A DNA stretch of 64,000 bases, from positions 30,923 through 94,922 of the forward strand of contig CAZMID010000002.1 in the NCBI GenBank assembly GCA_964566255.1, read 5' to 3'. The notes beneath the pieces are model-generated. The model was not told the origin of the DNA and did not search any database. It saw nothing but the letters and a program-made list of their open reading frames with translations. This DNA comes from an uncultured Planctomycetia bacterium. GTDB lineage: Bacteria > Omnitrophota > Gorgyraeia > Gorgyraeales > Gorgyraeaceae. The position numbers were made by a program, and so were the translations under genes. Shown here piece by piece: positions 1 through 64,000 of the stretch (positions within the stretch are counted from its first letter, which is position 1; every line of letters starts with the position of its first letter).

Positions 1-1
1 T

Positions 2-727
2 ACAAGATTAATCGAACGAAATACCACAGTTCCTACAAAAAAGAGTCAGATCTTTTCAACAGCAGCTGATAATCAAACTGCAGTTACTGTAAGGGTTCTG
101 CAGGGTGAGCGTCAGATGGCGAATGATAATACTGAATTAGGCAGATTTGATTTAGTAGGTATTCCTCCAGCACCTAGAGGCATACCTCAGATAGAGGTTA
201 CCTTTGATATTGATAGAGACGGTATCGTACATGTAGGTGCAAAAGATATGGGCACTGGAAAGGAGCAAACCATAAAGATCACTGCTCCTAAAAAATTATC
301 AAAGGAAGAGATAGACAAGATGGTTAAGGAAGCAGAAAAATTCTCCGAAGAGGATAAAAAGAAGAAAGAAGAAGTAGAAGTAAAAAATCAGGCAGAGACA
401 TTAGTGTATTCTGTTGAAAAATCCTTAAAGGACTTTGGAGATAAAGTTAGTCAGGATGAGAAACTTAACATCGAAAGAAAACTTAATGATCTGAAAGAGT
501 TACTTAAGGGTAATGATACAGAAAAGATAAAAAAAGGCATGGAAGAACTTTCCAAAGCTGCCCATAAATTAGCTGAAGAGGTATATAAGGCTGCTCAAAC
601 AAAGACTCAACAGCAAGGACAAGCTAGTACAGGACCACAAGGTCCACAACCTGGTGCGGGTGAGTCTAAAGAACCAAAGGAAAAGCCAGGAGACGATGTA
701 ATAGACGCTGAATTTAAAGAAAAATAA
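2..727 (+). CDS. dnaK: Molecular chaperone DnaK, C-terminal part; the 5' end lies upstream of the window
   Basis: The reading frame is open from the first base (…[82 protein letters not shown]…). This is the canonical Hsp70 substrate-binding and lid region. It is followed by an EEVD-like acidic, Lys-rich tail and sits immediately upstream of dnaJ. Confidence 0.92.
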
Positions 728-729
728 TA

Positions 730-1881
730 ATGTCAACCAAAAGAGATTATTACGAAATCCTGGGTATCAAAAAAGGCTCAAGCGTTGATGAAATAAAAAA
801 GGCCTATAGGAGCCTTGCACTTAAATATCATCCTGATAGAGTCTCTGGGGATAAAAAAGCATCTGAAGAAAAATTCAAAGAGATCTCAGAAGCATATGCT
901 GTCTTATCTGATCCTCAAAAAAAGAGTCAGTATGATCAGTTTGGACATGCTGGTATAGATTCGCGCTATAGCTATGAAGATATTTTTAAAGGTGCAGACT
1001 TTAGTAGCATCTTTGAGGATTTAGGAGTTGGCGGCGGAGGGATATTTGGAGATATCTTTGAAGGTATATTTGGCGGAGGGTTTTCTTCAGGTAGAAGGAA
1101 TTCTCTTCGAGGAAGGGATTTACAATATGAATTTGAAATCTCTTTTGAAGAAGCAGCCTTTGGTGTTAAAAAGACTGTAACTATCCCTCGTCACGAAATC
1201 TGCGACACATGTAAGGGAGATGGTGCAAGACCTGGGACAAAAAAGACTACTTGCTCTACATGTAATGGCAAAGGTCGTATCATGCAGTCAGCAGGATTTT
1301 TCAGCATTCAGCAAACATGCCCTAAATGTAGAGGCGAAGGCACTATTATAAAAAATCCTTGTGTAAAATGCGTTGGTACAGGCAAAATTAAAGTTACAAA
1401 AAAGATTGAGGTAAGTATTCCTGCAGGAGTAGATACTGGATCTCGTCTTCGTATGCAGCAAGAAGGAGAAGCAGGTACAAAAGGAGGTCCAAGAGGAGAT
1501 CTTTATATTTATGTACACGTAAAAGATCATGATATCTTTGAAAGACATGGTTATGATATAGTATGTGATGTGCCTATTAGCTTTCCTGTGGCTACTTTAG
1601 GTGGAGAAGTAGAAATCCCAACCTTAAACGGCAAAGTTACAATGAAGATTCCTGAAGGGACACAGACTGGAAAGATCTTTAGGCTTCAAGGTAAAGGCAT
1701 AAAAAGATTAAGAGGTTATGGTATTGGGGACGAGCTTGTAAGAGTGGTCGTGGAGACCCCGACGCGGCTTAATTCACAACAGAAACGTATCTTAAAAGAG
1801 TTTATGAAGTCTTGTGACGATAAAGTAAGTCCTTTAGCTAAATCATTTACAGAGAAAGCAAAAAAGATATTTAAGAGGTAA
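730..1881 (+). CDS. dnaJ: Co-chaperone DnaJ (J domain, G/F-rich linker, four CxxCxGxG zinc-finger repeats)
   Basis: N-terminal J domain with HPD (YHPDR). Gly/Phe-rich linker. Four repeats: [32 protein letters not shown]. Lies 2 nt after the dnaK stop. Confidence 0.95.
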
Positions 1882-1886
1882 TAGAT

Positions 1887-2159
1887 ATGCCGACTTACGA
1901 ATATGAATGCCAAAAATGTAAAAAGGTATTTGATGTATTTCAGAAGATGACTGATAAGCATCTTTCTATATGCCCTGATAAAGAATGCAAAGGTAATGTA
2001 AAAAGACTGATAAGTAAAGGTGCAGGATTTATTTTTAAAGGAAATGGTTTTTACGCTACTGACTATAGGAGCGATAATTATAAAAAAAGAGAAAAAGAAG
2101 ATAAATCTACACCGTGTCAGGGTTGTGATAAAAAAGAAGACTGTAAACTTGACAAATAA
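1887..2159 (+). CDS. FmdB-family putative regulatory zinc-ribbon protein
   Basis: The N-terminus MPTYEYECQKCKKVFDV…SICPDKEC is the FmdB/zinc-ribbon signature (CxxC…CxxC). The protein is small and Lys-rich. Confidence 0.6.
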   Translation: MPTYEYECQKCKKVFDVFQKMTDKHLSICPDKECKGNVKRLISKGAGFIFKGNGFYATDYRSDNYKKREKEDKSTPCQGCDKKEDCKLDK

Positions 2160-2175
2160 TTTTTTGAAGTACTGG

Positions 2176-2514
2176 ATGCCTTTATATGTATATGCAGGGC
2201 TTATATTTTATCTATCTAGTTTATCAAAGCCATTGCCAGAAGTAGGTATTCCTTTTTTTGATAAGTTTACTCATATTTTGGAATATGGTTTTTTTGGATT
2301 TTTAGCATCGCGGGCGTTTAAAAATTCTCCCAAGAAGAGATTCTTTGAGAATTTTAGAATACTTGCGATTTTAGTTTCGATAATATATGGGATCTCAGAC
2401 GAGTTTCATCAGGGATTTATTTCAGGGCGAGAATCCAGCGTGTTTGATATGTTAGCCGATGGGATCGGCGGAATATTGGGGGCATTTATTTATGGCAGAT
2501 ATCATTCCATTTAA
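2176..2514 (+). CDS. VanZ-like family membrane protein
   Basis: Hydrophobic segments plus the conserved VanZ-like DEFHQ motif (…SDEFHQGFISGRESSVFDMLADGIGGILG). I moved the start to the ATG at 2176 so that it does not overlap the upstream FmdB-like gene. Confidence 0.5.
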   Translation: MPLYVYAGLIFYLSSLSKPLPEVGIPFFDKFTHILEYGFFGFLASRAFKNSPKKRFFENFRILAILVSIIYGISDEFHQGFISGRESSVFDMLADGIGGILGAFIYGRYHSI

Positions 2515-3712
2515 AGGCACACTTTATAATTCTCAAGAAATCAAAGACCTATCAAAAGTAACCGCACCTCCTTACGATGTAATTTCTCCATCTCAGCAAA
2601 ATGAGCTGTATAACACCAATCCTTATAACATAATACGTATTTTATTAGGCAAAGATTCTTCTAGTGATAATGAAAAAGAAAATAAATATACCCGTGCTGC
2701 AAGTTCTTTAAAAGACTGGCAGGAAAAAGGTATTTTAGAAAAAGATAAAGAAGAATCTATCTATATCTATTCACAAGAATTTACTGTTGAAGGTCAGGTA
2801 AGGAAAAGACTTGGTTTTATGGCACTTTTAAAATTAGAGGATTTTTACAAAGAGAAATCCACTATTTATCCTCACGAAAATACACTCACTGCCCCAAAAG
2901 AAGACAGAACTTGCCTTATAAATTCAATCAAGGCAAATCTAGGCCCTATATTTGCGCTTTTTGCAGATGAAGATAAATCTGTTGATGCTATATTAATAGA
3001 AGAGTCAAAGAAATCCCCTTTAATAGACATAGTAGATTACCAAGGTATCAGGAATAAGTTTTGGAGAGTGTCTAGTAAAGATAAAATAGAATGTATCGTC
3101 AATATGATGAAGAAAGAAAAGCTTTTTATTGCAGATGGTCATCACAGATATGAAGTAGGCCTTGCATTTAGTAAGACTCAAAAAGATCCTAAATATGGAT
3201 ATATACTTACGTATTTTACAGACCTTTATGCTGATGGAATAGTTATATTTCCTGTACATAGACTTATTAGAGGAGTAAATAAAGATATATTAGATAATTT
3301 AGAGAAGGATTTACTAAAAGATTTTACTGCAAGAGAGATAACTTCCAAGGAAGATGTTAAGAAGTTTCTTTCTGGTGCAAATACCTCAGAAAAAAGGTTT
3401 GTTATTTATAAAAAAGATAATAAATTTATAGGATTAGGTTTAAAAGATAGCGATTCTTTAGATGTAACTTTACTTCATGATTTAATAATAAAACCTCTGG
3501 AAGAAAAAAGTAAGATTTCAATAGATTTTACCAAGGATATGGATTATGCTATTAAAGAAGTAGATAATGGTAAATTTTCATTATCTATTATATTAAATCC
3601 TACAAAGGTCACTCAGGTTCGAGATGTGGCATTTTCAAAAAAGAGGATGCCACAAAAATCAACATATTTTTATCCAAAGGTTTTAACAGGCCTTGTAATG
3701 AATGTTTTTTAG
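2492..3712 (+). CDS. DUF1015 domain protein
   Basis: The start MADIIPFKGTLYN, the PPYDVISP motif and …IADGHHRYE are characteristic of DUF1015. The start is chosen at the internal Met that matches the family N-terminus. Confidence 0.55.
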   Translation: MADIIPFKGTLYNSQEIKDLSKVTAPPYDVISPSQQNELYNTNPYNIIRILLGKDSSSDNEKENKYTRAASSLKDWQEKGILEKDKEESIYIYSQEFTVEGQVRKRLGFMALLKLEDFYKEKSTIYPHENTLTAPKEDRTCLINSIKANLGPIFALFADEDKSVDAILIEESKKSPLIDIVDYQGIRNKFWRVSSKDKIECIVNMMKKEKLFIADGHHRYEVGLAFSKTQKDPKYGYILTYFTDLYADGIVIFPVHRLIRGVNKDILDNLEKDLLKDFTAREITSKEDVKKFLSGANTSEKRFVIYKKDNKFIGLGLKDSDSLDVTLLHDLIIKPLEEKSKISIDFTKDMDYAIKEVDNGKFSLSIILNPTKVTQVRDVAFSKKRMPQKSTYFYPKVLTGLVMNVF

Positions 3713-3720
3713 ATAACCTT

Positions 3721-4563
3721 ATGGCTATATTCGGTAAACCAAAATATACAGCGGTAAAGGTATCAAAGCGCAAGGGTGTTCCTGACGGTAGTTGGCTTAA
3801 ATGCGAGGGATGCTCTGAGATGATTTACAAAAAGACCTTGGATGAGAATCTCAAGGTATGTCCTAAATGTAACTATCATTTTGTGCTTGGTGCTTATGAA
3901 CGCATATCTATGTTTTTAGATGAGGGTAGTTTTGAAGAATTTGAAAAGGGTATGAAACCAAAGGATATATTAAAGTTTAAAGGTGTTAAAAGTTATACAG
4001 AGAAGATAGAAAAAGATACCTTGATTACCGGCATGGAAGAAGCAGCTGTTATTGGAAAAGGCAGCGTTAATGACAAAGAGGTTGCATTTGCAATAACTGA
4101 TTCGCGTTTTATAATGGGTACTATGGGTTATGTAGTAGGGGAAAAGATCGCAATTATTACAGAATTTGCTACTAAGAAAAAACTCCCTCTTATTATTATC
4201 TCAGGTTCTGGGGGAGGCGCAAGGATGTATGAAGGGATGATCTCTCTTATGCAGATGGCAAAGACCTCCGCAGCCCTTGCAAAACACAATGAAAAGAGAG
4301 GACTATATATTTCAATACTTACAAATCCTACAATGGCAGGGGTATTGGCAAGTTTTGCATCTTTAGGGGATGTAATTATTGCTGAGCCAAAAGCACTCAT
4401 TGGTTTTACTGGCCCCAGGGTCATAGAACAGACAATACGGCAAAAACTACCTGAAGGATTTCAGCGTTCGGAATTCCTTCTGGAACATGGCCTTGTAGAT
4501 ATGGTAGTAGGTCGGAAGAATCTAAAAGATACTGTTTCTCAGATAATAGATTATTTGAGTTAG
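3721..4563 (+). CDS. accD: Acetyl-CoA carboxylase carboxyltransferase subunit beta
   Basis: N-terminal zinc ribbon CEGCSEMIYKK…CPKCNYHF. Carboxyltransferase core with GSGGGARMYEG and oxyanion-hole-region motifs. Confidence 0.88.
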   Translation: MAIFGKPKYTAVKVSKRKGVPDGSWLKCEGCSEMIYKKTLDENLKVCPKCNYHFVLGAYERISMFLDEGSFEEFEKGMKPKDILKFKGVKSYTEKIEKDTLITGMEEAAVIGKGSVNDKEVAFAITDSRFIMGTMGYVVGEKIAIITEFATKKKLPLIIISGSGGGARMYEGMISLMQMAKTSAALAKHNEKRGLYISILTNPTMAGVLASFASLGDVIIAEPKALIGFTGPRVIEQTIRQKLPEGFQRSEFLLEHGLVDMVVGRKNLKDTVSQIIDYLS

Positions 4564-4569
4564 AATCAG

Positions 4570-4598
4570 TTGACTTTGAAGGTAAAATTAGCTATAAT
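4570..4598 (+). promoter_or_regulatory. Near-consensus σ70-type promoter (TTGACT-N17-TATAAT) upstream of the ABC ATPase gene
   Basis: ttgact at 4570-4575, a 17-nt spacer, then tataat at 4593-4598. The element lies in the 80-nt gap after accD. An RBS-like aggaaagg precedes the ATG at 4644. Confidence 0.55.
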
Positions 4599-4643
4599 TC
4601 TCTGATACGCTTTTTGCATATATATAGATAGGAAAGGTAATAT

Positions 4644-5747
4644 ATGGCACAAGTAAGCCTTAGGAATGTGACAAAAATCTTCCCTGGTAATGTAGAGGCG
4701 GTTAAAGACGTAAGCCTTGGAATAGATAATAGAGAGTTTGTAGTATTAGTAGGCCCATCAGGATGCGGTAAGTCTAGTACCTTAAGGATGATAGCAGGAC
4801 TTGAGCAGGTTACAAAGGGAGAAGTCTGGATAAGCAATAAGATGGTTAATGATGTACCTGCTAAGGATAGAGACATTGCAATGGTATTTCAAAACTATGC
4901 TCTTTATCCACATATGACTGTTTATGAAAATATGTCATTTGCGTTGAGATTACGTAGATTTTCCAAATCTGAGATTGATTCCCGCGTTAAAGATGCAGCA
5001 GAACTTCTAGGCATAAAGAAACTCTTAAATAGGCGACCAAGAGAGCTTTCCGGGGGTCAGCGTCAGAGAGTAGCTGTTGGTAGAGCCATCGTAAGAAAAC
5101 CAAAGGTGTTTTTATTTGATGAACCATTGAGTAATTTGGATGCAAAGATGCGCGTCCAGATGAGGACAGAATTAAATAAGTTACACATTAGACTTCAATC
5201 TACCATGATTTATGTTACCCATGATCAGACAGAGGCAATGACAATGGGTAATCGTATTGTAGTAATGAAAGAAGGAATCATACAGCAGGTAGCAGATCCC
5301 ATCACACTTTACGATAAGCCTATAAATAAATTCGTAGCAGGTTTTATTGGATCCCCACCTATGAATTTTATAAATGGTAATATTCTCAAAAAAGACAATG
5401 ATTTTTTCTTTTCCATGAATGGTATCAAGGTAAAGATAGTAGAAGATATGTATGATAAAATTTCTCCATATAATGGTAAGGAAGTTGTTTTTGGTATAAG
5501 ACCCGAAGATATATATGACAAACTTTTTATATCAGAGGCTTCTGTAGATAATACTGTGAAGGCTGTTGTTGAAATAGTAGAACCTATGGGTGCAGAGGTA
5601 TTTTTATATATCAAGGCAGCAGGAAATTCTTTTATCGCAAGGGTCGGTGGCCACGATAAACCCGAAGTAGGCCAGGATATGGACCTTGTTCTTGATATGA
5701 GCAATGCCCACTTTTTTAATAAGGATACCGAAGAAACGATTGTTTAA
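4644..5747 (+). CDS. ABC transporter ATP-binding protein, MalK/UgpC/MsmK type (sugar importer ATPase with a C-terminal TOBE-like domain)
   Basis: Walker A GPSGCGKSS, signature LSGGQRQR, Walker B FLFDEPLSNLD, H-loop VTHDQ. The C-terminal roughly 130 aa are typical of MalK-type regulatory domains. No permease or binding protein is adjacent. Confidence 0.85.
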   Translation: MAQVSLRNVTKIFPGNVEAVKDVSLGIDNREFVVLVGPSGCGKSSTLRMIAGLEQVTKGEVWISNKMVNDVPAKDRDIAMVFQNYALYPHMTVYENMSFALRLRRFSKSEIDSRVKDAAELLGIKKLLNRRPRELSGGQRQRVAVGRAIVRKPKVFLFDEPLSNLDAKMRVQMRTELNKLHIRLQSTMIYVTHDQTEAMTMGNRIVVMKEGIIQQVADPITLYDKPINKFVAGFIGSPPMNFINGNILKKDNDFFFSMNGIKVKIVEDMYDKISPYNGKEVVFGIRPEDIYDKLFISEASVDNTVKAVVEIVEPMGAEVFLYIKAAGNSFIARVGGHDKPEVGQDMDLVLDMSNAHFFNKDTEETIV

Positions 5748-5783
5748 GCGATGACATCATCTACTTTATGTGGATGATTCTCC

Positions 5784-7178
5784 ATGCAAATAGAAAGCAC
5801 CAGCAAAGTAAAAATTGGGATGTTTTGCGGGGTCAGTTTTCTTTTAATCTCCTTTCTCACATTTAGGACTAACCTTCCAAAGATACCGACGATATTTCTT
5901 TATAATCTTATTATAATACTTAGTATGCAAAGCCTTGGTTTTTATAGAGGACTCTTTTTTTTAGGCGCTTCTATATTCTTTGCAATACTTATCTCTCTTG
6001 CAGCTAATTTTATTTATGCGTGGAATATACCGATGTTTCTTGTAGCATTTTTTATAGTGAACGATCGTTTAAAGAAAAGTGATTATTATGACCACATCAT
6101 TAAAAGGAGGATAGAAGAGCTTAGTGAAAATAGAAATCTCCTTACAAATGAATATGCAAGACACAAAAGAGATGGAAACTTTTTAGCAAAGAAAGAAACT
6201 AGGTATAAATCTTTACAGGATATTACTTCTATTTTGAGTTCCACTCTTTCGTTGGATAAAGTAACCGAATTGATTTTAGATAGTGCCCTTCAGGTAATTG
6301 GAAAGTCAGAAGGGTTGATTTTATTTTTAGTTGATACAGAGAAACAAGAGCTGAACCTGGCTACAACAAGGATGGAAAAGGATTTTAATAAAGTAAAGGC
6401 TAAAAAAGGCGATTTATTAGATGAGTGGGTTTTCAAACAACGACAAGGACTCCTTGTAGAAGATATAAAAAAGGATTTTAGGTTTAGCGGTGAGAAAATG
6501 AAAGAGTACCCAAGGCCTTTTCGTTCAGTTATATCATGTCCTTTAATGGAAGAACGAAAGGTTATAGGGATACTGAGGCTGGAGCATTCAAAACCTTATA
6601 ATTATACATCAGAAGACTTGAGGCTTTTGGATATTTTATGTGATTTAGGAGCTGCGAGTTTAGCAAATGCTAAATTCTATAAACAGACGCTTGAACTTGC
6701 GATTACAGATGGGCTTACAGGATTATATTTACGTAGATATTTTCTTGATAGGTTAAAAGAAGAGCTTACAAGGTCTTTACGGGATGATGTAGAAACTTCA
6801 CTCTTAATGATAGATATTGATAATTTCAAGAATTACAATGATACATATGGTCATACAGCAGGCGATCTAGTGCTCAAATATCTTTCAAAGGTTCTCCAAG
6901 GCTTTACAGAGACAGGTGTGGTTGCACGTTATGGCGGCGAGGAATTTGCAATACTTTTACCAGAGACTTCAAAAAGGGAAGCCAAAAAGATAGCAGATGA
7001 AATCAGAAAAGACATCAAAAAGGAACCAATAAAGCTCCGCAGGACAAAGACAAATGTTACGGTTTCCATAGGTGTAGCTACTTTTCCAGATGATGCAAAG
7101 GTCTATGATGAACTTATTTTAAGAGCAGATGAAAAATTATATAAAGCTAAAAGGGAAGGGAAGGATAAGGTAGTATAA
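5784..7178 (+). CDS. Membrane-anchored GAF-like/GGDEF diguanylate cyclase
   Basis: Several N-terminal hydrophobic helices, then a GAF-like region, then a GGDEF domain with an RYGGEEF active-site motif and the upstream DxLTGL. Confidence 0.78.
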   Translation: MQIESTSKVKIGMFCGVSFLLISFLTFRTNLPKIPTIFLYNLIIILSMQSLGFYRGLFFLGASIFFAILISLAANFIYAWNIPMFLVAFFIVNDRLKKSDYYDHIIKRRIEELSENRNLLTNEYARHKRDGNFLAKKETRYKSLQDITSILSSTLSLDKVTELILDSALQVIGKSEGLILFLVDTEKQELNLATTRMEKDFNKVKAKKGDLLDEWVFKQRQGLLVEDIKKDFRFSGEKMKEYPRPFRSVISCPLMEERKVIGILRLEHSKPYNYTSEDLRLLDILCDLGAASLANAKFYKQTLELAITDGLTGLYLRRYFLDRLKEELTRSLRDDVETSLLMIDIDNFKNYNDTYGHTAGDLVLKYLSKVLQGFTETGVVARYGGEEFAILLPETSKREAKKIADEIRKDIKKEPIKLRRTKTNVTVSIGVATFPDDAKVYDELILRADEKLYKAKREGKDKVV

Positions 7179-7191
7179 ACGGATTAATAAA

Positions 7192-8478
7192 ATGAGAGTT
7201 TTAATTTATTTTATAATTTCAATGGCAGTTTTATTTTTAAGCTATAGAGTCAGCTTAAAAAGATCTATTATTTTCTCTATATTAGTTAGTATCTTTATTT
7301 TAATAATCCAACCAAAGTTATTTTCTTATGGAACGATAGTATATCTACTTTTTATAAATGCTCTACCTATTACTGCAGAGATATTTAAAAAAGATTTTGA
7401 TGAATATAAACGTATTATGCGTACTAGATTTGAGGAAGGCAAGAAACGATATGAAGATTCACAGGTAGATGATAAGCGGCAGATAGAAGTAAATCTAGAA
7501 AAAGAAAAGGCATTACATCATGTTTTATCTTTATACGAGATCTCAAAAGACATGTCAAGCTGCCTTACACTTGAAGACATATTGAATATATTTTCAGTCA
7601 CGTTAAAAAAGTCTTTTAGATTTAAACATTCTCGTTTTATACAATTAAAAGAATCAGGTGATTCTATAGAAGCCATTTATCATATTGAAGTAGGTTGTAG
7701 GCTCGGGAAAGTGACTCCCGAAGAATTTGATGACGAGCTTACAAAGCTTATTCTTGAAAAGAAAAAGATAATTTCATTTTCACTTCAGGAAAGCCCAAAG
7801 TCTTTAAGAAAGTTGACCATGATAAAGGATTTTGAAACATTGGTGGCTATACCAGTTTTTGTTGAATCCAGGATAGCCGGTATTTTATATATTGAGGCTG
7901 TACCAAGGAAGTATTTTGAAAACTTTATAATCTTGACAAGTCAATTTGCAATACAGTTTCAGAAGGTAGTTTTATATAGAAAAGTGCAAGAAATGTCTAT
8001 TACGGATTCTCTAACAGAGGTTTCTACAAGAAGGCATTTTCTGGATAGATTTTCAGAGGAAATACGCCGATCCATGCGTCATAAGTCAAATCTTACACTT
8101 TTAATGTTAGATCTGGATCATTTTAAAGAGACTAACGATACATTTGGTCATCTTGTTGGGGATGCTGTCTTAAAGGAAGTGGCAGTTATTTTAAAATCAA
8201 ACCTTAGAGAAATAGATATTATTGGTAGATATGGCGGAGAGGAATTTGCAATAGTACTTGCTGGGACTGGAAAAGAAGAAGCCCATCAGGCTGCAGAACG
8301 TATCAGGGAAAGCATAGAAGCAACAGTTTTTAAGGCATATGATGAGGTTGTCTCTACCACCGTTAGCATAGGAGTGAGTGTGTTTCCTGATAAGGGAGTT
8401 GATGTAGAAAGCTTAATTGAAGCTAGTGACAGGGCCCTTTATAAAGCCAAGGAAACAGGACGTAATAAAGTTTGTTAA
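7192..8478 (+). CDS. Membrane-anchored GGDEF diguanylate cyclase (second, tandem copy)
   Basis: N-terminal TM helices, then DSLTEV…RYGGEEF. Same architecture as the upstream gene. Confidence 0.75.
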   Translation: MRVLIYFIISMAVLFLSYRVSLKRSIIFSILVSIFILIIQPKLFSYGTIVYLLFINALPITAEIFKKDFDEYKRIMRTRFEEGKKRYEDSQVDDKRQIEVNLEKEKALHHVLSLYEISKDMSSCLTLEDILNIFSVTLKKSFRFKHSRFIQLKESGDSIEAIYHIEVGCRLGKVTPEEFDDELTKLILEKKKIISFSLQESPKSLRKLTMIKDFETLVAIPVFVESRIAGILYIEAVPRKYFENFIILTSQFAIQFQKVVLYRKVQEMSITDSLTEVSTRRHFLDRFSEEIRRSMRHKSNLTLLMLDLDHFKETNDTFGHLVGDAVLKEVAVILKSNLREIDIIGRYGGEEFAIVLAGTGKEEAHQAAERIRESIEATVFKAYDEVVSTTVSIGVSVFPDKGVDVESLIEASDRALYKAKETGRNKVC

Positions 8479-8507
8479 TCCCACCTAATTATAATCAAAA
8501 AAACTAG

Positions 8508-8536
8508 TTGCATTGCCCCATTTATTGCGGTATTAT
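8508..8536 (+). promoter_or_regulatory. σ70-type promoter candidate (TTGCAT-N17-TATTAT) upstream of the ROK gene
   Basis: ttgcat at 8508-8513, a 17-nt spacer, then tattat at 8531-8536. It lies in the 73-nt gap before the ATG at 8552. Confidence 0.45.
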
Positions 8537-8551
8537 ATATAGCCTATATAT

Positions 8552-9460
8552 ATGTCTAATAAGCTTAGAGTAGGAATAGATATGGGAGCCACACGCATAA
8601 AGATGGCGCTTGTGGATAGTAAAGGAAGCCTTTCTTTTAGGCGCCAGATAAATACGCCTCTAGATGCAGAAAGGTCTTATCTTATAGATTCTATAATTAA
8701 TAATGTTAAGGAAATCATAGATGAATCTGGAGTTAAAAAGAAGGATATTCTTGGCGTTGGTATAGGTGTACCTGGACCTGTAGATTCAAAAAAGGGAGTT
8801 ATTTACTATTTTCCAAACATAAAAGGATGGGAAAATACTCCACTTAAAGCAATATTAGAGAGGAAGTTAGGCATAAAAGTAGCCTTGGATAATGATGTAA
8901 ATGCAATGACTCTTGGCGAATACAGGTTTGGTGCAGGAAAAGGCACTAAGAATTTAATCTGTCTTACGCTTGGTACAGGTGTTGGCGGAGGTCTTATTAT
9001 AAATGGAGATATTTATAGAGGATCTACTATGTGTGCAGGAGAGATAGGTCATGTGCCTATAAATGAAAAAGGCCCTAGGTGTAATTGTAGAGGCATTGCT
9101 TGTATAGAGAGCTATATAGGTAATAGATATACCCTAAGAAGAGCTAGAAAGATTTTTGGAAAAAGTATAACACTCGAACGCTTAAGTATGCTTGGAAAGA
9201 AGGGTAATAAAAAAGCACTAAATATATGGCAGGATGTTGGTAAAAAGTTAGCTATAGCTCTTACAGGAGCTATTAATTTATTGAATCCAGACATGGTTAT
9301 TATTGGTGGCGGAGTAAGTAATGCAGGGAACCTGATATTAGGCCCCTTAAAGAATGAAATCAAGCTTCGTGCAATGAGGGATCAGGCATTACATGTGAGG
9401 ATTACTCGGGCAAGACTTGGAGATAATGCTGGTATAATAGGTGCTTCACTTTTAATTTAG
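8552..9460 (+). CDS. ROK-family sugar kinase or transcriptional regulator (glucokinase-like)
   Basis: ROK N-terminal motif VGIDMGATRIKMALVD. It also has the ROK Zn-binding Cys cluster (CAGEIGH…CNCRGIAC) and the characteristic GxGxGG. Confidence 0.75.
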   Translation: MSNKLRVGIDMGATRIKMALVDSKGSLSFRRQINTPLDAERSYLIDSIINNVKEIIDESGVKKKDILGVGIGVPGPVDSKKGVIYYFPNIKGWENTPLKAILERKLGIKVALDNDVNAMTLGEYRFGAGKGTKNLICLTLGTGVGGGLIINGDIYRGSTMCAGEIGHVPINEKGPRCNCRGIACIESYIGNRYTLRRARKIFGKSITLERLSMLGKKGNKKALNIWQDVGKKLAIALTGAINLLNPDMVIIGGGVSNAGNLILGPLKNEIKLRAMRDQALHVRITRARLGDNAGIIGASLLI

Positions 9461-9461
9461 T

Positions 9462-11549
9462 ATGAAATATAGAATTTATATATTTTTTCTTTTTATCTTT
9501 TTATTGTGTAATATTTTATATGCACAGGAATCTGCAGGGCCAGTTGAGGTCAATGGAGACGAGGTAGAGTATTTTCCAAGAGAAAAAAAGATACTAGGCG
9601 TAGGTGATATATCTATTGAATATGAGGATGCTAAGCTTACTTGCGAAAGAATAGAAGTATTTACAGATACAAAAGATGCAGAAGCAGAAGGTAATGTGGT
9701 TTTAAAGACTCCCTCAGCTGAATTAGAAGGAGAAAAGATAAAATATAATTTTGAAACTAAAAAAGGAGAGATTTTTAAAGTAAGAGTAACGTCAGCTGAA
9801 TGGCATATAGGTGGAGAAAAGGCAAAACTTTTTTCAGATGGCTCTGTACAGGTAGAAGACGGATATATAACAAGTTGCAACAAGGATAGACCTCATTACA
9901 GGATAGGTTCAAAAAAAGTATTGATATATCCAGATAATAAAGTTGTGGCAAAAAATGTTGTGCTTAAGACAGGAGCCGTTCCTCTTATGTATTTACCAAG
10001 GTATGATTATTCTTTGGATACAGACTGGCCTACTATAAACATGATACCTGGTAAAAAAAAGAAATGGGGTGCGTTTGCGCTCACAAGTTATAGATTTGAT
10101 ATAGATAAAGATAAAAAACTGAATCTCAGGATAGATGAAAGACAGAAGTGGGGATTAGGAGAAGGACTTGATTATAAGTATTTCTCCAGTGATTTTGGAG
10201 AAGGGCTTTTAAAGACCTATTATACTCATCAGCGAGATAGAGACAGGAATGAGTCTTTTAAGTCAGAAGAAGAAAGATATAGACTGCAGTTGAGGCATCG
10301 TGTAGATCTAAGTGAAAGTACTTCTGCTCTTTTAGAATGTCATAAGCAAAGTGATGTAGATATGGTAAAGGATTTCTTTTATAGAGAAGAATATGATAGA
10401 GAGTCATCACCAGAAAGTTATCTATATCTATTAGATAGTCAGCCAGAATATTCCTTGAGTGCTTTGACACGCAAAAGAGTGAATCATTTTCAAACTATTA
10501 CAGAACGTTTACCCGAAGTGAGGTTTGATTTAAAAGAGCAGAAATTATCAAAACTTCCTTTTTATTTTAAGACGGATACTATGTTTTCCAATCTGAATAA
10601 TAAAGCACTAGACGCTTCTAGTGAAGATGATCATCTGATTAGATTTGATACGTATAATAAATTAACTAGCCCCATGAATCTTTTTGGTTTTTTGAGTGCT
10701 TCCCCCTTTGTTGGTATGAGGGATACATTTTATAGCAGAAATTTAAATAGCGATGAAAGTGAATTGAGATCTAATTTTTACTCAGGCATTGACCTTAGCG
10801 CAAAATTTTTCAAGACACACGATGTTCAAGGTAGCTTTTTAGGAGTAAACTTTAATAAATTACATCATATTATTACACCGACTGTAGAATATGAATATAT
10901 CCATGAGCCATCCACGACATTTGGTAAATTTTTCCAATTTGATGATATTGATAGCATTGAGAGAAAAAGTAGCTTTACCTTAGGCCTTGAGAATAGACTT
11001 AAGACAAAGAGGTTAGTCGACGGTAAGTTAACATCGTTTGATCTTGGATATTTTTTGTTAACAGGTGATTATCTTTATAAACCTGAAAATGGTAGTCAAC
11101 TTTCGAATATAGCGGGGGATTTGCAACTTACACCTTTTGAATGGCTTGAGATAAGCTCTGATACGCAGTATGATCCTGCTACAAGAGATTTTCAAAGTTG
11201 TAATGCAGAGTTGTATATAGACAAAGACTATTGGAGGTTGGGATTTGCTTCAAGATATTGGCAGGATACAGAACACGAGCTTACATCAGAATTATTCTAT
11301 AAGGTTAATGACGAATGGTCGTTCAGATTATTTGGAAGGTATGATTTAAAAGAGGTTGAAAGCGATGGTAATAAGATAATTAATCGATTCAGCGGAAAAG
11401 AAATATCTATTATGAAAGATTTACACTGTTGGATAGCTGAGGCGAGTTTGGATATAGATAGAGATGGTGGTACGACTTTCTGGTTGGCTCTAAGACTGAA
11501 GGCATCACCTAAAGTCCCGTTTGATTTTAAAGATTATTATGCATTTTAG
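9462..11549 (+). CDS. lptD: LptD/OstA-like outer-membrane LPS-assembly protein
   Basis: Signal peptide, then an OstA/LptA-like N-terminal β-jellyroll (VEVNGDEVEYFPREKKILGVGDISIEYEDAKLTCERIEV…GNVVLK), then a long β-barrel-type C-terminal region ending in …YYAF (C-terminal Phe). The assignment rests on motifs only. Confidence 0.55.
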   Translation: MKYRIYIFFLFIFLLCNILYAQESAGPVEVNGDEVEYFPREKKILGVGDISIEYEDAKLTCERIEVFTDTKDAEAEGNVVLKTPSAELEGEKIKYNFETKKGEIFKVRVTSAEWHIGGEKAKLFSDGSVQVEDGYITSCNKDRPHYRIGSKKVLIYPDNKVVAKNVVLKTGAVPLMYLPRYDYSLDTDWPTINMIPGKKKKWGAFALTSYRFDIDKDKKLNLRIDERQKWGLGEGLDYKYFSSDFGEGLLKTYYTHQRDRDRNESFKSEEERYRLQLRHRVDLSESTSALLECHKQSDVDMVKDFFYREEYDRESSPESYLYLLDSQPEYSLSALTRKRVNHFQTITERLPEVRFDLKEQKLSKLPFYFKTDTMFSNLNNKALDASSEDDHLIRFDTYNKLTSPMNLFGFLSASPFVGMRDTFYSRNLNSDESELRSNFYSGIDLSAKFFKTHDVQGSFLGVNFNKLHHIITPTVEYEYIHEPSTTFGKFFQFDDIDSIERKSSFTLGLENRLKTKRLVDGKLTSFDLGYFLLTGDYLYKPENGSQLSNIAGDLQLTPFEWLEISSDTQYDPATRDFQSCNAELYIDKDYWRLGFASRYWQDTEHELTSELFYKVNDEWSFRLFGRYDLKEVESDGNKIINRFSGKEISIMKDLHCWIAEASLDIDRDGGTTFWLALRLKASPKVPFDFKDYYAF

Positions 11550-11558
11550 GGAGATATC

Positions 11559-12848
11559 ATGAATGTTTGCATAATTGGCGCAGGTTATGTAGGTTTAGTT
11601 ACGGGAGCATGTTTTTCTGAGCTGGGGCATAAGGTTATCTGTGTTGATAATGACAAAAAAAAGATAGAGATGCTAAAGAAGCTGAAAGTCCCTTTTTATG
11701 AAAATGGCCTTGAAGATATGATAAAAAGAAATGTAAAAGAGAATAGGCTTTCTTTTTCATCCAGCATAAAGGAAGGCGTAAAGAAATCTCTTATTATTTT
11801 TATATGCGTTGGTACACCTCCCATGCCCAATGGAGAAGCAGATCTTTCTTCAGTAGAACATGTTGCAGGACAGGTCGCAAAAGATATGTCTAGTTATCGG
11901 CTTATAGTTGAAAAAAGCACTGTTCCGGTTGAAACAGGCAGATGGATAGAGCATACAGTAAAGCTGAATATTAAGAAAAAGGTAAAATTTGATGTAGCAT
12001 CTAATCCTGAATTTTTAAGGGAAGGTTCGGCAATAGAGGATTTTTTGCATGCTGATAGAATTGTAATAGGCGTTGAATCAAATAAAGCAAAAAAGATGCT
12101 TCTGGAATTATACAGAAATATTGATACAGAATTTGTAGTAACTGATATAAAAAGTGCAGAGCTCATAAAGCATGCTTCAAATTCGTTTCTTGCAACAAAG
12201 GTTTCTTTTATAAATTCAGTTGCTAATATATGTGAGCGGACAGGCGCAGATATTGCTAAAGTAGCACATGGATTAGGGCTTGATGGGAGGATAGGGAAGG
12301 ATTTTTTAAAGAGTGGCATAGGATATGGCGGATTTTGTTTTCCGAAAGATTTAGACGCCTTTATACATATATCTGGCAAGTTAGGTTATGACTTTTCGAT
12401 TCTAAAGGCGGTAAGAAAGGTGAATGAAGAACAAAAGGCCTTATTTGTAAGAAAGGTTGAGGAAGCATTATGGGTTATAAAGGGGAAAACTATAGGGATT
12501 TTAGGTCTGTCTTTTAAGCCAAATACTGACGATATGAGATTTGCACCCTCGATAGATATAATAAATTCTTTAAAGAAAGATGGTGCTAAAATAAAGGCAT
12601 ACGATCCTCAGGCAATGGAAAATGCAAAATCTATTTTAAAAGGAGTTACTTTTTGTAAAGGTGTATATGATACAGCTAAAAATAGTGATACCCTTCTTAT
12701 ATTAACAGAGTGGCATGAATTTGAGGTTATAGATCTTGGACGCATAAAGAAACTTCTTAATAAACCTTTGATTATAGATGGAAGAAATATCTTTGATCCA
12801 GAAAAGATGAAAAAGCTTGGATTCAAGTATATTTCTATAGGGAGATAG
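11559..12848 (+). CDS. ugd: UDP-glucose 6-dehydrogenase (nucleotide-sugar dehydrogenase family)
   Basis: N-terminal Rossmann motif MNVCIIGAGYVGLVTGACFSELGHKV. Catalytic Cys region GGFCFPKD. Length and domain order match the UDP-glucose/GDP-mannose dehydrogenase family. Confidence 0.82.
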   Translation: MNVCIIGAGYVGLVTGACFSELGHKVICVDNDKKKIEMLKKLKVPFYENGLEDMIKRNVKENRLSFSSSIKEGVKKSLIIFICVGTPPMPNGEADLSSVEHVAGQVAKDMSSYRLIVEKSTVPVETGRWIEHTVKLNIKKKVKFDVASNPEFLREGSAIEDFLHADRIVIGVESNKAKKMLLELYRNIDTEFVVTDIKSAELIKHASNSFLATKVSFINSVANICERTGADIAKVAHGLGLDGRIGKDFLKSGIGYGGFCFPKDLDAFIHISGKLGYDFSILKAVRKVNEEQKALFVRKVEEALWVIKGKTIGILGLSFKPNTDDMRFAPSIDIINSLKKDGAKIKAYDPQAMENAKSILKGVTFCKGVYDTAKNSDTLLILTEWHEFEVIDLGRIKKLLNKPLIIDGRNIFDPEKMKKLGFKYISIGR

Positions 12849-12852
12849 GAAT

Positions 12853-13314
12853 ATGATAAAACATGTTCAGGTAAAAAAACTAAAGCTGATTCCTGACGAT
12901 CGTGGAAGATTGATGGAGATTCTTCGTTCAGACGAAAAGATGTTTCAGAATTTTGGCCAGGTATATATGACAACTGCATATCCTGGTATAGTAAAGGCAT
13001 GGCATTATCATAAAAAACAAGATGATTTTTTTACCTGCATATCTGGAACTATGCAACTTGCACTTTATGATGCCCGAGAGGGTTCAACTACGCATAAAGA
13101 GGTAAATGGTTTTATTATTAATCTTGAGAATCCTATTTTAGTAAGGATTCCGAAAGGTGTATATCATGGTTTTAAGTGTGTCGGGAACAAGGAAGCAGTG
13201 GTAATAAATGTTCCTACATTAGCATATAATCACACTGAACCCGACGAGTATCGTGTAGATGCATTTACTAATGATATACCGTATGACTGGAAGAAGGAGT
13301 ATAAAACACAATGA
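12853..13314 (+). CDS. RmlC-like cupin (dTDP-4-dehydrorhamnose 3,5-epimerase family or related 3,4-ketoisomerase)
   Basis: DDRGRLMEI…WHYHKKQDD and the C-terminal YRVDAFTNDIPYDW align with the RmlC motifs DERGFF…HYQ and RGIKWDDPDLNISWP. The gene is overlapped by rmlA-like and rmlB genes. Confidence 0.55.
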   Translation: MIKHVQVKKLKLIPDDRGRLMEILRSDEKMFQNFGQVYMTTAYPGIVKAWHYHKKQDDFFTCISGTMQLALYDAREGSTTHKEVNGFIINLENPILVRIPKGVYHGFKCVGNKEAVVINVPTLAYNHTEPDEYRVDAFTNDIPYDWKKEYKTQ

Positions 13315-14036
13315 AAGGTATTATATTAGCAGGTGGATTAGGAAAAAGACTCGAACCTTTGACTAGGATAACAAATAAACATCTTTTACCTGTTTATAAT
13401 AAGCCAATGATATTTTATCCTATTCAGACTCTTGTAGATGCTGGCATAGAGGATATTCTTATTGTTACTGGTGGAAGTCATGCAGGTGGGTTTCTTCGAC
13501 TTTTAGGAAATGGCAGCGAGTTTGGCTTAAAACATATAAATTATACTTATCAAAAAGGAGAAGGCGGGATTGCAGAGGCTTTAGGCTTAGCAGAGCATTT
13601 TGCAGATAATGATAAAACAGTTGTTGTTCTTGGAGATAATATTATTGAAAAATCTATTAAAGAATATGTAGACGATTTTATAAAACAGCCAAAAGGTGCA
13701 AAGGTTTTACTTAAAGAAGTAGATGATCCTGAAAGATTTGGAGTAGCAGAGGTAGAGGGCGATAAGATTTTAAAAATAGTAGAAAAACCAAAGGTACCCA
13801 AGTCAAAATATGCTGTTACGGGGATTTATATGTATGATGGAAGAGTTTTTGACATAATAAAGACATTAAAGCCATCTGATAGAGGAGAGCTTGAAATTAC
13901 GGATGTAAATAATGATTATATATCTAAAAGAGAAATGAGCTTTTCTGTATTAGATGGTTGGTGGTCGGATTGTGGTACTCATGAATCATTATTAAATGCA
14001 AGTAATCTTGTTGAAGAAAAGGAGCATTCCAAATGA
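13311..14036 (+). CDS. Sugar-1-phosphate nucleotidyltransferase, RmlA-like short form (glucose-1-phosphate thymidylyltransferase-like)
   Basis: MKGIILAGGLGKRLEPLTRITNKHLLPVYNKPMIFYPIQTL closely matches the RmlA N-terminus (GGSGTRLYPIT…KQLLPIYDKPMIYYPL). Confidence 0.72.
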   Translation: MKGIILAGGLGKRLEPLTRITNKHLLPVYNKPMIFYPIQTLVDAGIEDILIVTGGSHAGGFLRLLGNGSEFGLKHINYTYQKGEGGIAEALGLAEHFADNDKTVVVLGDNIIEKSIKEYVDDFIKQPKGAKVLLKEVDDPERFGVAEVEGDKILKIVEKPKVPKSKYAVTGIYMYDGRVFDIIKTLKPSDRGELEITDVNNDYISKREMSFSVLDGWWSDCGTHESLLNASNLVEEKEHSK

Positions 14037-14986
14037 AGCTTCTTATTACAGGTGGTTGTGGTTTTATAGGCTCTAATTTTGCGCGGTATATTCTGGATAA
14101 ATATTCAAACTATAAAATCATAAACCTCGACAAGCTTACCTACTGTGGCTGTCTGGAGAATCTAAAAGATATCGAGAACAACGAACATTATACTTTTGTG
14201 AAGGGTGATATTTGTGACGGAAAACTCGTTAATACTCTTACAAAGGAATGCGATGTAATAATTAATTTTGCTGCAGAAAGTCATGTAGACAGATCTATCG
14301 AAAACGCAGCTTCTTTTATATCTACTAATGTTGAAGGTGTGCGCGTTCTTTTAGATGCAGCAAAGAAAAATAAAGTTAGAAGAATTATTCAGATAAGTAC
14401 AGACGAAGTATATGGAAGCACACAAAAGGGCTCTTTTAGAGAGGATAGCCTACTTCATCCAAATAGTCCGTATGCAGCTTCTAAGGCGGGAGGAGATCAT
14501 TTAGCATTGGCATATTATACTACTTTTAAAGCCCCTGTTATTATTACAAGAAGCAGTAATAATTTTGGGCCATATCAGTTTCCAGAAAAGGTTATACCTC
14601 TTTTTATTACAAATCTGTTGGAGAATAAAAGAATACCCCTTTACGGAGATGGTTTAAATGTTCGCGATTGGTTGTATGTAATGGATAATTGCAGTGCCAT
14701 AGATGTTGTTTTACATGAAGGTAAAATAGGAGAAATTTATAATATAGGTGGAAGTTATGAAATACCGAATATAGAACTTACACATATAATATTGAATCTC
14801 TTAGGTAAGGACGATAAAATGATAGAATATGTCCCTGATAGATTGGGTCACGATAGAAGATATTCTTTAGATTCTAAAAAGATAATGCAACTAGGTTGGA
14901 GCCCAAGTGAAAGTTTCGATAAAGCGATAGAGAAAACTATAGGATGGTATAAAAACAATAAATCATGGTGGAAAGGAATTAAATGA
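14033..14986 (+). CDS. rmlB: dTDP-glucose 4,6-dehydratase
   Basis: MKLLITGGCGFIGSNF…, a YxxxK catalytic motif (YAASK) and extended-SDR dehydratase features. It is adjacent to the rmlA-like and rmlC-like genes. Confidence 0.85.
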   Translation: MKLLITGGCGFIGSNFARYILDKYSNYKIINLDKLTYCGCLENLKDIENNEHYTFVKGDICDGKLVNTLTKECDVIINFAAESHVDRSIENAASFISTNVEGVRVLLDAAKKNKVRRIIQISTDEVYGSTQKGSFREDSLLHPNSPYAASKAGGDHLALAYYTTFKAPVIITRSSNNFGPYQFPEKVIPLFITNLLENKRIPLYGDGLNVRDWLYVMDNCSAIDVVLHEGKIGEIYNIGGSYEIPNIELTHIILNLLGKDDKMIEYVPDRLGHDRRYSLDSKKIMQLGWSPSESFDKAIEKTIGWYKNNKSWWKGIK

Positions 14987-16287
14987 TAAATCAGTTGAAA
15001 TCGAAAATAGAAAATAAAGAGTCTAAAATTGGCATAATAGGTCTTGGTTATGTAGGACTTCCTTTGGCAGTAGAATTTTCAAAGGTAGGTTTTAGCGTAA
15101 CAGGATTTGATATTAATAAAAATAGAATTTTTCAGATAAACGGAGGATCTTCATATATCCTTGATGTATTATCAAAGGATGTAAAAGATTTGGTGTCATC
15201 CAATAGATTAATAGCTACAAACGACAAAGACTTATTGAAAGGAATGGATATTATTGTAATATGCGTTCCCACACCTCTTCGTAAAACTAAAGAACCAGAT
15301 ATATCATTTATTCTTTCAGCAGCAGAAGATATTGTCGCTAACTTGAGAAAAGGACAGCTTGTAGTCCTCGAGAGTACAACCTATCCAGGTACGACAGATG
15401 AGGTAATACTTTCTAAGTTAGGAGCAGATAGCTTGAAGGTTGGAAAAGATTTTTTCCTGGCTTTTTCTCCTGAAAGAGTAGATCCAGGAAACCCAAAATA
15501 TAAAACAAAAGACATTCCAAAGGTAGTAGGAGGAGTTACTAGTAACTGTACTGAGCTTACTAAACTTTTATATTCTCAGATAATAGAAAAAGTAATTCCT
15601 GTTTCGAGTACTCGTTCTGCGGAAATGGTAAAACTTCTAGAGAATACTTTTAGAAGTGTAAATATAGGTCTTATAAATGAGATAGCCCTTATGTGCAATA
15701 AGATGAATCTTGATATATGGGAAATTATAGACGCTGCTAAGACAAAGCCGTTTGGTTTTATGCCGTTTTATCCTGGACCAGGGCTCGGTGGACATTGCCT
15801 TCCATCTGATCCTATTTATCTTTCCTGGAAAGCAAGGACGCATGGCTTTGAGGCGAGACTGGTAGAACTTGCGGCAGAGGTAAATTCATATATGCCTCAT
15901 TATGTAGTTGATAGAATAGTAGAAACTTTAAATGAACAAAAGAAGGCGCTTAAGGATTCAAAAATTCTTGCCATAGGGGTTACGTATAAAAAAGATATTA
16001 ACGATATGAGAGAATCTCCTGCGCTTACAATAATCAATTCGCTTATTGAAAAAGAAGCACATGTTCAATACCACGATCCCTTGGTATCAAGGTTTAAGGT
16101 AGATGGTTTAAAGTTAGATTCTGTAAAATTGACAAAAGAAAATATTTCATCAAGCGACTGTGTTGTAATTGTGACCGATCATTCAACTTTAGACTATAAA
16201 TTAATAGTGGAAAATGCGAATTTGATACTTGATACGCGCAATGTTTTAACTGCTTTTAAAGGCAATAAAAATATAATAACTTTATAA
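14983..16287 (+). CDS. UDP-N-acetyl-D-hexosamine 6-dehydrogenase (WbpA/TviB/WecC-type nucleotide-sugar dehydrogenase)
   Basis: N-terminal KIGIIGLGYVGLPLAVEF and catalytic GPGLGGHCLPSDP. It is 434 aa and paired with a C4-epimerase gene, as in TviB/TviC and WbpO/WbpP. Confidence 0.72.
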   Translation: MINQLKSKIENKESKIGIIGLGYVGLPLAVEFSKVGFSVTGFDINKNRIFQINGGSSYILDVLSKDVKDLVSSNRLIATNDKDLLKGMDIIVICVPTPLRKTKEPDISFILSAAEDIVANLRKGQLVVLESTTYPGTTDEVILSKLGADSLKVGKDFFLAFSPERVDPGNPKYKTKDIPKVVGGVTSNCTELTKLLYSQIIEKVIPVSSTRSAEMVKLLENTFRSVNIGLINEIALMCNKMNLDIWEIIDAAKTKPFGFMPFYPGPGLGGHCLPSDPIYLSWKARTHGFEARLVELAAEVNSYMPHYVVDRIVETLNEQKKALKDSKILAIGVTYKKDINDMRESPALTIINSLIEKEAHVQYHDPLVSRFKVDGLKLDSVKLTKENISSSDCVVIVTDHSTLDYKLIVENANLILDTRNVLTAFKGNKNIITL

Positions 16288-16300
16288 AGGAAGACATGTC

Positions 16301-17263
16301 ATGAAATTTTTAGTTACAGGCGGTGCAGGTTTTATAGGTTCGCATATAGTCGATGCCCTTGTAAGAAATGGTGACAAGGTAAAGGTTATCGACGATTTTA
16401 GTTCAGGCAGGCGTGAAAACTTAGAAAGTATAATACATAAAATAGAGCTTTTTAAGGGAGACATAAGAGATGTAGATTTAGTTTTTAAAATTATGCAGGA
16501 TGTAGATTATGTTTTACACCAGGCAGCATTGAGGAGTGTTCCTAAATCTCTTGTCAAACCAGAGCTTTATAATGATGTGAATATAAATGGGACATTAAAT
16601 ATTTTAAATTCGGCAAAAGATAATAAGGTAAAACGCGTAGTTTTTGCCTCTTCAAGTTCTGTTTATGGGAATGTAGACAAATTACCCGAAAAGGAAGATT
16701 TTTATCCACAGCCTATCTCTCCGTATGCGCTTACTAAATTAGCTGGTGAATATTATTGTAGGATTTTTAGCGAGATTTACCACCTTGAAACAGCAAGCCT
16801 TAGGTATTTTAATGTTTTTGGACCTAGACAAAACCTAGATAATGAGTATGCTGTTGTAATCCCTAAGTTTATAACGTGCATGCTTAAAGGCGAATCACCT
16901 CCGGTTCATGGAGATGGAAAGCAGACCCGTGATTTTACTTATGTAGAAAATATAGTTCAAGGTAATATAAAAGCTGCTTCCGCATCTAGCATAGAGAAAA
17001 GTGAAGTTTTTAATATTGCTTGTGGTAAGGCCTATAGCATTTTAGACATAGTTAAATATGTAAATAAAATTCTTAATAAAGAAATAAAACCTGAATTTAC
17101 TTCACAGCGCTTAGGAGATGTGAGATATACTTTGGCAGATATTGAAAAAGCAAGAAAGCTTATTAAGTTCGATCCTAAGATTAATTTTGAAGAGGGACTT
17201 GTGAGGACTGTAGAATATTTTAAAACTGAGATTGAAAAGACAATAACGGAGAAGACAAGATGA
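16301..17263 (+). CDS. NAD-dependent UDP-sugar 4-epimerase (TviC/WbpP-like)
   Basis: MKFLVTGGAGFIGSH… and a YALTK catalytic YxxxK. 320 aa. Immediately downstream of the UDP-HexNAc dehydrogenase. Confidence 0.72.
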   Translation: MKFLVTGGAGFIGSHIVDALVRNGDKVKVIDDFSSGRRENLESIIHKIELFKGDIRDVDLVFKIMQDVDYVLHQAALRSVPKSLVKPELYNDVNINGTLNILNSAKDNKVKRVVFASSSSVYGNVDKLPEKEDFYPQPISPYALTKLAGEYYCRIFSEIYHLETASLRYFNVFGPRQNLDNEYAVVIPKFITCMLKGESPPVHGDGKQTRDFTYVENIVQGNIKAASASSIEKSEVFNIACGKAYSILDIVKYVNKILNKEIKPEFTSQRLGDVRYTLADIEKARKLIKFDPKINFEEGLVRTVEYFKTEIEKTITEKTR

Positions 17264-18258
17264 AAAGAGCCTTAATAACAGGTATTACAGGTCAAGATGG
17301 AGCATATTTGTCGAAATTGCTATTAGAAAAAGGCTATGAAGTGCATGGAATTGTCAGGCGTGTGGCACTCGAAGACCCTGAACACCGGTTGTGGCGCATA
17401 AGACCTATTTTAAAAAGAATAGTTCTGCATGCCGGTTCTTTAGAAAGCTACGCTAGCTTATTTAATATTGTAGAAAAAGTAAAACCGGATGAATGCTATC
17501 ATCTTGCAGCGCAGAGTTTTGTGAGTTATTCTTTTGAAGATGAATTTTCTACTATCAATACTAATATTAATGGTACTCATTATATGCTGTCATCAGTAAA
17601 ACATAAGGCCCCAAAATGCAAGTTTTATTTTGCTGGTAGTTCAGAAATGTTCGGACTAGTTAGAGAAAGTCCACAGAATGAAAATACTCCGTTTTATCCT
17701 CGTTCCACTTATGGGATTTCCAAGGTGGCTGGTTTTGAGCTGACTCGTAATTATCGTGAGGCTTATAATATGTTTGCCTGCAGTGGAATACTTTTTAATC
17801 ACGAGTCTCCTATGAGAGGTTATGAATTTGTTTCCCGAAAGATAACCAGTGGAGTAGCCAAGATAAAAGCCGGTATTAGGAAAGAATTAAAGCTTGGAAA
17901 TCTTGAAGCAAGGAGGGACTGGGGATTTGCTGGGGATTACGTAGAAGCGATGCATGTTATGCTTCAGCAGGATGTCCCAGATGATTATGTTATTGCTACA
18001 GGTGAGACGCATACAGTTAAAGAATTCGTTGAAGCAGCTTTTAAACATGTTGGGCTTAATTGGAAGGATTATGTTATTATAGATAATAATCTATACAGGC
18101 CTTCCGAAGTGCATGAACTTAGAGGAGATTTTAGAAAGGCTAATGAGATACTAGGATGGCATCCAACAGTCAAATTCGAAAATTTAATTAAGATGATGAT
18201 AGAGGAAGATCTAAGGGCTCTAGATGTGCATTCTTCATCGAAAGAGATAGCGTCCTAA
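17260..18258 (+). CDS. gmd: GDP-mannose 4,6-dehydratase
   Basis: MKRALITGITGQDGAYLSKLLLEKGYEVHGIVRR is almost identical in pattern to the E. coli Gmd N-terminus. The remainder is full length. Confidence 0.9.
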   Translation: MKRALITGITGQDGAYLSKLLLEKGYEVHGIVRRVALEDPEHRLWRIRPILKRIVLHAGSLESYASLFNIVEKVKPDECYHLAAQSFVSYSFEDEFSTINTNINGTHYMLSSVKHKAPKCKFYFAGSSEMFGLVRESPQNENTPFYPRSTYGISKVAGFELTRNYREAYNMFACSGILFNHESPMRGYEFVSRKITSGVAKIKAGIRKELKLGNLEARRDWGFAGDYVEAMHVMLQQDVPDDYVIATGETHTVKEFVEAAFKHVGLNWKDYVIIDNNLYRPSEVHELRGDFRKANEILGWHPTVKFENLIKMMIEEDLRALDVHSSSKEIAS

Positions 18259-18291
18259 TTACCAAAAAGTATATATTTTTGATATTACTAA

Positions 18292-18390
18292 GATTTCCAA
18301 GGTGCTAATTGGAAGCCTATCTTAACTCCTGAGAATGGCCTTGAGAAGTTAATAGAGTTAGTAGAAGCTGACATTGAATATTCCATATAG
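18292..18390 (+). pseudogene. 33-codon remnant resembling the C-terminus of GDP-mannose 4,6-dehydratase/NAD-epimerases (no start codon)
   Basis: In-frame translation gives DFQGANWKPILTPENGLEKLIELVEADIEYSI*. This resembles the Gmd C-terminal consensus …GWKPEVSFEELVREMVEADLE…. It starts directly after a TAA and ends in TAG. It lies in the 258-nt gap downstream of the intact gmd. Confidence 0.3.
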
Positions 18391-18441
18391 CTGCTATATT
18401 CCTTCCTAGGTATTAATTTAATACTAGCATATAAAATTATA

Positions 18442-18470
18442 TTGACCTTTCCTTTTATTTCTTTTATAAT
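18442..18470 (+). promoter_or_regulatory. Consensus σ70-type promoter (TTGACC-N17-TATAAT) upstream of uxs
   Basis: ttgacc at 18442-18447, a 17-nt spacer, then tataat at 18465-18470. The region is AT-rich. GGAGG sits 5 nt before the GTG start at 18517. Confidence 0.5.
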
Positions 18471-18516
18471 TATAGAACGTCCCTACCTAATATATTGTAT
18501 ATAATATGGAGGATAT

Positions 18517-19452
18517 GTGGTCAAGAGAGCATTAATAACAGGCGGAGCAGGTTTTCTCGGTTCTCACCTTTGTGATCAGTTCATAAAAGAAGATTATAAG
18601 GTTATCTGTTTGGATAGCCTTATAACAGGTAACATGTCAAATATTCATCATCTTAATAAAAATCCAAAATTTCAATTTATAAAACACGATGTCTCAAACT
18701 ATATAAATATTGATGGAGACATAGATATTGTTTTACATTTTGCATCTCCTGCAAGCCCTATAGATTATCTAAATTATCCAATAGAAACTCTCAAGGTTGG
18801 TTCCTTGGGTACTCATAATGCGCTTGGCCTTGCGAAGAAAAAAAAGGCCAAGTTTTTACTTGCCTCCACCTCAGAAATCTATGGAGATCCAGAGGTACAT
18901 CCTCAGCCAGAGACATATTATGGGCATGTAAATTGTATTGGTCCACGTAGTGTTTATGATGAGGCAAAGCGCTTTGCAGAGGCAATAACCATGGCTTACC
19001 ATAAGGCCTGCGGCCTTAGTACATATATAGTACGTATATTTAATACATATGGCGCCCGGATGAGAAAAGAAGATGGTAGAGCCATACCTAATTTTATAGG
19101 TCAGGCATTAAAAAATGAACCTATAACAGTTTATGGTAAGGGGGCTCAAACCAGGAGTTTTTGCTATGTAACTGATCTTATAGAAGGAATTTATTTATTG
19201 AGCGAGTCTAATGTTCATGAACCTATAAATCTTGGCAATACAGATGAGATAAAAATCCTTGACCTAGCTAAGAAGATCATCGAGCTTACCAAGACTAAAA
19301 GCAAGATAATTTATAAGGGTCTTCCAAAAGATGATCCAAGATTAAGACAACCTGATATAACAAATGCGAGAAAACTTCTTAACTGGAAGCCAAAAGTTGA
19401 CCTAGGGCAAGGATTGAAAGAGACTATAACGTGGTTCGCCGAATTGGGATAA
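18517..19452 (+). CDS. uxs: UDP-glucuronate decarboxylase (UDP-xylose synthase)
   Basis: [42 protein letters not shown] matches the UXS signature ([17 protein letters not shown]…GHVNPIGPR…YDEGKR). The GTG start is taken from the ORF track. Confidence 0.82.
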
Positions 19453-20993
19453 TAATAGCATGTATTGTTTTTTTTACGCCACTAGTTCTACAGGCAAATC
19501 CCTCAGTGGATGTTCCTGCAAGGCACTGGAGTTACGATGCAATAGAGAAATTAGCTATATTGGGCCTTGCTGATATCGCGGATATAGGTGTGCGACCAGC
19601 CTCCCGTATAAAGATGGCGTATATAGTAAAAAGCGCCATTGAAAAAACACATGATTATAAAGTGGATTTTGAGTGGCATGAACAGGAGTACTTAGAGGAA
19701 ATTCTATATAATCTTATAGAAGAATTTAGGGAAGAGCTTGTTACGATAGGAGTTGATGTTGTTGCACTGAGGAATGGTAAGCCTAAAAGATACTTTTTCA
19801 GTGTTCCAGAATTGAATGTTGAAAAGACCTACGCCAAACTTGATAAAGACAGAGTGCTCTTTGAAAATAAAGATGGATGGAATTTAAGAGATGGCTTTAA
19901 TGTCCGTGTTAAACTAACGAATTGGGCAAAGATAGATGATGCTTTTGCTATATCGCTTACCCCGGGTATTAGATATTCATCAGAAGACATGGACATAGAT
20001 TTTGAAAATGCCCATATAAGATTTGCTCACCCAGGCTATAATATGGAACTCGCAGTAGGGCGGAGCGCAATGTGGTGGGGGCCAGGATTTAATGGGAGCT
20101 TACTTTTGACTGACAATGCCTTTCCGCTTGATACGGTGAGATTTAATAATATCTATCCTTTTAGATTGCCATGGACCCTCAGAAAACTTGGTAGGTTTAA
20201 TGCTCAAATTTTTATATCAAGGCTTGAAGAGAAGCGTAGTATTCCTCATGCATGGCTATGTGGCTGGAGAGTAGATTATGTGCCACAGGACTTTTTGAAG
20301 ATTGGTTTTAGTCATATGCTGATGTTTGGGGGTAAAGGTGTTAAAAGACTAGGTTTTTCTAATTTCTGGAGCTCAGCCTCTTTAGTATTTAGTGCGGCTG
20401 GAGGAGGGACTGAGACCGAAAATCATATAATATCAGGAGATGCACAGTTATTTATAAGACGCATAGATAGATACTTACCGATAGCTACAGGTGCAAAGCT
20501 TTATACAGAATGGGGTGCAGAGGATGAAGCTGGCAATGTTCCAAAGGACATAGCTTTTATAACAGGAATATATTTTACAGATGTATTTAAGGTTACAGGT
20601 TTTGATAGTAAAATAGAATTTGCAAAATTTGACGAGAACTGGTATACGCATTTTAGATATGGCTCAGGTTATACACGAAGAGGTAATCTAATAGGACACA
20701 GCGTTGGTGGGGATTCAGAGAGTATTGCAACAACATTGATATTCAGTTTTCCTAATAAGTATGAAACGGACATAGCTTTCGAACACCGTCGTCAAGGTCT
20801 TCACGAAGCCAATATTGAGACCATAAGCGAGTTTAAGATGGGATTTAGCGTAAAAGATCCCCTAAATATATACAATATAGAGAACATTGATATAGATGTA
20901 TTTTATGAGTTTGAAGATATTAAGAATTATAATAATACTACAGAGAAGGCAGAAAATCACATTTTCGGTATAGAGGCAACAAGAAAATTCTAA
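19431..20993 (+). CDS. Outer-membrane β-barrel protein, possibly Wzi-like capsule-assembly protein
   Basis: Signal-peptide-like N-terminus. An N-terminal helical segment is followed by alternating amphipathic β-strand pattern. C-terminal …ATRKF ends in Phe, an OMP signature. It sits between the nucleotide-sugar genes and the wza-like gene. Confidence 0.4.
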
Positions 20994-21003
20994 GGAGGAA
21001 GTC

Positions 21004-23904
21004 ATGTTAAAGAAAAACTTTAATATTCATTTGTTTTTATCAATTGTATTTCTGTTGACCACAGTTTTTCCACCATCTTTATTTTCTTACCAAGAAAGTC
21101 CTTATGGTACTGGTTATAGTTCAGATAGTGGCTGGGTAGATGAATCACTTGATTACAGGCCAGTGACTTACAAAAAGGTACGTTGTTCACGCTGCGGCAT
21201 GGAATTTTATTATGTTCCAGGGAAGGAATGTCCTCATTCTCATTGGATACATTATGAGATTCCCAGAGAGGATTTATCAGAAGATTCTACTTCGGATTTT
21301 GAGAAAGAGACCCAATATAACACGGAATTAGACAAAGATAAAAAGAAGGGGGCGTTGTCTAATTTACTCAGACAGAAAAAAGAGGGCGATGATAAAATCA
21401 CCAGAAAGATTAAGAGGCGTTTGCACAAGAGAGAAGGTGAAAACAGAGATTTTTCCATTTTTGAATCAGAGGACTCTAAGTCTAAGCAGGAGCGTCGTTA
21501 TGAACTTCGCCAGAAACTGACCTGTCCATACGATGGGCATGAGTTTTTTCCTGAAGGTGACTTAGTAGAAGATGTAAAATTGCTACAAAAGGATCCTCCT
21601 ATTGAACAACCATCTGCTATAGAATCAAGTTTTACAAGGTCTATTCCTTTTGGAGTTTCAAAAGAATTAAAACAGTTTGGATATGATTTATTTAAAATCT
21701 TTGGAGACAGCTCTAGGAAAGAGAAAGAGCAATCTATAGCTACAGGAGAAGCCGGGGGTGCCTTAACTACATTAGGTATATTAAAAGATGCACTTTCCCC
21801 TGGTAGAGGTTCTGAAGGTGTTAAAATTGGTTCTAATATAGCAGTTGTGGCTGTTGAACCTGATTATATTATTGGTCCAGGAGATACAATGGTTGTTAAT
21901 ATATGGGGGAGTGTTCAGCAGAATTTTCCTATAGAGGTTGATGGGGAAGGTAAGATTATGCTTCCAAAAGCAGGACCCCTTTATGTCTGGGGTTTAAGAT
22001 TCAAAGATGCCGAAACTAAAATTAGAGAACAACTTGATAAATATTTCGCAAATTTAGAAATAGGTGTTTCAATGGGTAAGTTGCGCAACGTCAAGGTTTA
22101 TATATTAGGAGAGGTTAAAAAACCAGGTTTCTATAGTATGAAGTCGCGCTCAACCATTTTTCAAGCCTTATATGCAGCAGGTGGACCTACCAAGATGGGT
22201 TCTTTAAGAAAGATTAAGCTTATACAGGCAGACGGGAGAGAACAAACAATAGATGCATATTCTTTTCTTTTGGGGGGGAGTAGGAAGGAGTATTTTCAAA
22301 TTCAGTCAGGCGATACCATATTTGTCCCTCCAGTAGGTGATGTGGTCGCTATTGCTGGAAATGTAAAACGACCTGCGATATATGAAACAAAGAGCAAAAT
22401 ACCTTTGAGTGACTTATTGAGTTTTGCAGGAGGTATGATGCCTACAGCAGATTTTCAACATATTCAGATAGAACGCGTTAGAAATAATGAAAGACGAGTA
22501 ATGCTAGATATAGAATTAGAGCCTTCAGAACTAGGAGGGTTTTCATTAGATGGTATCGATTTGCAGAATGGTGACATGGTGATTGTTTCACCTATAGTAA
22601 GGTTGAAACATGATTTTGTATCTATACTTGGGAATGTTGAACGGCCAGGTGATTATGCTTTAACAAAAGATATGAAAGTAGATGATCTTATAAAGATGGC
22701 AAAGGGATTTTTGCCTGGAACCTATTTATCTAGGGCAGAGATAAGTAGAGTTACCAAGGATAGGACACGCCAAACTATCCCGGTAAATTTAGATAAGCTG
22801 AGAACTGGAGTAAAAGAAGAAAATATACTCTTGAATGAATGGGATATTTTGTTTATATATTCTCATGCAGAAGTTAATCCACCTTCATTTGTGGAGATAG
22901 ATGGGGCAGTTAACAAACCAGGTAAATATGAACTTACGCCTGCCATGAAAGTTTCAGATCTTATTTTCAAAGCAGGAGGCGTTAGGCCAGGAGATGTTAT
23001 AGAAGAGGCAGAGTTGTTTCATATTATGCCAGGAGAATCACCCGTTATTAGAAAGATTGCAGTAAAGAGACTGTTCGATGCTAAGGTTTCTGTTGATAAA
23101 GATATCATACTTCGTGCAGGAGATACACTCTTTGTAAAATCAGAACCAAAGCTTACTGAGAGAAGGACAGTTGTTATTGAAGGTGAAGTAAAATATCCAG
23201 GAAAGTATTCTATTAAAGAAGGAGAAACAATCAGTTCTCTTATTGAGCGTGCTGGAGGATTTACAGAAGAAGCATTTTTAGAAGGATCTGTATTCACCCG
23301 AGAATCCATAAAGAAAGCTCAGGAAAAGATGAGACAGCGTTTTATTGTAAGGGAAACTAGGGCCCTTCTTGAAGAGCAGCAGTCGGTTTTACTGAGGAGA
23401 GGATCTGATGTAGATATAGCCCAGGTAGCTGAATCTGTAAAGATGAGAAGCGAGATGTTAGATTTTATCAGATCAGCTGAAATAGAGGGTCGTATGGTAA
23501 TACGACTTACAGATATCGCAGAATTAAGAGGATCTAACTGTGACATTTTGCTAGAAGATAAGGATGCTATTATTGTACCGCAAATACCCTCATCTGTTGC
23601 AGTAATAGGAAGTGTAAATAATCCAACATCTGTTCCCTTTGAAAAGAATAAGAGTATTGAATATTATATTCATAAGACAGGTGGCCTGACAAAGCATGCA
23701 GACAAAAGCGGCATATATGTTATGCGGGCCAATGGTGAGGCAGTTAGCAAGTTTATGATGTCTAAAAAAGTTGAACGAGGCGATACAGTAATTATTCCGC
23801 AGGAATTTAGATATTGGACACCACCAGGACAGCTTTTGCGTGATACTGTAGAAATTCTATCTCGCATTATCGTTGGTATTGGTATAATTGCTGCTTTAGA
23901 CTAG
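21004..23904 (+). CDS. Polysaccharide export protein, Wza/KpsD family, with multiple SLBB repeats and a long N-terminal extension
   Basis: Signal peptide. Poly_export-like core (GPGDTMVVNIWGSVQQNFPIEVDGEGKIMLPKAGPLYVWGL…). Several downstream soluble-ligand-binding β-grasp repeats (…GDTIFVP…, …GDMVIVSP…, …GDTLFVKS…, …GDTVIIPQ…). It is 966 aa. Confidence 0.7.
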   Translation: MLKKNFNIHLFLSIVFLLTTVFPPSLFSYQESPYGTGYSSDSGWVDESLDYRPVTYKKVRCSRCGMEFYYVPGKECPHSHWIHYEIPREDLSEDSTSDFEKETQYNTELDKDKKKGALSNLLRQKKEGDDKITRKIKRRLHKREGENRDFSIFESEDSKSKQERRYELRQKLTCPYDGHEFFPEGDLVEDVKLLQKDPPIEQPSAIESSFTRSIPFGVSKELKQFGYDLFKIFGDSSRKEKEQSIATGEAGGALTTLGILKDALSPGRGSEGVKIGSNIAVVAVEPDYIIGPGDTMVVNIWGSVQQNFPIEVDGEGKIMLPKAGPLYVWGLRFKDAETKIREQLDKYFANLEIGVSMGKLRNVKVYILGEVKKPGFYSMKSRSTIFQALYAAGGPTKMGSLRKIKLIQADGREQTIDAYSFLLGGSRKEYFQIQSGDTIFVPPVGDVVAIAGNVKRPAIYETKSKIPLSDLLSFAGGMMPTADFQHIQIERVRNNERRVMLDIELEPSELGGFSLDGIDLQNGDMVIVSPIVRLKHDFVSILGNVERPGDYALTKDMKVDDLIKMAKGFLPGTYLSRAEISRVTKDRTRQTIPVNLDKLRTGVKEENILLNEWDILFIYSHAEVNPPSFVEIDGAVNKPGKYELTPAMKVSDLIFKAGGVRPGDVIEEAELFHIMPGESPVIRKIAVKRLFDAKVSVDKDIILRAGDTLFVKSEPKLTERRTVVIEGEVKYPGKYSIKEGETISSLIERAGGFTEEAFLEGSVFTRESIKKAQEKMRQRFIVRETRALLEEQQSVLLRRGSDVDIAQVAESVKMRSEMLDFIRSAEIEGRMVIRLTDIAELRGSNCDILLEDKDAIIVPQIPSSVAVIGSVNNPTSVPFEKNKSIEYYIHKTGGLTKHADKSGIYVMRANGEAVSKFMMSKKVERGDTVIIPQEFRYWTPPGQLLRDTVEILSRIIVGIGIIAALD

Positions 23905-23920
23905 AACAAAGGAGAATCCC

Positions 23921-24526
23921 ATGAGTTACGAATTTAGCATTCTGTATTGCATTAATCTTTACAAAAAATACTGGAAACCTCTAGTATTGATAGTTATTCT
24001 TTCTGTCTTTTTAGCAGCCTTTTCCTCATTACGAAAACCACCAACATATGCTTCGACAATTAGGCTCCTAATGAAGACAGGTAATGAACCTGTAGCTTCT
24101 CGGTTAGATAATCTGTTGGGTATTTCAACGGCAAACTCCCTTGATATTATTACTGCTATAGTTACAAGTAGGCGCATGGCACAGGATATTAACGAAAGAT
24201 TTAAACTTGGAGAAAACCCAAAGCTTTGGTGGAGGGTTCATACATATAGAGTAATGGCTGGGATGGGGATAGAGATAAGAGGTCCTGATCCTCGCTTTGC
24301 ACAGAAAGTTGCAGAGTTTACCATAGAGAATATTGACAAAATAAATTCTGAATTAAAAATTACAACCGATGATCCAATGGTGAAAATATTGGATCCAGCT
24401 ACCTATGGAGTTCGACAATCGAGAGGCACCCTAAGAAAAATGATTGTTGCTGGAATGTTTTCATTTTTAGCCTTTACCTTGTGCCTCTTTTTCTTGGATT
24501 ACTTTAAAAAAATGAAGATATCATAA
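23921..24526 (+). CDS. Short Wzz/PCP-like chain-length-determinant-type membrane protein
   Basis: N-terminal LYKKYWKPLVLIVILSVFLAAFSSLRKPPTYASTIRLLMK matches the Wzz N-terminal motif. A second TM helix lies at the C-terminus. There is no kinase domain. Confidence 0.4.
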   Translation: MSYEFSILYCINLYKKYWKPLVLIVILSVFLAAFSSLRKPPTYASTIRLLMKTGNEPVASRLDNLLGISTANSLDIITAIVTSRRMAQDINERFKLGENPKLWWRVHTYRVMAGMGIEIRGPDPRFAQKVAEFTIENIDKINSELKITTDDPMVKILDPATYGVRQSRGTLRKMIVAGMFSFLAFTLCLFFLDYFKKMKIS

Positions 24527-24532
24527 AAAGAT

Positions 24533-25261
24533 ATGAAGGTAACCTTACTTGTACCAACTTTAAACGAGATAGAAGGCATGAAGAAGATAATGCCTAGAAT
24601 AAAGAATGACTGGGTCGATCAGATTATTATTGTTGATGGAAATTCTACTGATGGTACATTTGAATATGCCAAGGGAAATGGATATTTTGTTTTTAGGCAA
24701 AAGGAAAAGGGAATACGACATGCGTATATTGAAGCCTTGAAATATATAGAAGGAGATGTAGTAATTACCTTTAGCCCAGATGGAAACTCGATCCCTGAAC
24801 TTATCCTGCCGCTGGTGGAAAAGATGAAAGAGGGCTATGATATGGTGATAGCTTCTCGCTATGCCAAAGGCGCAAAGAGTTATGATGATGACAGGGTTAC
24901 TGCTTTTGGAAATTTCATGTTTACTTCACTTATAAATCTCTTTTACAGGGCAAACTATACAGATGCAATGGTAATGTTTCGTGCATGGAAAAAAGATATT
25001 TTTTATGCACTAGATTTAGATAAGGAACGTAGTTACTCTTTAGAAGAAAAAATTTTTCGTACTAAAATAGGTATTGAGCCACTGCTGTCTATCAGGGCTG
25101 CCAAAAGAGGATTAAAATGCGCAGACATCCCAGGGGATGAACCATCTCGAATAGGCGGAGAGAGAAAATTACAGGTTTTTAAATGGGGTAGTGCCTATCT
25201 TTTTGAAGTTTTTAGGGAGTTATTTTTTGGTCTTAAAAGAAACAAAGGAGTCAAGCGATGA
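24533..25261 (+). CDS. GT2 glycosyltransferase, Dpm1/ArnC-like polyprenyl-phosphate sugar synthase (paralog 1 of 3)
   Basis: TLNEIEGM…IIIVDGNSTDGT…SPDGNS…ASRY is a GT-A fold with a DxD-like DGN. It is about 55% identical by eye to the ORFs at 37899 and 58396. Confidence 0.75.
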   Translation: MKVTLLVPTLNEIEGMKKIMPRIKNDWVDQIIIVDGNSTDGTFEYAKGNGYFVFRQKEKGIRHAYIEALKYIEGDVVITFSPDGNSIPELILPLVEKMKEGYDMVIASRYAKGAKSYDDDRVTAFGNFMFTSLINLFYRANYTDAMVMFRAWKKDIFYALDLDKERSYSLEEKIFRTKIGIEPLLSIRAAKRGLKCADIPGDEPSRIGGERKLQVFKWGSAYLFEVFRELFFGLKRNKGVKR

Positions 25262-26190
25262 AAATATTAGTTACAGGGGCAGCGGGTTATATAGGATCAG
25301 TTTTAACACCAAAACTATTGCAAAAAGGTCATAAGGTTATTGCTGTAGATAATTTTATGTATGGCCAAACCTCTTTATTAGATTCTTGTCATTATGATAA
25401 TCTGACTATTGTCCGCGGAGATGCTCGCGATAAAAAGTTAGTCACGAAACATCTCAGAGAGGTCGATGCTATCTTTCCTTTAGCTTGCCTTACAGGTGCA
25501 CCACTTTGTTCTAAGGATCCCTTTAATGCTAAGGCTGTCAATTTTGATGCGGTTAAGATGATTTTAGATTTACGCAGCAGAGGTCAAATAATAATCTTCC
25601 CTACTACAAACAGTGGTTATGGTATCGGGCAGAAGGGAGTCCATTGTACAGAGAGAACACCCTTAAATCCCGTTTCTTTTTATGGAAAACTAAAGGTAGA
25701 CCTAGAAAAAATGATTCTGGATTCCAAGAGTTGCATCACCTTAAGACTTGCTACTGCTTTTGGCATTAGCCCACGCATGAGGCTTGATCTCCTTGTCAAT
25801 GATTTTATTTATCGAGCTGTTATGGACCGGTATCTCGTTCTTTTTCAGGCACATTTTAAGAGGAATTACATACATGTGCAGGATGTTGCAAGGGCGTTTA
25901 TACATTCTTTAGAAAATTTTGATAGTATGAAAAACGAACCATACAATGTAGGTTTGAGTGATGCCAATTTAAGTAAATGGGAGCTATGTGAAGAGATAAA
26001 AAAACACCTTCCAGAATTTTATTTCACTGAATCTCAAATAGGAGAAGATCCTGATAAAAGGGATTATGTCGTAAGCAATGAGAAGATTGAAAAGACACGC
26101 TTTAAACCTGATGTGTCTCTTCAAATAGGTATTAGAGAGTTAATAAAGGGATATCAAATTATAAGAAGGAATCAGTTTTCCAATATTTAG
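25258..26190 (+). CDS. NAD-dependent epimerase/dehydratase family protein
   Basis: N-terminal ILVTGAAGYIGSVL Rossmann motif and an extended SDR fold. Confidence 0.7.
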   Translation: MKILVTGAAGYIGSVLTPKLLQKGHKVIAVDNFMYGQTSLLDSCHYDNLTIVRGDARDKKLVTKHLREVDAIFPLACLTGAPLCSKDPFNAKAVNFDAVKMILDLRSRGQIIIFPTTNSGYGIGQKGVHCTERTPLNPVSFYGKLKVDLEKMILDSKSCITLRLATAFGISPRMRLDLLVNDFIYRAVMDRYLVLFQAHFKRNYIHVQDVARAFIHSLENFDSMKNEPYNVGLSDANLSKWELCEEIKKHLPEFYFTESQIGEDPDKRDYVVSNEKIEKTRFKPDVSLQIGIRELIKGYQIIRRNQFSNI

Positions 26191-26195
26191 GTTTT

Positions 26196-27953
26196 ATGGC
26201 AGGAGTAAAAGAATTTTATAAAAGGGATAAAAGCCTCTTAATCATTTTTATGATTATGGTAGCTTATTATATACAGCATCTAGTAAGCTTTCGCTTAGGT
26301 ATAAATTTTGAAGAGTGCCGTGATCCAAATGCCTACCTTTTGGCTATGGAAGGCCATTTACCGTATCGAGATTTCGCCTGGTTTTATGGACCTTTTTCTT
26401 TCTTTGTCTATCCATTTATTATGAAGATCTTTGGTGTAAATTTGCTTGTTTTGAGACTTAGCTATATAATACTCGCTTCTTTTACTATACCCCTTGCTTA
26501 TTTTTTGGCTAGAAGGATACTACCTTATTTTTGGGCAGGAGTGGCTAGTTTTTTATCGATCGTCTTTTTTGATACACCTTATTATGCATTTAATCATATT
26601 TTCACTGTACTAGGAGGATTGGCGTGTTTGTTGATGGTTTGTAGATTTATAGAAAGAAATGAACAGATTTCCAATCTTTTTTGGGCAGGCATTTTTGCTG
26701 GTGTAGTAGTATTGACAAAACCTTTATTGTCAGGGCTTGTCTTATTTATAGCTGTTTCTTTATATCTATTGCTTTTCAGAGAATTAGGAGAATTAAAGAA
26801 GAGATTTAAGAATTATATGATCTTTGCTATAAGCATGTTCTTTTTGATTTTGCTGTATCTTTTGTACCTCTATTTCCAGACTACGCTTAAAGGTTTAACC
26901 ATAGCTTATCCATTTTTAGGTAGGGATTCACTGGTAGCTATTGAGAATATGCATGGGAATACAAAATTTTGGCCTTTGTTTTTGATGTTGGTCGAAAGGC
27001 TCAAAGGCATAATTCCAATAGCCGAGATTGTGAGCATATCCTCATTTAACGAGCTCAAAGGGCTTATGGTTGATTTTTTTGATGACTTTATTTTTCTCTT
27101 GCCTTTTATGGCATCTGGCCTAATCTTTTTAGTTTACATTGTTTCTAAATCCAACAAGATTACCCCATGGCTTAAGGAGAAAGTTCTTCTGGATAAAAAG
27201 TTCTTATTAATGTTTATCATTTTCTCTATTTTTATTTCTCTGGAAGGTATAAAGGTAGGCCACAGGTATAACAGGGCATATACCATGCAGGTTCCTTTCA
27301 TTCTCACCGTCTACATACTCTATTTTATAAAAAGCATTTGTTCTCGCAGGCGTATACTTACGGCAATTTTCGTAACATTATTTTTGTTTTATCTTAGTTT
27401 TTTGCATTTTTTTCGTTATCCGTACTCAATGATTAGAAAATACACTGAGCCTTTGAATCTTGATCGCGCTAGAATATTTCTTACGCTTCCAGAGAAGGAA
27501 TTATATCAATCCCTGGTGAGTCATCTTTCGGCTAATTTCAAAAAAGAAGACAGGATGGCTGTTATAGGTTATTCAGGCTGTTATTCTCAATTTAGTTTCT
27601 TAACTAAACAAAGAAATGTTTTTGAAGATCATGAATTTATATTTGCAAAGCTTAAATCTTTACTAAATACTTCATATAAAAGAGAGGAAGTAAAACCACA
27701 ATTGGCTTCTTTCGAAGATAGGATAATATCTAGAATGGAGAGAGAAAAACCCAAGATCATTTTGATTATAGTCAAAGATTCCTTACAGGATCAAAGGTTG
27801 AAAGATTACAAATTTTTATCCTCAAGGATAAAATCTTATATAAAAAGGAACTATTTATTTGATAAGGTATTTGGGCCGGCAGATATTCATGGACTTGGAG
27901 GCAGGATAGGCTGGATTAACCTATACAAATTAAAAGGAGCGTCACGATCATGA
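26196..27953 (+). CDS. Polytopic membrane protein, GT-C-like (ArnT/PMT-type glycosyltransferase or polymerase candidate)
   Basis: At least 11 predicted hydrophobic helices. An acidic first loop (…EECRDPNAYLLAMEG…) resembles the GT-C DE loop. There is a C-terminal soluble region. Confidence 0.35.
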   Translation: MAGVKEFYKRDKSLLIIFMIMVAYYIQHLVSFRLGINFEECRDPNAYLLAMEGHLPYRDFAWFYGPFSFFVYPFIMKIFGVNLLVLRLSYIILASFTIPLAYFLARRILPYFWAGVASFLSIVFFDTPYYAFNHIFTVLGGLACLLMVCRFIERNEQISNLFWAGIFAGVVVLTKPLLSGLVLFIAVSLYLLLFRELGELKKRFKNYMIFAISMFFLILLYLLYLYFQTTLKGLTIAYPFLGRDSLVAIENMHGNTKFWPLFLMLVERLKGIIPIAEIVSISSFNELKGLMVDFFDDFIFLLPFMASGLIFLVYIVSKSNKITPWLKEKVLLDKKFLLMFIIFSIFISLEGIKVGHRYNRAYTMQVPFILTVYILYFIKSICSRRRILTAIFVTLFLFYLSFLHFFRYPYSMIRKYTEPLNLDRARIFLTLPEKELYQSLVSHLSANFKKEDRMAVIGYSGCYSQFSFLTKQRNVFEDHEFIFAKLKSLLNTSYKREEVKPQLASFEDRIISRMEREKPKIILIIVKDSLQDQRLKDYKFLSSRIKSYIKRNYLFDKVFGPADIHGLGGRIGWINLYKLKGASRS

Positions 27954-28954
27954 TTATAAACAGAACCCCATTTCGTATTTCTTTTTTTGGTGGAGGAACA
28001 GATTATCCGGTCTGGTATAGAGAAAATGGCGGGGCAGTATTGGCTACAACGATAAACAAATATTGTTACCTGAATTGTCGATATTTACCGCCTTTTTTTG
28101 AACATAGATCCCGGGTTACCTATTCCAAAATAGAACTTATTAAGGATAAAGATGAAATTGTACATCCTTCTGTCAGAGAGTGTCTGCGATTTATGGAGAT
28201 AGACAGAGGCATAGAGATTCATCACGATGGAGATCTTCCTGCAAGGACAGGTGTGGGTTCAAGTTCTGCTTTTACTGTTGGATTGCTCCATTCACTTTAT
28301 GCATTAAAGGGAAGCATGCCTACTAAAAGGCAGTTGGCACTTGACGCCATCCATATCGAGCAACAAAGAATAGAGGAAAATGTTGGATCTCAGGATCAGG
28401 TACAGGTTGCCTTCGGCGGTTTTAATTTGATAAAATTTGGAGGAAAAGATCATATTAACGTTATGCCAATGACAATAAGTCATCAGAGATTGGAGCTTTT
28501 TCAAGATCACCTGATGCTTTTCTTTACAGGATTTTCTCGGACAGCTTCAGAGATTGCTGCAGAACAGATCAAGGTAACGCCCTATAAGAAAAAAGAATTA
28601 GGTCAGATGCATGAGATGGTAGGTGTTGCCTTGGAGATTCTTAACAGTAATGCTGATTTATTGGATTTTGGGAAGCTTATGCATGAAAATTGGCAGATTA
28701 AACGTAGTCTTTCCAATAAGATATCTACTTCTATAATTGACGAGATGTATTCTGCTGCTATTGAGGCTGGTGCTTTAGGTGGAAAGTTATTAGGCGCTGG
28801 CGGTGGTGGTTTTATGCTGATTTTTGCTAAGCCAGAGATCCAACCAAAAATAAAGGAAAAATTGAAAAAACTTTTATATGTACCTTTTAGATTTGAAGAT
28901 TCAGGAAGTCAGATTATATTTTATAGCCCGGATAATTCTTTTATAAGGGTATGA
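27950..28954 (+). CDS. GHMP-family sugar kinase, HddA-like (D-glycero-D-manno-heptose 7-phosphate kinase)
   Basis: MIINRTPFRISFFGGGTDYPVWYRENGGAVLATTINKY matches the HddA N-terminus. The GHMP motif PARTGVGSSSAF and C-terminal GAGGGGF are present. Confidence 0.68.
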   Translation: MIINRTPFRISFFGGGTDYPVWYRENGGAVLATTINKYCYLNCRYLPPFFEHRSRVTYSKIELIKDKDEIVHPSVRECLRFMEIDRGIEIHHDGDLPARTGVGSSSAFTVGLLHSLYALKGSMPTKRQLALDAIHIEQQRIEENVGSQDQVQVAFGGFNLIKFGGKDHINVMPMTISHQRLELFQDHLMLFFTGFSRTASEIAAEQIKVTPYKKKELGQMHEMVGVALEILNSNADLLDFGKLMHENWQIKRSLSNKISTSIIDEMYSAAIEAGALGGKLLGAGGGGFMLIFAKPEIQPKIKEKLKKLLYVPFRFEDSGSQIIFYSPDNSFIRV

Positions 28955-29679
28955 AGAGTAACATTGAGGTAAAAGATGTGGATGTAGTTATACTTTGCGG
29001 AGGTAAAGGAGAACGCTTAAAGTCTGTTATTAATGATTGCCCAAAGCCTATGGCTGATATTAATGGCAGTCCTTTTTTGGATATTCTTATTGATTATGTG
29101 GCAAGTTTTGGATTTAGACGTTTTATATTATGTACAGGTTTTATGGGCGGGACGATCAAACGATATTATCAAAAGAGAAAGGATCCTTTAGAGGTATTGT
29201 TTTCAGAAGAGAAAGAGGCTTTAGGTACGGCTGGAGCAATAAAAAATGCAGAAACCATTATAAGAAGCAATCCTTTCCTGGTGCTTAACGGTGATTCATT
29301 TTGTCGGATTGATTTAAAGGAATTTATTGATTTTTATTTTGCTAAAAAAGCAATGTTTTCTGTAGTTCTGGTTAAAGGTGCAAAAGGATCTCGTAAACAG
29401 TGTGGTGTAGTTAAGATAGGAGCATTGCAGCAGGTTATTAGATTTGACGAGAAGGTGGAGATAGTTGGTAGTAGTTTTTTTAATGCCGGAATTTATCTTT
29501 TTGAAAGAAGTATTTTTTCCATGATCCCAAGCAATAAAAATTTCTCTTTTGAATATGATTTGTTTCCTAAAATTATTGATAGACCTTTTTATGGATTCGT
29601 CAGTGAAGAAGAGATGGTAGACATTGGGACTCCTCAAAGATATATGAAAGCAAAGAAATATTTTGAAGGAATAAGATGA
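28951..29679 (+). CDS. Sugar-phosphate nucleotidyltransferase, HddC-like (heptose 1-phosphate guanylyltransferase candidate)
   Basis: VVILCGGKGERLKSV…PKPMADINGSPFL is an NTP-transferase motif. It is translationally coupled to the HddA-like kinase. Confidence 0.62.
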   Translation: MKSNIEVKDVDVVILCGGKGERLKSVINDCPKPMADINGSPFLDILIDYVASFGFRRFILCTGFMGGTIKRYYQKRKDPLEVLFSEEKEALGTAGAIKNAETIIRSNPFLVLNGDSFCRIDLKEFIDFYFAKKAMFSVVLVKGAKGSRKQCGVVKIGALQQVIRFDEKVEIVGSSFFNAGIYLFERSIFSMIPSNKNFSFEYDLFPKIIDRPFYGFVSEEEMVDIGTPQRYMKAKKYFEGIR

Positions 29680-30803
29680 AGACATCAAATAAACTTTTAA
29701 GGTGGGTTAGGACTATTAACTATCCGTCTTATGTAATATTTTTTGTAACAGCGAAATGTAATGCTAACTGCAAGATGTGTTTCTATAAAGACAACATGGC
29801 CAAAGCTTATCAAAAAGAGGAGGAACTGTCTGTAGAAGAATATGAAAAGATTAGTAAACGCATAAAACTAATAAATATATTAGGTATTTCTGGCGGTGAA
29901 CCATTTTTGAGAAAAGATCTGGCTGATATTGTGAAAGTTATTTATAAAAATTGCTCTCCTTTAGTGGTGGATCTTCCTACAAACGGATATTACGTGAAAG
30001 ATATTTTAAGGCAATCTGAGGAAATAGCCAAGTATTGTAAGGATATGGTTGTAGATGTGCAGCTTTCTATGGATGGGCCAGAAGAAATACACAATGAAAT
30101 ACGAGGCCTTAAGGATGGATTCAGCAGAGTAAGAGAGACTTATAAGGGTTTGATTGCATTGAGAAAAAAATATAACAATTTAAAAGTGAAGGCCTGTGTC
30201 GTATATTCTCATTACAATCAGGACTCTATTGAAGAGTTATTTGATATCCTCGGTAGGGATTTTAAGGATTTGGATAGAGTTGTATTTTCTGTAGTACATG
30301 GAAGCGTGAGTAATACTGAGGCATTTTCTTTTGATTGGAATAGATATTTTAAGATTTGCGATAGAATCCGGCATGGTTCAACTGTTAAAAGTATTGGAGA
30401 TTTTCATTCTATTTTTACCATTGCTTTAAGAATGGTTAAAAATGATTTCTTGAAAGAAGTATTAAGGACGAAGGACATGTATAGAAAGTGTGGCACAGGA
30501 AAAAGGGTGATTGTCGTTAATGAAACAGGAGCGGTTTTTCCTTGTGAGCCGCTTTGGCATTCGATAGGAGAATTAAGAAATAATAATTATGATATGGGGC
30601 AGATTTTGAATTCAAAGGAGATAAAGAATTTTTATAGAAAGATTGTTAAAGAAAAATGTAACTGTCATTGGGGACTGCCGTTATCAAACACACTGATTTA
30701 TAAACCAAGATATTATCCAAAGATATTGTTTGAGATGTTTAGGGTTATCAAAAGAAGCTTTGCGAAAGAGACAATACCTTATCAGAGTAAATTATGTCAA
30801 TAA
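29676..30803 (+). CDS. Radical SAM enzyme with C-terminal Cys-rich (SPASM/twitch-like) extension
   Basis: Has the CNANCKMC (Cx3Cx2C) cluster motif and the GGEPFLRKD SAM-binding motif. The C-terminus carries extra cysteines (…CGTGKRVIVVNETGAVFPCEPL…CNCHWG). Confidence 0.72.
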   Translation: MKTSNKLLRWVRTINYPSYVIFFVTAKCNANCKMCFYKDNMAKAYQKEEELSVEEYEKISKRIKLINILGISGGEPFLRKDLADIVKVIYKNCSPLVVDLPTNGYYVKDILRQSEEIAKYCKDMVVDVQLSMDGPEEIHNEIRGLKDGFSRVRETYKGLIALRKKYNNLKVKACVVYSHYNQDSIEELFDILGRDFKDLDRVVFSVVHGSVSNTEAFSFDWNRYFKICDRIRHGSTVKSIGDFHSIFTIALRMVKNDFLKEVLRTKDMYRKCGTGKRVIVVNETGAVFPCEPLWHSIGELRNNNYDMGQILNSKEIKNFYRKIVKEKCNCHWGLPLSNTLIYKPRYYPKILFEMFRVIKRSFAKETIPYQSKLCQ

Positions 30804-31651
30804 AATTAGATTTACATATTCATTCTAAATCGCGGGGAAGAGTTTTTATAAATGCTGAGCAATTGAGAGGGTCTTTGAAACGGAATAAACTGGACGGCGT
30901 AGCAATAACTAATTTTTTTGATATTTCCCATGCACTCTGGCTCAAAGAAAAGGTTAAAGAATATATTATTATAGTCGGCCAGGAGATATGGACAAAGGAT
31001 GGCCATATAGTGGCATTGGGCATCAAGAAGAGGATTGCTGATTTTCAAACTATCCAGGAAACCACCAACTGTATACATGAACAGGGTGGGATCGCTGTAG
31101 CTGTTCACCCCTTTTTATCTTTGGGAATAGGTAAGAAGGCAATGTTATTTCCTTCCATTGATGCAGTGGAGGTCTATAACGGGGTTATGGGAAATTTTGT
31201 TATTCCTAATTATTTAGCAGAAAGAATGGCTAAAAAAATGGGAATATCACAACTTGCTTCTACAGATACGACTGATCCAAAATTGATTGGCCGCAGTTAT
31301 ACTGAAATTATGACCAAAGATCCCAAATTGATACTGAAGAGTATTTGTTCAGGGGATGTTAGATTGTTTAAAAGGGCATTGCCATTTCCATTTATATTTG
31401 TTTTTAAGGGTATTTTTAAGTTCCAAGATGTAGAACCGTGTTCAACTCATGGTGTCCCTTGTTTTGTATGTGCAAAATCAATGACTGTAAGGTTGTTTAA
31501 AGAGAAATTCAAATGTTTCGATTGCGGCAAAATAGTATTTTCGCATATAGCCTGTTCTAACGGCCATTATATTTGTGTTCCGTGTATGATAAAAAGAGGC
31601 ACTGACATAAAAGACACTTATAGTATTGAGGAAAATATCCATGCGGCATAA
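30794..31651 (+). CDS. PHP-domain metal-dependent phosphoesterase with Cys-rich C-terminal tail
   Basis: N-terminal LDLHIHSKSRG is the PHP HxH motif. Later conserved His and Asp residues are present. The last roughly 70 aa have seven Cys (CSTHGVPCFVCAKS…CFDCGK…CSNGHYICVPC), suggesting a zinc ribbon. Confidence 0.6.
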   Translation: MSIKLDLHIHSKSRGRVFINAEQLRGSLKRNKLDGVAITNFFDISHALWLKEKVKEYIIIVGQEIWTKDGHIVALGIKKRIADFQTIQETTNCIHEQGGIAVAVHPFLSLGIGKKAMLFPSIDAVEVYNGVMGNFVIPNYLAERMAKKMGISQLASTDTTDPKLIGRSYTEIMTKDPKLILKSICSGDVRLFKRALPFPFIFVFKGIFKFQDVEPCSTHGVPCFVCAKSMTVRLFKEKFKCFDCGKIVFSHIACSNGHYICVPCMIKRGTDIKDTYSIEENIHAA

Positions 31652-32747
31652 AGTTAGTATAGGTAGATATCAGGATTTTGAGAAGATTTTGACTGATATC
31701 GGAGGAATAGAGAGGTTTGTAAAAAAGGGCGATAGGGTTTTTATAAAACCTAATATCTGTGTTCCCAAATCTTATGAGACCGGGACTACAACGAATCCAT
31801 ATTTGATTGAAAGATTAATAAGGTTGCTTAAAGATATAACTGGAAATATCCAGATAGGGGATGGTCCTATCCCTGCGTTCGGAAGATTATTTTCTGTGAA
31901 CCACCCTTTGATTTATGATATTGCAAAAAAATATGATATTGATGTAATCGATCTTAATTATGCAGATAAAAAAATAGTAGGATCTTTTGCTATCTCAGCA
32001 CCGCTTTTAGAGGCAGATGTTATAATAAATATGCCTGTCTTGAAGACACATGTGAGGGCAGGGATTTCGTGTTCTCTTAAAAATATGATGGGTGCTGTAC
32101 CTCTTCGCTTGAAACACGAGATGCATAAACATGGCCTTGATAATAGAATAGTCGAGCTTGCTAAGACCATAAGGCCACATCTAAATATCGTTGATGCTGT
32201 TATATGCCAAGAAGGGGATGGTCCTACTAATGGAACACCAAAGAAATTGGGTTTGGTTATTGCAGGTGATAATCAGGTTGCAGTGGATGGTTTGTGTTGT
32301 AAAATTATGGGAATAAATCCCCAAGGCATTCTACATCTCAAATGGGCAGAGAAGGAAAAGATAGGCCTTATTCGTAATTCAGAATATATTGGGTTTAAGT
32401 CTGAATTTATCTCCAAGTTTAAAATGCCCTCTATGTACAGGAATAGACTTATGCGACTTGCTATGCAAATAGCAGAAGGACCTATTATAAAATTATTTGA
32501 AAAAAATAATGGAATTTTGATAAATAAAGAAAAATGCATTAAATGCGGATTATGCGTAAAGGCCTGTCCTGTTAGTGCCATTAGCATGAACGCAGGAGAT
32601 TATCCTATTATAGATGATAAAAAGTGTATTTTATGTCTATGTTGCCATGAGGCGTGTTTAAATAATGCTATAGCGATTAAGAAAAAAGGAATTTCAGGAT
32701 CTGGGATAATAAAAGAAACACATAAAAAGGAGAAGGTTTATGCTTAA
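31641..32747 (+). CDS. DUF362 domain protein with C-terminal 2x[4Fe-4S] ferredoxin domain
   Basis: The DUF362-type N-terminus (…KGDRVFIKPNI…) is followed by CIKCGLCVKACP and CILCLCCHEACLNNA ferredoxin motifs. The start is placed at the Met preceded by GAGGAAAAT. The ORF track offers an upstream Met at 31626. Confidence 0.62.
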   Translation: MRHKVSIGRYQDFEKILTDIGGIERFVKKGDRVFIKPNICVPKSYETGTTTNPYLIERLIRLLKDITGNIQIGDGPIPAFGRLFSVNHPLIYDIAKKYDIDVIDLNYADKKIVGSFAISAPLLEADVIINMPVLKTHVRAGISCSLKNMMGAVPLRLKHEMHKHGLDNRIVELAKTIRPHLNIVDAVICQEGDGPTNGTPKKLGLVIAGDNQVAVDGLCCKIMGINPQGILHLKWAEKEKIGLIRNSEYIGFKSEFISKFKMPSMYRNRLMRLAMQIAEGPIIKLFEKNNGILINKEKCIKCGLCVKACPVSAISMNAGDYPIIDDKKCILCLCCHEACLNNAIAIKKKGISGSGIIKETHKKEKVYA

Positions 32748-33786
32748 AAAGTTTTTAAATAATATTTTAGAATCAATTAGAAAGATGCGATTATATGCTC
32801 GAGTCGGGCTTACGAGCATGACTCCTTTAAAGGCATACGTGATGTTGCGTTATTGGATCTTAACCAACATTTTTAAAAAGGAGATTCCCTGGGTTATAGA
32901 GCTTTCAGTTACTTATAGGTGTCAGTGTAGGTGCGAACACTGTTCAGTATCAAATTATATTTCTGAAGCCGGTGAAAAAAAAGAGCTGACGAAAGATCAA
33001 ATAGAAGATGTTTTACAGCAGGCTGTTAAGATGGGAATACCCAAGGTAGATTATTTTGGAGGCGAGCCTTTATTACGAAAGGATATTGTTGATTTAGTTA
33101 AAATTGGCGCTAGGAAAGGTCTGTATATGTCAATAACTACCAATGGTTGGCTTTTAACACAAGACATGGCAAAAAAATTAAAGAAGGCAGGGATAAGCTG
33201 TATGAATATCAGCATAGATTCTACGTCTAAAGAAGAACATGACAGGCTTAGGGTGTTACCCGGACTTTATAAAAGGGCAGTGGATGCCATTAGATATTGC
33301 CATAAAGAGCGGATTTCTTGTGTTGTTTCTACATATGTAACTCGTGATAGGATAGTAAATTTTGGTGTAGGTGAATTAGATAATAGTGATTTGACTAAAA
33401 TTCTTTCCTTGTCAAGGGAGCTCAAGGCTTCTGGAGTAAGGGTATTATTTCCTATAATTTCAGGTGAATGGGTAAGTGAAGACAAAAAGGAATTTACTCA
33501 GGAAGAAGTAAGGCGTGTTATTGATGGTATTGACAGTTCTTTTGCTTTTATTGAAGGGGCATATTCAGTAAAGAATGGAAGGAAGATTTGTCAATCTTTA
33601 CAGGGAAAGATGTTTAATATCTCACCTTATGGTGAAGTACAACTTTGCATTGCCTTTACTGATGTTTTTGGGAATGTTAAGGATGCCTCTCTGAAGGATT
33701 TATTAAAGGGGATGTATACTCACCCCACATATATTAGAAACAAAGATTCATATTGTTGTAGTACTACTGGTTTAAAGAGATGTTAA
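32740..33786 (+). CDS. Radical SAM enzyme (twitch/SPASM-like C-terminus)
   Basis: Has the CQCRCEHC cluster motif (Cx3Cx2C counted from the first Cys) and DYFGGEPLLRKD. The C-terminus carries Cys (…CQSLQGKMFNISPYGEVQLCIAF…CCS). Confidence 0.72.
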   Translation: MLKKFLNNILESIRKMRLYARVGLTSMTPLKAYVMLRYWILTNIFKKEIPWVIELSVTYRCQCRCEHCSVSNYISEAGEKKELTKDQIEDVLQQAVKMGIPKVDYFGGEPLLRKDIVDLVKIGARKGLYMSITTNGWLLTQDMAKKLKKAGISCMNISIDSTSKEEHDRLRVLPGLYKRAVDAIRYCHKERISCVVSTYVTRDRIVNFGVGELDNSDLTKILSLSRELKASGVRVLFPIISGEWVSEDKKEFTQEEVRRVIDGIDSSFAFIEGAYSVKNGRKICQSLQGKMFNISPYGEVQLCIAFTDVFGNVKDASLKDLLKGMYTHPTYIRNKDSYCCSTTGLKRC

Positions 33787-33804
33787 AAGGTATAGGATAA
33801 AGTA

Positions 33805-35328
33805 ATGAACATTACGTTGATTCGTCCTCCAGCATATAGTACAGGATTGATGGGCGCTCAATTGGTGCCTTTTCTTGGAATTGCCTATATTGGTGCTGTT
33901 GCAAAAAAAGCAGGGCATAATGTTGATATTATAGATATGTGTGGAGAGGATATTGCTCGCACAGAGATTATACAGGATAGATATGTAGCTTATGGCATGT
34001 CTTTTGCTTCACTTGATAAACGGCTTAAGACTTCAGAGGTAATCGGTTTTACCTGTATGTTTTCCCAGGACTGGGTATTTCATAAGGCATTGATTGAATA
34101 TGTGCATAGGCTTTCTCCTGATAGTGTCTTCATTGCAGGAGGAGAACATATATCAGCTTTACCAGAGTATTGTTTAGACGATTGTCCCGAGTTAGATATC
34201 TGTGTAGTCGGTGAAGGAGAGGATGTATTTACACATCTTATCAGTACGCTTGAAGAAAAAGGTAGACTTTCTAATGTCCCAAGTCTTGTTTATCGTGACT
34301 GCAAAAATGGTGTTTATCACAGTACAAAAAGGTCTAATCGGATTAAAGATATAGATAGGATTCCTTTACCCATATGGGATCTTACCCCGATGGAAAATTA
34401 TCTCTCAAGGGAGTTAAATTATCATATACAGCGCGGTCGCACTATCCCAATGGTTGCAACTAGAGGATGCCCTTATAACTGTACTTTTTGTTCCAGTTTT
34501 AATATGTGGGGCAGACTTTGGATTCCGCGTAATCCTCGACTGGTCGTAGATGAAATGGAGTATTATATTGATAAGTATAAGGCAGACAATTTTGTTTTTT
34601 CAGAACTCACTACTATAGTAAGGAGAAAAGAGATTGTAGATTTGTGTAATGAAATTATAAATCGTAGAATTAATGTTACATGGCAACTTCCAACCTTGAG
34701 GACAGAGGATGTAGATTACGATATATTGAAACTTATGTATCAGGCAGGTTGTAGAGATTTAGATTTTGCTATAGAGTCAGGATCAAGGAAAGTGTTACTT
34801 AGTGTAAATAAGAGTAATAATCCGAATAAGATATTTTCTTTAGCTGGAGATGCAGTAGACCTGGGAATGAATCTGAGCACTAATATAGTTGTGGGCTTGC
34901 CACAAGAAAGATTTAGAGATTTTTTTAAAACTTATTGGCTGGTTGTAAAACTGGCAATTAGGGGCTCACAGGAATTAAACGTGTTTCCGTTTGTCCCTTA
35001 TCCAGGCTCAGAATTGTTTAAAGATTTTCTTAGAGATAAAAGGATTTCATTAAATGATGATTATTTTTTGAATCTCTTTGGTTATGGAAATTTGAGCAAG
35101 GCAATATCGTGGTCAGAACATTTTGGGCCAAGGACATTAAACTTCATGAGGCTTTTTTTATTGGTTAATTTTTATGGATTGATGTTGATTGCGCATCCGC
35201 GGCGCATTCTACAACTCATTAGTAATACTGTACGTGGCAGAGCCACTACAAAATTAGAAAATGTACTAAAGAAGGTATTTAAAAATGTCAATGTCTATGT
35301 TTCCAGTAGAGCAGGAAATACAGAATAA
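33805..35328 (+). CDS. B12-binding-domain radical SAM enzyme
   Basis: N-terminal Rossmann-like cobalamin-binding-domain pattern, then TRGCPYNCTFCSS (Cx3Cx2C). Confidence 0.75.
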   Translation: MNITLIRPPAYSTGLMGAQLVPFLGIAYIGAVAKKAGHNVDIIDMCGEDIARTEIIQDRYVAYGMSFASLDKRLKTSEVIGFTCMFSQDWVFHKALIEYVHRLSPDSVFIAGGEHISALPEYCLDDCPELDICVVGEGEDVFTHLISTLEEKGRLSNVPSLVYRDCKNGVYHSTKRSNRIKDIDRIPLPIWDLTPMENYLSRELNYHIQRGRTIPMVATRGCPYNCTFCSSFNMWGRLWIPRNPRLVVDEMEYYIDKYKADNFVFSELTTIVRRKEIVDLCNEIINRRINVTWQLPTLRTEDVDYDILKLMYQAGCRDLDFAIESGSRKVLLSVNKSNNPNKIFSLAGDAVDLGMNLSTNIVVGLPQERFRDFFKTYWLVVKLAIRGSQELNVFPFVPYPGSELFKDFLRDKRISLNDDYFLNLFGYGNLSKAISWSEHFGPRTLNFMRLFLLVNFYGLMLIAHPRRILQLISNTVRGRATTKLENVLKKVFKNVNVYVSSRAGNTE

Positions 35329-36145
35329 AATATTTAAATTAAGGAAAAAGGCGAATTGGATTAGAAGCCAAGTTTTAGAGATGATTGCCTTAGCCGGTAA
35401 AGGACATATTGGGGGAGCCTTTTCTTGTGCAGACATTCTGACCACTCTTTATTATGGCGGAGTGCTTCGTTTTGACATTTCTGATAAGGCCTGTGATAAA
35501 AGGGATAGATTTATTTTAAGCAAAGGACATTCAGGTACAACTTTATATGCAATACTGGCAGATCTTGGTTATTTCCCTCTTTCTGAATTACGTAATTATC
35601 AGAAGGAAGGGAGTATGCTGGGAGGGCATCCTGATAGGAAGATACCAGGCATAGAGGCTGATACAGGTTCTCTTGGACATGGCCTTGGTATTGGCGCAGG
35701 ATTAGCTTTAAGTGCGAAGATGAACAAAAAAGATTTCAAGACAGTTGTTTTGCTTGGTGATGGTGAGTGTTGCGAAGGTTCAGTCTGGGAAGCAGCTATG
35801 TTTTCAAGTCACCATAAGCTAAATAATCTTATTGGAATCGTGGACAAGAATGGGCTTTGTGTTACGGATTTTATTAAGGACTGCGTTGATATGGATCCAT
35901 TAAGCGAAAAATGGAAGGCCTTTGGTTGGGATGTAGCTATTATTAATGGTCATTCTTTTGAAGAGCTTCTATCAGTTTTTAAGGATTTGCATTCCCGTAA
36001 ATCAGATAGACCACTAATGATAATAGCAGAGACTGTGAAAGGTAAAGGTGTTTCTTTCATGGAGGGGAAGTGTAAGTGGCACCACAGTGTGCCAAAGGGC
36101 GAAGAACTTGAAACTGCAAGAAGAGAACTTAACGTGAATCTATAA
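35285..36145 (+). CDS. Transketolase, N-terminal (thiamine-diphosphate-binding) subunit
   Basis: GHIGGAFSCADILTTLYYG, the GDG…EG TPP motif (LGDGECCEGSVWEA), and the 286-aa length of split-transketolase A subunits. Confidence 0.85.
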   Translation: MSMSMFPVEQEIQNKIFKLRKKANWIRSQVLEMIALAGKGHIGGAFSCADILTTLYYGGVLRFDISDKACDKRDRFILSKGHSGTTLYAILADLGYFPLSELRNYQKEGSMLGGHPDRKIPGIEADTGSLGHGLGIGAGLALSAKMNKKDFKTVVLLGDGECCEGSVWEAAMFSSHHKLNNLIGIVDKNGLCVTDFIKDCVDMDPLSEKWKAFGWDVAIINGHSFEELLSVFKDLHSRKSDRPLMIIAETVKGKGVSFMEGKCKWHHSVPKGEELETARRELNVNL

Positions 36146-36156
36146 GGGGATTTGAA

Positions 36157-37098
36157 TTGAAGATTTCAACCGTTGATATGAGAGATGCTTTTTTTGATGA
36201 ATTGTATAAGATTGCCAAGGATGATCCACAAGTCGTTTTTCTTACTGCTGATATGGGAGCCCATAGCCTAGTCAGATTCAAAAAGGATCTTAAAAATCAA
36301 TATATTAATGTTGGGGTGGCTGAGCAAAATATGGTCAGCATATCTGCGGGTTTATCTTTGGGAGGTAAGAAAGTTTTTATATATACTATTATTCCATTTG
36401 CAACTTTGCGTTGTTATGAGCAGATCAAGATTGACCTCTGTTGCATGAATTTGCCAGTAACTATTATAGGGGCTGGTCCAGGATTTTGTTATGGAAGCGA
36501 TGGTCCTACTCATCATGCTACGCAGGATATTGCTGTTATGAGGACATTACCTGAGATGAGTATATTAAATCCGTCGGATTCCCTGATGTCTCAAGCGAGT
36601 GCAAGGATTGCATATACAAATTCATCCCCGACTTATGTGAGGATTGACAAAGGGATGCTTCCCTTGATTTATGATGAGATAAAAACTGATTTTTCAGAAG
36701 GCATTACTGAAGTCAGGCGTGGCAACGATCTAGCTATCATTTCTACTGGAATCATGGTGTGTAAGGCCTTGGAGGTAGCTGAGAGTTTACTTACTCATTC
36801 TATATCAGCCAGTGTAATTGATATATATAAAATTAAACCTTTGAATAAGAAGTTACTTTTAGAGTTTATTGATAAATCAAATCGCATTGTGACTCTGGAA
36901 GAAAATATTATTACAGGTGGAATAGGCAGCGCGGTAGGTGAAGTCTTAAATGATAATAGTAAAAAGATTCCTTTGAAACGTATAGCAATCTCTGATGAGC
37001 ACTGTTTTAAATCTGGCAGCAGGGAAGATTTGCAGGCATTTTATAATTTGGATAGAGATGGTATTACGGACACTATTTTAGAGTGGATAAGGAGGTAA
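36157..37098 (+). CDS. Transketolase, C-terminal (pyrimidine-binding and C-terminal domain) subunit
   Basis: VGVAEQNMVSISAGLSLGGK… is typical of split-transketolase B subunits. It is adjacent to the A subunit. Confidence 0.85.
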   Translation: MKISTVDMRDAFFDELYKIAKDDPQVVFLTADMGAHSLVRFKKDLKNQYINVGVAEQNMVSISAGLSLGGKKVFIYTIIPFATLRCYEQIKIDLCCMNLPVTIIGAGPGFCYGSDGPTHHATQDIAVMRTLPEMSILNPSDSLMSQASARIAYTNSSPTYVRIDKGMLPLIYDEIKTDFSEGITEVRRGNDLAIISTGIMVCKALEVAESLLTHSISASVIDIYKIKPLNKKLLLEFIDKSNRIVTLEENIITGGIGSAVGEVLNDNSKKIPLKRIAISDEHCFKSGSREDLQAFYNLDRDGITDTILEWIRR

Positions 37099-37099
37099 C

Positions 37100-37885
37100 A
37101 TGGAATTCAATATTAGAGATAAATATGCCCTCGTTACAGGAGGCACCCACGGTATTGGTCGTAGTATAGCATTGGCATTAGCGGATGAAGGATGTAATGT
37201 TGCTGTTTGTTCGCGCAATATTGAACGAGTAGAAAAAACTACAGAAGAGCTAAAAGCAAAGGGAGTAAACTGTCTTGGAATACAGGCAGATGTTATGATA
37301 GAAAGCGACATTAAAAAGGTTATGAATAAGGTTATAGATACATGGGGAACAATTCATATCTTAATAAATAATGTTGGTGGTGGTGGTAGATGGGGTAAGG
37401 AGAATGTAGAGGAGACTGAGGAGAGGGTATGGATGGAGGTGTATAATAAAAATGCGATTGCAACAATGCGCTTTACAAATCTTGCTATTCCCTATATGCG
37501 CAAACAAAGATGGGGTAGGGTGATAACTATAACTTCGATATTTGGAAGAGAGGGAGGCTCAAGACCCTGGTTTAGCATGGCAAAGACAGCTCAAAGCAGT
37601 CTTATGAAGGCCCTTGCTATGAAACCTTATTTAACTAGCGATGGTATTACATTCAATAGTGTTGCCCCTGGCGCCATAATGATACCTGATACTGGATGGG
37701 AAAAGGCGCTCAAGGAAAAACCTGATGATGTACAGGAATTTGTTAAGAGAGAGCTTCCATTAGGTCGTTTTGGCACCTCTGAAGAAATAGCCAGCCTTGT
37801 AGTTTTTATATGTTCTGAGAAAGCGTCATTACTTAACGGTGCCTCTATACCTGTAGATGGGGGTCAAAGTAGGAGTATCCTTTGA
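37100..37885 (+). CDS. SDR-family oxidoreductase (classical short-chain dehydrogenase/reductase)
   Basis: TGGTHGIGRSIA Rossmann motif and NNVG. The region is compatible with the catalytic Ser-Tyr-Lys triad. Confidence 0.78.
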   Translation: MEFNIRDKYALVTGGTHGIGRSIALALADEGCNVAVCSRNIERVEKTTEELKAKGVNCLGIQADVMIESDIKKVMNKVIDTWGTIHILINNVGGGGRWGKENVEETEERVWMEVYNKNAIATMRFTNLAIPYMRKQRWGRVITITSIFGREGGSRPWFSMAKTAQSSLMKALAMKPYLTSDGITFNSVAPGAIMIPDTGWEKALKEKPDDVQEFVKRELPLGRFGTSEEIASLVVFICSEKASLLNGASIPVDGGQSRSIL

Positions 37886-37898
37886 AAGGTAGATTCTA

Positions 37899-38570
37899 AT
37901 GAAGATATCTCTTGTTATTTTTACACTGAATGAAATAGATGGAATGAGGGTTATCATGCCGCGTATTAAAAAAGAGTGGTATGACCAATTGATTATTGTT
38001 GACGGTGGGTCGACAGATGGTACTGTTGAGTATGCAAAGGAACACGGTTACTTTATATTTGTACAAAACAGGAAAGGGGCCGGTGCAGCATTTAGAGAGG
38101 CAGTAGAAAAGGCAACAGGAGACATAGTTATTATATTGAGCCCTGATGGAAATTCTGTTCCTGAGAGGATACCTGATTTAATTGAAAAGATGAAGGAAGG
38201 ATATGATATAGTAATTGCTTCAAGATATACTAAAGGCGCAAAAAGCTATGATGATGATTTGGTAACTGCTTTTGGAAACTGGATGTTTACAAAGCTGATA
38301 AACTTGCTTTTTCGTTCCAAGATTACAGATTCATTGGTTATGTATCGAGCCTTTAGAAGGAGTGTAGTGGACGAACTCAAGATAAATACAGAAACCGTAT
38401 CGTGGGGTTCACAACTTCTGACAAGGGCAATTAGAAAAGGATTTAGAATTGGAGAAATTCCTGGCGATGAACCTCCTCGTATAGGTGGTGTAAGGAAGAT
38501 GCACCCACTGAAAAATGGAATATCCGAATTTTTGATGATTATTAGAGAATTTCTTACACGGAGGCAGTAA
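37899..38570 (+). CDS. GT2 glycosyltransferase, Dpm1/ArnC-like (paralog 2 of 3)
   Basis: FTLNEIDGMRVIMPRIKKEWYDQLIIVDGGSTDGT…SPDGNS…ASRYTKGAKSYDDD is near-collinear with the ORFs at 24533 and 58396. Confidence 0.75.
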   Translation: MKISLVIFTLNEIDGMRVIMPRIKKEWYDQLIIVDGGSTDGTVEYAKEHGYFIFVQNRKGAGAAFREAVEKATGDIVIILSPDGNSVPERIPDLIEKMKEGYDIVIASRYTKGAKSYDDDLVTAFGNWMFTKLINLLFRSKITDSLVMYRAFRRSVVDELKINTETVSWGSQLLTRAIRKGFRIGEIPGDEPPRIGGVRKMHPLKNGISEFLMIIREFLTRRQ

Positions 38571-39541
38571 TGTCATTTTTTAAAGATAAAAAGATCCTTG
38601 TTACAGGTGCAACAGGTTTTGTGGGCAGGAATCTGATTGACAAATTGTTGCAGTTAGATTCGACAATAAGGGCCACTATCCATAGGAGAGATCCTCTTAT
38701 TAATGATAATAGACTTGAGTATATAAAGGTAGATTTGACTAGGATGGAAGATTGCCAGAAGGTTGTTAAGGGGATGGACTATGTGTTTCATTGTGCTGGG
38801 AGTACTTCCGGGGCCTTTACTATTGAGAAGACCCCACTTGTACATGTGACACCAAATATAGTAATGAATTCACAGCTCTTGGAGGCTGCTTATTTTGCAA
38901 GGGTTAAAAAGTTTTCATGGATCGGTAGTTCCACAGGCTATCCTCCTTCAGGCAATAGACTAGTTAAGGAAGAAGAGATGATGGAGGGGGAGCCTTATGA
39001 TAAATATTTCTATGTAGGTTGGATGAAGAGATATACTGAAGTCCTTTGTCGTACATATTCGGAAAGATTAAAGAATCCCATGACGACAGTTGTATTGCGA
39101 CCTACGAATATTTACGGTGAATATGATGATTTTGAGTTTGAGACCTCCCATGTCTTTGCAGCCTTAATCAGGAGGATAGTAGAAAGGTGTAACCCTATTG
39201 AAGTATGGGGGACAGGAGAAGATGTAAGAGATTTAATTTATATCGGGGACTTTATTGAGGCCCTGCTTTTGGCGATGAAAAAAATCGATTCCTATAATCC
39301 TATAAATATTGGTTCAGGCAAAGGTTATAGCATTAAGGAGCTTCTTAGGATGATGTTAGAGATAGACGGTTACAGGGATGCCAAGGTCGTTTTTGATTCT
39401 TCTAAGCCAACAACGATTCCTGTGAGATTGATAGACACTACTAAAGCCAAGGCTCTATTAGGGTTTAGGGCAAAGACCGGGCTAGAAGAAGGAATTAAAA
39501 ATACTTTCAAATGGTATAGGGAAAACAGATTAAGGAAGTAG
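38570..39541 (+). CDS. NAD-dependent epimerase/dehydratase family protein
   Basis: ILVTGATGFVGRNL Rossmann motif. Extended SDR, 323 aa. Confidence 0.7.
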   Translation: MSFFKDKKILVTGATGFVGRNLIDKLLQLDSTIRATIHRRDPLINDNRLEYIKVDLTRMEDCQKVVKGMDYVFHCAGSTSGAFTIEKTPLVHVTPNIVMNSQLLEAAYFARVKKFSWIGSSTGYPPSGNRLVKEEEMMEGEPYDKYFYVGWMKRYTEVLCRTYSERLKNPMTTVVLRPTNIYGEYDDFEFETSHVFAALIRRIVERCNPIEVWGTGEDVRDLIYIGDFIEALLLAMKKIDSYNPINIGSGKGYSIKELLRMMLEIDGYRDAKVVFDSSKPTTIPVRLIDTTKAKALLGFRAKTGLEEGIKNTFKWYRENRLRK

Positions 39542-39542
39542 A

Positions 39543-41099
39543 ATGAAATATAGCTTAGCCACTAATAAAGATGTAGATGTGATATTGATTTACCCAAAGA
39601 CTGGTATTGATTTAGGTGCAACAGTTGCGCCGCCACACGCCCTTTTGACTATAGCAGCCCCATTGCATAAGAAAGGGTATAAAGTAAAGATAATTGACCA
39701 GAGGACAGATGTTGCATGGGATAGGCAATTGATAGAGTTTTTAGAGAAGAATCCTATCTGTGTCGGGATTTCCTGCATGACTGGTACTCAGATCTACTTT
39801 GCTCTTGAGGCTGCAAAGGTAGTAAGGAAGTTTACAAATGGAAAGGTTCCTATTGTTTGGGGAGGACCGCATCCTTCTATACTTTCCGAACAAACCTTGC
39901 AGAATGAATATGTTGATGCTGTATGCGTTGGTGAGGGGGATATAACTTTTAGAGAATTGGTGGAGGCATTTGCTTCAAAGAGGTCCTTGAGTGATATTAG
40001 AGGAATTGCTTTTAAAGATGGTAATAAGACAGTTATTACACCTTCACGGCCGTTACTTGACGTAGAAGAGCTTTTGCCTGTTCCTTGGGAACTTGTTGAT
40101 GTTGAAAAGTATATTCATAGGGATTTTTATATTAAAGGAGTTAGGCGTAGTTTAGATGTGGGTCAGACTTCTCGCGGTTGCCCTTTTCAATGCGGATTTT
40201 GCTGTAGTGCTTCTTTGAGGCAGAGAAAATGGAGGGCCATGTCAGTTGAAAAGTCTTTAGAGGTAATTATTAAACCGGTAAAGAGATTTAATCTTGAGAG
40301 TATATGGATAAGAGATGATGAGTTCTATATTGATCGAAATAGAGCTTATAAAATATGTGAAGGGATAATAAAATCTGGTTTAAAAATAAGATGGTATACA
40401 TCAGGTACACGTGTAGATGTTTTTAATAGATCAAAAGATGAAGAGATTCTTATGTTGAAGAGAAGTGGAGCCGATACTCTGAAATTCGGTGCTGAATCTG
40501 GCTCAAATAGGATTTTAGAATTAATGAAAAAGGGTATACGGTGGGAGGATACGATAGAGGCTAATTTAAGGGCAAAAAGGTTTGGGATAATTCCAGTTTT
40601 TGCTTTGATGGTCGGTTTTCCAACAGAGACATTTGAAGAGATAAATAAGACTATTGATATTTTCGTAAGGCTCAAGAAAGATAATCCTAAGGCCCAATTT
40701 GAGGTTATTTCTCCTTATACTGCATTTGCAGGAACGCCATTATATGAAGTGGCTTTGAAGATGGGGTTAAGGCCACCACAGACTTTAGAAGGGTGGATAG
40801 GATGGCTTTGCGATGAGTATGATATAGAAGGAAGAAAGATTCCCTGGTTTAGTTATTCTGAGAGAAAGAAAATAGGAAACGTTGCTTATATGAGCATACT
40901 TGCCAACAGTATTCAGAATGCCATAAGTGGGGTCCAGAACAATTTTATGCGAGTTATTTTAAAAACAATCTTTGGTCCAGTTAGCAGTTTTGAGAGGTTT
41001 AGATTGAAGAGAAAATGGTATGGTTTTGCCCCTGAACTGGATCTTGCCAGATTTTTACGTAAGAGGCTTTTTTATCGTAGCTATAAAAGTATAACATAA
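39543..41099 (+). CDS. B12-binding-domain radical SAM enzyme
   Basis: N-terminal B12-binding-like domain (…VWGGPHPS…), then TSRGCPFQCGFCCS. Confidence 0.75.
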   Translation: MKYSLATNKDVDVILIYPKTGIDLGATVAPPHALLTIAAPLHKKGYKVKIIDQRTDVAWDRQLIEFLEKNPICVGISCMTGTQIYFALEAAKVVRKFTNGKVPIVWGGPHPSILSEQTLQNEYVDAVCVGEGDITFRELVEAFASKRSLSDIRGIAFKDGNKTVITPSRPLLDVEELLPVPWELVDVEKYIHRDFYIKGVRRSLDVGQTSRGCPFQCGFCCSASLRQRKWRAMSVEKSLEVIIKPVKRFNLESIWIRDDEFYIDRNRAYKICEGIIKSGLKIRWYTSGTRVDVFNRSKDEEILMLKRSGADTLKFGAESGSNRILELMKKGIRWEDTIEANLRAKRFGIIPVFALMVGFPTETFEEINKTIDIFVRLKKDNPKAQFEVISPYTAFAGTPLYEVALKMGLRPPQTLEGWIGWLCDEYDIEGRKIPWFSYSERKKIGNVAYMSILANSIQNAISGVQNNFMRVILKTIFGPVSSFERFRLKRKWYGFAPELDLARFLRKRLFYRSYKSIT

Positions 41100-41114
41100 A
41101 AGGAGTGTCTTCTC

Positions 41115-42566
41115 ATGAAAGATAAAATGATATTGGCAACTGTAAATTCCAAGAAAGAGGTTTATGCTGGCACAGCTAATGAATTTTCAGCTATTGCACC
41201 GAATGTCCAGATGGGACTATTGGGTGCATACATAAAGTCAAAGGATATAGATGTTGAGATAATCGATTCAGAGGTAGAAGGAGTATTGATTAACGGGTTA
41301 CTCGACGTAGTAGAGAGAGAAAAGCCATTGCTTTTAGGTATTGTTTGTACAGGTGCTAATCCATCATCTTCAACAATGATTATGGCAGGGATAGTTGATT
41401 TTTTTCAAGAGTTCAATAAAAGATCTCCTGGGGTAAAGACTTTTATCTGGGGGCCTCACCCTACGGTATTACCTGAAAGGACCTTAAGAGAAACAGATGC
41501 AGATTTTGTTATTAGGGGGGAGGGATATCAGACGATAGTAGAATTATTCAATACACTACGTACCGACCCTAGCAATGTGGACAAAATAGCAGGCCTTTCT
41601 TATTTACGTAATGCTAGATATACCGAGAACAAAGATGTACCATTAATAAAAGATCTAGATATATTACCTATGATCGATTGGGATGCAATGCATCCATCTA
41701 AATATAGAGCCCATAATTGGCATTGCTTTGGAGATGTGAATAACAGGACCCCATATGCGATCGTCTGGACAAGTTTTGGATGTCCATACAAATGCAACTT
41801 TTGCTGTATTAATAATTTATTTGGGAAAAGGACACAGCGTTTTAGAAGCATTGATAGTGTGATTCGCGAAATAAGCATATTAGTAGAAAAACATAACATA
41901 AGACACTTAAAAATATTAGATGAGCTTTTTGTTACCCACCCTAAGAGGATAGAAGAATTCTGCGATAAACTCGAAGAGAAAAATTATGATTTGCATATGT
42001 GGTCTTTTGCAAGGGCGGATACTATAAATAGACATTTGCTTAAAAGGCTAAAGAAGGTAGGGATGGACTGGATATCTTATGGTTTTGAATCTACTAATCC
42101 CAAGATACTAAAAGATATAAGCAAAGGATACAGCTGTAATTTTGATGAGGTAATAAAGATGACGCAGGATGAAGGTATCTATATATGTGCTGATGTTATG
42201 TTTGGCATGTGGGAAGATGATATGGATACGCTGAAATCAACTTACGATTTTTTAGTAAAGCATAATTTTGAATGGGTAAATATGTATCCTGTATTTGCCT
42301 ATCCTGGCACAGAGCTGTATGAAAGGATTGAGGAACCAAAGTCTTGGAAGGTCTATGCGCTTTATGGTTATGAATGTATACCAGCAGGCACAAAATATCT
42401 TAGCCCTAAAGAAGTGCTTAAATTTCGTGATGAGGCATTTGTCAAATATCATAATAGAGAAGAGTATCTTAAGATGATGGAAAATAAATTTGGTTCAGAA
42501 ACCAAAGAACATATAGTCAGAATGTTAAAGATATCACTTAGAAGAAGATTGCTAGAAGAAAAATAA
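41115..42566 (+). CDS. B12-binding-domain radical SAM enzyme (paralog of the ORFs at 55563 and 56914)
   Basis: …IWGPHPT…, KYRAHNWHCFG and TSFGCPYKCNFCCI. It shares a long collinear motif block with the two downstream paralogs. Confidence 0.75.
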   Translation: MKDKMILATVNSKKEVYAGTANEFSAIAPNVQMGLLGAYIKSKDIDVEIIDSEVEGVLINGLLDVVEREKPLLLGIVCTGANPSSSTMIMAGIVDFFQEFNKRSPGVKTFIWGPHPTVLPERTLRETDADFVIRGEGYQTIVELFNTLRTDPSNVDKIAGLSYLRNARYTENKDVPLIKDLDILPMIDWDAMHPSKYRAHNWHCFGDVNNRTPYAIVWTSFGCPYKCNFCCINNLFGKRTQRFRSIDSVIREISILVEKHNIRHLKILDELFVTHPKRIEEFCDKLEEKNYDLHMWSFARADTINRHLLKRLKKVGMDWISYGFESTNPKILKDISKGYSCNFDEVIKMTQDEGIYICADVMFGMWEDDMDTLKSTYDFLVKHNFEWVNMYPVFAYPGTELYERIEEPKSWKVYALYGYECIPAGTKYLSPKEVLKFRDEAFVKYHNREEYLKMMENKFGSETKEHIVRMLKISLRRRLLEEK

Positions 42567-42570
42567 AACT

Positions 42571-43506
42571 ATGAAGAAAAAATCAAAAATATTCATTACG
42601 GGACATAATAGTATGCTGGGTTCTGCTCTATTCAATCGGTTAAAAGAAGGAGGATTCAGTAACTTAGTCGCGAAGGATTCATCAGAACTTAATCTTACGA
42701 ATCAGAGGGCCGTTGATTCATTTTTCAAAAAAGAAAAGCCCGAATATTGCTTTTTAGCTCCAATAAAAGAAGGCGGGATACTTTTAAATATGATGCATCC
42801 TGCTGAATTAGTTTATCAGAACATTGCCACACTAAGTAATGTTGTTCATTCTGCATGGGAGGCAGGGGTTAAGAAGCTTTTATTTTTTGCCAGCTCCTGT
42901 GTTTATTCTAAGGACTGCCCTCAACCTATGAAGGAAGAATATTTATTGACAGGTCCATTAGAGCCGACCAATGAGGCGTATGCAATTGCTAAGATTGCAG
43001 GGATTAAAATGTGCCAGGCATACAATGCTCAATTTGGTACACGGTTTCTTTCTGTGATACCTGCTACTGTTTTTGGACCAGAAGATAATTTCGATTTTAA
43101 GACTTCTCATGTGATATCTGCATTGATTAGGAAATTTCACGAGGGCAAGATAAAAAATGAGCCTGTTGTTAATATCTGGGGGACAGGGAAACCTCGCAGG
43201 GAATTTATATATGTGGACGATTTGGTAGATGCAAGTCTGTTCTTTATGCAGGAAGATAATCCTGTAGAACTTATTAATATGGGTAGTGGTATGGATGTAT
43301 CTATACAAGAGCTGGCTGAGTTGATAAAAGGACTTACTGGTTTTAAAGGTAAGATAGAATTTGATACTACTAAACCCGATGGTGTCTTAAGAAAGTTGCT
43401 TGATAGTCATCGTTTAAATTCTTTAGGTTGGAGACCGAAGGTCGGACTTCAAAAAGGATTGAAGAATACTTATCAGTGGTATACAAATAAAAAGGTTAAA
43501 AGGTAA
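42571..43506 (+). CDS. fcl: GDP-L-fucose synthase (GDP-4-keto-6-deoxy-D-mannose 3,5-epimerase/4-reductase)
   Basis: [40 protein letters not shown] and [11 protein letters not shown] match E. coli Fcl motifs ([38 protein letters not shown]). Confidence 0.85.
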   Translation: [311 protein letters not shown]

Positions 43507-43516
43507 AATTCTAAAA

Positions 43517-44530
43517 ATGGTGAAAAAAAATAACCCAATTCAGTTTGATTCAAGTGTGAGCGATATCCAGGCTAAGGTATTGATTGAGCTTTACAGGATA
43601 ATGCTGAGAATAAGAAGACTCCAGCTTAAAATAGAAGATGAATACCCGAAGGACGAGATGAAAACTCCTGTACATCTCTGTTTGGGACAAGAGGCAATAC
43701 CTGCAGGTATTTGTATTAATTTGAATAAAGAAGATTATGTTTTTAGTAACTACCGAGGCCATGGTCATTATCTTGCTAAGGGTGGTGATTTAAAGGCGCT
43801 TATTTCAGAGTTATATTGCAGGGAAACTGGTTGTTCTCATGGGCGTGGCGGTTCAATGCATTTGATAGATACCTCTGTAGGATTATTAGGTTCTTCTTCT
43901 ATTGTGGCTGGCGGTATACCTATTGCTACAGGATGTGGTCTTGCATCTTTATTGCAGAAAGATAATCGTATAGCAGTTGTATTCTTTGGAGATGGGGCAG
44001 TAGATGAAGGCGTATTATATGAGAGTATCAATTTTGCAGTGCTTAAGAAGCTCCCTGTCATATATGCCTGTGAAAATAATTTTTATGCAGTGTGTTCCCC
44101 ACAAAGACATAGGCAGCCCCTTGATAATATATATAGACGTTTTGAAGGATGCGGTATAAATAGTTATAAGGTTGATGGCAACAATGTTATTGATGTCTAT
44201 CGCATAGCAAATAAAGTCATTAGTGATGCCCGTAACAAAAAAGGCCCTTCATTGATAGAGTTTAGGACATATCGTTGGAGGGGGCATTCTGGAGGCGAAT
44301 CCGATATAGATTTAGGCTATAGATCTCAGGAAGAATTAGATGAATGGATGAAAAAGTGCCCTGTTAAAAATTTTGAGAGTTTCTTACTTAATAATCATTT
44401 AATTACGAATGAGGAGATTAAATCTATAGAGGGTGTTTTTGATAAGGAGATAGATGAGGCTTTTTTGTTTGCTAAAAATAGTCCTTTGGCAGATGAAAAA
44501 GATTTATTGAAATATCTTTATAGTACTTAA
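43517..44530 (+). CDS. Thiamine-diphosphate-dependent dehydrogenase E1 component, alpha subunit
   Basis: …VHLCLGQEA…, TPP-binding GDGA…NN (FFGDGAVDEGVLYESINFA…ACENNFYA), 337 aa. Confidence 0.8.
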   Translation: MVKKNNPIQFDSSVSDIQAKVLIELYRIMLRIRRLQLKIEDEYPKDEMKTPVHLCLGQEAIPAGICINLNKEDYVFSNYRGHGHYLAKGGDLKALISELYCRETGCSHGRGGSMHLIDTSVGLLGSSSIVAGGIPIATGCGLASLLQKDNRIAVVFFGDGAVDEGVLYESINFAVLKKLPVIYACENNFYAVCSPQRHRQPLDNIYRRFEGCGINSYKVDGNNVIDVYRIANKVISDARNKKGPSLIEFRTYRWRGHSGGESDIDLGYRSQEELDEWMKKCPVKNFESFLLNNHLITNEEIKSIEGVFDKEIDEAFLFAKNSPLADEKDLLKYLYST

Positions 44531-44549
44531 TAAGGATTGGAGTGAGGTT

Positions 44550-45605
44550 ATGAAAATCAGCTTTGATTGGGACAAGAAGAGTATAGAAAAAGAAGAACGG
44601 GGATTTGAACACAAATTAGGGGAGAAAGAAAGAAAGATTTCTTATGGCAATGCTTTATACGAAACATTTGATCAGTTGCTTTCGACGGACAAGCGTGTTT
44701 TTGTTATGGGGCAGGGAGTGGATGATCCTTTTGGCATGTTTGGTGCGACACTGGATCTCCATAAGAAATATGGATCGGATAGGGTATTTGATACTCCATT
44801 ATCCGAGGAGGGTTTAACAGGGATAGCAGTAGGTGCAGCCCTTGCAGGTATGCGACCAGTTTATATGCATAACCGTCCCGACTTTCTTTTGCTTGCAATG
44901 AATCAAATTGTTAATCATGCATCAAAATGGAGTTATATGTTTGGAGGTAAAATAAATGTGCCAATTGTTATATGGGCCTGCATAGGTCGTGGCTGGGGTT
45001 CAGGTGCTCAACATTCTCAGGCCTTACAGGGTTTGTTTATGCATATTCCTGGCATAAAACTTGTTATGCCGAGCACCCCTTATGACGCCAAAGGCCTATT
45101 AACTTCAAGTGTTCTTGATAATAATCCTGTGGTAATTTTGGAACATCGCTGGCTATTTAAGCATACAGGACATGTCCCTGAAAAGTTATATACCATACCT
45201 TTTGGTAAGGGCATAATTAGAAAAAAAGGAGATAAAGTTACTATTGTTGGTGCCTCTTATATGGTTATAGAAGCAGTAAGGGCAGCAGAGGAGCTTCAGG
45301 AAAAAGGTATTGATGTAGAGGTTATAGACCTTCGGACATTAAAACCTTTAGATGAAGAGATAATTTTAAATTCAGTCAAAAAAACTGGCAGATTACTTAT
45401 CGTGGATATGGGCTGGAAGACAAGCGGCATAAGTGCGGAAATTGCAGCAATGCTGTCAGAAAAAGGATTTCAATATCTAAAGAAACCAATTAAGCGGGTT
45501 ACTTGTCCAGATATACCAACGCCCGCGGGTTATACATTAGAGAAAAAGTTTTATCCTGGGCCTGCTGAAATAGTAGAGGCTGTAATGGAGTTAATGAAGC
45601 GATGA
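44550..45605 (+). CDS. 2-oxoacid dehydrogenase E1 component, beta subunit (transketolase-like pyrimidine-binding and C-terminal domains)
   Basis: …GQGVDDPFGMFGATLDLHKKYG…RVFDTPLSEEG… is typical of E1β. 351 aa. Adjacent to E1α. Confidence 0.8.
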   Translation: MKISFDWDKKSIEKEERGFEHKLGEKERKISYGNALYETFDQLLSTDKRVFVMGQGVDDPFGMFGATLDLHKKYGSDRVFDTPLSEEGLTGIAVGAALAGMRPVYMHNRPDFLLLAMNQIVNHASKWSYMFGGKINVPIVIWACIGRGWGSGAQHSQALQGLFMHIPGIKLVMPSTPYDAKGLLTSSVLDNNPVVILEHRWLFKHTGHVPEKLYTIPFGKGIIRKKGDKVTIVGASYMVIEAVRAAEELQEKGIDVEVIDLRTLKPLDEEIILNSVKKTGRLLIVDMGWKTSGISAEIAAMLSEKGFQYLKKPIKRVTCPDIPTPAGYTLEKKFYPGPAEIVEAVMELMKR

Positions 45606-46828
45606 ACGAGAGGCAAGATAAAATGACTAAGAAATTAAAAGTTCCTTTTGGGGCACTTACTATAACTGATACTTCCAAGAGACTTATTAAAGAAATACTT
45701 GATTCTAATAGGGTTTCAAGTGGCAAGTATGTAAGGGAATTAGAGAAGCGTTTTGCTGAGTTGACAGGAACCAAAGAGGCAGTTGCAGTTAGTTCTGGAA
45801 CAGATGCTGATGCCTTGGCCTTGGCAGTGCTTTATGATGTTGGCGCAAAAAGAGGTGATGAGGTTATTGTGCCAGCCTTGTCTTTTGTGGCAACTGGAAA
45901 TGCAGTCTTACAGGCAGGTTTTAAGCCTGTTTTTGTAGATATTGAGAAAGAAACGTTGAATATAGATCCGTCGAAGATCGAAAATGTCGTAACAAAAAAG
46001 ACAAAGGCCATAATACCGGTTCATCTTATGGGCAAACCTGCTGATATGGACGCGATAAATGGGATAGCAAAACAGCATAATCTATATGTCATTGAAGATG
46101 CTGCTGAGGCCCATGGGACAGTTTATAAAGGCAGGAATGTTGGGACCTTAGGTGATATGGCTGCATATAGTCTGTACGTAGCTCATATGATATCAACCAT
46201 TGAAGGTGGAATAGTTACAACCAATAATTCAGAATTTACAGAGATTTTGAGATCTCTGAGGTCGCATGGCAGGGCATGTAAATGCAAAGAATGTGTTTTA
46301 AACGTTGGCTTCGGTGTTTGCAATAAGAGATTTACCAAAGGTATGGATGTAAGGTTTATATTTGAACGCATAGGTTTTTCAACTAAGATGAACGAATTAG
46401 AAGCAGCCATTGGATTGGGAAGCATAGAGATCTATTCGCAAATTTTGAAGAAAAGACGCGAAAATCTTTTATACCTTATGGATAAATTTAGCGAATTCGA
46501 AGAGTACCTTTATACTGTTAAAGAAGGGCCTGATGAAGAAATCGGCCCCCACGCCTTTCCTATAATACTTAGAGAGGATGTCAAGTTTAACCGTGATAAA
46601 CTCAGCCGTTTTTTGGAAGAACACTGGATTGATTCACGCAGCCTTTTCTTATCAATGCCTACTCAATGTCCTGGTTTTAAGTATCTAGGACATCGCTTAG
46701 GTGAATTTCCTAATGCTGAGTATATGGGTGAAATGGGGCTACATATAGGTATCCATCAAGATGTGGGCAAAGAGGAAATGGATTATGTCATTAGCGTTAT
46801 AAGAGATTTTTGTAGAAACATCGGTTGA
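45602..46828 (+). CDS. DegT/DnrJ/EryC1/StrS-family PLP-dependent sugar aminotransferase (with a Cys-rich insertion)
   Basis: …SGKYVRELEKRFAELTG…, AYSLYVAHMISTIEGG and LRSHG match the fold. A roughly 12-aa insertion carries four Cys (RACKCKECVLNVGFGVC) before the conserved …GFSTKMNELEAA segment. Confidence 0.8.
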   Translation: MNERQDKMTKKLKVPFGALTITDTSKRLIKEILDSNRVSSGKYVRELEKRFAELTGTKEAVAVSSGTDADALALAVLYDVGAKRGDEVIVPALSFVATGNAVLQAGFKPVFVDIEKETLNIDPSKIENVVTKKTKAIIPVHLMGKPADMDAINGIAKQHNLYVIEDAAEAHGTVYKGRNVGTLGDMAAYSLYVAHMISTIEGGIVTTNNSEFTEILRSLRSHGRACKCKECVLNVGFGVCNKRFTKGMDVRFIFERIGFSTKMNELEAAIGLGSIEIYSQILKKRRENLLYLMDKFSEFEEYLYTVKEGPDEEIGPHAFPIILREDVKFNRDKLSRFLEEHWIDSRSLFLSMPTQCPGFKYLGHRLGEFPNAEYMGEMGLHIGIHQDVGKEEMDYVISVIRDFCRNIG

Positions 46829-48300
46829 ATGGTATAAAAAGAAGCCTGTTGGGAGAAAAAATGCACGAGATATTAAATGATGTCAACCTGTTGAAAAAAT
46901 ATGATGTATACGCGTATGACTATACAGACTATCCTCACAAGAGTTATTGGAGTGAGGATTTAGGCGATAAGGATTATCGCAATACATTGAAGAGTATCTT
47001 TTTGGACAAAAACCATGCGCCGGCATTATTTTACATCCACGTCCCTTTTTGTAAAAAACTTTGTTACTATTGTATTTGCCATAAGGAGATAGCGCCTAGC
47101 TATGACAAGGTGTTGAAGTATTTTGAGAATTATCTTTATGTCGAGATTGATATGCTTCGGCGTTTATTCGAAGAAAATTCGCTAAGGCCGAATTTCAAGG
47201 AGATATATATTGGAGGTGGGACGCCTACATTATTAGAAGAAAAAGAGTTTGATAGATTAATGGCTTTAGTAGGTTCTTTTTGTGATATTAAGAATATGAA
47301 TAGGTTTTGCATAGAGATTGATCCGCGCGTATGTTCTGTTGAAAGATTAAAGTATTATGCTAAGAAGGGTGTGACTACGATCTCCATTGGGGTTCAGGAT
47401 TTAGATATTAATGTACAGAGGGCTATCAATAGGACTCAATCGCCTGAGATGATTGAAAAATTACTTTCCCCAGAAATACGCAAGACATTCAGTAGTATAA
47501 ATTTTGATTTACTCATAGGACTACCTAATCAAACGAGAACTTCTATCAGAAAAACAATGGAAAAAGTTATATCTATGGCCCCGGATCGTATTTCCATGAC
47601 ATACTTTCATTATGCACCAAAATTCTATCCACACATGAAGAAGCTGAAAGAAAGAGGTCTTTTACCAGATTCCGTAGAAAAAAAGCATATTTTTGCAGAA
47701 GGTCTTGATGCTATTACTAAGAATGGCTATGTTCGAACAGGATTTGAACATTTTGCTAAGCCTGGTGACGTTGTGGCTGAAGCAGTCAGGATGAATAAGG
47801 CCAATTATACATCCTTAGGGGCAGTGAGCGGAGACTGTTGTAGTGTTGTGGCTGTAGGGCGTTCAGGCCATGGTATGCTCGGTGACAGTTATCTATTTCA
47901 GAATCACTATGAACAAGAGCAGTATGGAATAGCTTTATCACGGGGTAAATTTCCTATATATCGGGGGCACAAAATGAGTGCAGATGATGTATTGAGGCGG
48001 GATATTATTAAAGGATTGCGCACATATTTCGTCATTAATATCCCTGAGGTTGAAAATCGGATTAATACTCATTTCAGTGAGTATTTTAGTGCAGAACTTG
48101 ACGTTCTGAATGAGTTTATAAAGGATGGCCTTGCGGTATTGACAAGAGAAGAGCTAAAGATTACAGAGAGGGGTAAGCATTTTTCAGGACTTATTGCTAG
48201 TATTTTTGATAAATATCAAAAATCTCCTAGATGTAACAAAGAGGTTGCTTCTGAAGCAATGTCGCATCAGTCAGGAGAACAAGTTAGTGGAGGTTGTTAG
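46825..48300 (+). CDS. HemN-like radical SAM enzyme (oxygen-independent coproporphyrinogen oxidase family or class C radical SAM methyltransferase-like)
   Basis: YIHVPFCKKLCYYC has the HemN-type Cx3CxYC pattern (CKKLCYYC). It is followed by a GGGTP-like SAM motif (IYIGGGTPTLL) and a HemN_C-like C-terminal region. Confidence 0.72.
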   Translation: MNGIKRSLLGEKMHEILNDVNLLKKYDVYAYDYTDYPHKSYWSEDLGDKDYRNTLKSIFLDKNHAPALFYIHVPFCKKLCYYCICHKEIAPSYDKVLKYFENYLYVEIDMLRRLFEENSLRPNFKEIYIGGGTPTLLEEKEFDRLMALVGSFCDIKNMNRFCIEIDPRVCSVERLKYYAKKGVTTISIGVQDLDINVQRAINRTQSPEMIEKLLSPEIRKTFSSINFDLLIGLPNQTRTSIRKTMEKVISMAPDRISMTYFHYAPKFYPHMKKLKERGLLPDSVEKKHIFAEGLDAITKNGYVRTGFEHFAKPGDVVAEAVRMNKANYTSLGAVSGDCCSVVAVGRSGHGMLGDSYLFQNHYEQEQYGIALSRGKFPIYRGHKMSADDVLRRDIIKGLRTYFVINIPEVENRINTHFSEYFSAELDVLNEFIKDGLAVLTREELKITERGKHFSGLIASIFDKYQKSPRCNKEVASEAMSHQSGEQVSGGC

Positions 48301-48303
48301 TTA

Positions 48304-50139
48304 ATGGCAGATTCTGAGAAGATTTTCAAGGAATTGAAAGAAAAATTATTTCCTAAAGGCTGTAAGAGGATACTTTTTGTTGTTCCTCCAGAGTCTCCTG
48401 AAGCCCAGTTTGATATAGATCTTGTGCTTCGAAAACGTTACCCGTGTTTTCCTCCTTATGGCTCTGGTATGCTTAGTCGACAGTTGAAGGATCGTGGTTA
48501 TGAGACAAATATCATTGATTTGAATTTTCTTATGCTTCAGGCAGTTCATAAGGATTCAGCAAACTTTAATTATCAGATTTGGCAGCAACAGTTAACCCAG
48601 GAGATTAATAGGTTTCGTCCAGACTTTATTGGTCTAAGTGTGATGTTTTCGTTTGCTCATGACTCAATGATTAAGGTATGTAAATATATCAAAAAAAGAC
48701 ATTCGGGAATTCCTATAATAGTTGGTGGAATTTACGTCTCTAACGATATCGAGCGTATCCTACGAGAATGTCAGGAAATTGATTTTGGAATGTCTTTTGA
48801 GGCAGATGTTAGCTTCCCCGATCTTATTGATGCCATTAATGAGAAGCTCCCAGTTGACAAAATTGCTCAATTGAGTGTTCTTCGTAACGGTGAATGTATT
48901 ACATGGAAGAATCGTACAGTACCCGATATCAACAGTCTAAATGTACAGCCGGACTATTTAGATCTGCCTATAGGTGAATATTCAAGATACGGAGCTCTTG
49001 GCAACTATAATTTTCTACTAGATGATAAGAAGGCCACTTCAGTGCAAGGTAATCGGGGGTGTCATGCTCGGTGCAGTTTTTGCTCTGCAAAAGAGTATCA
49101 TGGGGGTGGTGTAAGAAGTCGCAATGTTACTGCGGTTGTAGATGAGATTCAGTTTTTATATGAAACTTATGGGATTAGTCATTTCACATGGCTTGATGAT
49201 GATTTGCTCTTTAATGAGAAACGTGTCATAACGTTATTCACTGAGATTATAAAGCGCAATATTAAAATTACCTGGGATGCATCAAATGGGCTTATTGCCT
49301 CAGCCATTACACCTGAGATTATGACACTGGCTTATGAGTCTGGATGCATTGGGGTACATCTTGGGATTGAGTCAGGGAATGAGCAGATTCTTAGGTCTAT
49401 TCGTAAACCCAGCGGGAGGAGACATTTCTATCGCGCCAAAGAACAACTAGATAGGTACCCGCAGATCTTTGTAAAAGGGTATCTCATTATTGGTTTTCCA
49501 AATGAGACATTAGGTCAGATAATGGATACAGTTAAAATGGCATGTGAACTGGAGTTTCATTGGTATCCTTTACAATTCCTTTCTTTGTTACCCCGCACTG
49601 ATATTACAATGAACGCTGTTAAGCAGGGTTTGATTGGGAAAGATGATGTTTCATCTCAGTATCATGGTGAGACAGCTGGTTCAAAGAGTGCTAGTGGCGG
49701 CTCCCTGCGGCAGAGAGAGATTGAAGAAAAACTAGAGGCAAAAGAGTTTAAAAATATATTTGAAGAAAAAAGTATGGACTATGTACCTACGCTAGAGGAG
49801 TTGCGTGATATATGGTTTGTAGCTGATTATAAGATTAATTATGAAAAATTGTTGCACGTGAATGATCCAATCAAACTTAGCAACATTAGAAAGATGCTTA
49901 TGGAGATCGCGGATAAATATACATTTGAAAACAGTCTGGGTAATTTGTTCATGGCAGTTTTAGAACAAAAACTTGGTCAAAAAGAAGAAGGCATGCGCAG
50001 ACTCCTTCTCGCAGAACAATATCTCAGTGAATCTAAGTATTGGCAGAAAAGATATGAAGTATTAGGAATATATAACGTTGTTGATGCAGTAAAGAGAGGT
50101 TGTTTTTTAGCAAAATATGATAAAAGTTGCATTCGTTGA
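48304..50139 (+). CDS. B12-binding-domain radical SAM enzyme with about 150-aa C-terminal helical extension
   Basis: …PIIVGGIYVS…, then GNRGCHARCSFCSA. The C-terminal region is helical and TPR-like (…LGQKEEGMRRLLLAEQYLSESKYWQKRYEVLGIY…). Confidence 0.72.
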   Translation: MADSEKIFKELKEKLFPKGCKRILFVVPPESPEAQFDIDLVLRKRYPCFPPYGSGMLSRQLKDRGYETNIIDLNFLMLQAVHKDSANFNYQIWQQQLTQEINRFRPDFIGLSVMFSFAHDSMIKVCKYIKKRHSGIPIIVGGIYVSNDIERILRECQEIDFGMSFEADVSFPDLIDAINEKLPVDKIAQLSVLRNGECITWKNRTVPDINSLNVQPDYLDLPIGEYSRYGALGNYNFLLDDKKATSVQGNRGCHARCSFCSAKEYHGGGVRSRNVTAVVDEIQFLYETYGISHFTWLDDDLLFNEKRVITLFTEIIKRNIKITWDASNGLIASAITPEIMTLAYESGCIGVHLGIESGNEQILRSIRKPSGRRHFYRAKEQLDRYPQIFVKGYLIIGFPNETLGQIMDTVKMACELEFHWYPLQFLSLLPRTDITMNAVKQGLIGKDDVSSQYHGETAGSKSASGGSLRQREIEEKLEAKEFKNIFEEKSMDYVPTLEELRDIWFVADYKINYEKLLHVNDPIKLSNIRKMLMEIADKYTFENSLGNLFMAVLEQKLGQKEEGMRRLLLAEQYLSESKYWQKRYEVLGIYNVVDAVKRGCFLAKYDKSCIR

Positions 50140-51553
50140 TCTAATTAAAGAACTTCATGACCGGCATGGCATTTATTCACTGTCAAGTGCCATGAAGCAA
50201 CATGGTGTTGAGGTTTATTTTGTCGGGGAAAGAACTTATAAAAGGGCACTACGCAGAGTAAAAGAAATCAGACCAGATTTTTTACTCTATTCTTCTTTTT
50301 CCTCAACTATGTCAGTTTATACTGAGTTTGACAAAATGTCCAAAGAGTTTGTTAAGGCAAGATCCCTAATAGGAGGGCCTGGGCCGACATTTGATTGGAA
50401 GAGCATAGAGAATTCTTCTATTGATAGTGCATGTGTTGGTGAAGGAGAATTTGCATTAGTGGATTTTATTAAGAGTAACTTTCATACTACAAAAAATATA
50501 TTTAGAAGAGAAGAGCTTGCACCTTCTGGATTTTATCCTCTTGTAGAGTTGGATAGATTACCTTTTCCTGACAGGGATGTGGTTTATAGAGAAGATTCTA
50601 TACTTAGAAATCAACCATCTAAACAGTTTCTTTCTGGTAGAGGATGTCCTTATCAGTGTACATATTGTTTTAATCATAAGTTTAGAGATATTTTTAAAGG
50701 TCTTGGTCCATCTGTAAGAAAGAAGAGTCTTGGATATTTATTTGATGAGATACGCTATGTAAAGAAAAGATATCCGCTTTCAAGTATTGTATTTAACGAT
50801 GATACTTTCATTTTAGATAGAAAGTGGTTTGTAGAGTTTTGCGAGCGGTTTCCAAAAGAAATTGGTCTGACGTACACTTGTAATATAAGGCCTAATTTGA
50901 TTGACGAAGAAGTAGTCAGGTTATTAAAAGACAGTAATTGCACAGGTGTAAACTGGAGCATAGAGTCAGGAGATGATTACTTAAGAAATGAGGTACTTAA
51001 AAGAAATATAACTATTGAGCAGATATTGAATACATCGGAACTTTTAAGAAAGTATAAGATTTCGTATAGAATTGGAAATATTATTGGTTTGCCTGGAGAA
51101 AATTTTGAACAAATGCTTAAAACATTAAAGTTAAATATAAAGGCCAGACCTTCTATGGCATTTAGTGGCATTTTTGTCCCTTTTCCTGGTTTGGCTTTAA
51201 CAGAATATGCGATTTCCCACGGTTATTATAAGCCAGACACAAAGCGAGGTTTACCAGATGGCCGTACAAGATGCCTCATGAATGTAAGTCAAAATGAGAA
51301 TCTAAAGATTCAAAAACTATTCTGTTTATTTCCATTATTTGTGAAATATCCAGTTTTATTTGATAGAGATGCCTTGCGGAAAACGTTGTTTTCTATACCT
51401 TTATGTATATTAAAAATATTATTTACGTTTTATTATGGCTTTCACATGATGAAACTTCATATTCCAAAGGTATCTTTCTTCCAGAAATGTCAAATAGCCA
51501 TGAGATTTATTATAAATTTATATATATCGAATAAAAGGTATAGAAGGAAATAA
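50117..51553 (+). CDS. B12-binding-domain radical SAM enzyme
   Basis: N-terminal B12-binding-like fold (…LIGGPGPTF…VGEGE…), then SGRGCPYQCTYCFN. Confidence 0.72.
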   Translation: MIKVAFVDLIKELHDRHGIYSLSSAMKQHGVEVYFVGERTYKRALRRVKEIRPDFLLYSSFSSTMSVYTEFDKMSKEFVKARSLIGGPGPTFDWKSIENSSIDSACVGEGEFALVDFIKSNFHTTKNIFRREELAPSGFYPLVELDRLPFPDRDVVYREDSILRNQPSKQFLSGRGCPYQCTYCFNHKFRDIFKGLGPSVRKKSLGYLFDEIRYVKKRYPLSSIVFNDDTFILDRKWFVEFCERFPKEIGLTYTCNIRPNLIDEEVVRLLKDSNCTGVNWSIESGDDYLRNEVLKRNITIEQILNTSELLRKYKISYRIGNIIGLPGENFEQMLKTLKLNIKARPSMAFSGIFVPFPGLALTEYAISHGYYKPDTKRGLPDGRTRCLMNVSQNENLKIQKLFCLFPLFVKYPVLFDRDALRKTLFSIPLCILKILFTFYYGFHMMKLHIPKVSFFQKCQIAMRFIINLYISNKRYRRK

Positions 51554-51567
51554 AAAAGGGGATTATC

Positions 51568-52752
51568 ATGAAAAGACTATCGAAGATTACAGATGGATTG
51601 ATTGGCCAACCTATGTTTAAACTTCTTGTAAAAGTAAAGGAGATGGAAGAAAGAGGCGCTAGGATCTTTCATTTTGAAATAGGGGATTCGGATTTTAGGG
51701 CGCATCAACATATTGTAGAAGCAACCAAAAAGGCGCTCGATAATGATAAAACTCATTATGTTTCATCAATAGGTATATCAGAATTAAGAGAGGCTATTTG
51801 CGATTCTACAGAAGAGACATTGGGTTTTAGACCAGATCTAGACCAGGTGGTTGTTATGCCGGCCAATGGTATTATTGATTTTGTAATGCGCTGTGTTGCT
51901 GAACCAGGTGACGAGGTTCTGTATCCTGACCCAGGGTTTTCTACATATCTAGCTGTAACTAATTATACAGGCATTAAAAAGGTCGGGATCCCTGTAAGGG
52001 AAGAAAATAGATTCCACATGGAACCAGAAGAAATAAGAAGACGGATAACTGATAAAACGCGACTTCTAATTATTAACTCTCCACAAAACCCAACAGGTGC
52101 TGTGATGAGCAAAAAAGATGTAGAAGAAATCGCCTTAATAGCCCAAGAGAATGATATCTATATTTTGAGTGATGAGATATATTCAAAGGTTATTTATGGG
52201 AAGACACATTATTCACCCAGTTTTCTAGATAGATGTTTAGACAGGACTATTATTTTAAATGGGTTTGCAAAAAATTATTCAATGCCTGGATGGAGATTAG
52301 GTTATGCGATAGGTCCAAAAGAGGTTATCAAAAAGATGGGCATCCTTTTTCAGACAATTTATTCTTGCACACCTCCTTTTATTCAATATGGAGGGATTGC
52401 AGCACTAAGAGGAGATCAGAGAGCTATCGGAGAAAGGATACAGAAATATAAAGCACTAAGAGATCTAATTGTTAAGGGGTTAAATGAGATTCCTGGGGTA
52501 TCTTGCATGGTTCCAGAGGGTGCTTGTTATGTTTTTCCGAATATAAAAGGGACTGGGATGGACAGTGTTCAGTTTGCTGATTTTGTACTGGAGAAGGCAG
52601 GAGTAGCCCTTTTACCTGGAACGTGTTTTGGTGAGTATGGTGAGGGACATGTAAGACTTTGTTACACGAGACATCCAGAAGTTATTAAAGAGGCATGCGA
52701 AAAAATGAAAAAGGCATTCATGGAGAAGAAAAATGAAGTCTGTATTCATTAA
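51568..52752 (+). CDS. Class I/II PLP-dependent aminotransferase (aspartate aminotransferase-like fold type I)
   Basis: Length and motifs (…IINSPQNPTGAV…, …NGFAKNYSMPGWRLGYAIG…) match the pattern with the conserved PLP-binding Lys. The C-terminal HVRL is present. Confidence 0.8.
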   Translation: MKRLSKITDGLIGQPMFKLLVKVKEMEERGARIFHFEIGDSDFRAHQHIVEATKKALDNDKTHYVSSIGISELREAICDSTEETLGFRPDLDQVVVMPANGIIDFVMRCVAEPGDEVLYPDPGFSTYLAVTNYTGIKKVGIPVREENRFHMEPEEIRRRITDKTRLLIINSPQNPTGAVMSKKDVEEIALIAQENDIYILSDEIYSKVIYGKTHYSPSFLDRCLDRTIILNGFAKNYSMPGWRLGYAIGPKEVIKKMGILFQTIYSCTPPFIQYGGIAALRGDQRAIGERIQKYKALRDLIVKGLNEIPGVSCMVPEGACYVFPNIKGTGMDSVQFADFVLEKAGVALLPGTCFGEYGEGHVRLCYTRHPEVIKEACEKMKKAFMEKKNEVCIH

Positions 52753-53887
52753 TGATATTACATTGAGAGATGGGGAACAGGCTGCAGGAGTTAATTTTTT
52801 CCCTGAGGAAAAATTAAAGATTGCCGAAAGCTTGGTTAAATTGGGCGTCCCTATAATTGAAGCTGGGTTTCCAATAGCTTCAGACCAGGACGCTAAAGGC
52901 GTGGAGCTGGTTGCTAAAGAATTCGGAAAAGATATTATCATTAGCGCTATGTGTAGAGCTGTATTTAAAGATATAGAAGTAGCGAGTAAATCATTAGGAG
53001 ATGCCCCTAAAAGAAGGATACAGGTTGTTATGGGTACCTCCGACATACATTTAAAGCATAAGTTTAACATATCAAGAGAAAAGGCCTTAGATATCTCAGT
53101 AGAGTCGGTTAGATATGCTTGTAAGTTTTCTAACGATATAGAGTTTGCGGCCGAAGATTCTACAAGAAGCGATCTAAGCTATCTTATAGAGGTGTGCAAG
53201 GCTTGTGTTGCAGCAGGTGCAAAGACAATAGAACTTCCTGATACTGTTGGATATGCTACACCAGAAGAATATTTCAATATGGTAGCTTCAGTTGTAAAAT
53301 CCCTTCCTTCAGAAGTGATTGTTTCTACGCACTGTCATAATGATCTTGGTATGGCAACAGCAAATACACTCGCAGGCATTCAGGCAGGTGCCAAGCAGGC
53401 AGAAGTTACCATAAATGGAATTGGAGAAAGAGTTGGGAATGCATCTTCAGAAGAGGTCATTATGGCTTTAAGGGCGAGGAGAGATTTTTATAAGATCGAT
53501 GTAGACTATGTCAATGCCAAAGAGATTATGAAGTTGAGTAAGTTGATTGAGGAACTTTCCCAGATAAAGATCGCTCATAATAAGGCTGTTGTTGGAAAAG
53601 GGGCATTTTTACATGAATCAGGCATACATCAAGATGGGCTTATAAAGTCACCTCAGACGTATCAACTTTTAAACCCAGGAGACATTGGTCTAGAGGGGTA
53701 TGAGTTAGTTATAGGAAAACTCTCAGGGAAGAATGCCTTAAAAGAGAGGATGAATATTATTGGGATTGGGTTAGGCGATAAAGATATGGCAGATTTTTCT
53801 AGGTTTTTTAAAGATCATGTTGCAAAAAAGAAATTTATTACAGATGATGATATATCAAATCTATACAAGAGATGGAAAAACAGCTAG
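52733..53887 (+). CDS. HMGL-like DRE-TIM metallolyase (2-isopropylmalate/homocitrate/citramalate synthase family) lacking a LeuA regulatory domain
   Basis: INDITLRDGEQAAGVNF… matches the (L)RDGEQ motif, and …HCHNDLGMATANTLAGIQAGA… matches HxH. It is 384 aa, catalytic TIM barrel plus a short subdomain. Confidence 0.75.
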   Translation: MKSVFINDITLRDGEQAAGVNFFPEEKLKIAESLVKLGVPIIEAGFPIASDQDAKGVELVAKEFGKDIIISAMCRAVFKDIEVASKSLGDAPKRRIQVVMGTSDIHLKHKFNISREKALDISVESVRYACKFSNDIEFAAEDSTRSDLSYLIEVCKACVAAGAKTIELPDTVGYATPEEYFNMVASVVKSLPSEVIVSTHCHNDLGMATANTLAGIQAGAKQAEVTINGIGERVGNASSEEVIMALRARRDFYKIDVDYVNAKEIMKLSKLIEELSQIKIAHNKAVVGKGAFLHESGIHQDGLIKSPQTYQLLNPGDIGLEGYELVIGKLSGKNALKERMNIIGIGLGDKDMADFSRFFKDHVAKKKFITDDDISNLYKRWKNS

Positions 53888-54693
53888 TAGAAATATTTAA
53901 AAAAATGTGTTTGATCCGCTATTTTGAGCTCCAGGTTATTGAGCCCAGAAAGAATGGTCTTACGCCTGGCCCTGTTTATTTGTCAGTAGGACAGGAGGCT
54001 ATTTCTAGCGCAATTTCAATGCTTACAAAAGGATATTCAGTTTTTGCACAGCATCGCTGTCACTCAGTGTATTTAGCATATGGTGGAGATCCTGGACGTC
54101 TTGTAGACGAGTTGTTTGGTCGAAGTTCAGGGTGTTGTGGGGGTAAGGGTGGCTCACCGTGCATACAAGATTTAAATATTCCTATGTATGGGCATCATGG
54201 GTTAATAGGAGAGAATATACCTTTGGCGACTGGTTATGCATTGGCTACGGGAAAACCTACAGTTGCCTATTTTGGCGATGCAGCATCTGAAGAAGATTAT
54301 GCATTGACTTCATTTGGTTTTGCTACAACTCATAAATTACCTATTTTATATGTTTGCGAAGATAACGATTTATCCATTTTAACTCCTATTAAGGACAGAA
54401 GAGATTGGAATGTTCATGATGTGACCACAGCTATGGGATTAAAGACCGAAGTGATTGTAGATGATCCTAAAGTAATCCTGGATACTGTTGGGGGGCTGAT
54501 TGAAAAGCTTCCTGCATTTGTCAATATTCAGACCACCAGGCACCTTTGGCATGAAGGGGGAGGGATCGATGGTCCTCCTGTGAGAGATAGAATAGCTGAG
54601 ATGAGAAAAATAATACCCGATGCATCAAAAATAGAAGATGAAATAAAAACATATGTTGAGGAACTATGGCAAAGACAGTCGCAGAAACTATAA
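53872..54693 (+). CDS. Thiamine-diphosphate-dependent E1 alpha-like subunit (short form)
   Basis: …CLIRYFELQV…PVYLSVGQEAI… matches the E1α N-terminal motif. TPP-binding is YFGDAASEEDYALTSFGFA…CEDND. It is 273 aa. Confidence 0.68.
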   Translation: MEKQLVEIFKKMCLIRYFELQVIEPRKNGLTPGPVYLSVGQEAISSAISMLTKGYSVFAQHRCHSVYLAYGGDPGRLVDELFGRSSGCCGGKGGSPCIQDLNIPMYGHHGLIGENIPLATGYALATGKPTVAYFGDAASEEDYALTSFGFATTHKLPILYVCEDNDLSILTPIKDRRDWNVHDVTTAMGLKTEVIVDDPKVILDTVGGLIEKLPAFVNIQTTRHLWHEGGGIDGPPVRDRIAEMRKIIPDASKIEDEIKTYVEELWQRQSQKL

Positions 54694-55553
54694 AAGAAGT
54701 TACTCGCAGGCATTTAGAGGAAAACAAAGGTTTATTGTTCGGGCAGTCCATAACAGCTGTTGGATGGGTAAATAATACAGTGCCTGACTGTAGAAATATT
54801 GTTGAATTTCCTATGTCTGATGTGTCCAATATGGGGATAGCTTGTGGTGCAGCAATTAGTGGGCGGCGACCTATTATTGTTATTCGTTTTCAGGATTTTA
54901 TGTGGCTCAATAGCAGTACCTTGGTAAATTATGCTGCCAAGTCCAAGGATATTATGGGCATACCGACGCCAATATTTGTAAGGGCTTTGGCCTTGGATAA
55001 TGCAGGCTGTGTCCATTCAGGTGTCCTCCACGGTATATTTATGCATATGCCGGGTTTCAGGGTTTGTTCTCCTATGACACCAAAAGAATATGAGGAAGCC
55101 TGGGATGATTTTATGGCTCATGACGATCCAATGATTGTTAGCGAACATAGAAAGAGTTTCAATAATACTGAGGAGTTTGCAAATACAAACAATAAAGCAG
55201 ATGTAACATTGATTTCGATATCATCGGCACGTTTTAATGTGATTAAGGCTGCATCTATACTTGAGAAAGAAGGAATTAGATGTAATCTTGCTCATGTTAT
55301 GTGGCTTAAACCTTTCAAAAAGGATCATATCTTGGAGGCGTTGAACAATAGCAAAAGAGGTTTGGTAATAGATGCTGGTTTTGAAATATGCGGGGCTTCT
55401 CAATCTATAGCTTATGAACTTATGTTGGAGACTGGTAAGCCTGTGAAGGCTTTAGGATTAGAAGATCGTTCAGTAGGTGTGGGTCTTGAATCCCGAAACC
55501 CAACACCATCTGCTGAAAGAATAGTTGCAGGAGTCAAAGATTTTTTACAATAG
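54666..55553 (+). CDS. E1 beta-like / transketolase pyrimidine-binding subunit (short form)
   Basis: Its position after the E1α-like gene, the fold-compatible pattern (…GIACGAAISGRRPII…) and 295 aa support the call. The assignment is weaker than for the pair at 43517 and 44550. Confidence 0.6.
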   Translation: MAKTVAETIKEVTRRHLEENKGLLFGQSITAVGWVNNTVPDCRNIVEFPMSDVSNMGIACGAAISGRRPIIVIRFQDFMWLNSSTLVNYAAKSKDIMGIPTPIFVRALALDNAGCVHSGVLHGIFMHMPGFRVCSPMTPKEYEEAWDDFMAHDDPMIVSEHRKSFNNTEEFANTNNKADVTLISISSARFNVIKAASILEKEGIRCNLAHVMWLKPFKKDHILEALNNSKRGLVIDAGFEICGASQSIAYELMLETGKPVKALGLEDRSVGVGLESRNPTPSAERIVAGVKDFLQ

Positions 55554-55562
55554 AGGTAACTC

Positions 55563-56930
55563 GTGTTAGATATTTTATTAGTAAATCCTAGTAATCGACT
55601 TTCTCAATTTGGTGGGGTTTCCAAATATGCTACTATCGCTCAGCCATTAGGAATAACTATGCTTGCTGCTTACATAAGAAAGCATAGCTTTTCTGTTGAG
55701 ATCCTTGATGCAGAGGTTTTAGATCTTATCCCTGAGAGGGTTATAGACGAGATCGTGCGCCGCAACCCAAGATTTGTAGGTATCACTGCTTTTACGACAA
55801 AGATGACAGCAGCTAATAGAATATTTACTCTTTTAAAAGAAAAGGCACCTTATATAAAAACTATTATTGGAGGACATCATCCCTCTGCAATACCTGAAGA
55901 GACATTAAAAGAGTCAAATGTCGATTTTGTTGTTAAAGGTGAAGGGTACAAATCTATAGTAGATATACTTAGTGGGAGGAAAGACCCAATTCAAACAGCA
56001 GAACTGATGAAGGATATAAATGAACTTCCTCTTCCTGCGTGGGATTTGTTGCCTATGGATAAATATAGAGCTCATCACTGGCATACATGGGGTATTGGTC
56101 AGGCGAATTCATGTGCCTTGATCTATACATCTCTCGGATGCCCTTTTCAATGTAAATTCTGCAGTGTTTCTGTAGTCTATGGCAAGAGGATTTATAGAAA
56201 AAAGAGCCCTGAGCGCGTAATCCAGGATTTTGACGTGCTTTATAATAAGTATCACATTAAGCATATTGAGATTATAGACGATACATTTACCTTGGATAGG
56301 ACTCATGTAGAAAAGATATGTGACCTTTTGATTGAACGGAAGTACAATTTTAATATGTGGGCATTTTCAAGGACAGACACCACAGATCCTTATCTTATGG
56401 AGAAGATGAAAAAGGCAGGTATTAATTGGGTTTTTATGGGGATAGAAGCTGGTAATAGTAAAGTTTTGGATTCTGTGCTCAAAAAACAAAATTTGGAACA
56501 GATCCGTAATGCTATTGATATTGCGCATAAAGCTGGAATGAATGTCGGCACAAATTACATATTTGGCCTTCCTGATGACAGCTTTGAGACTATGCAGGAT
56601 ACACTTGATTTAGCATTGGAGCTTAATACAGAATGGAGTAATTTTTTTATAGCCATGCCTTATCCAGGGACAGAGATGTATGGTAAATCCAGAGCTGAAG
56701 ATTTACCTCAAGAATGGGAACAATATGGCTTCTTTGCACCGAATGCAAGGACATTACCTACGAGATATGTAAGTGGTGAGGATGTGGTGAGATTTAGAGA
56801 TAAGGCATTCCAGACTTTTTTTTCAAATCGGAATTATCAGGATATGATAGAAAAAAAGTTTGGCATGAAAAAATATATACAAGATATGCTGAAAAAGAAA
56901 ATCGGAAGGGATTATGAAACAAAGAGATAA
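55563..56930 (+). CDS. B12-binding-domain radical SAM enzyme (paralog of the ORFs at 41115 and 56914)
   Basis: GTG start. …IIGGHHPS…, KYRAHHWHTWG, TSLGCPFQCKFCSV. Confidence 0.74.
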   Translation: MLDILLVNPSNRLSQFGGVSKYATIAQPLGITMLAAYIRKHSFSVEILDAEVLDLIPERVIDEIVRRNPRFVGITAFTTKMTAANRIFTLLKEKAPYIKTIIGGHHPSAIPEETLKESNVDFVVKGEGYKSIVDILSGRKDPIQTAELMKDINELPLPAWDLLPMDKYRAHHWHTWGIGQANSCALIYTSLGCPFQCKFCSVSVVYGKRIYRKKSPERVIQDFDVLYNKYHIKHIEIIDDTFTLDRTHVEKICDLLIERKYNFNMWAFSRTDTTDPYLMEKMKKAGINWVFMGIEAGNSKVLDSVLKKQNLEQIRNAIDIAHKAGMNVGTNYIFGLPDDSFETMQDTLDLALELNTEWSNFFIAMPYPGTEMYGKSRAEDLPQEWEQYGFFAPNARTLPTRYVSGEDVVRFRDKAFQTFFSNRNYQDMIEKKFGMKKYIQDMLKKKIGRDYETKR

Positions 56931-58362
56931 TTTACTGATATTAAAGCCAGGCGCACAAGAGGAACTCTATCAAAAATTGAGTGAATCTTTATCAGGACTT
57001 GAGCCATCGTTATGGTCAGCATTGCTTGCTGCGTTCATAAGGGAGAAAGGCTTCAAGGTTAATATAGTAGATGCCGAAGTAGAATATGAAAGGTTGATAC
57101 CTGTTGTAACAGCCGAAATGCCAAAATTGGTTGCTATTGTAGCCTCTGGAACAAATCCTTCAGCATCTACAATGAATATGGTAGGCGTAAGAAATTTAGT
57201 CCAGGATATAAAAAGAGTGAATAAGGATTTACCTATTATATTAATAGGTCTTCATCCATCAGCATTACCCAGGCAGACTTTATTAGAAGAACCTGTGGAC
57301 ATGGTATGTGAGGGAGAGGGATTTTATACGTTATTGGATTTACTTTCAGATGTTGATTATAAAGATATTAAGGGTTTATGGTATAGAAAAGGAAAAGAGA
57401 TTCTTTCTAATCCTAGAGCTGAATTGGTTGACCCCAATGAACTACCTATGCCGGCATGGGAACTGATGTCTATGCATAAATATAGAGCTCATAATTGGCA
57501 TTGTTTTGGTCATACAGACGAAAGAAGTCCTTACGGAGTTATCTATACAAGCCTGGGTTGTCCTTTCAATTGTTCGTTCTGTTGCATAAATGCTATTTTT
57601 GGAGTACACAAAATACGATATAGAAACCCTAAGAAGGTCGTAGAGGAAATAGATTATCTTGTGAAGAACTATAATATTAAAAATTTTAAGATTATTGATG
57701 AAATGTTTGATTTAAATGATAACCATGTGATTGAGCTTTGCGATCTTCTTATAGAGAGGGACTATGGTTTAAACATATGGGCTTATACTAGAGTCGATAC
57801 AATGAATGAGAAGAAATTGAAAAGAATGAAACAGGCTGGGATAAATTGGCTGGGCATAGGTTTTGAGTCTGGTAATAGAGGAATTCGAGATACCGCTACT
57901 AAGGGTAGATTTGATAATGAGAAAATGAGACAGGCTGTAAAGATGATAAGAGATGCAGATATATATCTGGGTGGGAATTTTATCTTTGGCCTTCCCGGTG
58001 ATTCCCTTGAAACCATGCAGCAGACCTTAGATTTAGCAAAGGAATTTAATTGTGAATATGCAAATTTCTATGTTGCTATGGCTTATCCCGGATCCAAACT
58101 TTATGAAGAAGCCGTGGCTAAAAATCTTCCTTTGCCTGATTCATGGCTTGGTTATTCACAGTTTAGTTACGAGACACAACCTTTACCGACAGAATCTCTA
58201 TCTCCTTCTGAAATCCTGCGTTTCAGGGATAAGGCCTTTAATGAATTCTATAGCAGCAAATCCTATCAGGATATGATTTTGAAGAAATTTGGAGAAGAGA
58301 CACTTCAGCATGTAAAAGATATGCTTAAACATAGATTAAAAAGGCAATTATTGAGTGATTAG
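56914..58362 (+). CDS. B12-binding-domain radical SAM enzyme (paralog of the ORFs at 41115 and 55563)
   Basis: …LIGLHPS…, KYRAHNWHCFG, TSLGCPFNCSFCCI. It overlaps the upstream paralog by 17 nt. Confidence 0.75.
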   Translation: MKQRDNLLILKPGAQEELYQKLSESLSGLEPSLWSALLAAFIREKGFKVNIVDAEVEYERLIPVVTAEMPKLVAIVASGTNPSASTMNMVGVRNLVQDIKRVNKDLPIILIGLHPSALPRQTLLEEPVDMVCEGEGFYTLLDLLSDVDYKDIKGLWYRKGKEILSNPRAELVDPNELPMPAWELMSMHKYRAHNWHCFGHTDERSPYGVIYTSLGCPFNCSFCCINAIFGVHKIRYRNPKKVVEEIDYLVKNYNIKNFKIIDEMFDLNDNHVIELCDLLIERDYGLNIWAYTRVDTMNEKKLKRMKQAGINWLGIGFESGNRGIRDTATKGRFDNEKMRQAVKMIRDADIYLGGNFIFGLPGDSLETMQQTLDLAKEFNCEYANFYVAMAYPGSKLYEEAVAKNLPLPDSWLGYSQFSYETQPLPTESLSPSEILRFRDKAFNEFYSSKSYQDMILKKFGEETLQHVKDMLKHRLKRQLLSD

Positions 58363-58395
58363 AATATATAAATCAATTAAAAAGAAAGGTAGAAT

Positions 58396-59100
58396 ATGAA
58401 AGTAGCATTGTTGATCTTAACGCTTAACGAAATCGAGGCAGTAACTCAAGTTATGCCTAGAGTCAAGAGGGAATGGGTTGATGAAATTATTTTTGTGGAT
58501 GGGAATTCTACTGATGGGACGATAGACTATATAAAGGAGCACAATTACGGTTTATTGTTAGAAAAAAAACCTGGGGCACGAGAGGCCATGGTAGAAGCCA
58601 TCAATAATATGGAGAGTGACGTAGTCATTACTTTTAGTCCAGATGGTAATTGTATTCCCGAAGTTATTCCTAAATTGATTAAAAAGATGCAAGAAGGTTA
58701 TGATATGGTTATTGCCTCGCGCTACGCAGAGGGAGCAAAGAGTTACGATGATACGCGTATAACTGCTTTTGGGAATTGGATGTTCACAACGCTAATAAAT
58801 ATTTTATATGGAGCTAAATATAGCGATACTATGGGTGTTTATCGCATATTTAAAAAGAATCTTATAAAAGATTTAGATTTAGACAAGGATATTACATATA
58901 CAACCCCTGAAAAATTATTCAGGACAAAACTGGGATGGGATCCTATATTGTCTGTTCGGGCAGCTAAAAGAAAATTAAAGGTTTCCTATGTTCCTGCTGA
59001 TGAACCTTTGAGGATTGGTGGCAAACCGAAACTGCAGGTATTAAAATGGGGAGCTGGATATTTATTTCAAGTTATAAGAGAAAGATTTTTGTGGCGTTAG
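58396..59100 (+). CDS. GT2 glycosyltransferase, Dpm1/ArnC-like (paralog 3 of 3)
   Basis: LTLNEIEAVTQVMPRVKREWVDEIIFVDGNSTDGT…SPDGNC…ASRYAEGAKSYDD is collinear with the ORFs at 24533 and 37899, through to the C-terminal …RIGG…KLQV.KWG motif. Confidence 0.75.
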   Translation: MKVALLILTLNEIEAVTQVMPRVKREWVDEIIFVDGNSTDGTIDYIKEHNYGLLLEKKPGAREAMVEAINNMESDVVITFSPDGNCIPEVIPKLIKKMQEGYDMVIASRYAEGAKSYDDTRITAFGNWMFTTLINILYGAKYSDTMGVYRIFKKNLIKDLDLDKDITYTTPEKLFRTKLGWDPILSVRAAKRKLKVSYVPADEPLRIGGKPKLQVLKWGAGYLFQVIRERFLWR

Positions 59101-59135
59101 GGTTGACATATATAGGCATGAGGAGGCAATAAGAG

Positions 59136-61454
59136 ATGTTTTTTAGTTCGACCAAAGATTTGGAGAAAAAAATAGTAAACCTTTTTTACTTTTGTGTATA
59201 TTTCTTCATATCTTTGGTATTTTTAGCCATTCTTTATCGACCAATAACAAGAAGTTTATTTAGCCAAGACCTGTGGTGGTTTAATCCTTCTATAGCTCAA
59301 TTTACCGAAGGCCTGTCCTTTGGTAAACTCCTGTTTTTTCTTTTTGACGTTAGACCTTTATGGTATGGATATGCATTGCTTAAGGTATACGATTTTCTTA
59401 TGTTAACGTTGTTTGGTCCTCAAGTTAAATATTTTGTTTTCTTTTCACTAATAATTCACGCTACTTCTTCATATTTACTTTTTTGCGTTTCCAGAAAAAT
59501 TGGCCAGGGTTTTCGAGTAAGTGTTCTTTCCGCATTGATGTATTTGACAGCTTTTAGCCATTTTCACGCCTACATATGGCCGATGGCCTTCCAACATCTT
59601 GTGGTTATTTTTTCCACTTTATTGGTCTTTAATTTTTATTTAAAGACAGATCAGCTTATTGATAGAGGAGCTTCTTTTCGAGCGTATTGGTGGCTAACTC
59701 TGGGGACAGGTTTTTTACTTTCCTTTTGCCGAGCAAATATCTTATTGCTGCCCATAGTTATATTGGTACATATCTTATTCTGTTCAAGGGATGACAAAGA
59801 TAGGTTTAAAAAATATAGCATATGGTTACCTCTTTTTGTAATCTATTTGGGTTATCCTCTAGTTACCTTGACCTATACAGGCGACCCTAAGCTTAGTATG
59901 TTTTTTGAGAAGATAGATATTTCGGCGAAATATTCTGTTCTATTTATATCAGGGATATTTTTACTGTTTTTATTTAGGGGTATATTACAATTTTGGCAGA
60001 ACTATAAAATTAGCAGGGTATCAAAGCGGGTTTTGATAGCAATAGCGCTTATTTCTGTTTTTTTGTTGGTATCAGGTGTAAGAGATATAGGTCTTTTGAC
60101 ATCTATGAAGAATTTACTGTTGCCATATAATCTTATGGTGCCGTTTGTTGGCTTCCTAATGTCTTTTCTTCATCCGATTCAAAACGCCCTATTAATTAAT
60201 TCATCTTCTGTGTATCATTTTATTCCGCCGCAGGTGGATGTATTTAGTTTTATTTTGAGTTTGTTATTAGTTGCCATATTCATAAAGATCTGTGTAGATA
60301 AAAATAGGGGGCTTGTTATATTTTTAGCCTGGTATCTTGTCAGTTTTCTATATTTAAATTTGAGGACTCCTATTGCGTCACGGCATTTTATATATATCTC
60401 TCCGGTTGTTTGCATAATCTTTTGCTCTGTTTTGATATATATATATGATTTCTTTGTTGAAAAAACTAGAATAAAGGCAATACATAAGGAGTTCCTGCTC
60501 TTATTGATATTTGTTGCTCTTTTTATTCCAAATATGCTGGCAATAAGGTTTGAGATCTTTAGGGGTAGAATTGCGAATAACTTTTTAATATATGATTATG
60601 TAAGAATGGTAAATATTATCAAGGAGGATTTAACAAAAAGCACTGATATTAAGACCTTAAATCCAGAAAGGCTCTATATCAATAATGTGAAACCAATGCC
60701 TTATGAATTGTGGTATAAGGATGTATGGTCTGATGTTGATCATCCACCTGATCCTTTGAAATATGATAATTTTCGTTATGTTTTAGCTCAAATCTTTGGT
60801 AGTAATTCTATGCTAGGTACCAATATCAACCAGATTCCAGTTAAGGGTGAGGATTATATGCTTTATTTCGCAGACAAAGAAAGGATAAATAATACTAAAG
60901 GTCAGAATATAGAGCCATTTTTTTACTTTTTTCAAGAGGCAGTAAAAAATATGGAGCTTAAGCATTACAAGGTAGCAGATGATTTATTTAAAAGGGCTGT
61001 ACGACAAAGACCTTTTTTACTAAATTATATTCTCTCAAAATATAGACTAGAAGATTTAAAATGGATTACTAATGATCGTCAGATGCGTTCATGGGTTAAC
61101 AAGATAGCCTTAGGTTATCATAGAGGAGGAGAGACCCCTCGAAAGATTACCTATATCAGCACTATTATGAATAAGGAGCTCGACAGTTATATTGAATGCC
61201 TATTTTATCTTTCTTACTTGAGGTACCTATCTAGCGAGACTAAGGCGAGCAAGTATTGGCTTTATCAAATAGGCTTTATCGAAAGGGATTATGAAAAGAT
61301 ATACCATCATTTAAGTCAGGTACATACAATTAAATCCGATAAAGAGATATTATCTTTTTTAAAAAGTTTTGATAGTTCTTCGTTATATAAAGCACGGGAC
61401 TGTCTTACTTATTATGAGTTGGAGAGGTTCCTTTTTAAAATGATGCTTAATTAG
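59136..61454 (+). CDS. Large polytopic membrane protein with about 300-aa C-terminal soluble helical domain (GT-C-like transferase or polymerase candidate)
   Basis: At least 12 hydrophobic helices over about 450 aa. The C-terminal Lys- and Tyr-rich helical domain is TPR-like. There are no recognisable catalytic motifs beyond the topology. Confidence 0.35.
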   Translation: MFFSSTKDLEKKIVNLFYFCVYFFISLVFLAILYRPITRSLFSQDLWWFNPSIAQFTEGLSFGKLLFFLFDVRPLWYGYALLKVYDFLMLTLFGPQVKYFVFFSLIIHATSSYLLFCVSRKIGQGFRVSVLSALMYLTAFSHFHAYIWPMAFQHLVVIFSTLLVFNFYLKTDQLIDRGASFRAYWWLTLGTGFLLSFCRANILLLPIVILVHILFCSRDDKDRFKKYSIWLPLFVIYLGYPLVTLTYTGDPKLSMFFEKIDISAKYSVLFISGIFLLFLFRGILQFWQNYKISRVSKRVLIAIALISVFLLVSGVRDIGLLTSMKNLLLPYNLMVPFVGFLMSFLHPIQNALLINSSSVYHFIPPQVDVFSFILSLLLVAIFIKICVDKNRGLVIFLAWYLVSFLYLNLRTPIASRHFIYISPVVCIIFCSVLIYIYDFFVEKTRIKAIHKEFLLLLIFVALFIPNMLAIRFEIFRGRIANNFLIYDYVRMVNIIKEDLTKSTDIKTLNPERLYINNVKPMPYELWYKDVWSDVDHPPDPLKYDNFRYVLAQIFGSNSMLGTNINQIPVKGEDYMLYFADKERINNTKGQNIEPFFYFFQEAVKNMELKHYKVADDLFKRAVRQRPFLLNYILSKYRLEDLKWITNDRQMRSWVNKIALGYHRGGETPRKITYISTIMNKELDSYIECLFYLSYLRYLSSETKASKYWLYQIGFIERDYEKIYHHLSQVHTIKSDKEILSFLKSFDSSSLYKARDCLTYYELERFLFKMMLN

Positions 61455-61481
61455 GAATAAGATTAGAATATAAAGGAGGGT

Positions 61482-63008
61482 ATGTTGAAAACTTCTTCAA
61501 AGATTTTTTATACTTATTTTTGCGTAATTTTTATTGTGACTTTTTTATCCTATTACCCTTCGTTATTCTTATTTTTTGCAGGACTTGATATAGCCAAGTA
61601 TTTTCTAGAAACGCAGAAGAGCAATCTTCGTGAATTAATGACAAACTATCTTTCTTGGAGCGTAGTAGCTGAATATTCCAGAGGAGATACATACTCATTT
61701 AGACCCCTAGGTATTATGCTTTTGGGTTTAGAGAGGTATTTTTTTGGTGCTCGATATATTTTATGGCAAATACTTCATATTATAATGCATCTAGGTGTTG
61801 TGTTGTGCTTGTATAGGCTTTTACTTAGGATTCAGCGGCATATATTTGCATGGCTTTTATGTTTTCTTTTTTCTGTTTATGCTATCTTTGCGCGCGTTAT
61901 AACATGGGCAAACTTTGGTAACTATTTTCTTTTTCTGACACTTGTTTTAACAGCACTTTATCACTTATATAAGTATACCTTTGAAAGAGAGAAGGCAAGG
62001 TATAGTTTATTTTGGGTATCTTTGAGTATGTTATTAGGCTGCTTTCTTTATGAGACAGGAGTTGTTTATTGTCTGTTGTTTGTTACATATCTGGCAATAT
62101 TAAGTTTTCAAGAGAAATCGTCGCGTAAAAAGAGAGACTATGCTTACTTGATTATTTTAATACCTGCATCTGTGTTTTTATTAGCATATTCTCTTAATCT
62201 CTACCTTGGAAGAAGCTGGTTGATGGCATTTGAAGCAAAGAGGATCCTTAGTTTTCAGAATGTTTTGGAAACAATAACTACAATACCAAAGATATTTTTG
62301 TTGTGGGTCGGAAGGGGATTTTTTCTTGATTATACAGGAGGTAGGTTTACTTCTTCTGTATTTACTTTGTTAATAAGATATGGGATGTTGATTTTCTCTA
62401 TCCTTTATATATCTGTAGCACTGGGTGCCTCAAGAAGCTCTTTGAAGAAGAATTGGTTATTTATGACTTTAGTTTTTAGTATGATGATAGTTCATGTGGC
62501 TGTTAATTGTTTTGCTCGCATGGGGACGCACGGCATAGATTATATGTTAGCCACAAAGCATACTAATTATATGTTTTGGGCATTTCTTATTACTTTTGTA
62601 TATTCAGCAGTAGATTTTGAAAAGCTGAAGACCTACAGTAGAAAGATATATTATGTCGGTACAATAGGATTATTTATGTTTATATTGTTTAATGTAGTCG
62701 CAACATATGGTATCAATAGAATTATTGCAGCTGAGCAGAAACCTGTACGACTGTATACAGATCAGCTTTATAGGTTTATAGAAGAGCATCGTAGAGAGGA
62801 GGATTTTTCTTTTGCTGTAGCTTCATCTATCCCGTGGACTTACACTCTTACACAGGGATACATTGACCCCAAAGGAGAAATGGTTAAAGGAGTAGATAGA
62901 GAATTTCCTGTCCATGAGATCTATTTCGGGGAATATTATAGTAAAAAGAGGCCCAAATATGTATTAAGGTATGACCTTGAAAAAAATGAAATCAAAGTGA
63001 GAAAATGA
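61482..63008 (+). CDS. Polytopic membrane protein (ArnT/PMT-like GT-C candidate)
   Basis: About 11-13 hydrophobic helices. A short periplasmic-type C-terminal domain. AAGGAGG RBS 6 nt upstream of the ATG. Confidence 0.35.
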   Translation: MLKTSSKIFYTYFCVIFIVTFLSYYPSLFLFFAGLDIAKYFLETQKSNLRELMTNYLSWSVVAEYSRGDTYSFRPLGIMLLGLERYFFGARYILWQILHIIMHLGVVLCLYRLLLRIQRHIFAWLLCFLFSVYAIFARVITWANFGNYFLFLTLVLTALYHLYKYTFEREKARYSLFWVSLSMLLGCFLYETGVVYCLLFVTYLAILSFQEKSSRKKRDYAYLIILIPASVFLLAYSLNLYLGRSWLMAFEAKRILSFQNVLETITTIPKIFLLWVGRGFFLDYTGGRFTSSVFTLLIRYGMLIFSILYISVALGASRSSLKKNWLFMTLVFSMMIVHVAVNCFARMGTHGIDYMLATKHTNYMFWAFLITFVYSAVDFEKLKTYSRKIYYVGTIGLFMFILFNVVATYGINRIIAAEQKPVRLYTDQLYRFIEEHRREEDFSFAVASSIPWTYTLTQGYIDPKGEMVKGVDREFPVHEIYFGEYYSKKRPKYVLRYDLEKNEIKVRK

Positions 63009-63040
63009 AAACTTGAGGAAAATTTACAGAAAGGAGAGTC

Positions 63041-64000
63041 ATGAAGTTTACAATCGGATTTGAAAAGAGGGATTTAAAGAAGCTGCATGAATATTGGGAT
63101 GATATAATCGCTACACAAAAATGGTCTGAAGGTAAATATACAAAGATGTTTGAGGAAAAATGGAGTGAATACAACCAATTAGATGCTGTTAGTTTTTCAA
63201 GCTGGGGAGGGGCAGCATTGGCCTGTTTGGAATTTTTTGAAGTGAAAGGAAAGGTTGTTCTGTGTCCTTCAAATACCTTTATGGCTACTCCTTTGAGTAT
63301 TGTAAAGGCCGGAGGGAAGGTTGAATTTGTCGATTGCAATAAGGACGATTTATGCTTATCCTTAGAAGACCTGAAGATCAAAATCGAAAAGTATAAACCT
63401 GTTGCTTTGTGGGTTGTACATATAGGAGGACATATTGCTTTCCAGATAAAAGAGATATCAAAACTTTGTAAGGAGAAAGGGATTATTCTTTTGGAGGATT
63501 GCGCTCACGCGCATGGGGCTTCGTGGAATAAAGAAAAACCCGGCGTTTGGGGTGATGCCGGCATTTATTCTTTCTATGCCACCAAGACTATATCAACAGG
63601 TGAAGGAGGGATGCTTGTTACACGAAATAAAGATTTAATCGAGTTCTCAAAGAAATATAGAAATTATGGGAAGTTTGAACACAAGGTGGAAGGACTTAAT
63701 TACCGCATAAGTGAATTTGCGGCAGCTATAGGTTATGCTCAAGTAGATAGATTGGATGATATAGTTGGCTGGAAAAACGAATATGCAGAGAAGTATCTAG
63801 ATTCAATCTTTAAAAACCGGATTAAATTTCCTGATGGAATGAGATCAGGTTATTATAAATATATAGTTTTTGATCCTATTGAGAAGTCGACAGGGAAGGT
63901 ATATGACCAACCTTGTCATAAAATAATGGGTAAAAATGGTAATTTACCAAATACTGAATGGATAGCGCAAAATCATTGGTGTGCGCCATTATATTACAAA
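63041..64000 (+). CDS. DegT/DnrJ/EryC1/StrS-family aminotransferase, 3' end beyond the window
   Basis: This is not in the ORF track because no stop codon occurs before the window end. It starts at the ATG at 63041 with AAGGAGAG 5 nt upstream. Translation gives MKFTIGFEKRDLKKLHEYWDDIIATQKWSEGKYTKMFEEKW…LEDCAHAHGASW…YSFYATKTISTGEGGMLVT, which is the canonical DegT fold including the PLP Lys region. Confidence 0.75.
   Translation, partial: MKFTIGFEKRDLKKLHEYWDDIIATQKWSEGKYTKMFEEKWSEYNQLDAVSFSSWGGAALACLEFFEVKGKVVLCPSNTFMATPLSIVKAGGKVEFVDCNKDDLCLSLEDLKIKIEKYKPVALWVVHIGGHIAFQIKEISKLCKEKGIILLEDCAHAHGASWNKEKPGVWGDAGIYSFYATKTISTGEGGMLVTRNKDLIEFSKKYRNYGKFEHKVEGLNYRISEFAAAIGYAQVDRLDDIVGWKNEYAEKYLDSIFKNRIKFPDGMRSGYYKYIVFDPIEKSTGKVYDQPCHKIMGKNGNLPNTEWIAQNHWCAPLYYK

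Follow-up and report, generated by a model that had tools for sequence, protein, structure and literature searches.

The acyl-branched sugars of LPS and LOS, including yersiniose, erwiniose, caryophyllose and gastriose, have been placed within one unifying scheme in which a keto acid is supplied, joined by ThDP-dependent carboligation to a 4-keto-deoxy sugar, and the product reduced (Steitz et al. 2022; PMC9306805). For erwiniose this gene logic consists of ErwJ/ErwI, a ThDP ligase and a reductase, and donor keto acids may, according to the same paper, also arise by transamination (PMC9306805). A separate group of established sugar C-branching ligases is of the E1α/β type (αKADH2), as in Plm8/9, AviB1/B2 and KbDH (PMC4802897; PMC12247030). 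These enzymes of actinomycete antibiotics (AviB1/AviB2, Plm8/Plm9, aldgamycin AlmDI/DII, kibdelomycin KbDH-α/β) are heteromeric E1α/E1β proteins without E2/E3, are set among deoxysugar genes, and convert a keto-sugar into a tertiary α-hydroxy ketone. The characterised members take only pyruvate (PMC12247030) and are described as giving C2 branches in secondary metabolites. In 2-oxo-acid chain elongation of the methylthioalkylmalate synthase (MAM) / HphA type, a LeuA descendant that has lost its regulatory domain works alongside an aminotransferase, which derives the 2-oxo acid from an amino acid.

In this study, we examine a four-gene cassette in a 64-kb window (the whole stretch of DNA analysed) that resembles each of these systems. 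Like the LPS/LOS loci, it would combine an enzyme pair for a functionalised 2-oxo acid with ThDP ligation, SDR reduction and a glycosyltransferase. The LPS/LOS ligases are single-chain and YerE-like (decarboxylase/AHAS superfamily), whereas that of the cassette is two-subunit and E1-type; their donors come from pyruvate aldolases, whereas the cassette has an aminotransferase and a LeuA-derived Claisen synthase; their nucleotide is CDP, whereas the cassette sugar probably carries GDP or dTDP; and the cassette clusters, unlike theirs, are rich in B12-radical-SAM enzymes. To our knowledge, donor supply by an aminotransferase and a LeuA-derived Claisen synthase has no precedent. We tentatively propose, at somewhat less than even confidence, that the cassette makes an unusual keto acid, which becomes a carbon branch of an activated sugar.

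The four overlapping genes

In the ORF list of the window, the four plus-strand frames lie exactly where a first-pass annotation of this DNA had placed them:

51568..52752, + strand, 394 aa: class I (AspAT/ArAT-like) PLP aminotransferase (AT)
52733..53887, + strand, 384 aa: LeuA-derived DRE-TIM Claisen synthase without regulatory domain (LeuA-like)
53872..54693, + strand, 273 aa: E1α-like ThDP-binding PP-domain subunit (short E1α, sE1α)
54666..55553, + strand, 295 aa: E1β-like subunit, PYR and C-terminal domain (short E1β, sE1β)

The reading frames overlap by 20, 16 and 28 nt in turn, an SD-like sequence lies within the preceding gene at each junction, and the junctions are translationally coupled. 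Chance ORFs are excluded because the entire cassette is kept in many unrelated contigs. The first-pass annotation had described four overlapping genes of these identities, a synthase with LRDGEQ and HxH motifs but no regulatory domain, and radical SAM genes on both sides. ORFs and Pfam bear this out: LRDGEQ occupies residues 11-16 and HCHND residues 200-204, Pfam finds no LeuA_dimer regulatory domain in the synthase, and B12-binding radical SAM genes stand at 50117 and 55563.

The AT matches Pfam Aminotran_1_2 (E 5e-63), and its best PDB matches are the P. horikoshii ArAT 1dju and AspAT 1gd9 (287 bits). Every NCBIfam match falls under its cut-off, the best being GntC (323, cut-off 415) and AspAT (309, cut-off 624). 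The protein carries the PLP-lysine motif FAKNYSMPGWRLGY and a C-terminal Arg (HVRLCY), and in eight other loci the LeuA-like gene is immediately preceded by an orthologue of 66-76% identity. We propose that AT would convert an α-amino acid into the cassette's 2-oxo acid, or the reverse.

A remodelled LeuA relative and a short E1 pair

The LeuA-like protein matches Pfam HMGL-like (E 6e-81) and HCS_D2 (E 1.5e-21), with BjMAM1A (6e1j) and NmLeuA (3rmj) as best PDB matches at ~314 bits. It shares with LeuA (EC 2.3.3.13) the DRE-TIM fold, the LRDGEQ and HxH metal site, the catalytic His/Tyr/Glu/Gln, and 42-47% identity to canonical-length LeuA-family proteins. Every catalytic residue of Claisen condensation is retained, those conserved being R12, D13, Q16, E141, T171, H200, H202, H299 and Y310. 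What separates it from LeuA, besides the missing domain, is its score, its pocket and its context. Comparison with LeuA profiles, a check proposed in the first-pass annotation, places the clade under all NCBIfam LeuA cut-offs (474 bits against 532 for this protein), and the pocket for α-ketoisovalerate has been remodelled. At four positions that set specificity in IPMS/MAM, the residue is invariantly a different one (His→Gln97, Phe→Val99, Ser→Ala139, Asn→Glu167), and Q97, V99, A139, E167, N7, I9, M73 and C74 are each at least 97% conserved across 120 clade members; a 51% identical protein of locus L031 has the same eight residues. Because this four-residue pocket signature is shared by only one of the 150 nearest cluster representatives, the protein is not a leucine enzyme. 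The first-pass annotation had set its reading against that of a sole leuA with leuBCD nearby; aconitase- or isocitrate-dehydrogenase-type genes (leuBCD) are absent from the window and nine orthologous loci, and the non-LeuA status is upheld there.

From its residues, the enzyme is predicted to be catalytically intact but retargeted, with an acidic/polar substrate pocket. The same pocket positions are changed in MAM/HphA, where V182 and A253 of MAM correspond to Q97 and E167, but there the pocket is hydrophobic. The cassette also differs from MAM/HphA in lacking a dedicated isomerase or dehydrogenase and in its downstream consumer, which would be a ThDP E1 of a sugar cluster where MAM/HphA feeds amino-acid or glucosinolate synthesis.

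The short E1α matches Pfam E1_dh (E 1.3e-17) over only the N-terminal ~175 profile positions, and belongs to a family of 1216 matches of 262-324 aa. Its ThDP motif (G135-D136-A138 ... C162-E163-N165) is invariant, as are R223 and H227. The best PDB match, human PDH E1α, reaches only 61 bits, and identity to the full-length E1α at 43517 in the same window is only 30%; the short subunits measure ~273/295 aa, against 337/351 aa for the window's full-length pair. The short E1β matches Transket_pyr (E 2e-14) and Transketolase_C (E 1e-13). In the alignment it has Asp at the normal position of the cofactor-activating Glu, reading PMSD/SMAD against TPLSE in the window's full E1β and GVAEQ in the window's transketolase C-half. 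No lipoyl or E2 gene occurs in the window or, for each of the nine loci with the same order, in surrounding sequence of up to 20 kb, and no E2/E3 partner of the pair was found in either. With motif and catalytic Arg/His retained, the pair is predicted to be a competent, free-standing ThDP enzyme. It is set apart from AviB, Plm and KbDH by the descriptions of those enzymes, and it is linked to makers of longer keto acids.

Public annotation names these proteins '2-isopropylmalate synthase' and 'pyruvate dehydrogenase E1 / acetoin oxidoreductase α subunit', and the kinship of LeuA-like to the LeuA family would agree with leucine biosynthesis (LeuA with a branched-chain or aspartate aminotransferase) and a pyruvate/acetoin dehydrogenase E1 embedded by chance in a glycan locus. 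This leucine/pyruvate reading is highly improbable and already contradicted. All matches miss the NCBIfam equivalog cut-offs, the regulatory domain is gone and the α-ketoisovalerate pocket replaced in every member, and neither leuBCD nor E2/E3 is present in the window and nine loci. Both E1 subunits are truncated, E1β with Glu→Asp, and synteny is strict within sugar-tailoring clusters, CPR-labelled bins included.

Conservation and the sugar-gene setting

The order AT-LeuA-sE1α-sE1β is identical in all nine LeuA-like loci examined, which come from Planctomycetota, Omnitrophota and bins labelled CPR, a label that for some contigs derives from binning and is unverified. NDP-sugar SDR and B12-radical-SAM genes are present in 9/9. 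The same four genes, rearranged, occur in L031, from cultured Paramagnetospirillum kuznetsovii. The cassette is a conserved unit across several uncultured bacterial phyla.

The evolutionary core of the cassette is the sE1α/β pair. Among the 27 loci with sE1α/β, sE1β follows sE1α in 25, that is, wherever the contig continues; in L028 and L030 the sequence breaks off inside the sE1α match or shortly past it. LeuA-like and AT stand alongside in only nine of the 27, and the pairs linked to them form mostly a single clade. When contigs are paired by their length, 25/52 top sE1α matches on contigs of 10 kb or more correspond to a top LeuA-like match. Hosts of the subfamily are surface-glycan loci of Planctomycetota, Omnitrophota, CPR-labelled bins, Desulfobacterota and others.

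Loci without AT and LeuA carry other keto-acid-forming enzymes in their place. L029 runs Gmd, acylating acetaldehyde dehydrogenase and 4-hydroxy-2-oxovalerate aldolase, sE1α/β, SDR and AKR; the DmpFG-like aldolase pair occupies the place upstream of sE1α, and the combination of dehydrogenase, aldolase, ThDP ligase and reductases is that of erwiniose. A UxaA/GarD-type dehydratase lies just upstream of sE1α in L020 and L027, and ~2.3 kb upstream in L010. Dehydratases of this type yield 2-keto-3-deoxy acids. L010 has a close sE1α/β pair (66-69% identity) with no AT or LeuA nearby, so sE1α/β may not need them.

That the L010 pair may work without AT and LeuA also agrees with an unlikely alternative, in which the short E1 adds a pyruvate-derived C2 (acetyl) branch, and LeuA-like and AT then modify the branch on the sugar; for instance, addition of acetyl-CoA at the branch ketone could produce a hydroxy-carboxymethyl group, or a transamination like that of kibdelomycin could follow. 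A hydroxylated sugar could fit the polar Glu/Gln pocket of LeuA-like, and characterised E1-type sugar ligases are all pyruvate-only, the branch ketone later being reduced, methylated, oxidised or transaminated (PMC12247030). However, the α-carboxylate-binding residues are kept (T171 and R12 in LeuA-like, the C-terminal Arg in AT), and an acetyl-branched sugar offers no α-keto-acid function. Amination of sugar ketones is normally the task of DegT-family enzymes, and the window has a separate, RfbH/ColD-like DegT enzyme at 45602. Moreover, the counterpart genes upstream of sE1α elsewhere (aldolase, dehydratase) clearly make donors.

The keto-sugar context of the cassette is observed directly; its genes and the other neighbours are the following:

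13311-14986: RmlA and RmlB (RmlB TIGR01181 447, above cut-off 365), the dTDP equivalent of the Gmd route
17260..18258, + strand: GDP-mannose 4,6-dehydratase-like (Gmd; TIGR01472 399.7 bits, cut-off 415), proposed source of the 4-keto-6-deoxy acceptor
25258..26190, + strand: SDR, GalE / 4,6-dehydratase-like (Pfam Epimerase, NCBIfam), candidate to make or reduce the keto-sugar
27950..29679, + strand: GHMP sugar kinase (HddA/fucokinase-like) and sugar-1-P nucleotidyltransferase (HddC/ManC-like) (Pfam, NCBIfam), proposed supply of a GDP-type sugar
42571..43506, + strand: GDP-L-fucose-synthase-like SDR, 3,5-epimerase / 4-reductase type (NCBIfam GDPFucSynFcl 415 bits, cut-off 500)
55563..56930, + strand: B12-binding radical SAM (Pfam B12-binding and Radical_SAM), directly downstream of sE1β
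56914..58362, + strand: second B12-binding radical SAM of the extended module (Pfam)
58396..59100, + strand: small GT2 polyprenyl-phosphate glycosyltransferase, AglJ / Dol-P-hexose / ArnC-like (Pfam Glycos_transf_2)

The 25258 SDR is among the two commonest partners of the short E1 pair, with orthologues (48-77% identity) in 14/27 loci; homologues of the Fcl-like SDR are likewise found in 14/27. No SDR reductase directly adjoins the cassette in the window. A B12-radical-SAM gene immediately follows sE1β in seven of nine cassette loci, and the one at 55563 is 82% identical to the same-position gene in L006 and 79% in L095; its probable role is tailoring, such as C-methylation, of either the donor or the branched sugar. 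Orthologues of the 56914 enzyme occur in L006, L008 and L095 (68-69%) and in five loci without AT and LeuA-like (45-47%). The GT2, with orthologues (66-72%) in the same three loci, matches NCBIfam AglJ (92 bits), DPhHxTase and ArnC-like, and is proposed to put the completed sugar on a lipid carrier.

Recurrence of GHMP kinase (9/27) and NTP transferase (5/27) with sE1α/β bears on another reading, which we consider improbable: the short E1 would be a non-oxidative 2-oxo-acid decarboxylase whose free aldehyde, such as a deoxy-aldose from a 2-keto-3-deoxy sugar acid, is phosphorylated by the kinase and activated by the nucleotidyltransferase, giving an NDP-sugar de novo with no branching. In L020 and L027 the kinase/transferase genes adjoin a HAD phosphatase and the UxaA/GarD dehydratase, decarboxylation of a 2-keto-3-deoxy-aldonate gives a 2-deoxy-aldose that can cyclise, and free sugars are substrates of GHMP kinases. 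Yet the L029 donor, 4-hydroxy-2-oxovalerate, would give 3-hydroxybutanal, from which no sugar ring is possible, and L029 instead has Gmd and genes of deoxygenation with which to make an acceptor. The HddA/GmhB/HddC-like trio equally fits ordinary GDP-hexose or GDP-heptose supply, and no path leads from a LeuA-type product to an aldose.

Proposed pathway

We infer the carboligase activity, its acceptor, the identity of the donor and the order of steps as follows. AT and the LeuA-derived synthase would make or reshape a dedicated 2-oxo-acid donor, AT exchanging α-amino acid and 2-oxo acid and LeuA-like extending a polar or cationic 2-oxo acid other than α-ketoisovalerate by a carboxymethyl unit from acetyl-CoA. 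The short E1 pair would act as ligase, first decarboxylating the 2-oxo acid and then transferring the acyl-anion equivalent so formed to the carbonyl group of a 4-keto-6-deoxy (or 3,6-dideoxy) sugar activated by a nucleotide, to yield an acyl-branched, higher-carbon sugar with a tertiary alcohol. The adjoining B12-radical-SAM enzymes and SDRs would tailor the branch, the small GT2 would transfer the sugar to polyprenyl phosphate, and polytopic GT-C-like proteins would bring it to the surface glycan. Against this branching model stand the Asp in place of the activating Glu in sE1β, the restriction of characterised αKADH2 ligases to pyruvate, the L010 pair with neither AT nor LeuA close by, and the lack of an SDR reductase right beside the cassette in the window.

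A linear passage from LeuA to E1 cannot hold literally. The 2-alkylmalate that a LeuA-type enzyme releases has no 2-oxo-acid group for a ThDP E1 to decarboxylate, so one of two step orders is needed. LeuA-like may act first, on a substrate with both keto-acid and amino-acid ends, AT then creating the donor keto group; such a bifunctional substrate is unprecedented. Alternatively, AT would precede LeuA-like and housekeeping LeuCD/LeuB would finish, as in Met/Phe homologation. None of the nine loci has an isomerase or dehydrogenase, a difficulty for this second order, and CPR usually have no leucine biosynthesis, which also counts against it.

The general idea of the first-pass annotation, a non-standard carbon substituent for a sugar and not primary metabolism, was right; its more specific suggestions fared less well. 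In function the short E1 pair follows the αKADH2 and YerE logic, in which 4-keto-deoxy NDP-sugars undergo ThDP-dependent C-branching. It is therefore probably E1 itself that fixes the substituent, through a C-C bond, in place of a CoA-ligase or acyltransferase. The earlier suggestion of an N-acyl or ester substituent, with AT and LeuA-like making a hydroxy-diacid (citramalate/homocitrate-like) or homologated amino acid for an amino sugar independently of E1, strikes us as quite improbable. LeuA-like enzymes do produce 2-alkylmalates, the DegT aminotransferase could supply an amino sugar, and keto-acid-derived N-acyl substituents are known on O-antigens. Nevertheless, no CoA-ligase or other ligase, ATP-grasp or acyltransferase is found by Pfam among any of the ORFs listed for 23.9-63 kb, or in the nine-locus cassettes, and across the 27 loci AT and LeuA are never found without overlapping sE1α/β directly downstream, which argues for one pathway. 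The other earlier suggestion, a keto-acid sugar itself, finds no support, NeuB- and KdsA-type synthases being absent.

The proposed role of the cassette fits the acyl-branched sugar scheme of keto-acid supply, ThDP carboligation and reduction. If true, the cassette would extend that scheme with an E1-type ligase and a new route of donor supply.

The four-gene cassette and its surface-glycan locus

The cassette consists of four consecutive, overlapping genes, and the ORF listing agrees exactly with the positions proposed in the first-pass annotation:

51568-52752, + strand: class I aminotransferase (AT; Pfam Aminotran_1_2, E 5e-63)
52733-53887, + strand: LeuA-like DRE-TIM synthase, 384 aa (Pfam HMGL-like, E 6e-81; HCS_D2, E 1.5e-21)
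53872-54693, + strand: short E1α-like subunit (sE1α), 273 aa (Pfam E1_dh, E 1.3e-17)
54666-55553, + strand: short E1β-like subunit (sE1β), 295 aa (Pfam Transket_pyr, E 2e-14; Transketolase_C, E 1e-13)

The overlaps are 20, 16, and 28 nt, and each overlapping start codon is preceded, inside the upstream gene, by a Shine-Dalgarno-like sequence. The proposed position of the cassette between radical SAM (rSAM) genes holds, as Pfam assigns both flanking genes to the B12-binding rSAM enzymes (B12-rSAM). The window is one long + strand array of ~36% GC in which the first ~9.4 kb carries housekeeping genes (dnaK, dnaJ, and others), an LptD-like gene lies at 9462, and a very large surface-glycan locus comes after it.

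Features of the window around the cassette (+ strand array)
9462-11549: LptD/LptC-like protein, 695 aa
19431-23904: Wzi and Wza-like exporter (966 aa, six SLBB repeats)
24533-27953, 37899-38570, 58396-63008: regions with small GT2 glycosyltransferases
29676, 32740: SPASM-type rSAM
31626: DUF362/4Fe-4S protein
33805, 39543, 41115, 48304, 50117, 55563, 56914, and others (nine): B12-rSAM
35285-37098: split transketolase (genes at 35285/36157; N half, then PYR + C half)
43517-45605: full-length E1α/β (genes at 43517/44550; 337 and 351 aa; Glu retained)
46825-48300: HemN-like rSAM (TIGR00538, 332.8 vs cut-off 324.95)
59136, 61482: polytopic proteins without a Pfam match (10 and 8 TM-like segments)

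The LptD/LptC-like protein, Wzi, and the Wza-like exporter together identify the source organism as diderm, with a capsule-type export system. A Wzi/Wza pair also stands ahead of the cassette in two related loci, L094 and L095. The sugar genes of the locus encode UDP-sugar dehydrogenases, RmlA/RmlB, a Gmd-like dehydratase, a GHMP kinase with a nucleotidyltransferase (HddA/HddC-like), several Fcl-like/GalE-like SDRs, and an RfbH/ColD-like DegT protein. The Gmd-like, RmlAB, Fcl-like, and DegT genes place the cassette in a keto-deoxy NDP-sugar context, and SDRs recur across the 27 loci with short E1 homologues that were compared. Nonulosonic or ulosonic acids were dismissed as the keto acid, there being no NeuB or KdsA-type genes.

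The locus encodes nine B12-rSAM, one HemN-like, and two SPASM enzymes, unusually dense between 29676 and 58362 (~29 kb); this density points to sugars that are extensively C-methylated or otherwise modified by radical chemistry. The HemN-like enzyme passes the curated cut-off for oxygen-independent coproporphyrinogen III oxidase although it lies inside a sugar cluster. It has homologues in related sugar loci (46% identity in L094, 37% in L027), and its automatic name is likely wrong. Three small GT2 proteins (223-242 aa; AglJ/Dol-P-hexose/ArnC, polyprenyl-phosphate type) each close a sub-module, accompanied by a PMT_2 GT-C protein (13 TM-like segments) and the two polytopic proteins, an arrangement suggesting that each modified sugar is attached in the periplasm by way of a lipid carrier. 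Three separate ThDP pairs are present: the split transketolase, after which come an SDR and a small GT2; the full-length E1α/β, followed by the RfbH/ColD-like DegT gene; and the short E1α/β. The locus therefore holds both E1-type and split-transketolase-type candidates for C-branching, and it may make several different branched sugars.

A LeuA-derived synthase with a remodelled pocket

The LeuA-like synthase carries the LRDGEQ and HxH motifs expected of it (the latter as HCHND) and, as had been read from the sequence, no regulatory domain, since Pfam finds no LeuA_dimer. Its nearest structures by sequence are bacterial LeuA (3rmj) and a plant methylthioalkylmalate synthase (MAM; 6e1j), at ~314 bits. 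Residues were placed through the alignment to 6e1j, its numbering, and published mutagenesis data (PMC11532901). The DRE-TIM catalytic core of LeuA is complete: R12, D13, Q16, E141, T171, H200, H202, H299, and Y310, which serve metal binding, binding of the 2-oxo-acid carboxylate, and acetyl-CoA enolisation, are conserved in all orthologues. In contrast, the α-ketoisovalerate (α-KIV) pocket is replaced. At the four positions that distinguish 2-isopropylmalate synthase (IPMS) from MAM, IPMS has His, Phe/Tyr, Ser, and Asn, and MAM has V182 and A253 at two of them, whereas the LeuA-like protein has Gln97, Val99, Ala139, and Glu167, invariant across 120 clade members. Further changes are N7, I9, V20-N21-F22, M73-C74, T199, and V234, and in the same 120 members conservation of the signature residues is nowhere under 96% and mostly 97.5% or more.

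The top 120 matches are 64-82% identical, all ~384 aa long, and form a tight clade that public databases label '2-isopropylmalate synthase'. Among the 150 nearest cluster representatives, drawn from 1.84 billion 50%-identity clusters and aligned with MAFFT on fast settings, 119-133 carry the canonical IPMS pocket residues and one carries the signature, and that one protein belongs to the LeuA-like family. The homologue of cultured Paramagnetospirillum kuznetsovii (51% identity) keeps the signature except at positions 199 and 234. Because the catalytic residues are present and the specificity positions are replaced, the protein is predicted to be able to carry out the Claisen condensation, with a 2-oxo acid other than α-KIV as substrate. 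The larger, acidic pocket suggests that this substrate would bear a polar or cationic side chain.

Assignment to LeuA, CimA, NifV, or homocitrate synthase by HMM, which had been suggested as a check, gave scores under all curated cut-offs; the best NCBIfam score, 474, fell short of its cut-off of 532 and came from profile positions 5-382 of 516. LeuA itself differs by its regulatory domain and equivalog score, both wanting in the 384-aa protein. The possibility raised earlier that this is the sole leuA of the genome, with leuBCD nearby, found no footing, as the 64-kb window and nine orthologous loci contain no aconitase or Iso_dh-type gene. A role for the cassette in primary metabolism is contradicted on every count and is barely credible. 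We also consider it very improbable that AT and the LeuA-like synthase make an independent N-acyl substituent, as neither the ORFs examined at 23.9-63 kb nor the conserved cassette of the nine loci include a ligase or acyltransferase for it.

Other candidates were set aside. A phosphonate pathway (FrbC/Pmi-like synthase, ThDP decarboxylase, aminotransferase, and PhpK-like rSAM) was rejected because the window ORFs examined contain no PEP-mutase domain and the acidic pocket speaks against a phosphonate substrate. An arginine-derived AT substrate, by way of GntC, was dropped at 323 bits, under the cut-off of 415 and too close to generic AspAT scores. The literature searched held nothing relevant on IPMS homologues in O-antigen or branched-sugar clusters.

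The short E1 pair and its genomic neighbours

Aligned along its entire sequence, the short E1α is 30% identical to the window's full-length E1α, whose terminal extensions it lacks. Its invariant residues comprise the ThDP motif (G135-D136-A138 ... C162-E163-N165) and R223/H227. A search returned 1216 relatives of 262-324 aa, and sE1α and sE1β are always paired. The best solved-structure matches are human PDH E1 (61 and 54 bits for sE1α and sE1β), and sequence search found no close solved structure. Scores fall far from those of 2-oxo-acid dehydrogenase E1 subunits (TIGR03182, 125 vs 394; PRK09212, 82 vs 321), sE1α matching just the N-terminal half of the E1α profile. The two-subunit organization of the αKADH2 family is present, with the family's GDG-X(24-27)-N motif in α as an invariant GDA...CEDN, PYR and C-terminal domains in β, and no E2/E3, the window having no lipoyl or 2-oxoacid_dh genes. 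The activating Glu of αKADH2 enzymes is replaced: whereas the full-length E1β of the window (TPLSE) and the transketolase C-half (GVAEQ) have Glu at this position, all short E1β sequences have Asp (PMSD/SMAD). Few ThDP enzymes have Asp where the PYR domain normally supplies the activating Glu.

Nine loci of the LeuA-like clade were compared: the window, L006 (Planctomycetota chromosome CP070728), L008 (Omnitrophota), L014 ('Vogelbacteria' bin), and L093-L097. Synteny is strict, the order AT, LeuA-like, sE1α, sE1β being kept in 9/9; the SDR, B12-rSAM, small GT2, and GHMP kinase genes around the cassette differ between loci. In P. kuznetsovii LBB-42 the cassette is rearranged (AT, B12-rSAM, LeuA-like, sE1α, sE1β). 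Across the 27 short-E1 loci, AT and LeuA-like orthologues always occur together and are limited to nine related loci and the window. As a proxy for co-location, 25 of the 52 top sE1α matches on contigs of at least 10 kb share the contig size of a top LeuA-like match. The short E1 pair ranges more widely, through Brocadia, Geomonas limicola, Desulfobacterota, Elusimicrobiota, Verrucomicrobiota, Magnetococcus, a Lachnospiraceae MAG, and bins labelled Saccharibacteria, Parcubacteria, Woesearchaeota, and Pacearchaeota. Its commonest neighbours are GalE-like SDRs (14/27), Fcl-like SDRs (14/27), GHMP kinases (9/27), and B12-rSAMs. The E1 pair is thus the evolutionary core of the cassette. A link to the anammox S-layer glycan or GDP-heptose was abandoned, as the literature gave no gene-level connection; the only tie to anammox is Brocadia, whose locus L016 carries the E1 pair.

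Where AT and the LeuA-like gene are absent, the gene directly upstream of sE1α is the decisive clue. In the Lachnospiraceae locus L029 (MAG contig CANREH010000018, 4717-13354), the order is RfbH-like DegT, Fcl-like SDR, Gmd (TIGR01472, 447 bits), acylating acetaldehyde dehydrogenase (415 bits), 4-hydroxy-2-oxovalerate aldolase (388 bits), sE1α, sE1β, SDR, and aldo-keto reductase. In L020 and L027 (G. limicola Red745, 5015-19742), a UxaA/GarD-family sugar-acid dehydratase lies immediately 5' of the pair and is itself preceded by genes for a GHMP kinase and an NTP transferase; in L020 a HAD phosphatase gene lies in between. In L010 such a dehydratase lies ~2.3 kb upstream of sE1α, and GHMP kinase and nucleotidyltransferase genes lie downstream. 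DmpFG-like pairs yield 4-hydroxy-2-oxovalerate and UxaA/GarD dehydratases yield 2-keto-3-deoxy acids, both of them 2-oxo acids. Dedicated 2-oxo-acid supply genes thus stand near the putative ligase in L029 (DmpFG-like) and in L020, L027, and L010 (UxaA/GarD-like). The G. limicola locus also carries three B12-rSAM genes and one HemN-like gene downstream of the pair. A route in which the pair acts as a decarboxylase feeding the kinase and nucleotidyltransferase, in the manner of salvage, would account for the co-occurrence of GHMP and NTP genes, but it fails for L029 and we regard it as quite improbable.

In erwiniose biosynthesis, the aldolase/acetaldehyde-dehydrogenase pair ErwI/ErwJ makes 4-hydroxy-2-oxopentanoate, the YerE-like ThDP enzyme ErwE ligates the donor to CDP-4-keto-3,6-dideoxyglucose, and a reductase finishes the sugar; the scheme has been extended to caryophyllose and gastriose, with transamination noted as another way to obtain the keto acids used as donors (Steitz et al., PMC9306805). 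A 2025 review (PMC12247030) divides the sugar-branching ThDP enzymes into three families: YerE-like members of the decarboxylase family, which add C2 to C7 branches in LPS; αKADH2 E1α/β enzymes of the antibiotics aldgamycin, kosinostatin, kibdelomycin, avilamycin, and paulomycin (also PMC4802897), which 'appear specialised for C2 branches'; and split-gene transketolases of miharamycin and amipurimycin. Given its gene set and the erwiniose steps, L029 looks like an erwiniose-type pathway with the short E1 pair in place of ErwE. If so, the YerE-like ligase, a key enzyme, has undergone non-homologous replacement in a Gram-positive gut lineage.

The window contains no TPP_enzyme_N/M/C protein of the kind expected for a YerE-like single-chain ligase. 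Omnitrophota locus L008 (JAHJTE010000002) encodes such a YerE/AHAS-type enzyme (TPP_enzyme_N/M/C, 596 aa) at 13288-15078, two genes 3' of the cassette, together with a split transketolase and the short pair, and therefore has all three ThDP ligase types in one locus.

A proposed branching pathway and its implications

The cassette is best read as a variant of ThDP-dependent acyl-branched sugar biosynthesis. The first-pass reading of a keto-acid module for sugar decoration stands in general outline; it missed the C-branching logic and the E1 pair as the core. By analogy with the relatives and the known systems, we infer ligase activity, acceptor, donor, and step order as follows, a scheme that we favor tentatively. 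A dedicated 2-oxo acid would be decarboxylated by the short E1 pair, which would then join the remainder to a GDP- or dTDP-4-keto-6-deoxy sugar produced by enzymes that the locus itself encodes. AT and the LeuA-like synthase would supply the donor, in the position taken by the aldolase or dehydratase of the relatives; modification of the resulting sugar would fall to the B12-rSAMs and SDRs, and its transfer to a lipid carrier to the small GT2. The context of L029, L020, and L027 suggests donors longer than pyruvate-derived C2, and AT fits the part of an adjacent 2-oxo-acid supply enzyme.

The weak point is that the LeuA-like product is a 2-alkylmalate, which E1 cannot take as substrate because it is not a 2-oxo acid. 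The difficulty could be resolved in three ways. First, the LeuA-like substrate could have both a keto-acid and an amino-acid end, AT then making the donor keto group. An ammonium bound by Glu167 would fit such a bifunctional substrate, for which we know of no precedent. Second, AT followed by the LeuA-like synthase could start a MAM/HphA-like homologation that housekeeping LeuCD and LeuB complete. This has strong precedent, and the MAM/HphA pathways likewise pair an aminotransferase with a LeuA homologue devoid of the regulatory domain; they differ in having a dedicated isomerase and dehydrogenase, neither of which occurs in any cassette locus, some of these being in bins labelled CPR (binning unverified). 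Third, AT and the LeuA-like synthase may act on the sugar after branching, tailoring an acetyl branch. Such tailoring would agree with the pyruvate-only record of αKADH2 enzymes and with L010, a relative without AT and LeuA-like genes, but both enzymes retain their α-carboxylate-binding residues, and we judge it unlikely.

In the literature searched, three elements appear undescribed: short Asp-type E1 enzymes as a putative ligase family linked to long donors, a LeuA descendant whose acidic pocket is invariant, and the fixed four-gene arrangement that joins them to an aminotransferase. Two large, uncharacterised enzyme families, systematically misannotated as '2-isopropylmalate synthase' and 'pyruvate dehydrogenase E1', are now defined, and as a mobile cassette the two recur in the surface-glycan loci of phyla about which little is known. 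A more far-reaching and decidedly unlikely possibility is that the LeuA-derived synthase, in place of a small hydrophobic keto acid, now takes a 2-oxo acid that is cationic or resembles a sugar, and may even be borne on one, and that, with a minimal Asp-type E1, it gives previously unseen carboxymethyl-branched (citramalyl-type), poly-C-methylated higher-carbon sugars on Omnitrophota, Planctomycetota, and CPR-binned surfaces. Were this so, it would add a new C-C bond-forming tailoring reaction to glycan biosynthesis and the first E1-type sugar ligase using long functionalised donors.

If the donor-supply model is true, E1-type ThDP ligases are not confined to C2 branches, against the current view, a LeuA descendant feeds sugar branching, and biocatalysis gains a donor-supply and carboligase pair for chiral tertiary alcohols. 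Cultured entry points are P. kuznetsovii LBB-42, with the full cassette, and G. limicola Red745, with the E1 pair and a dehydratase. Unusual higher-carbon branched sugars would be expected, on this model, in organisms that have so far had no glycan analysis.
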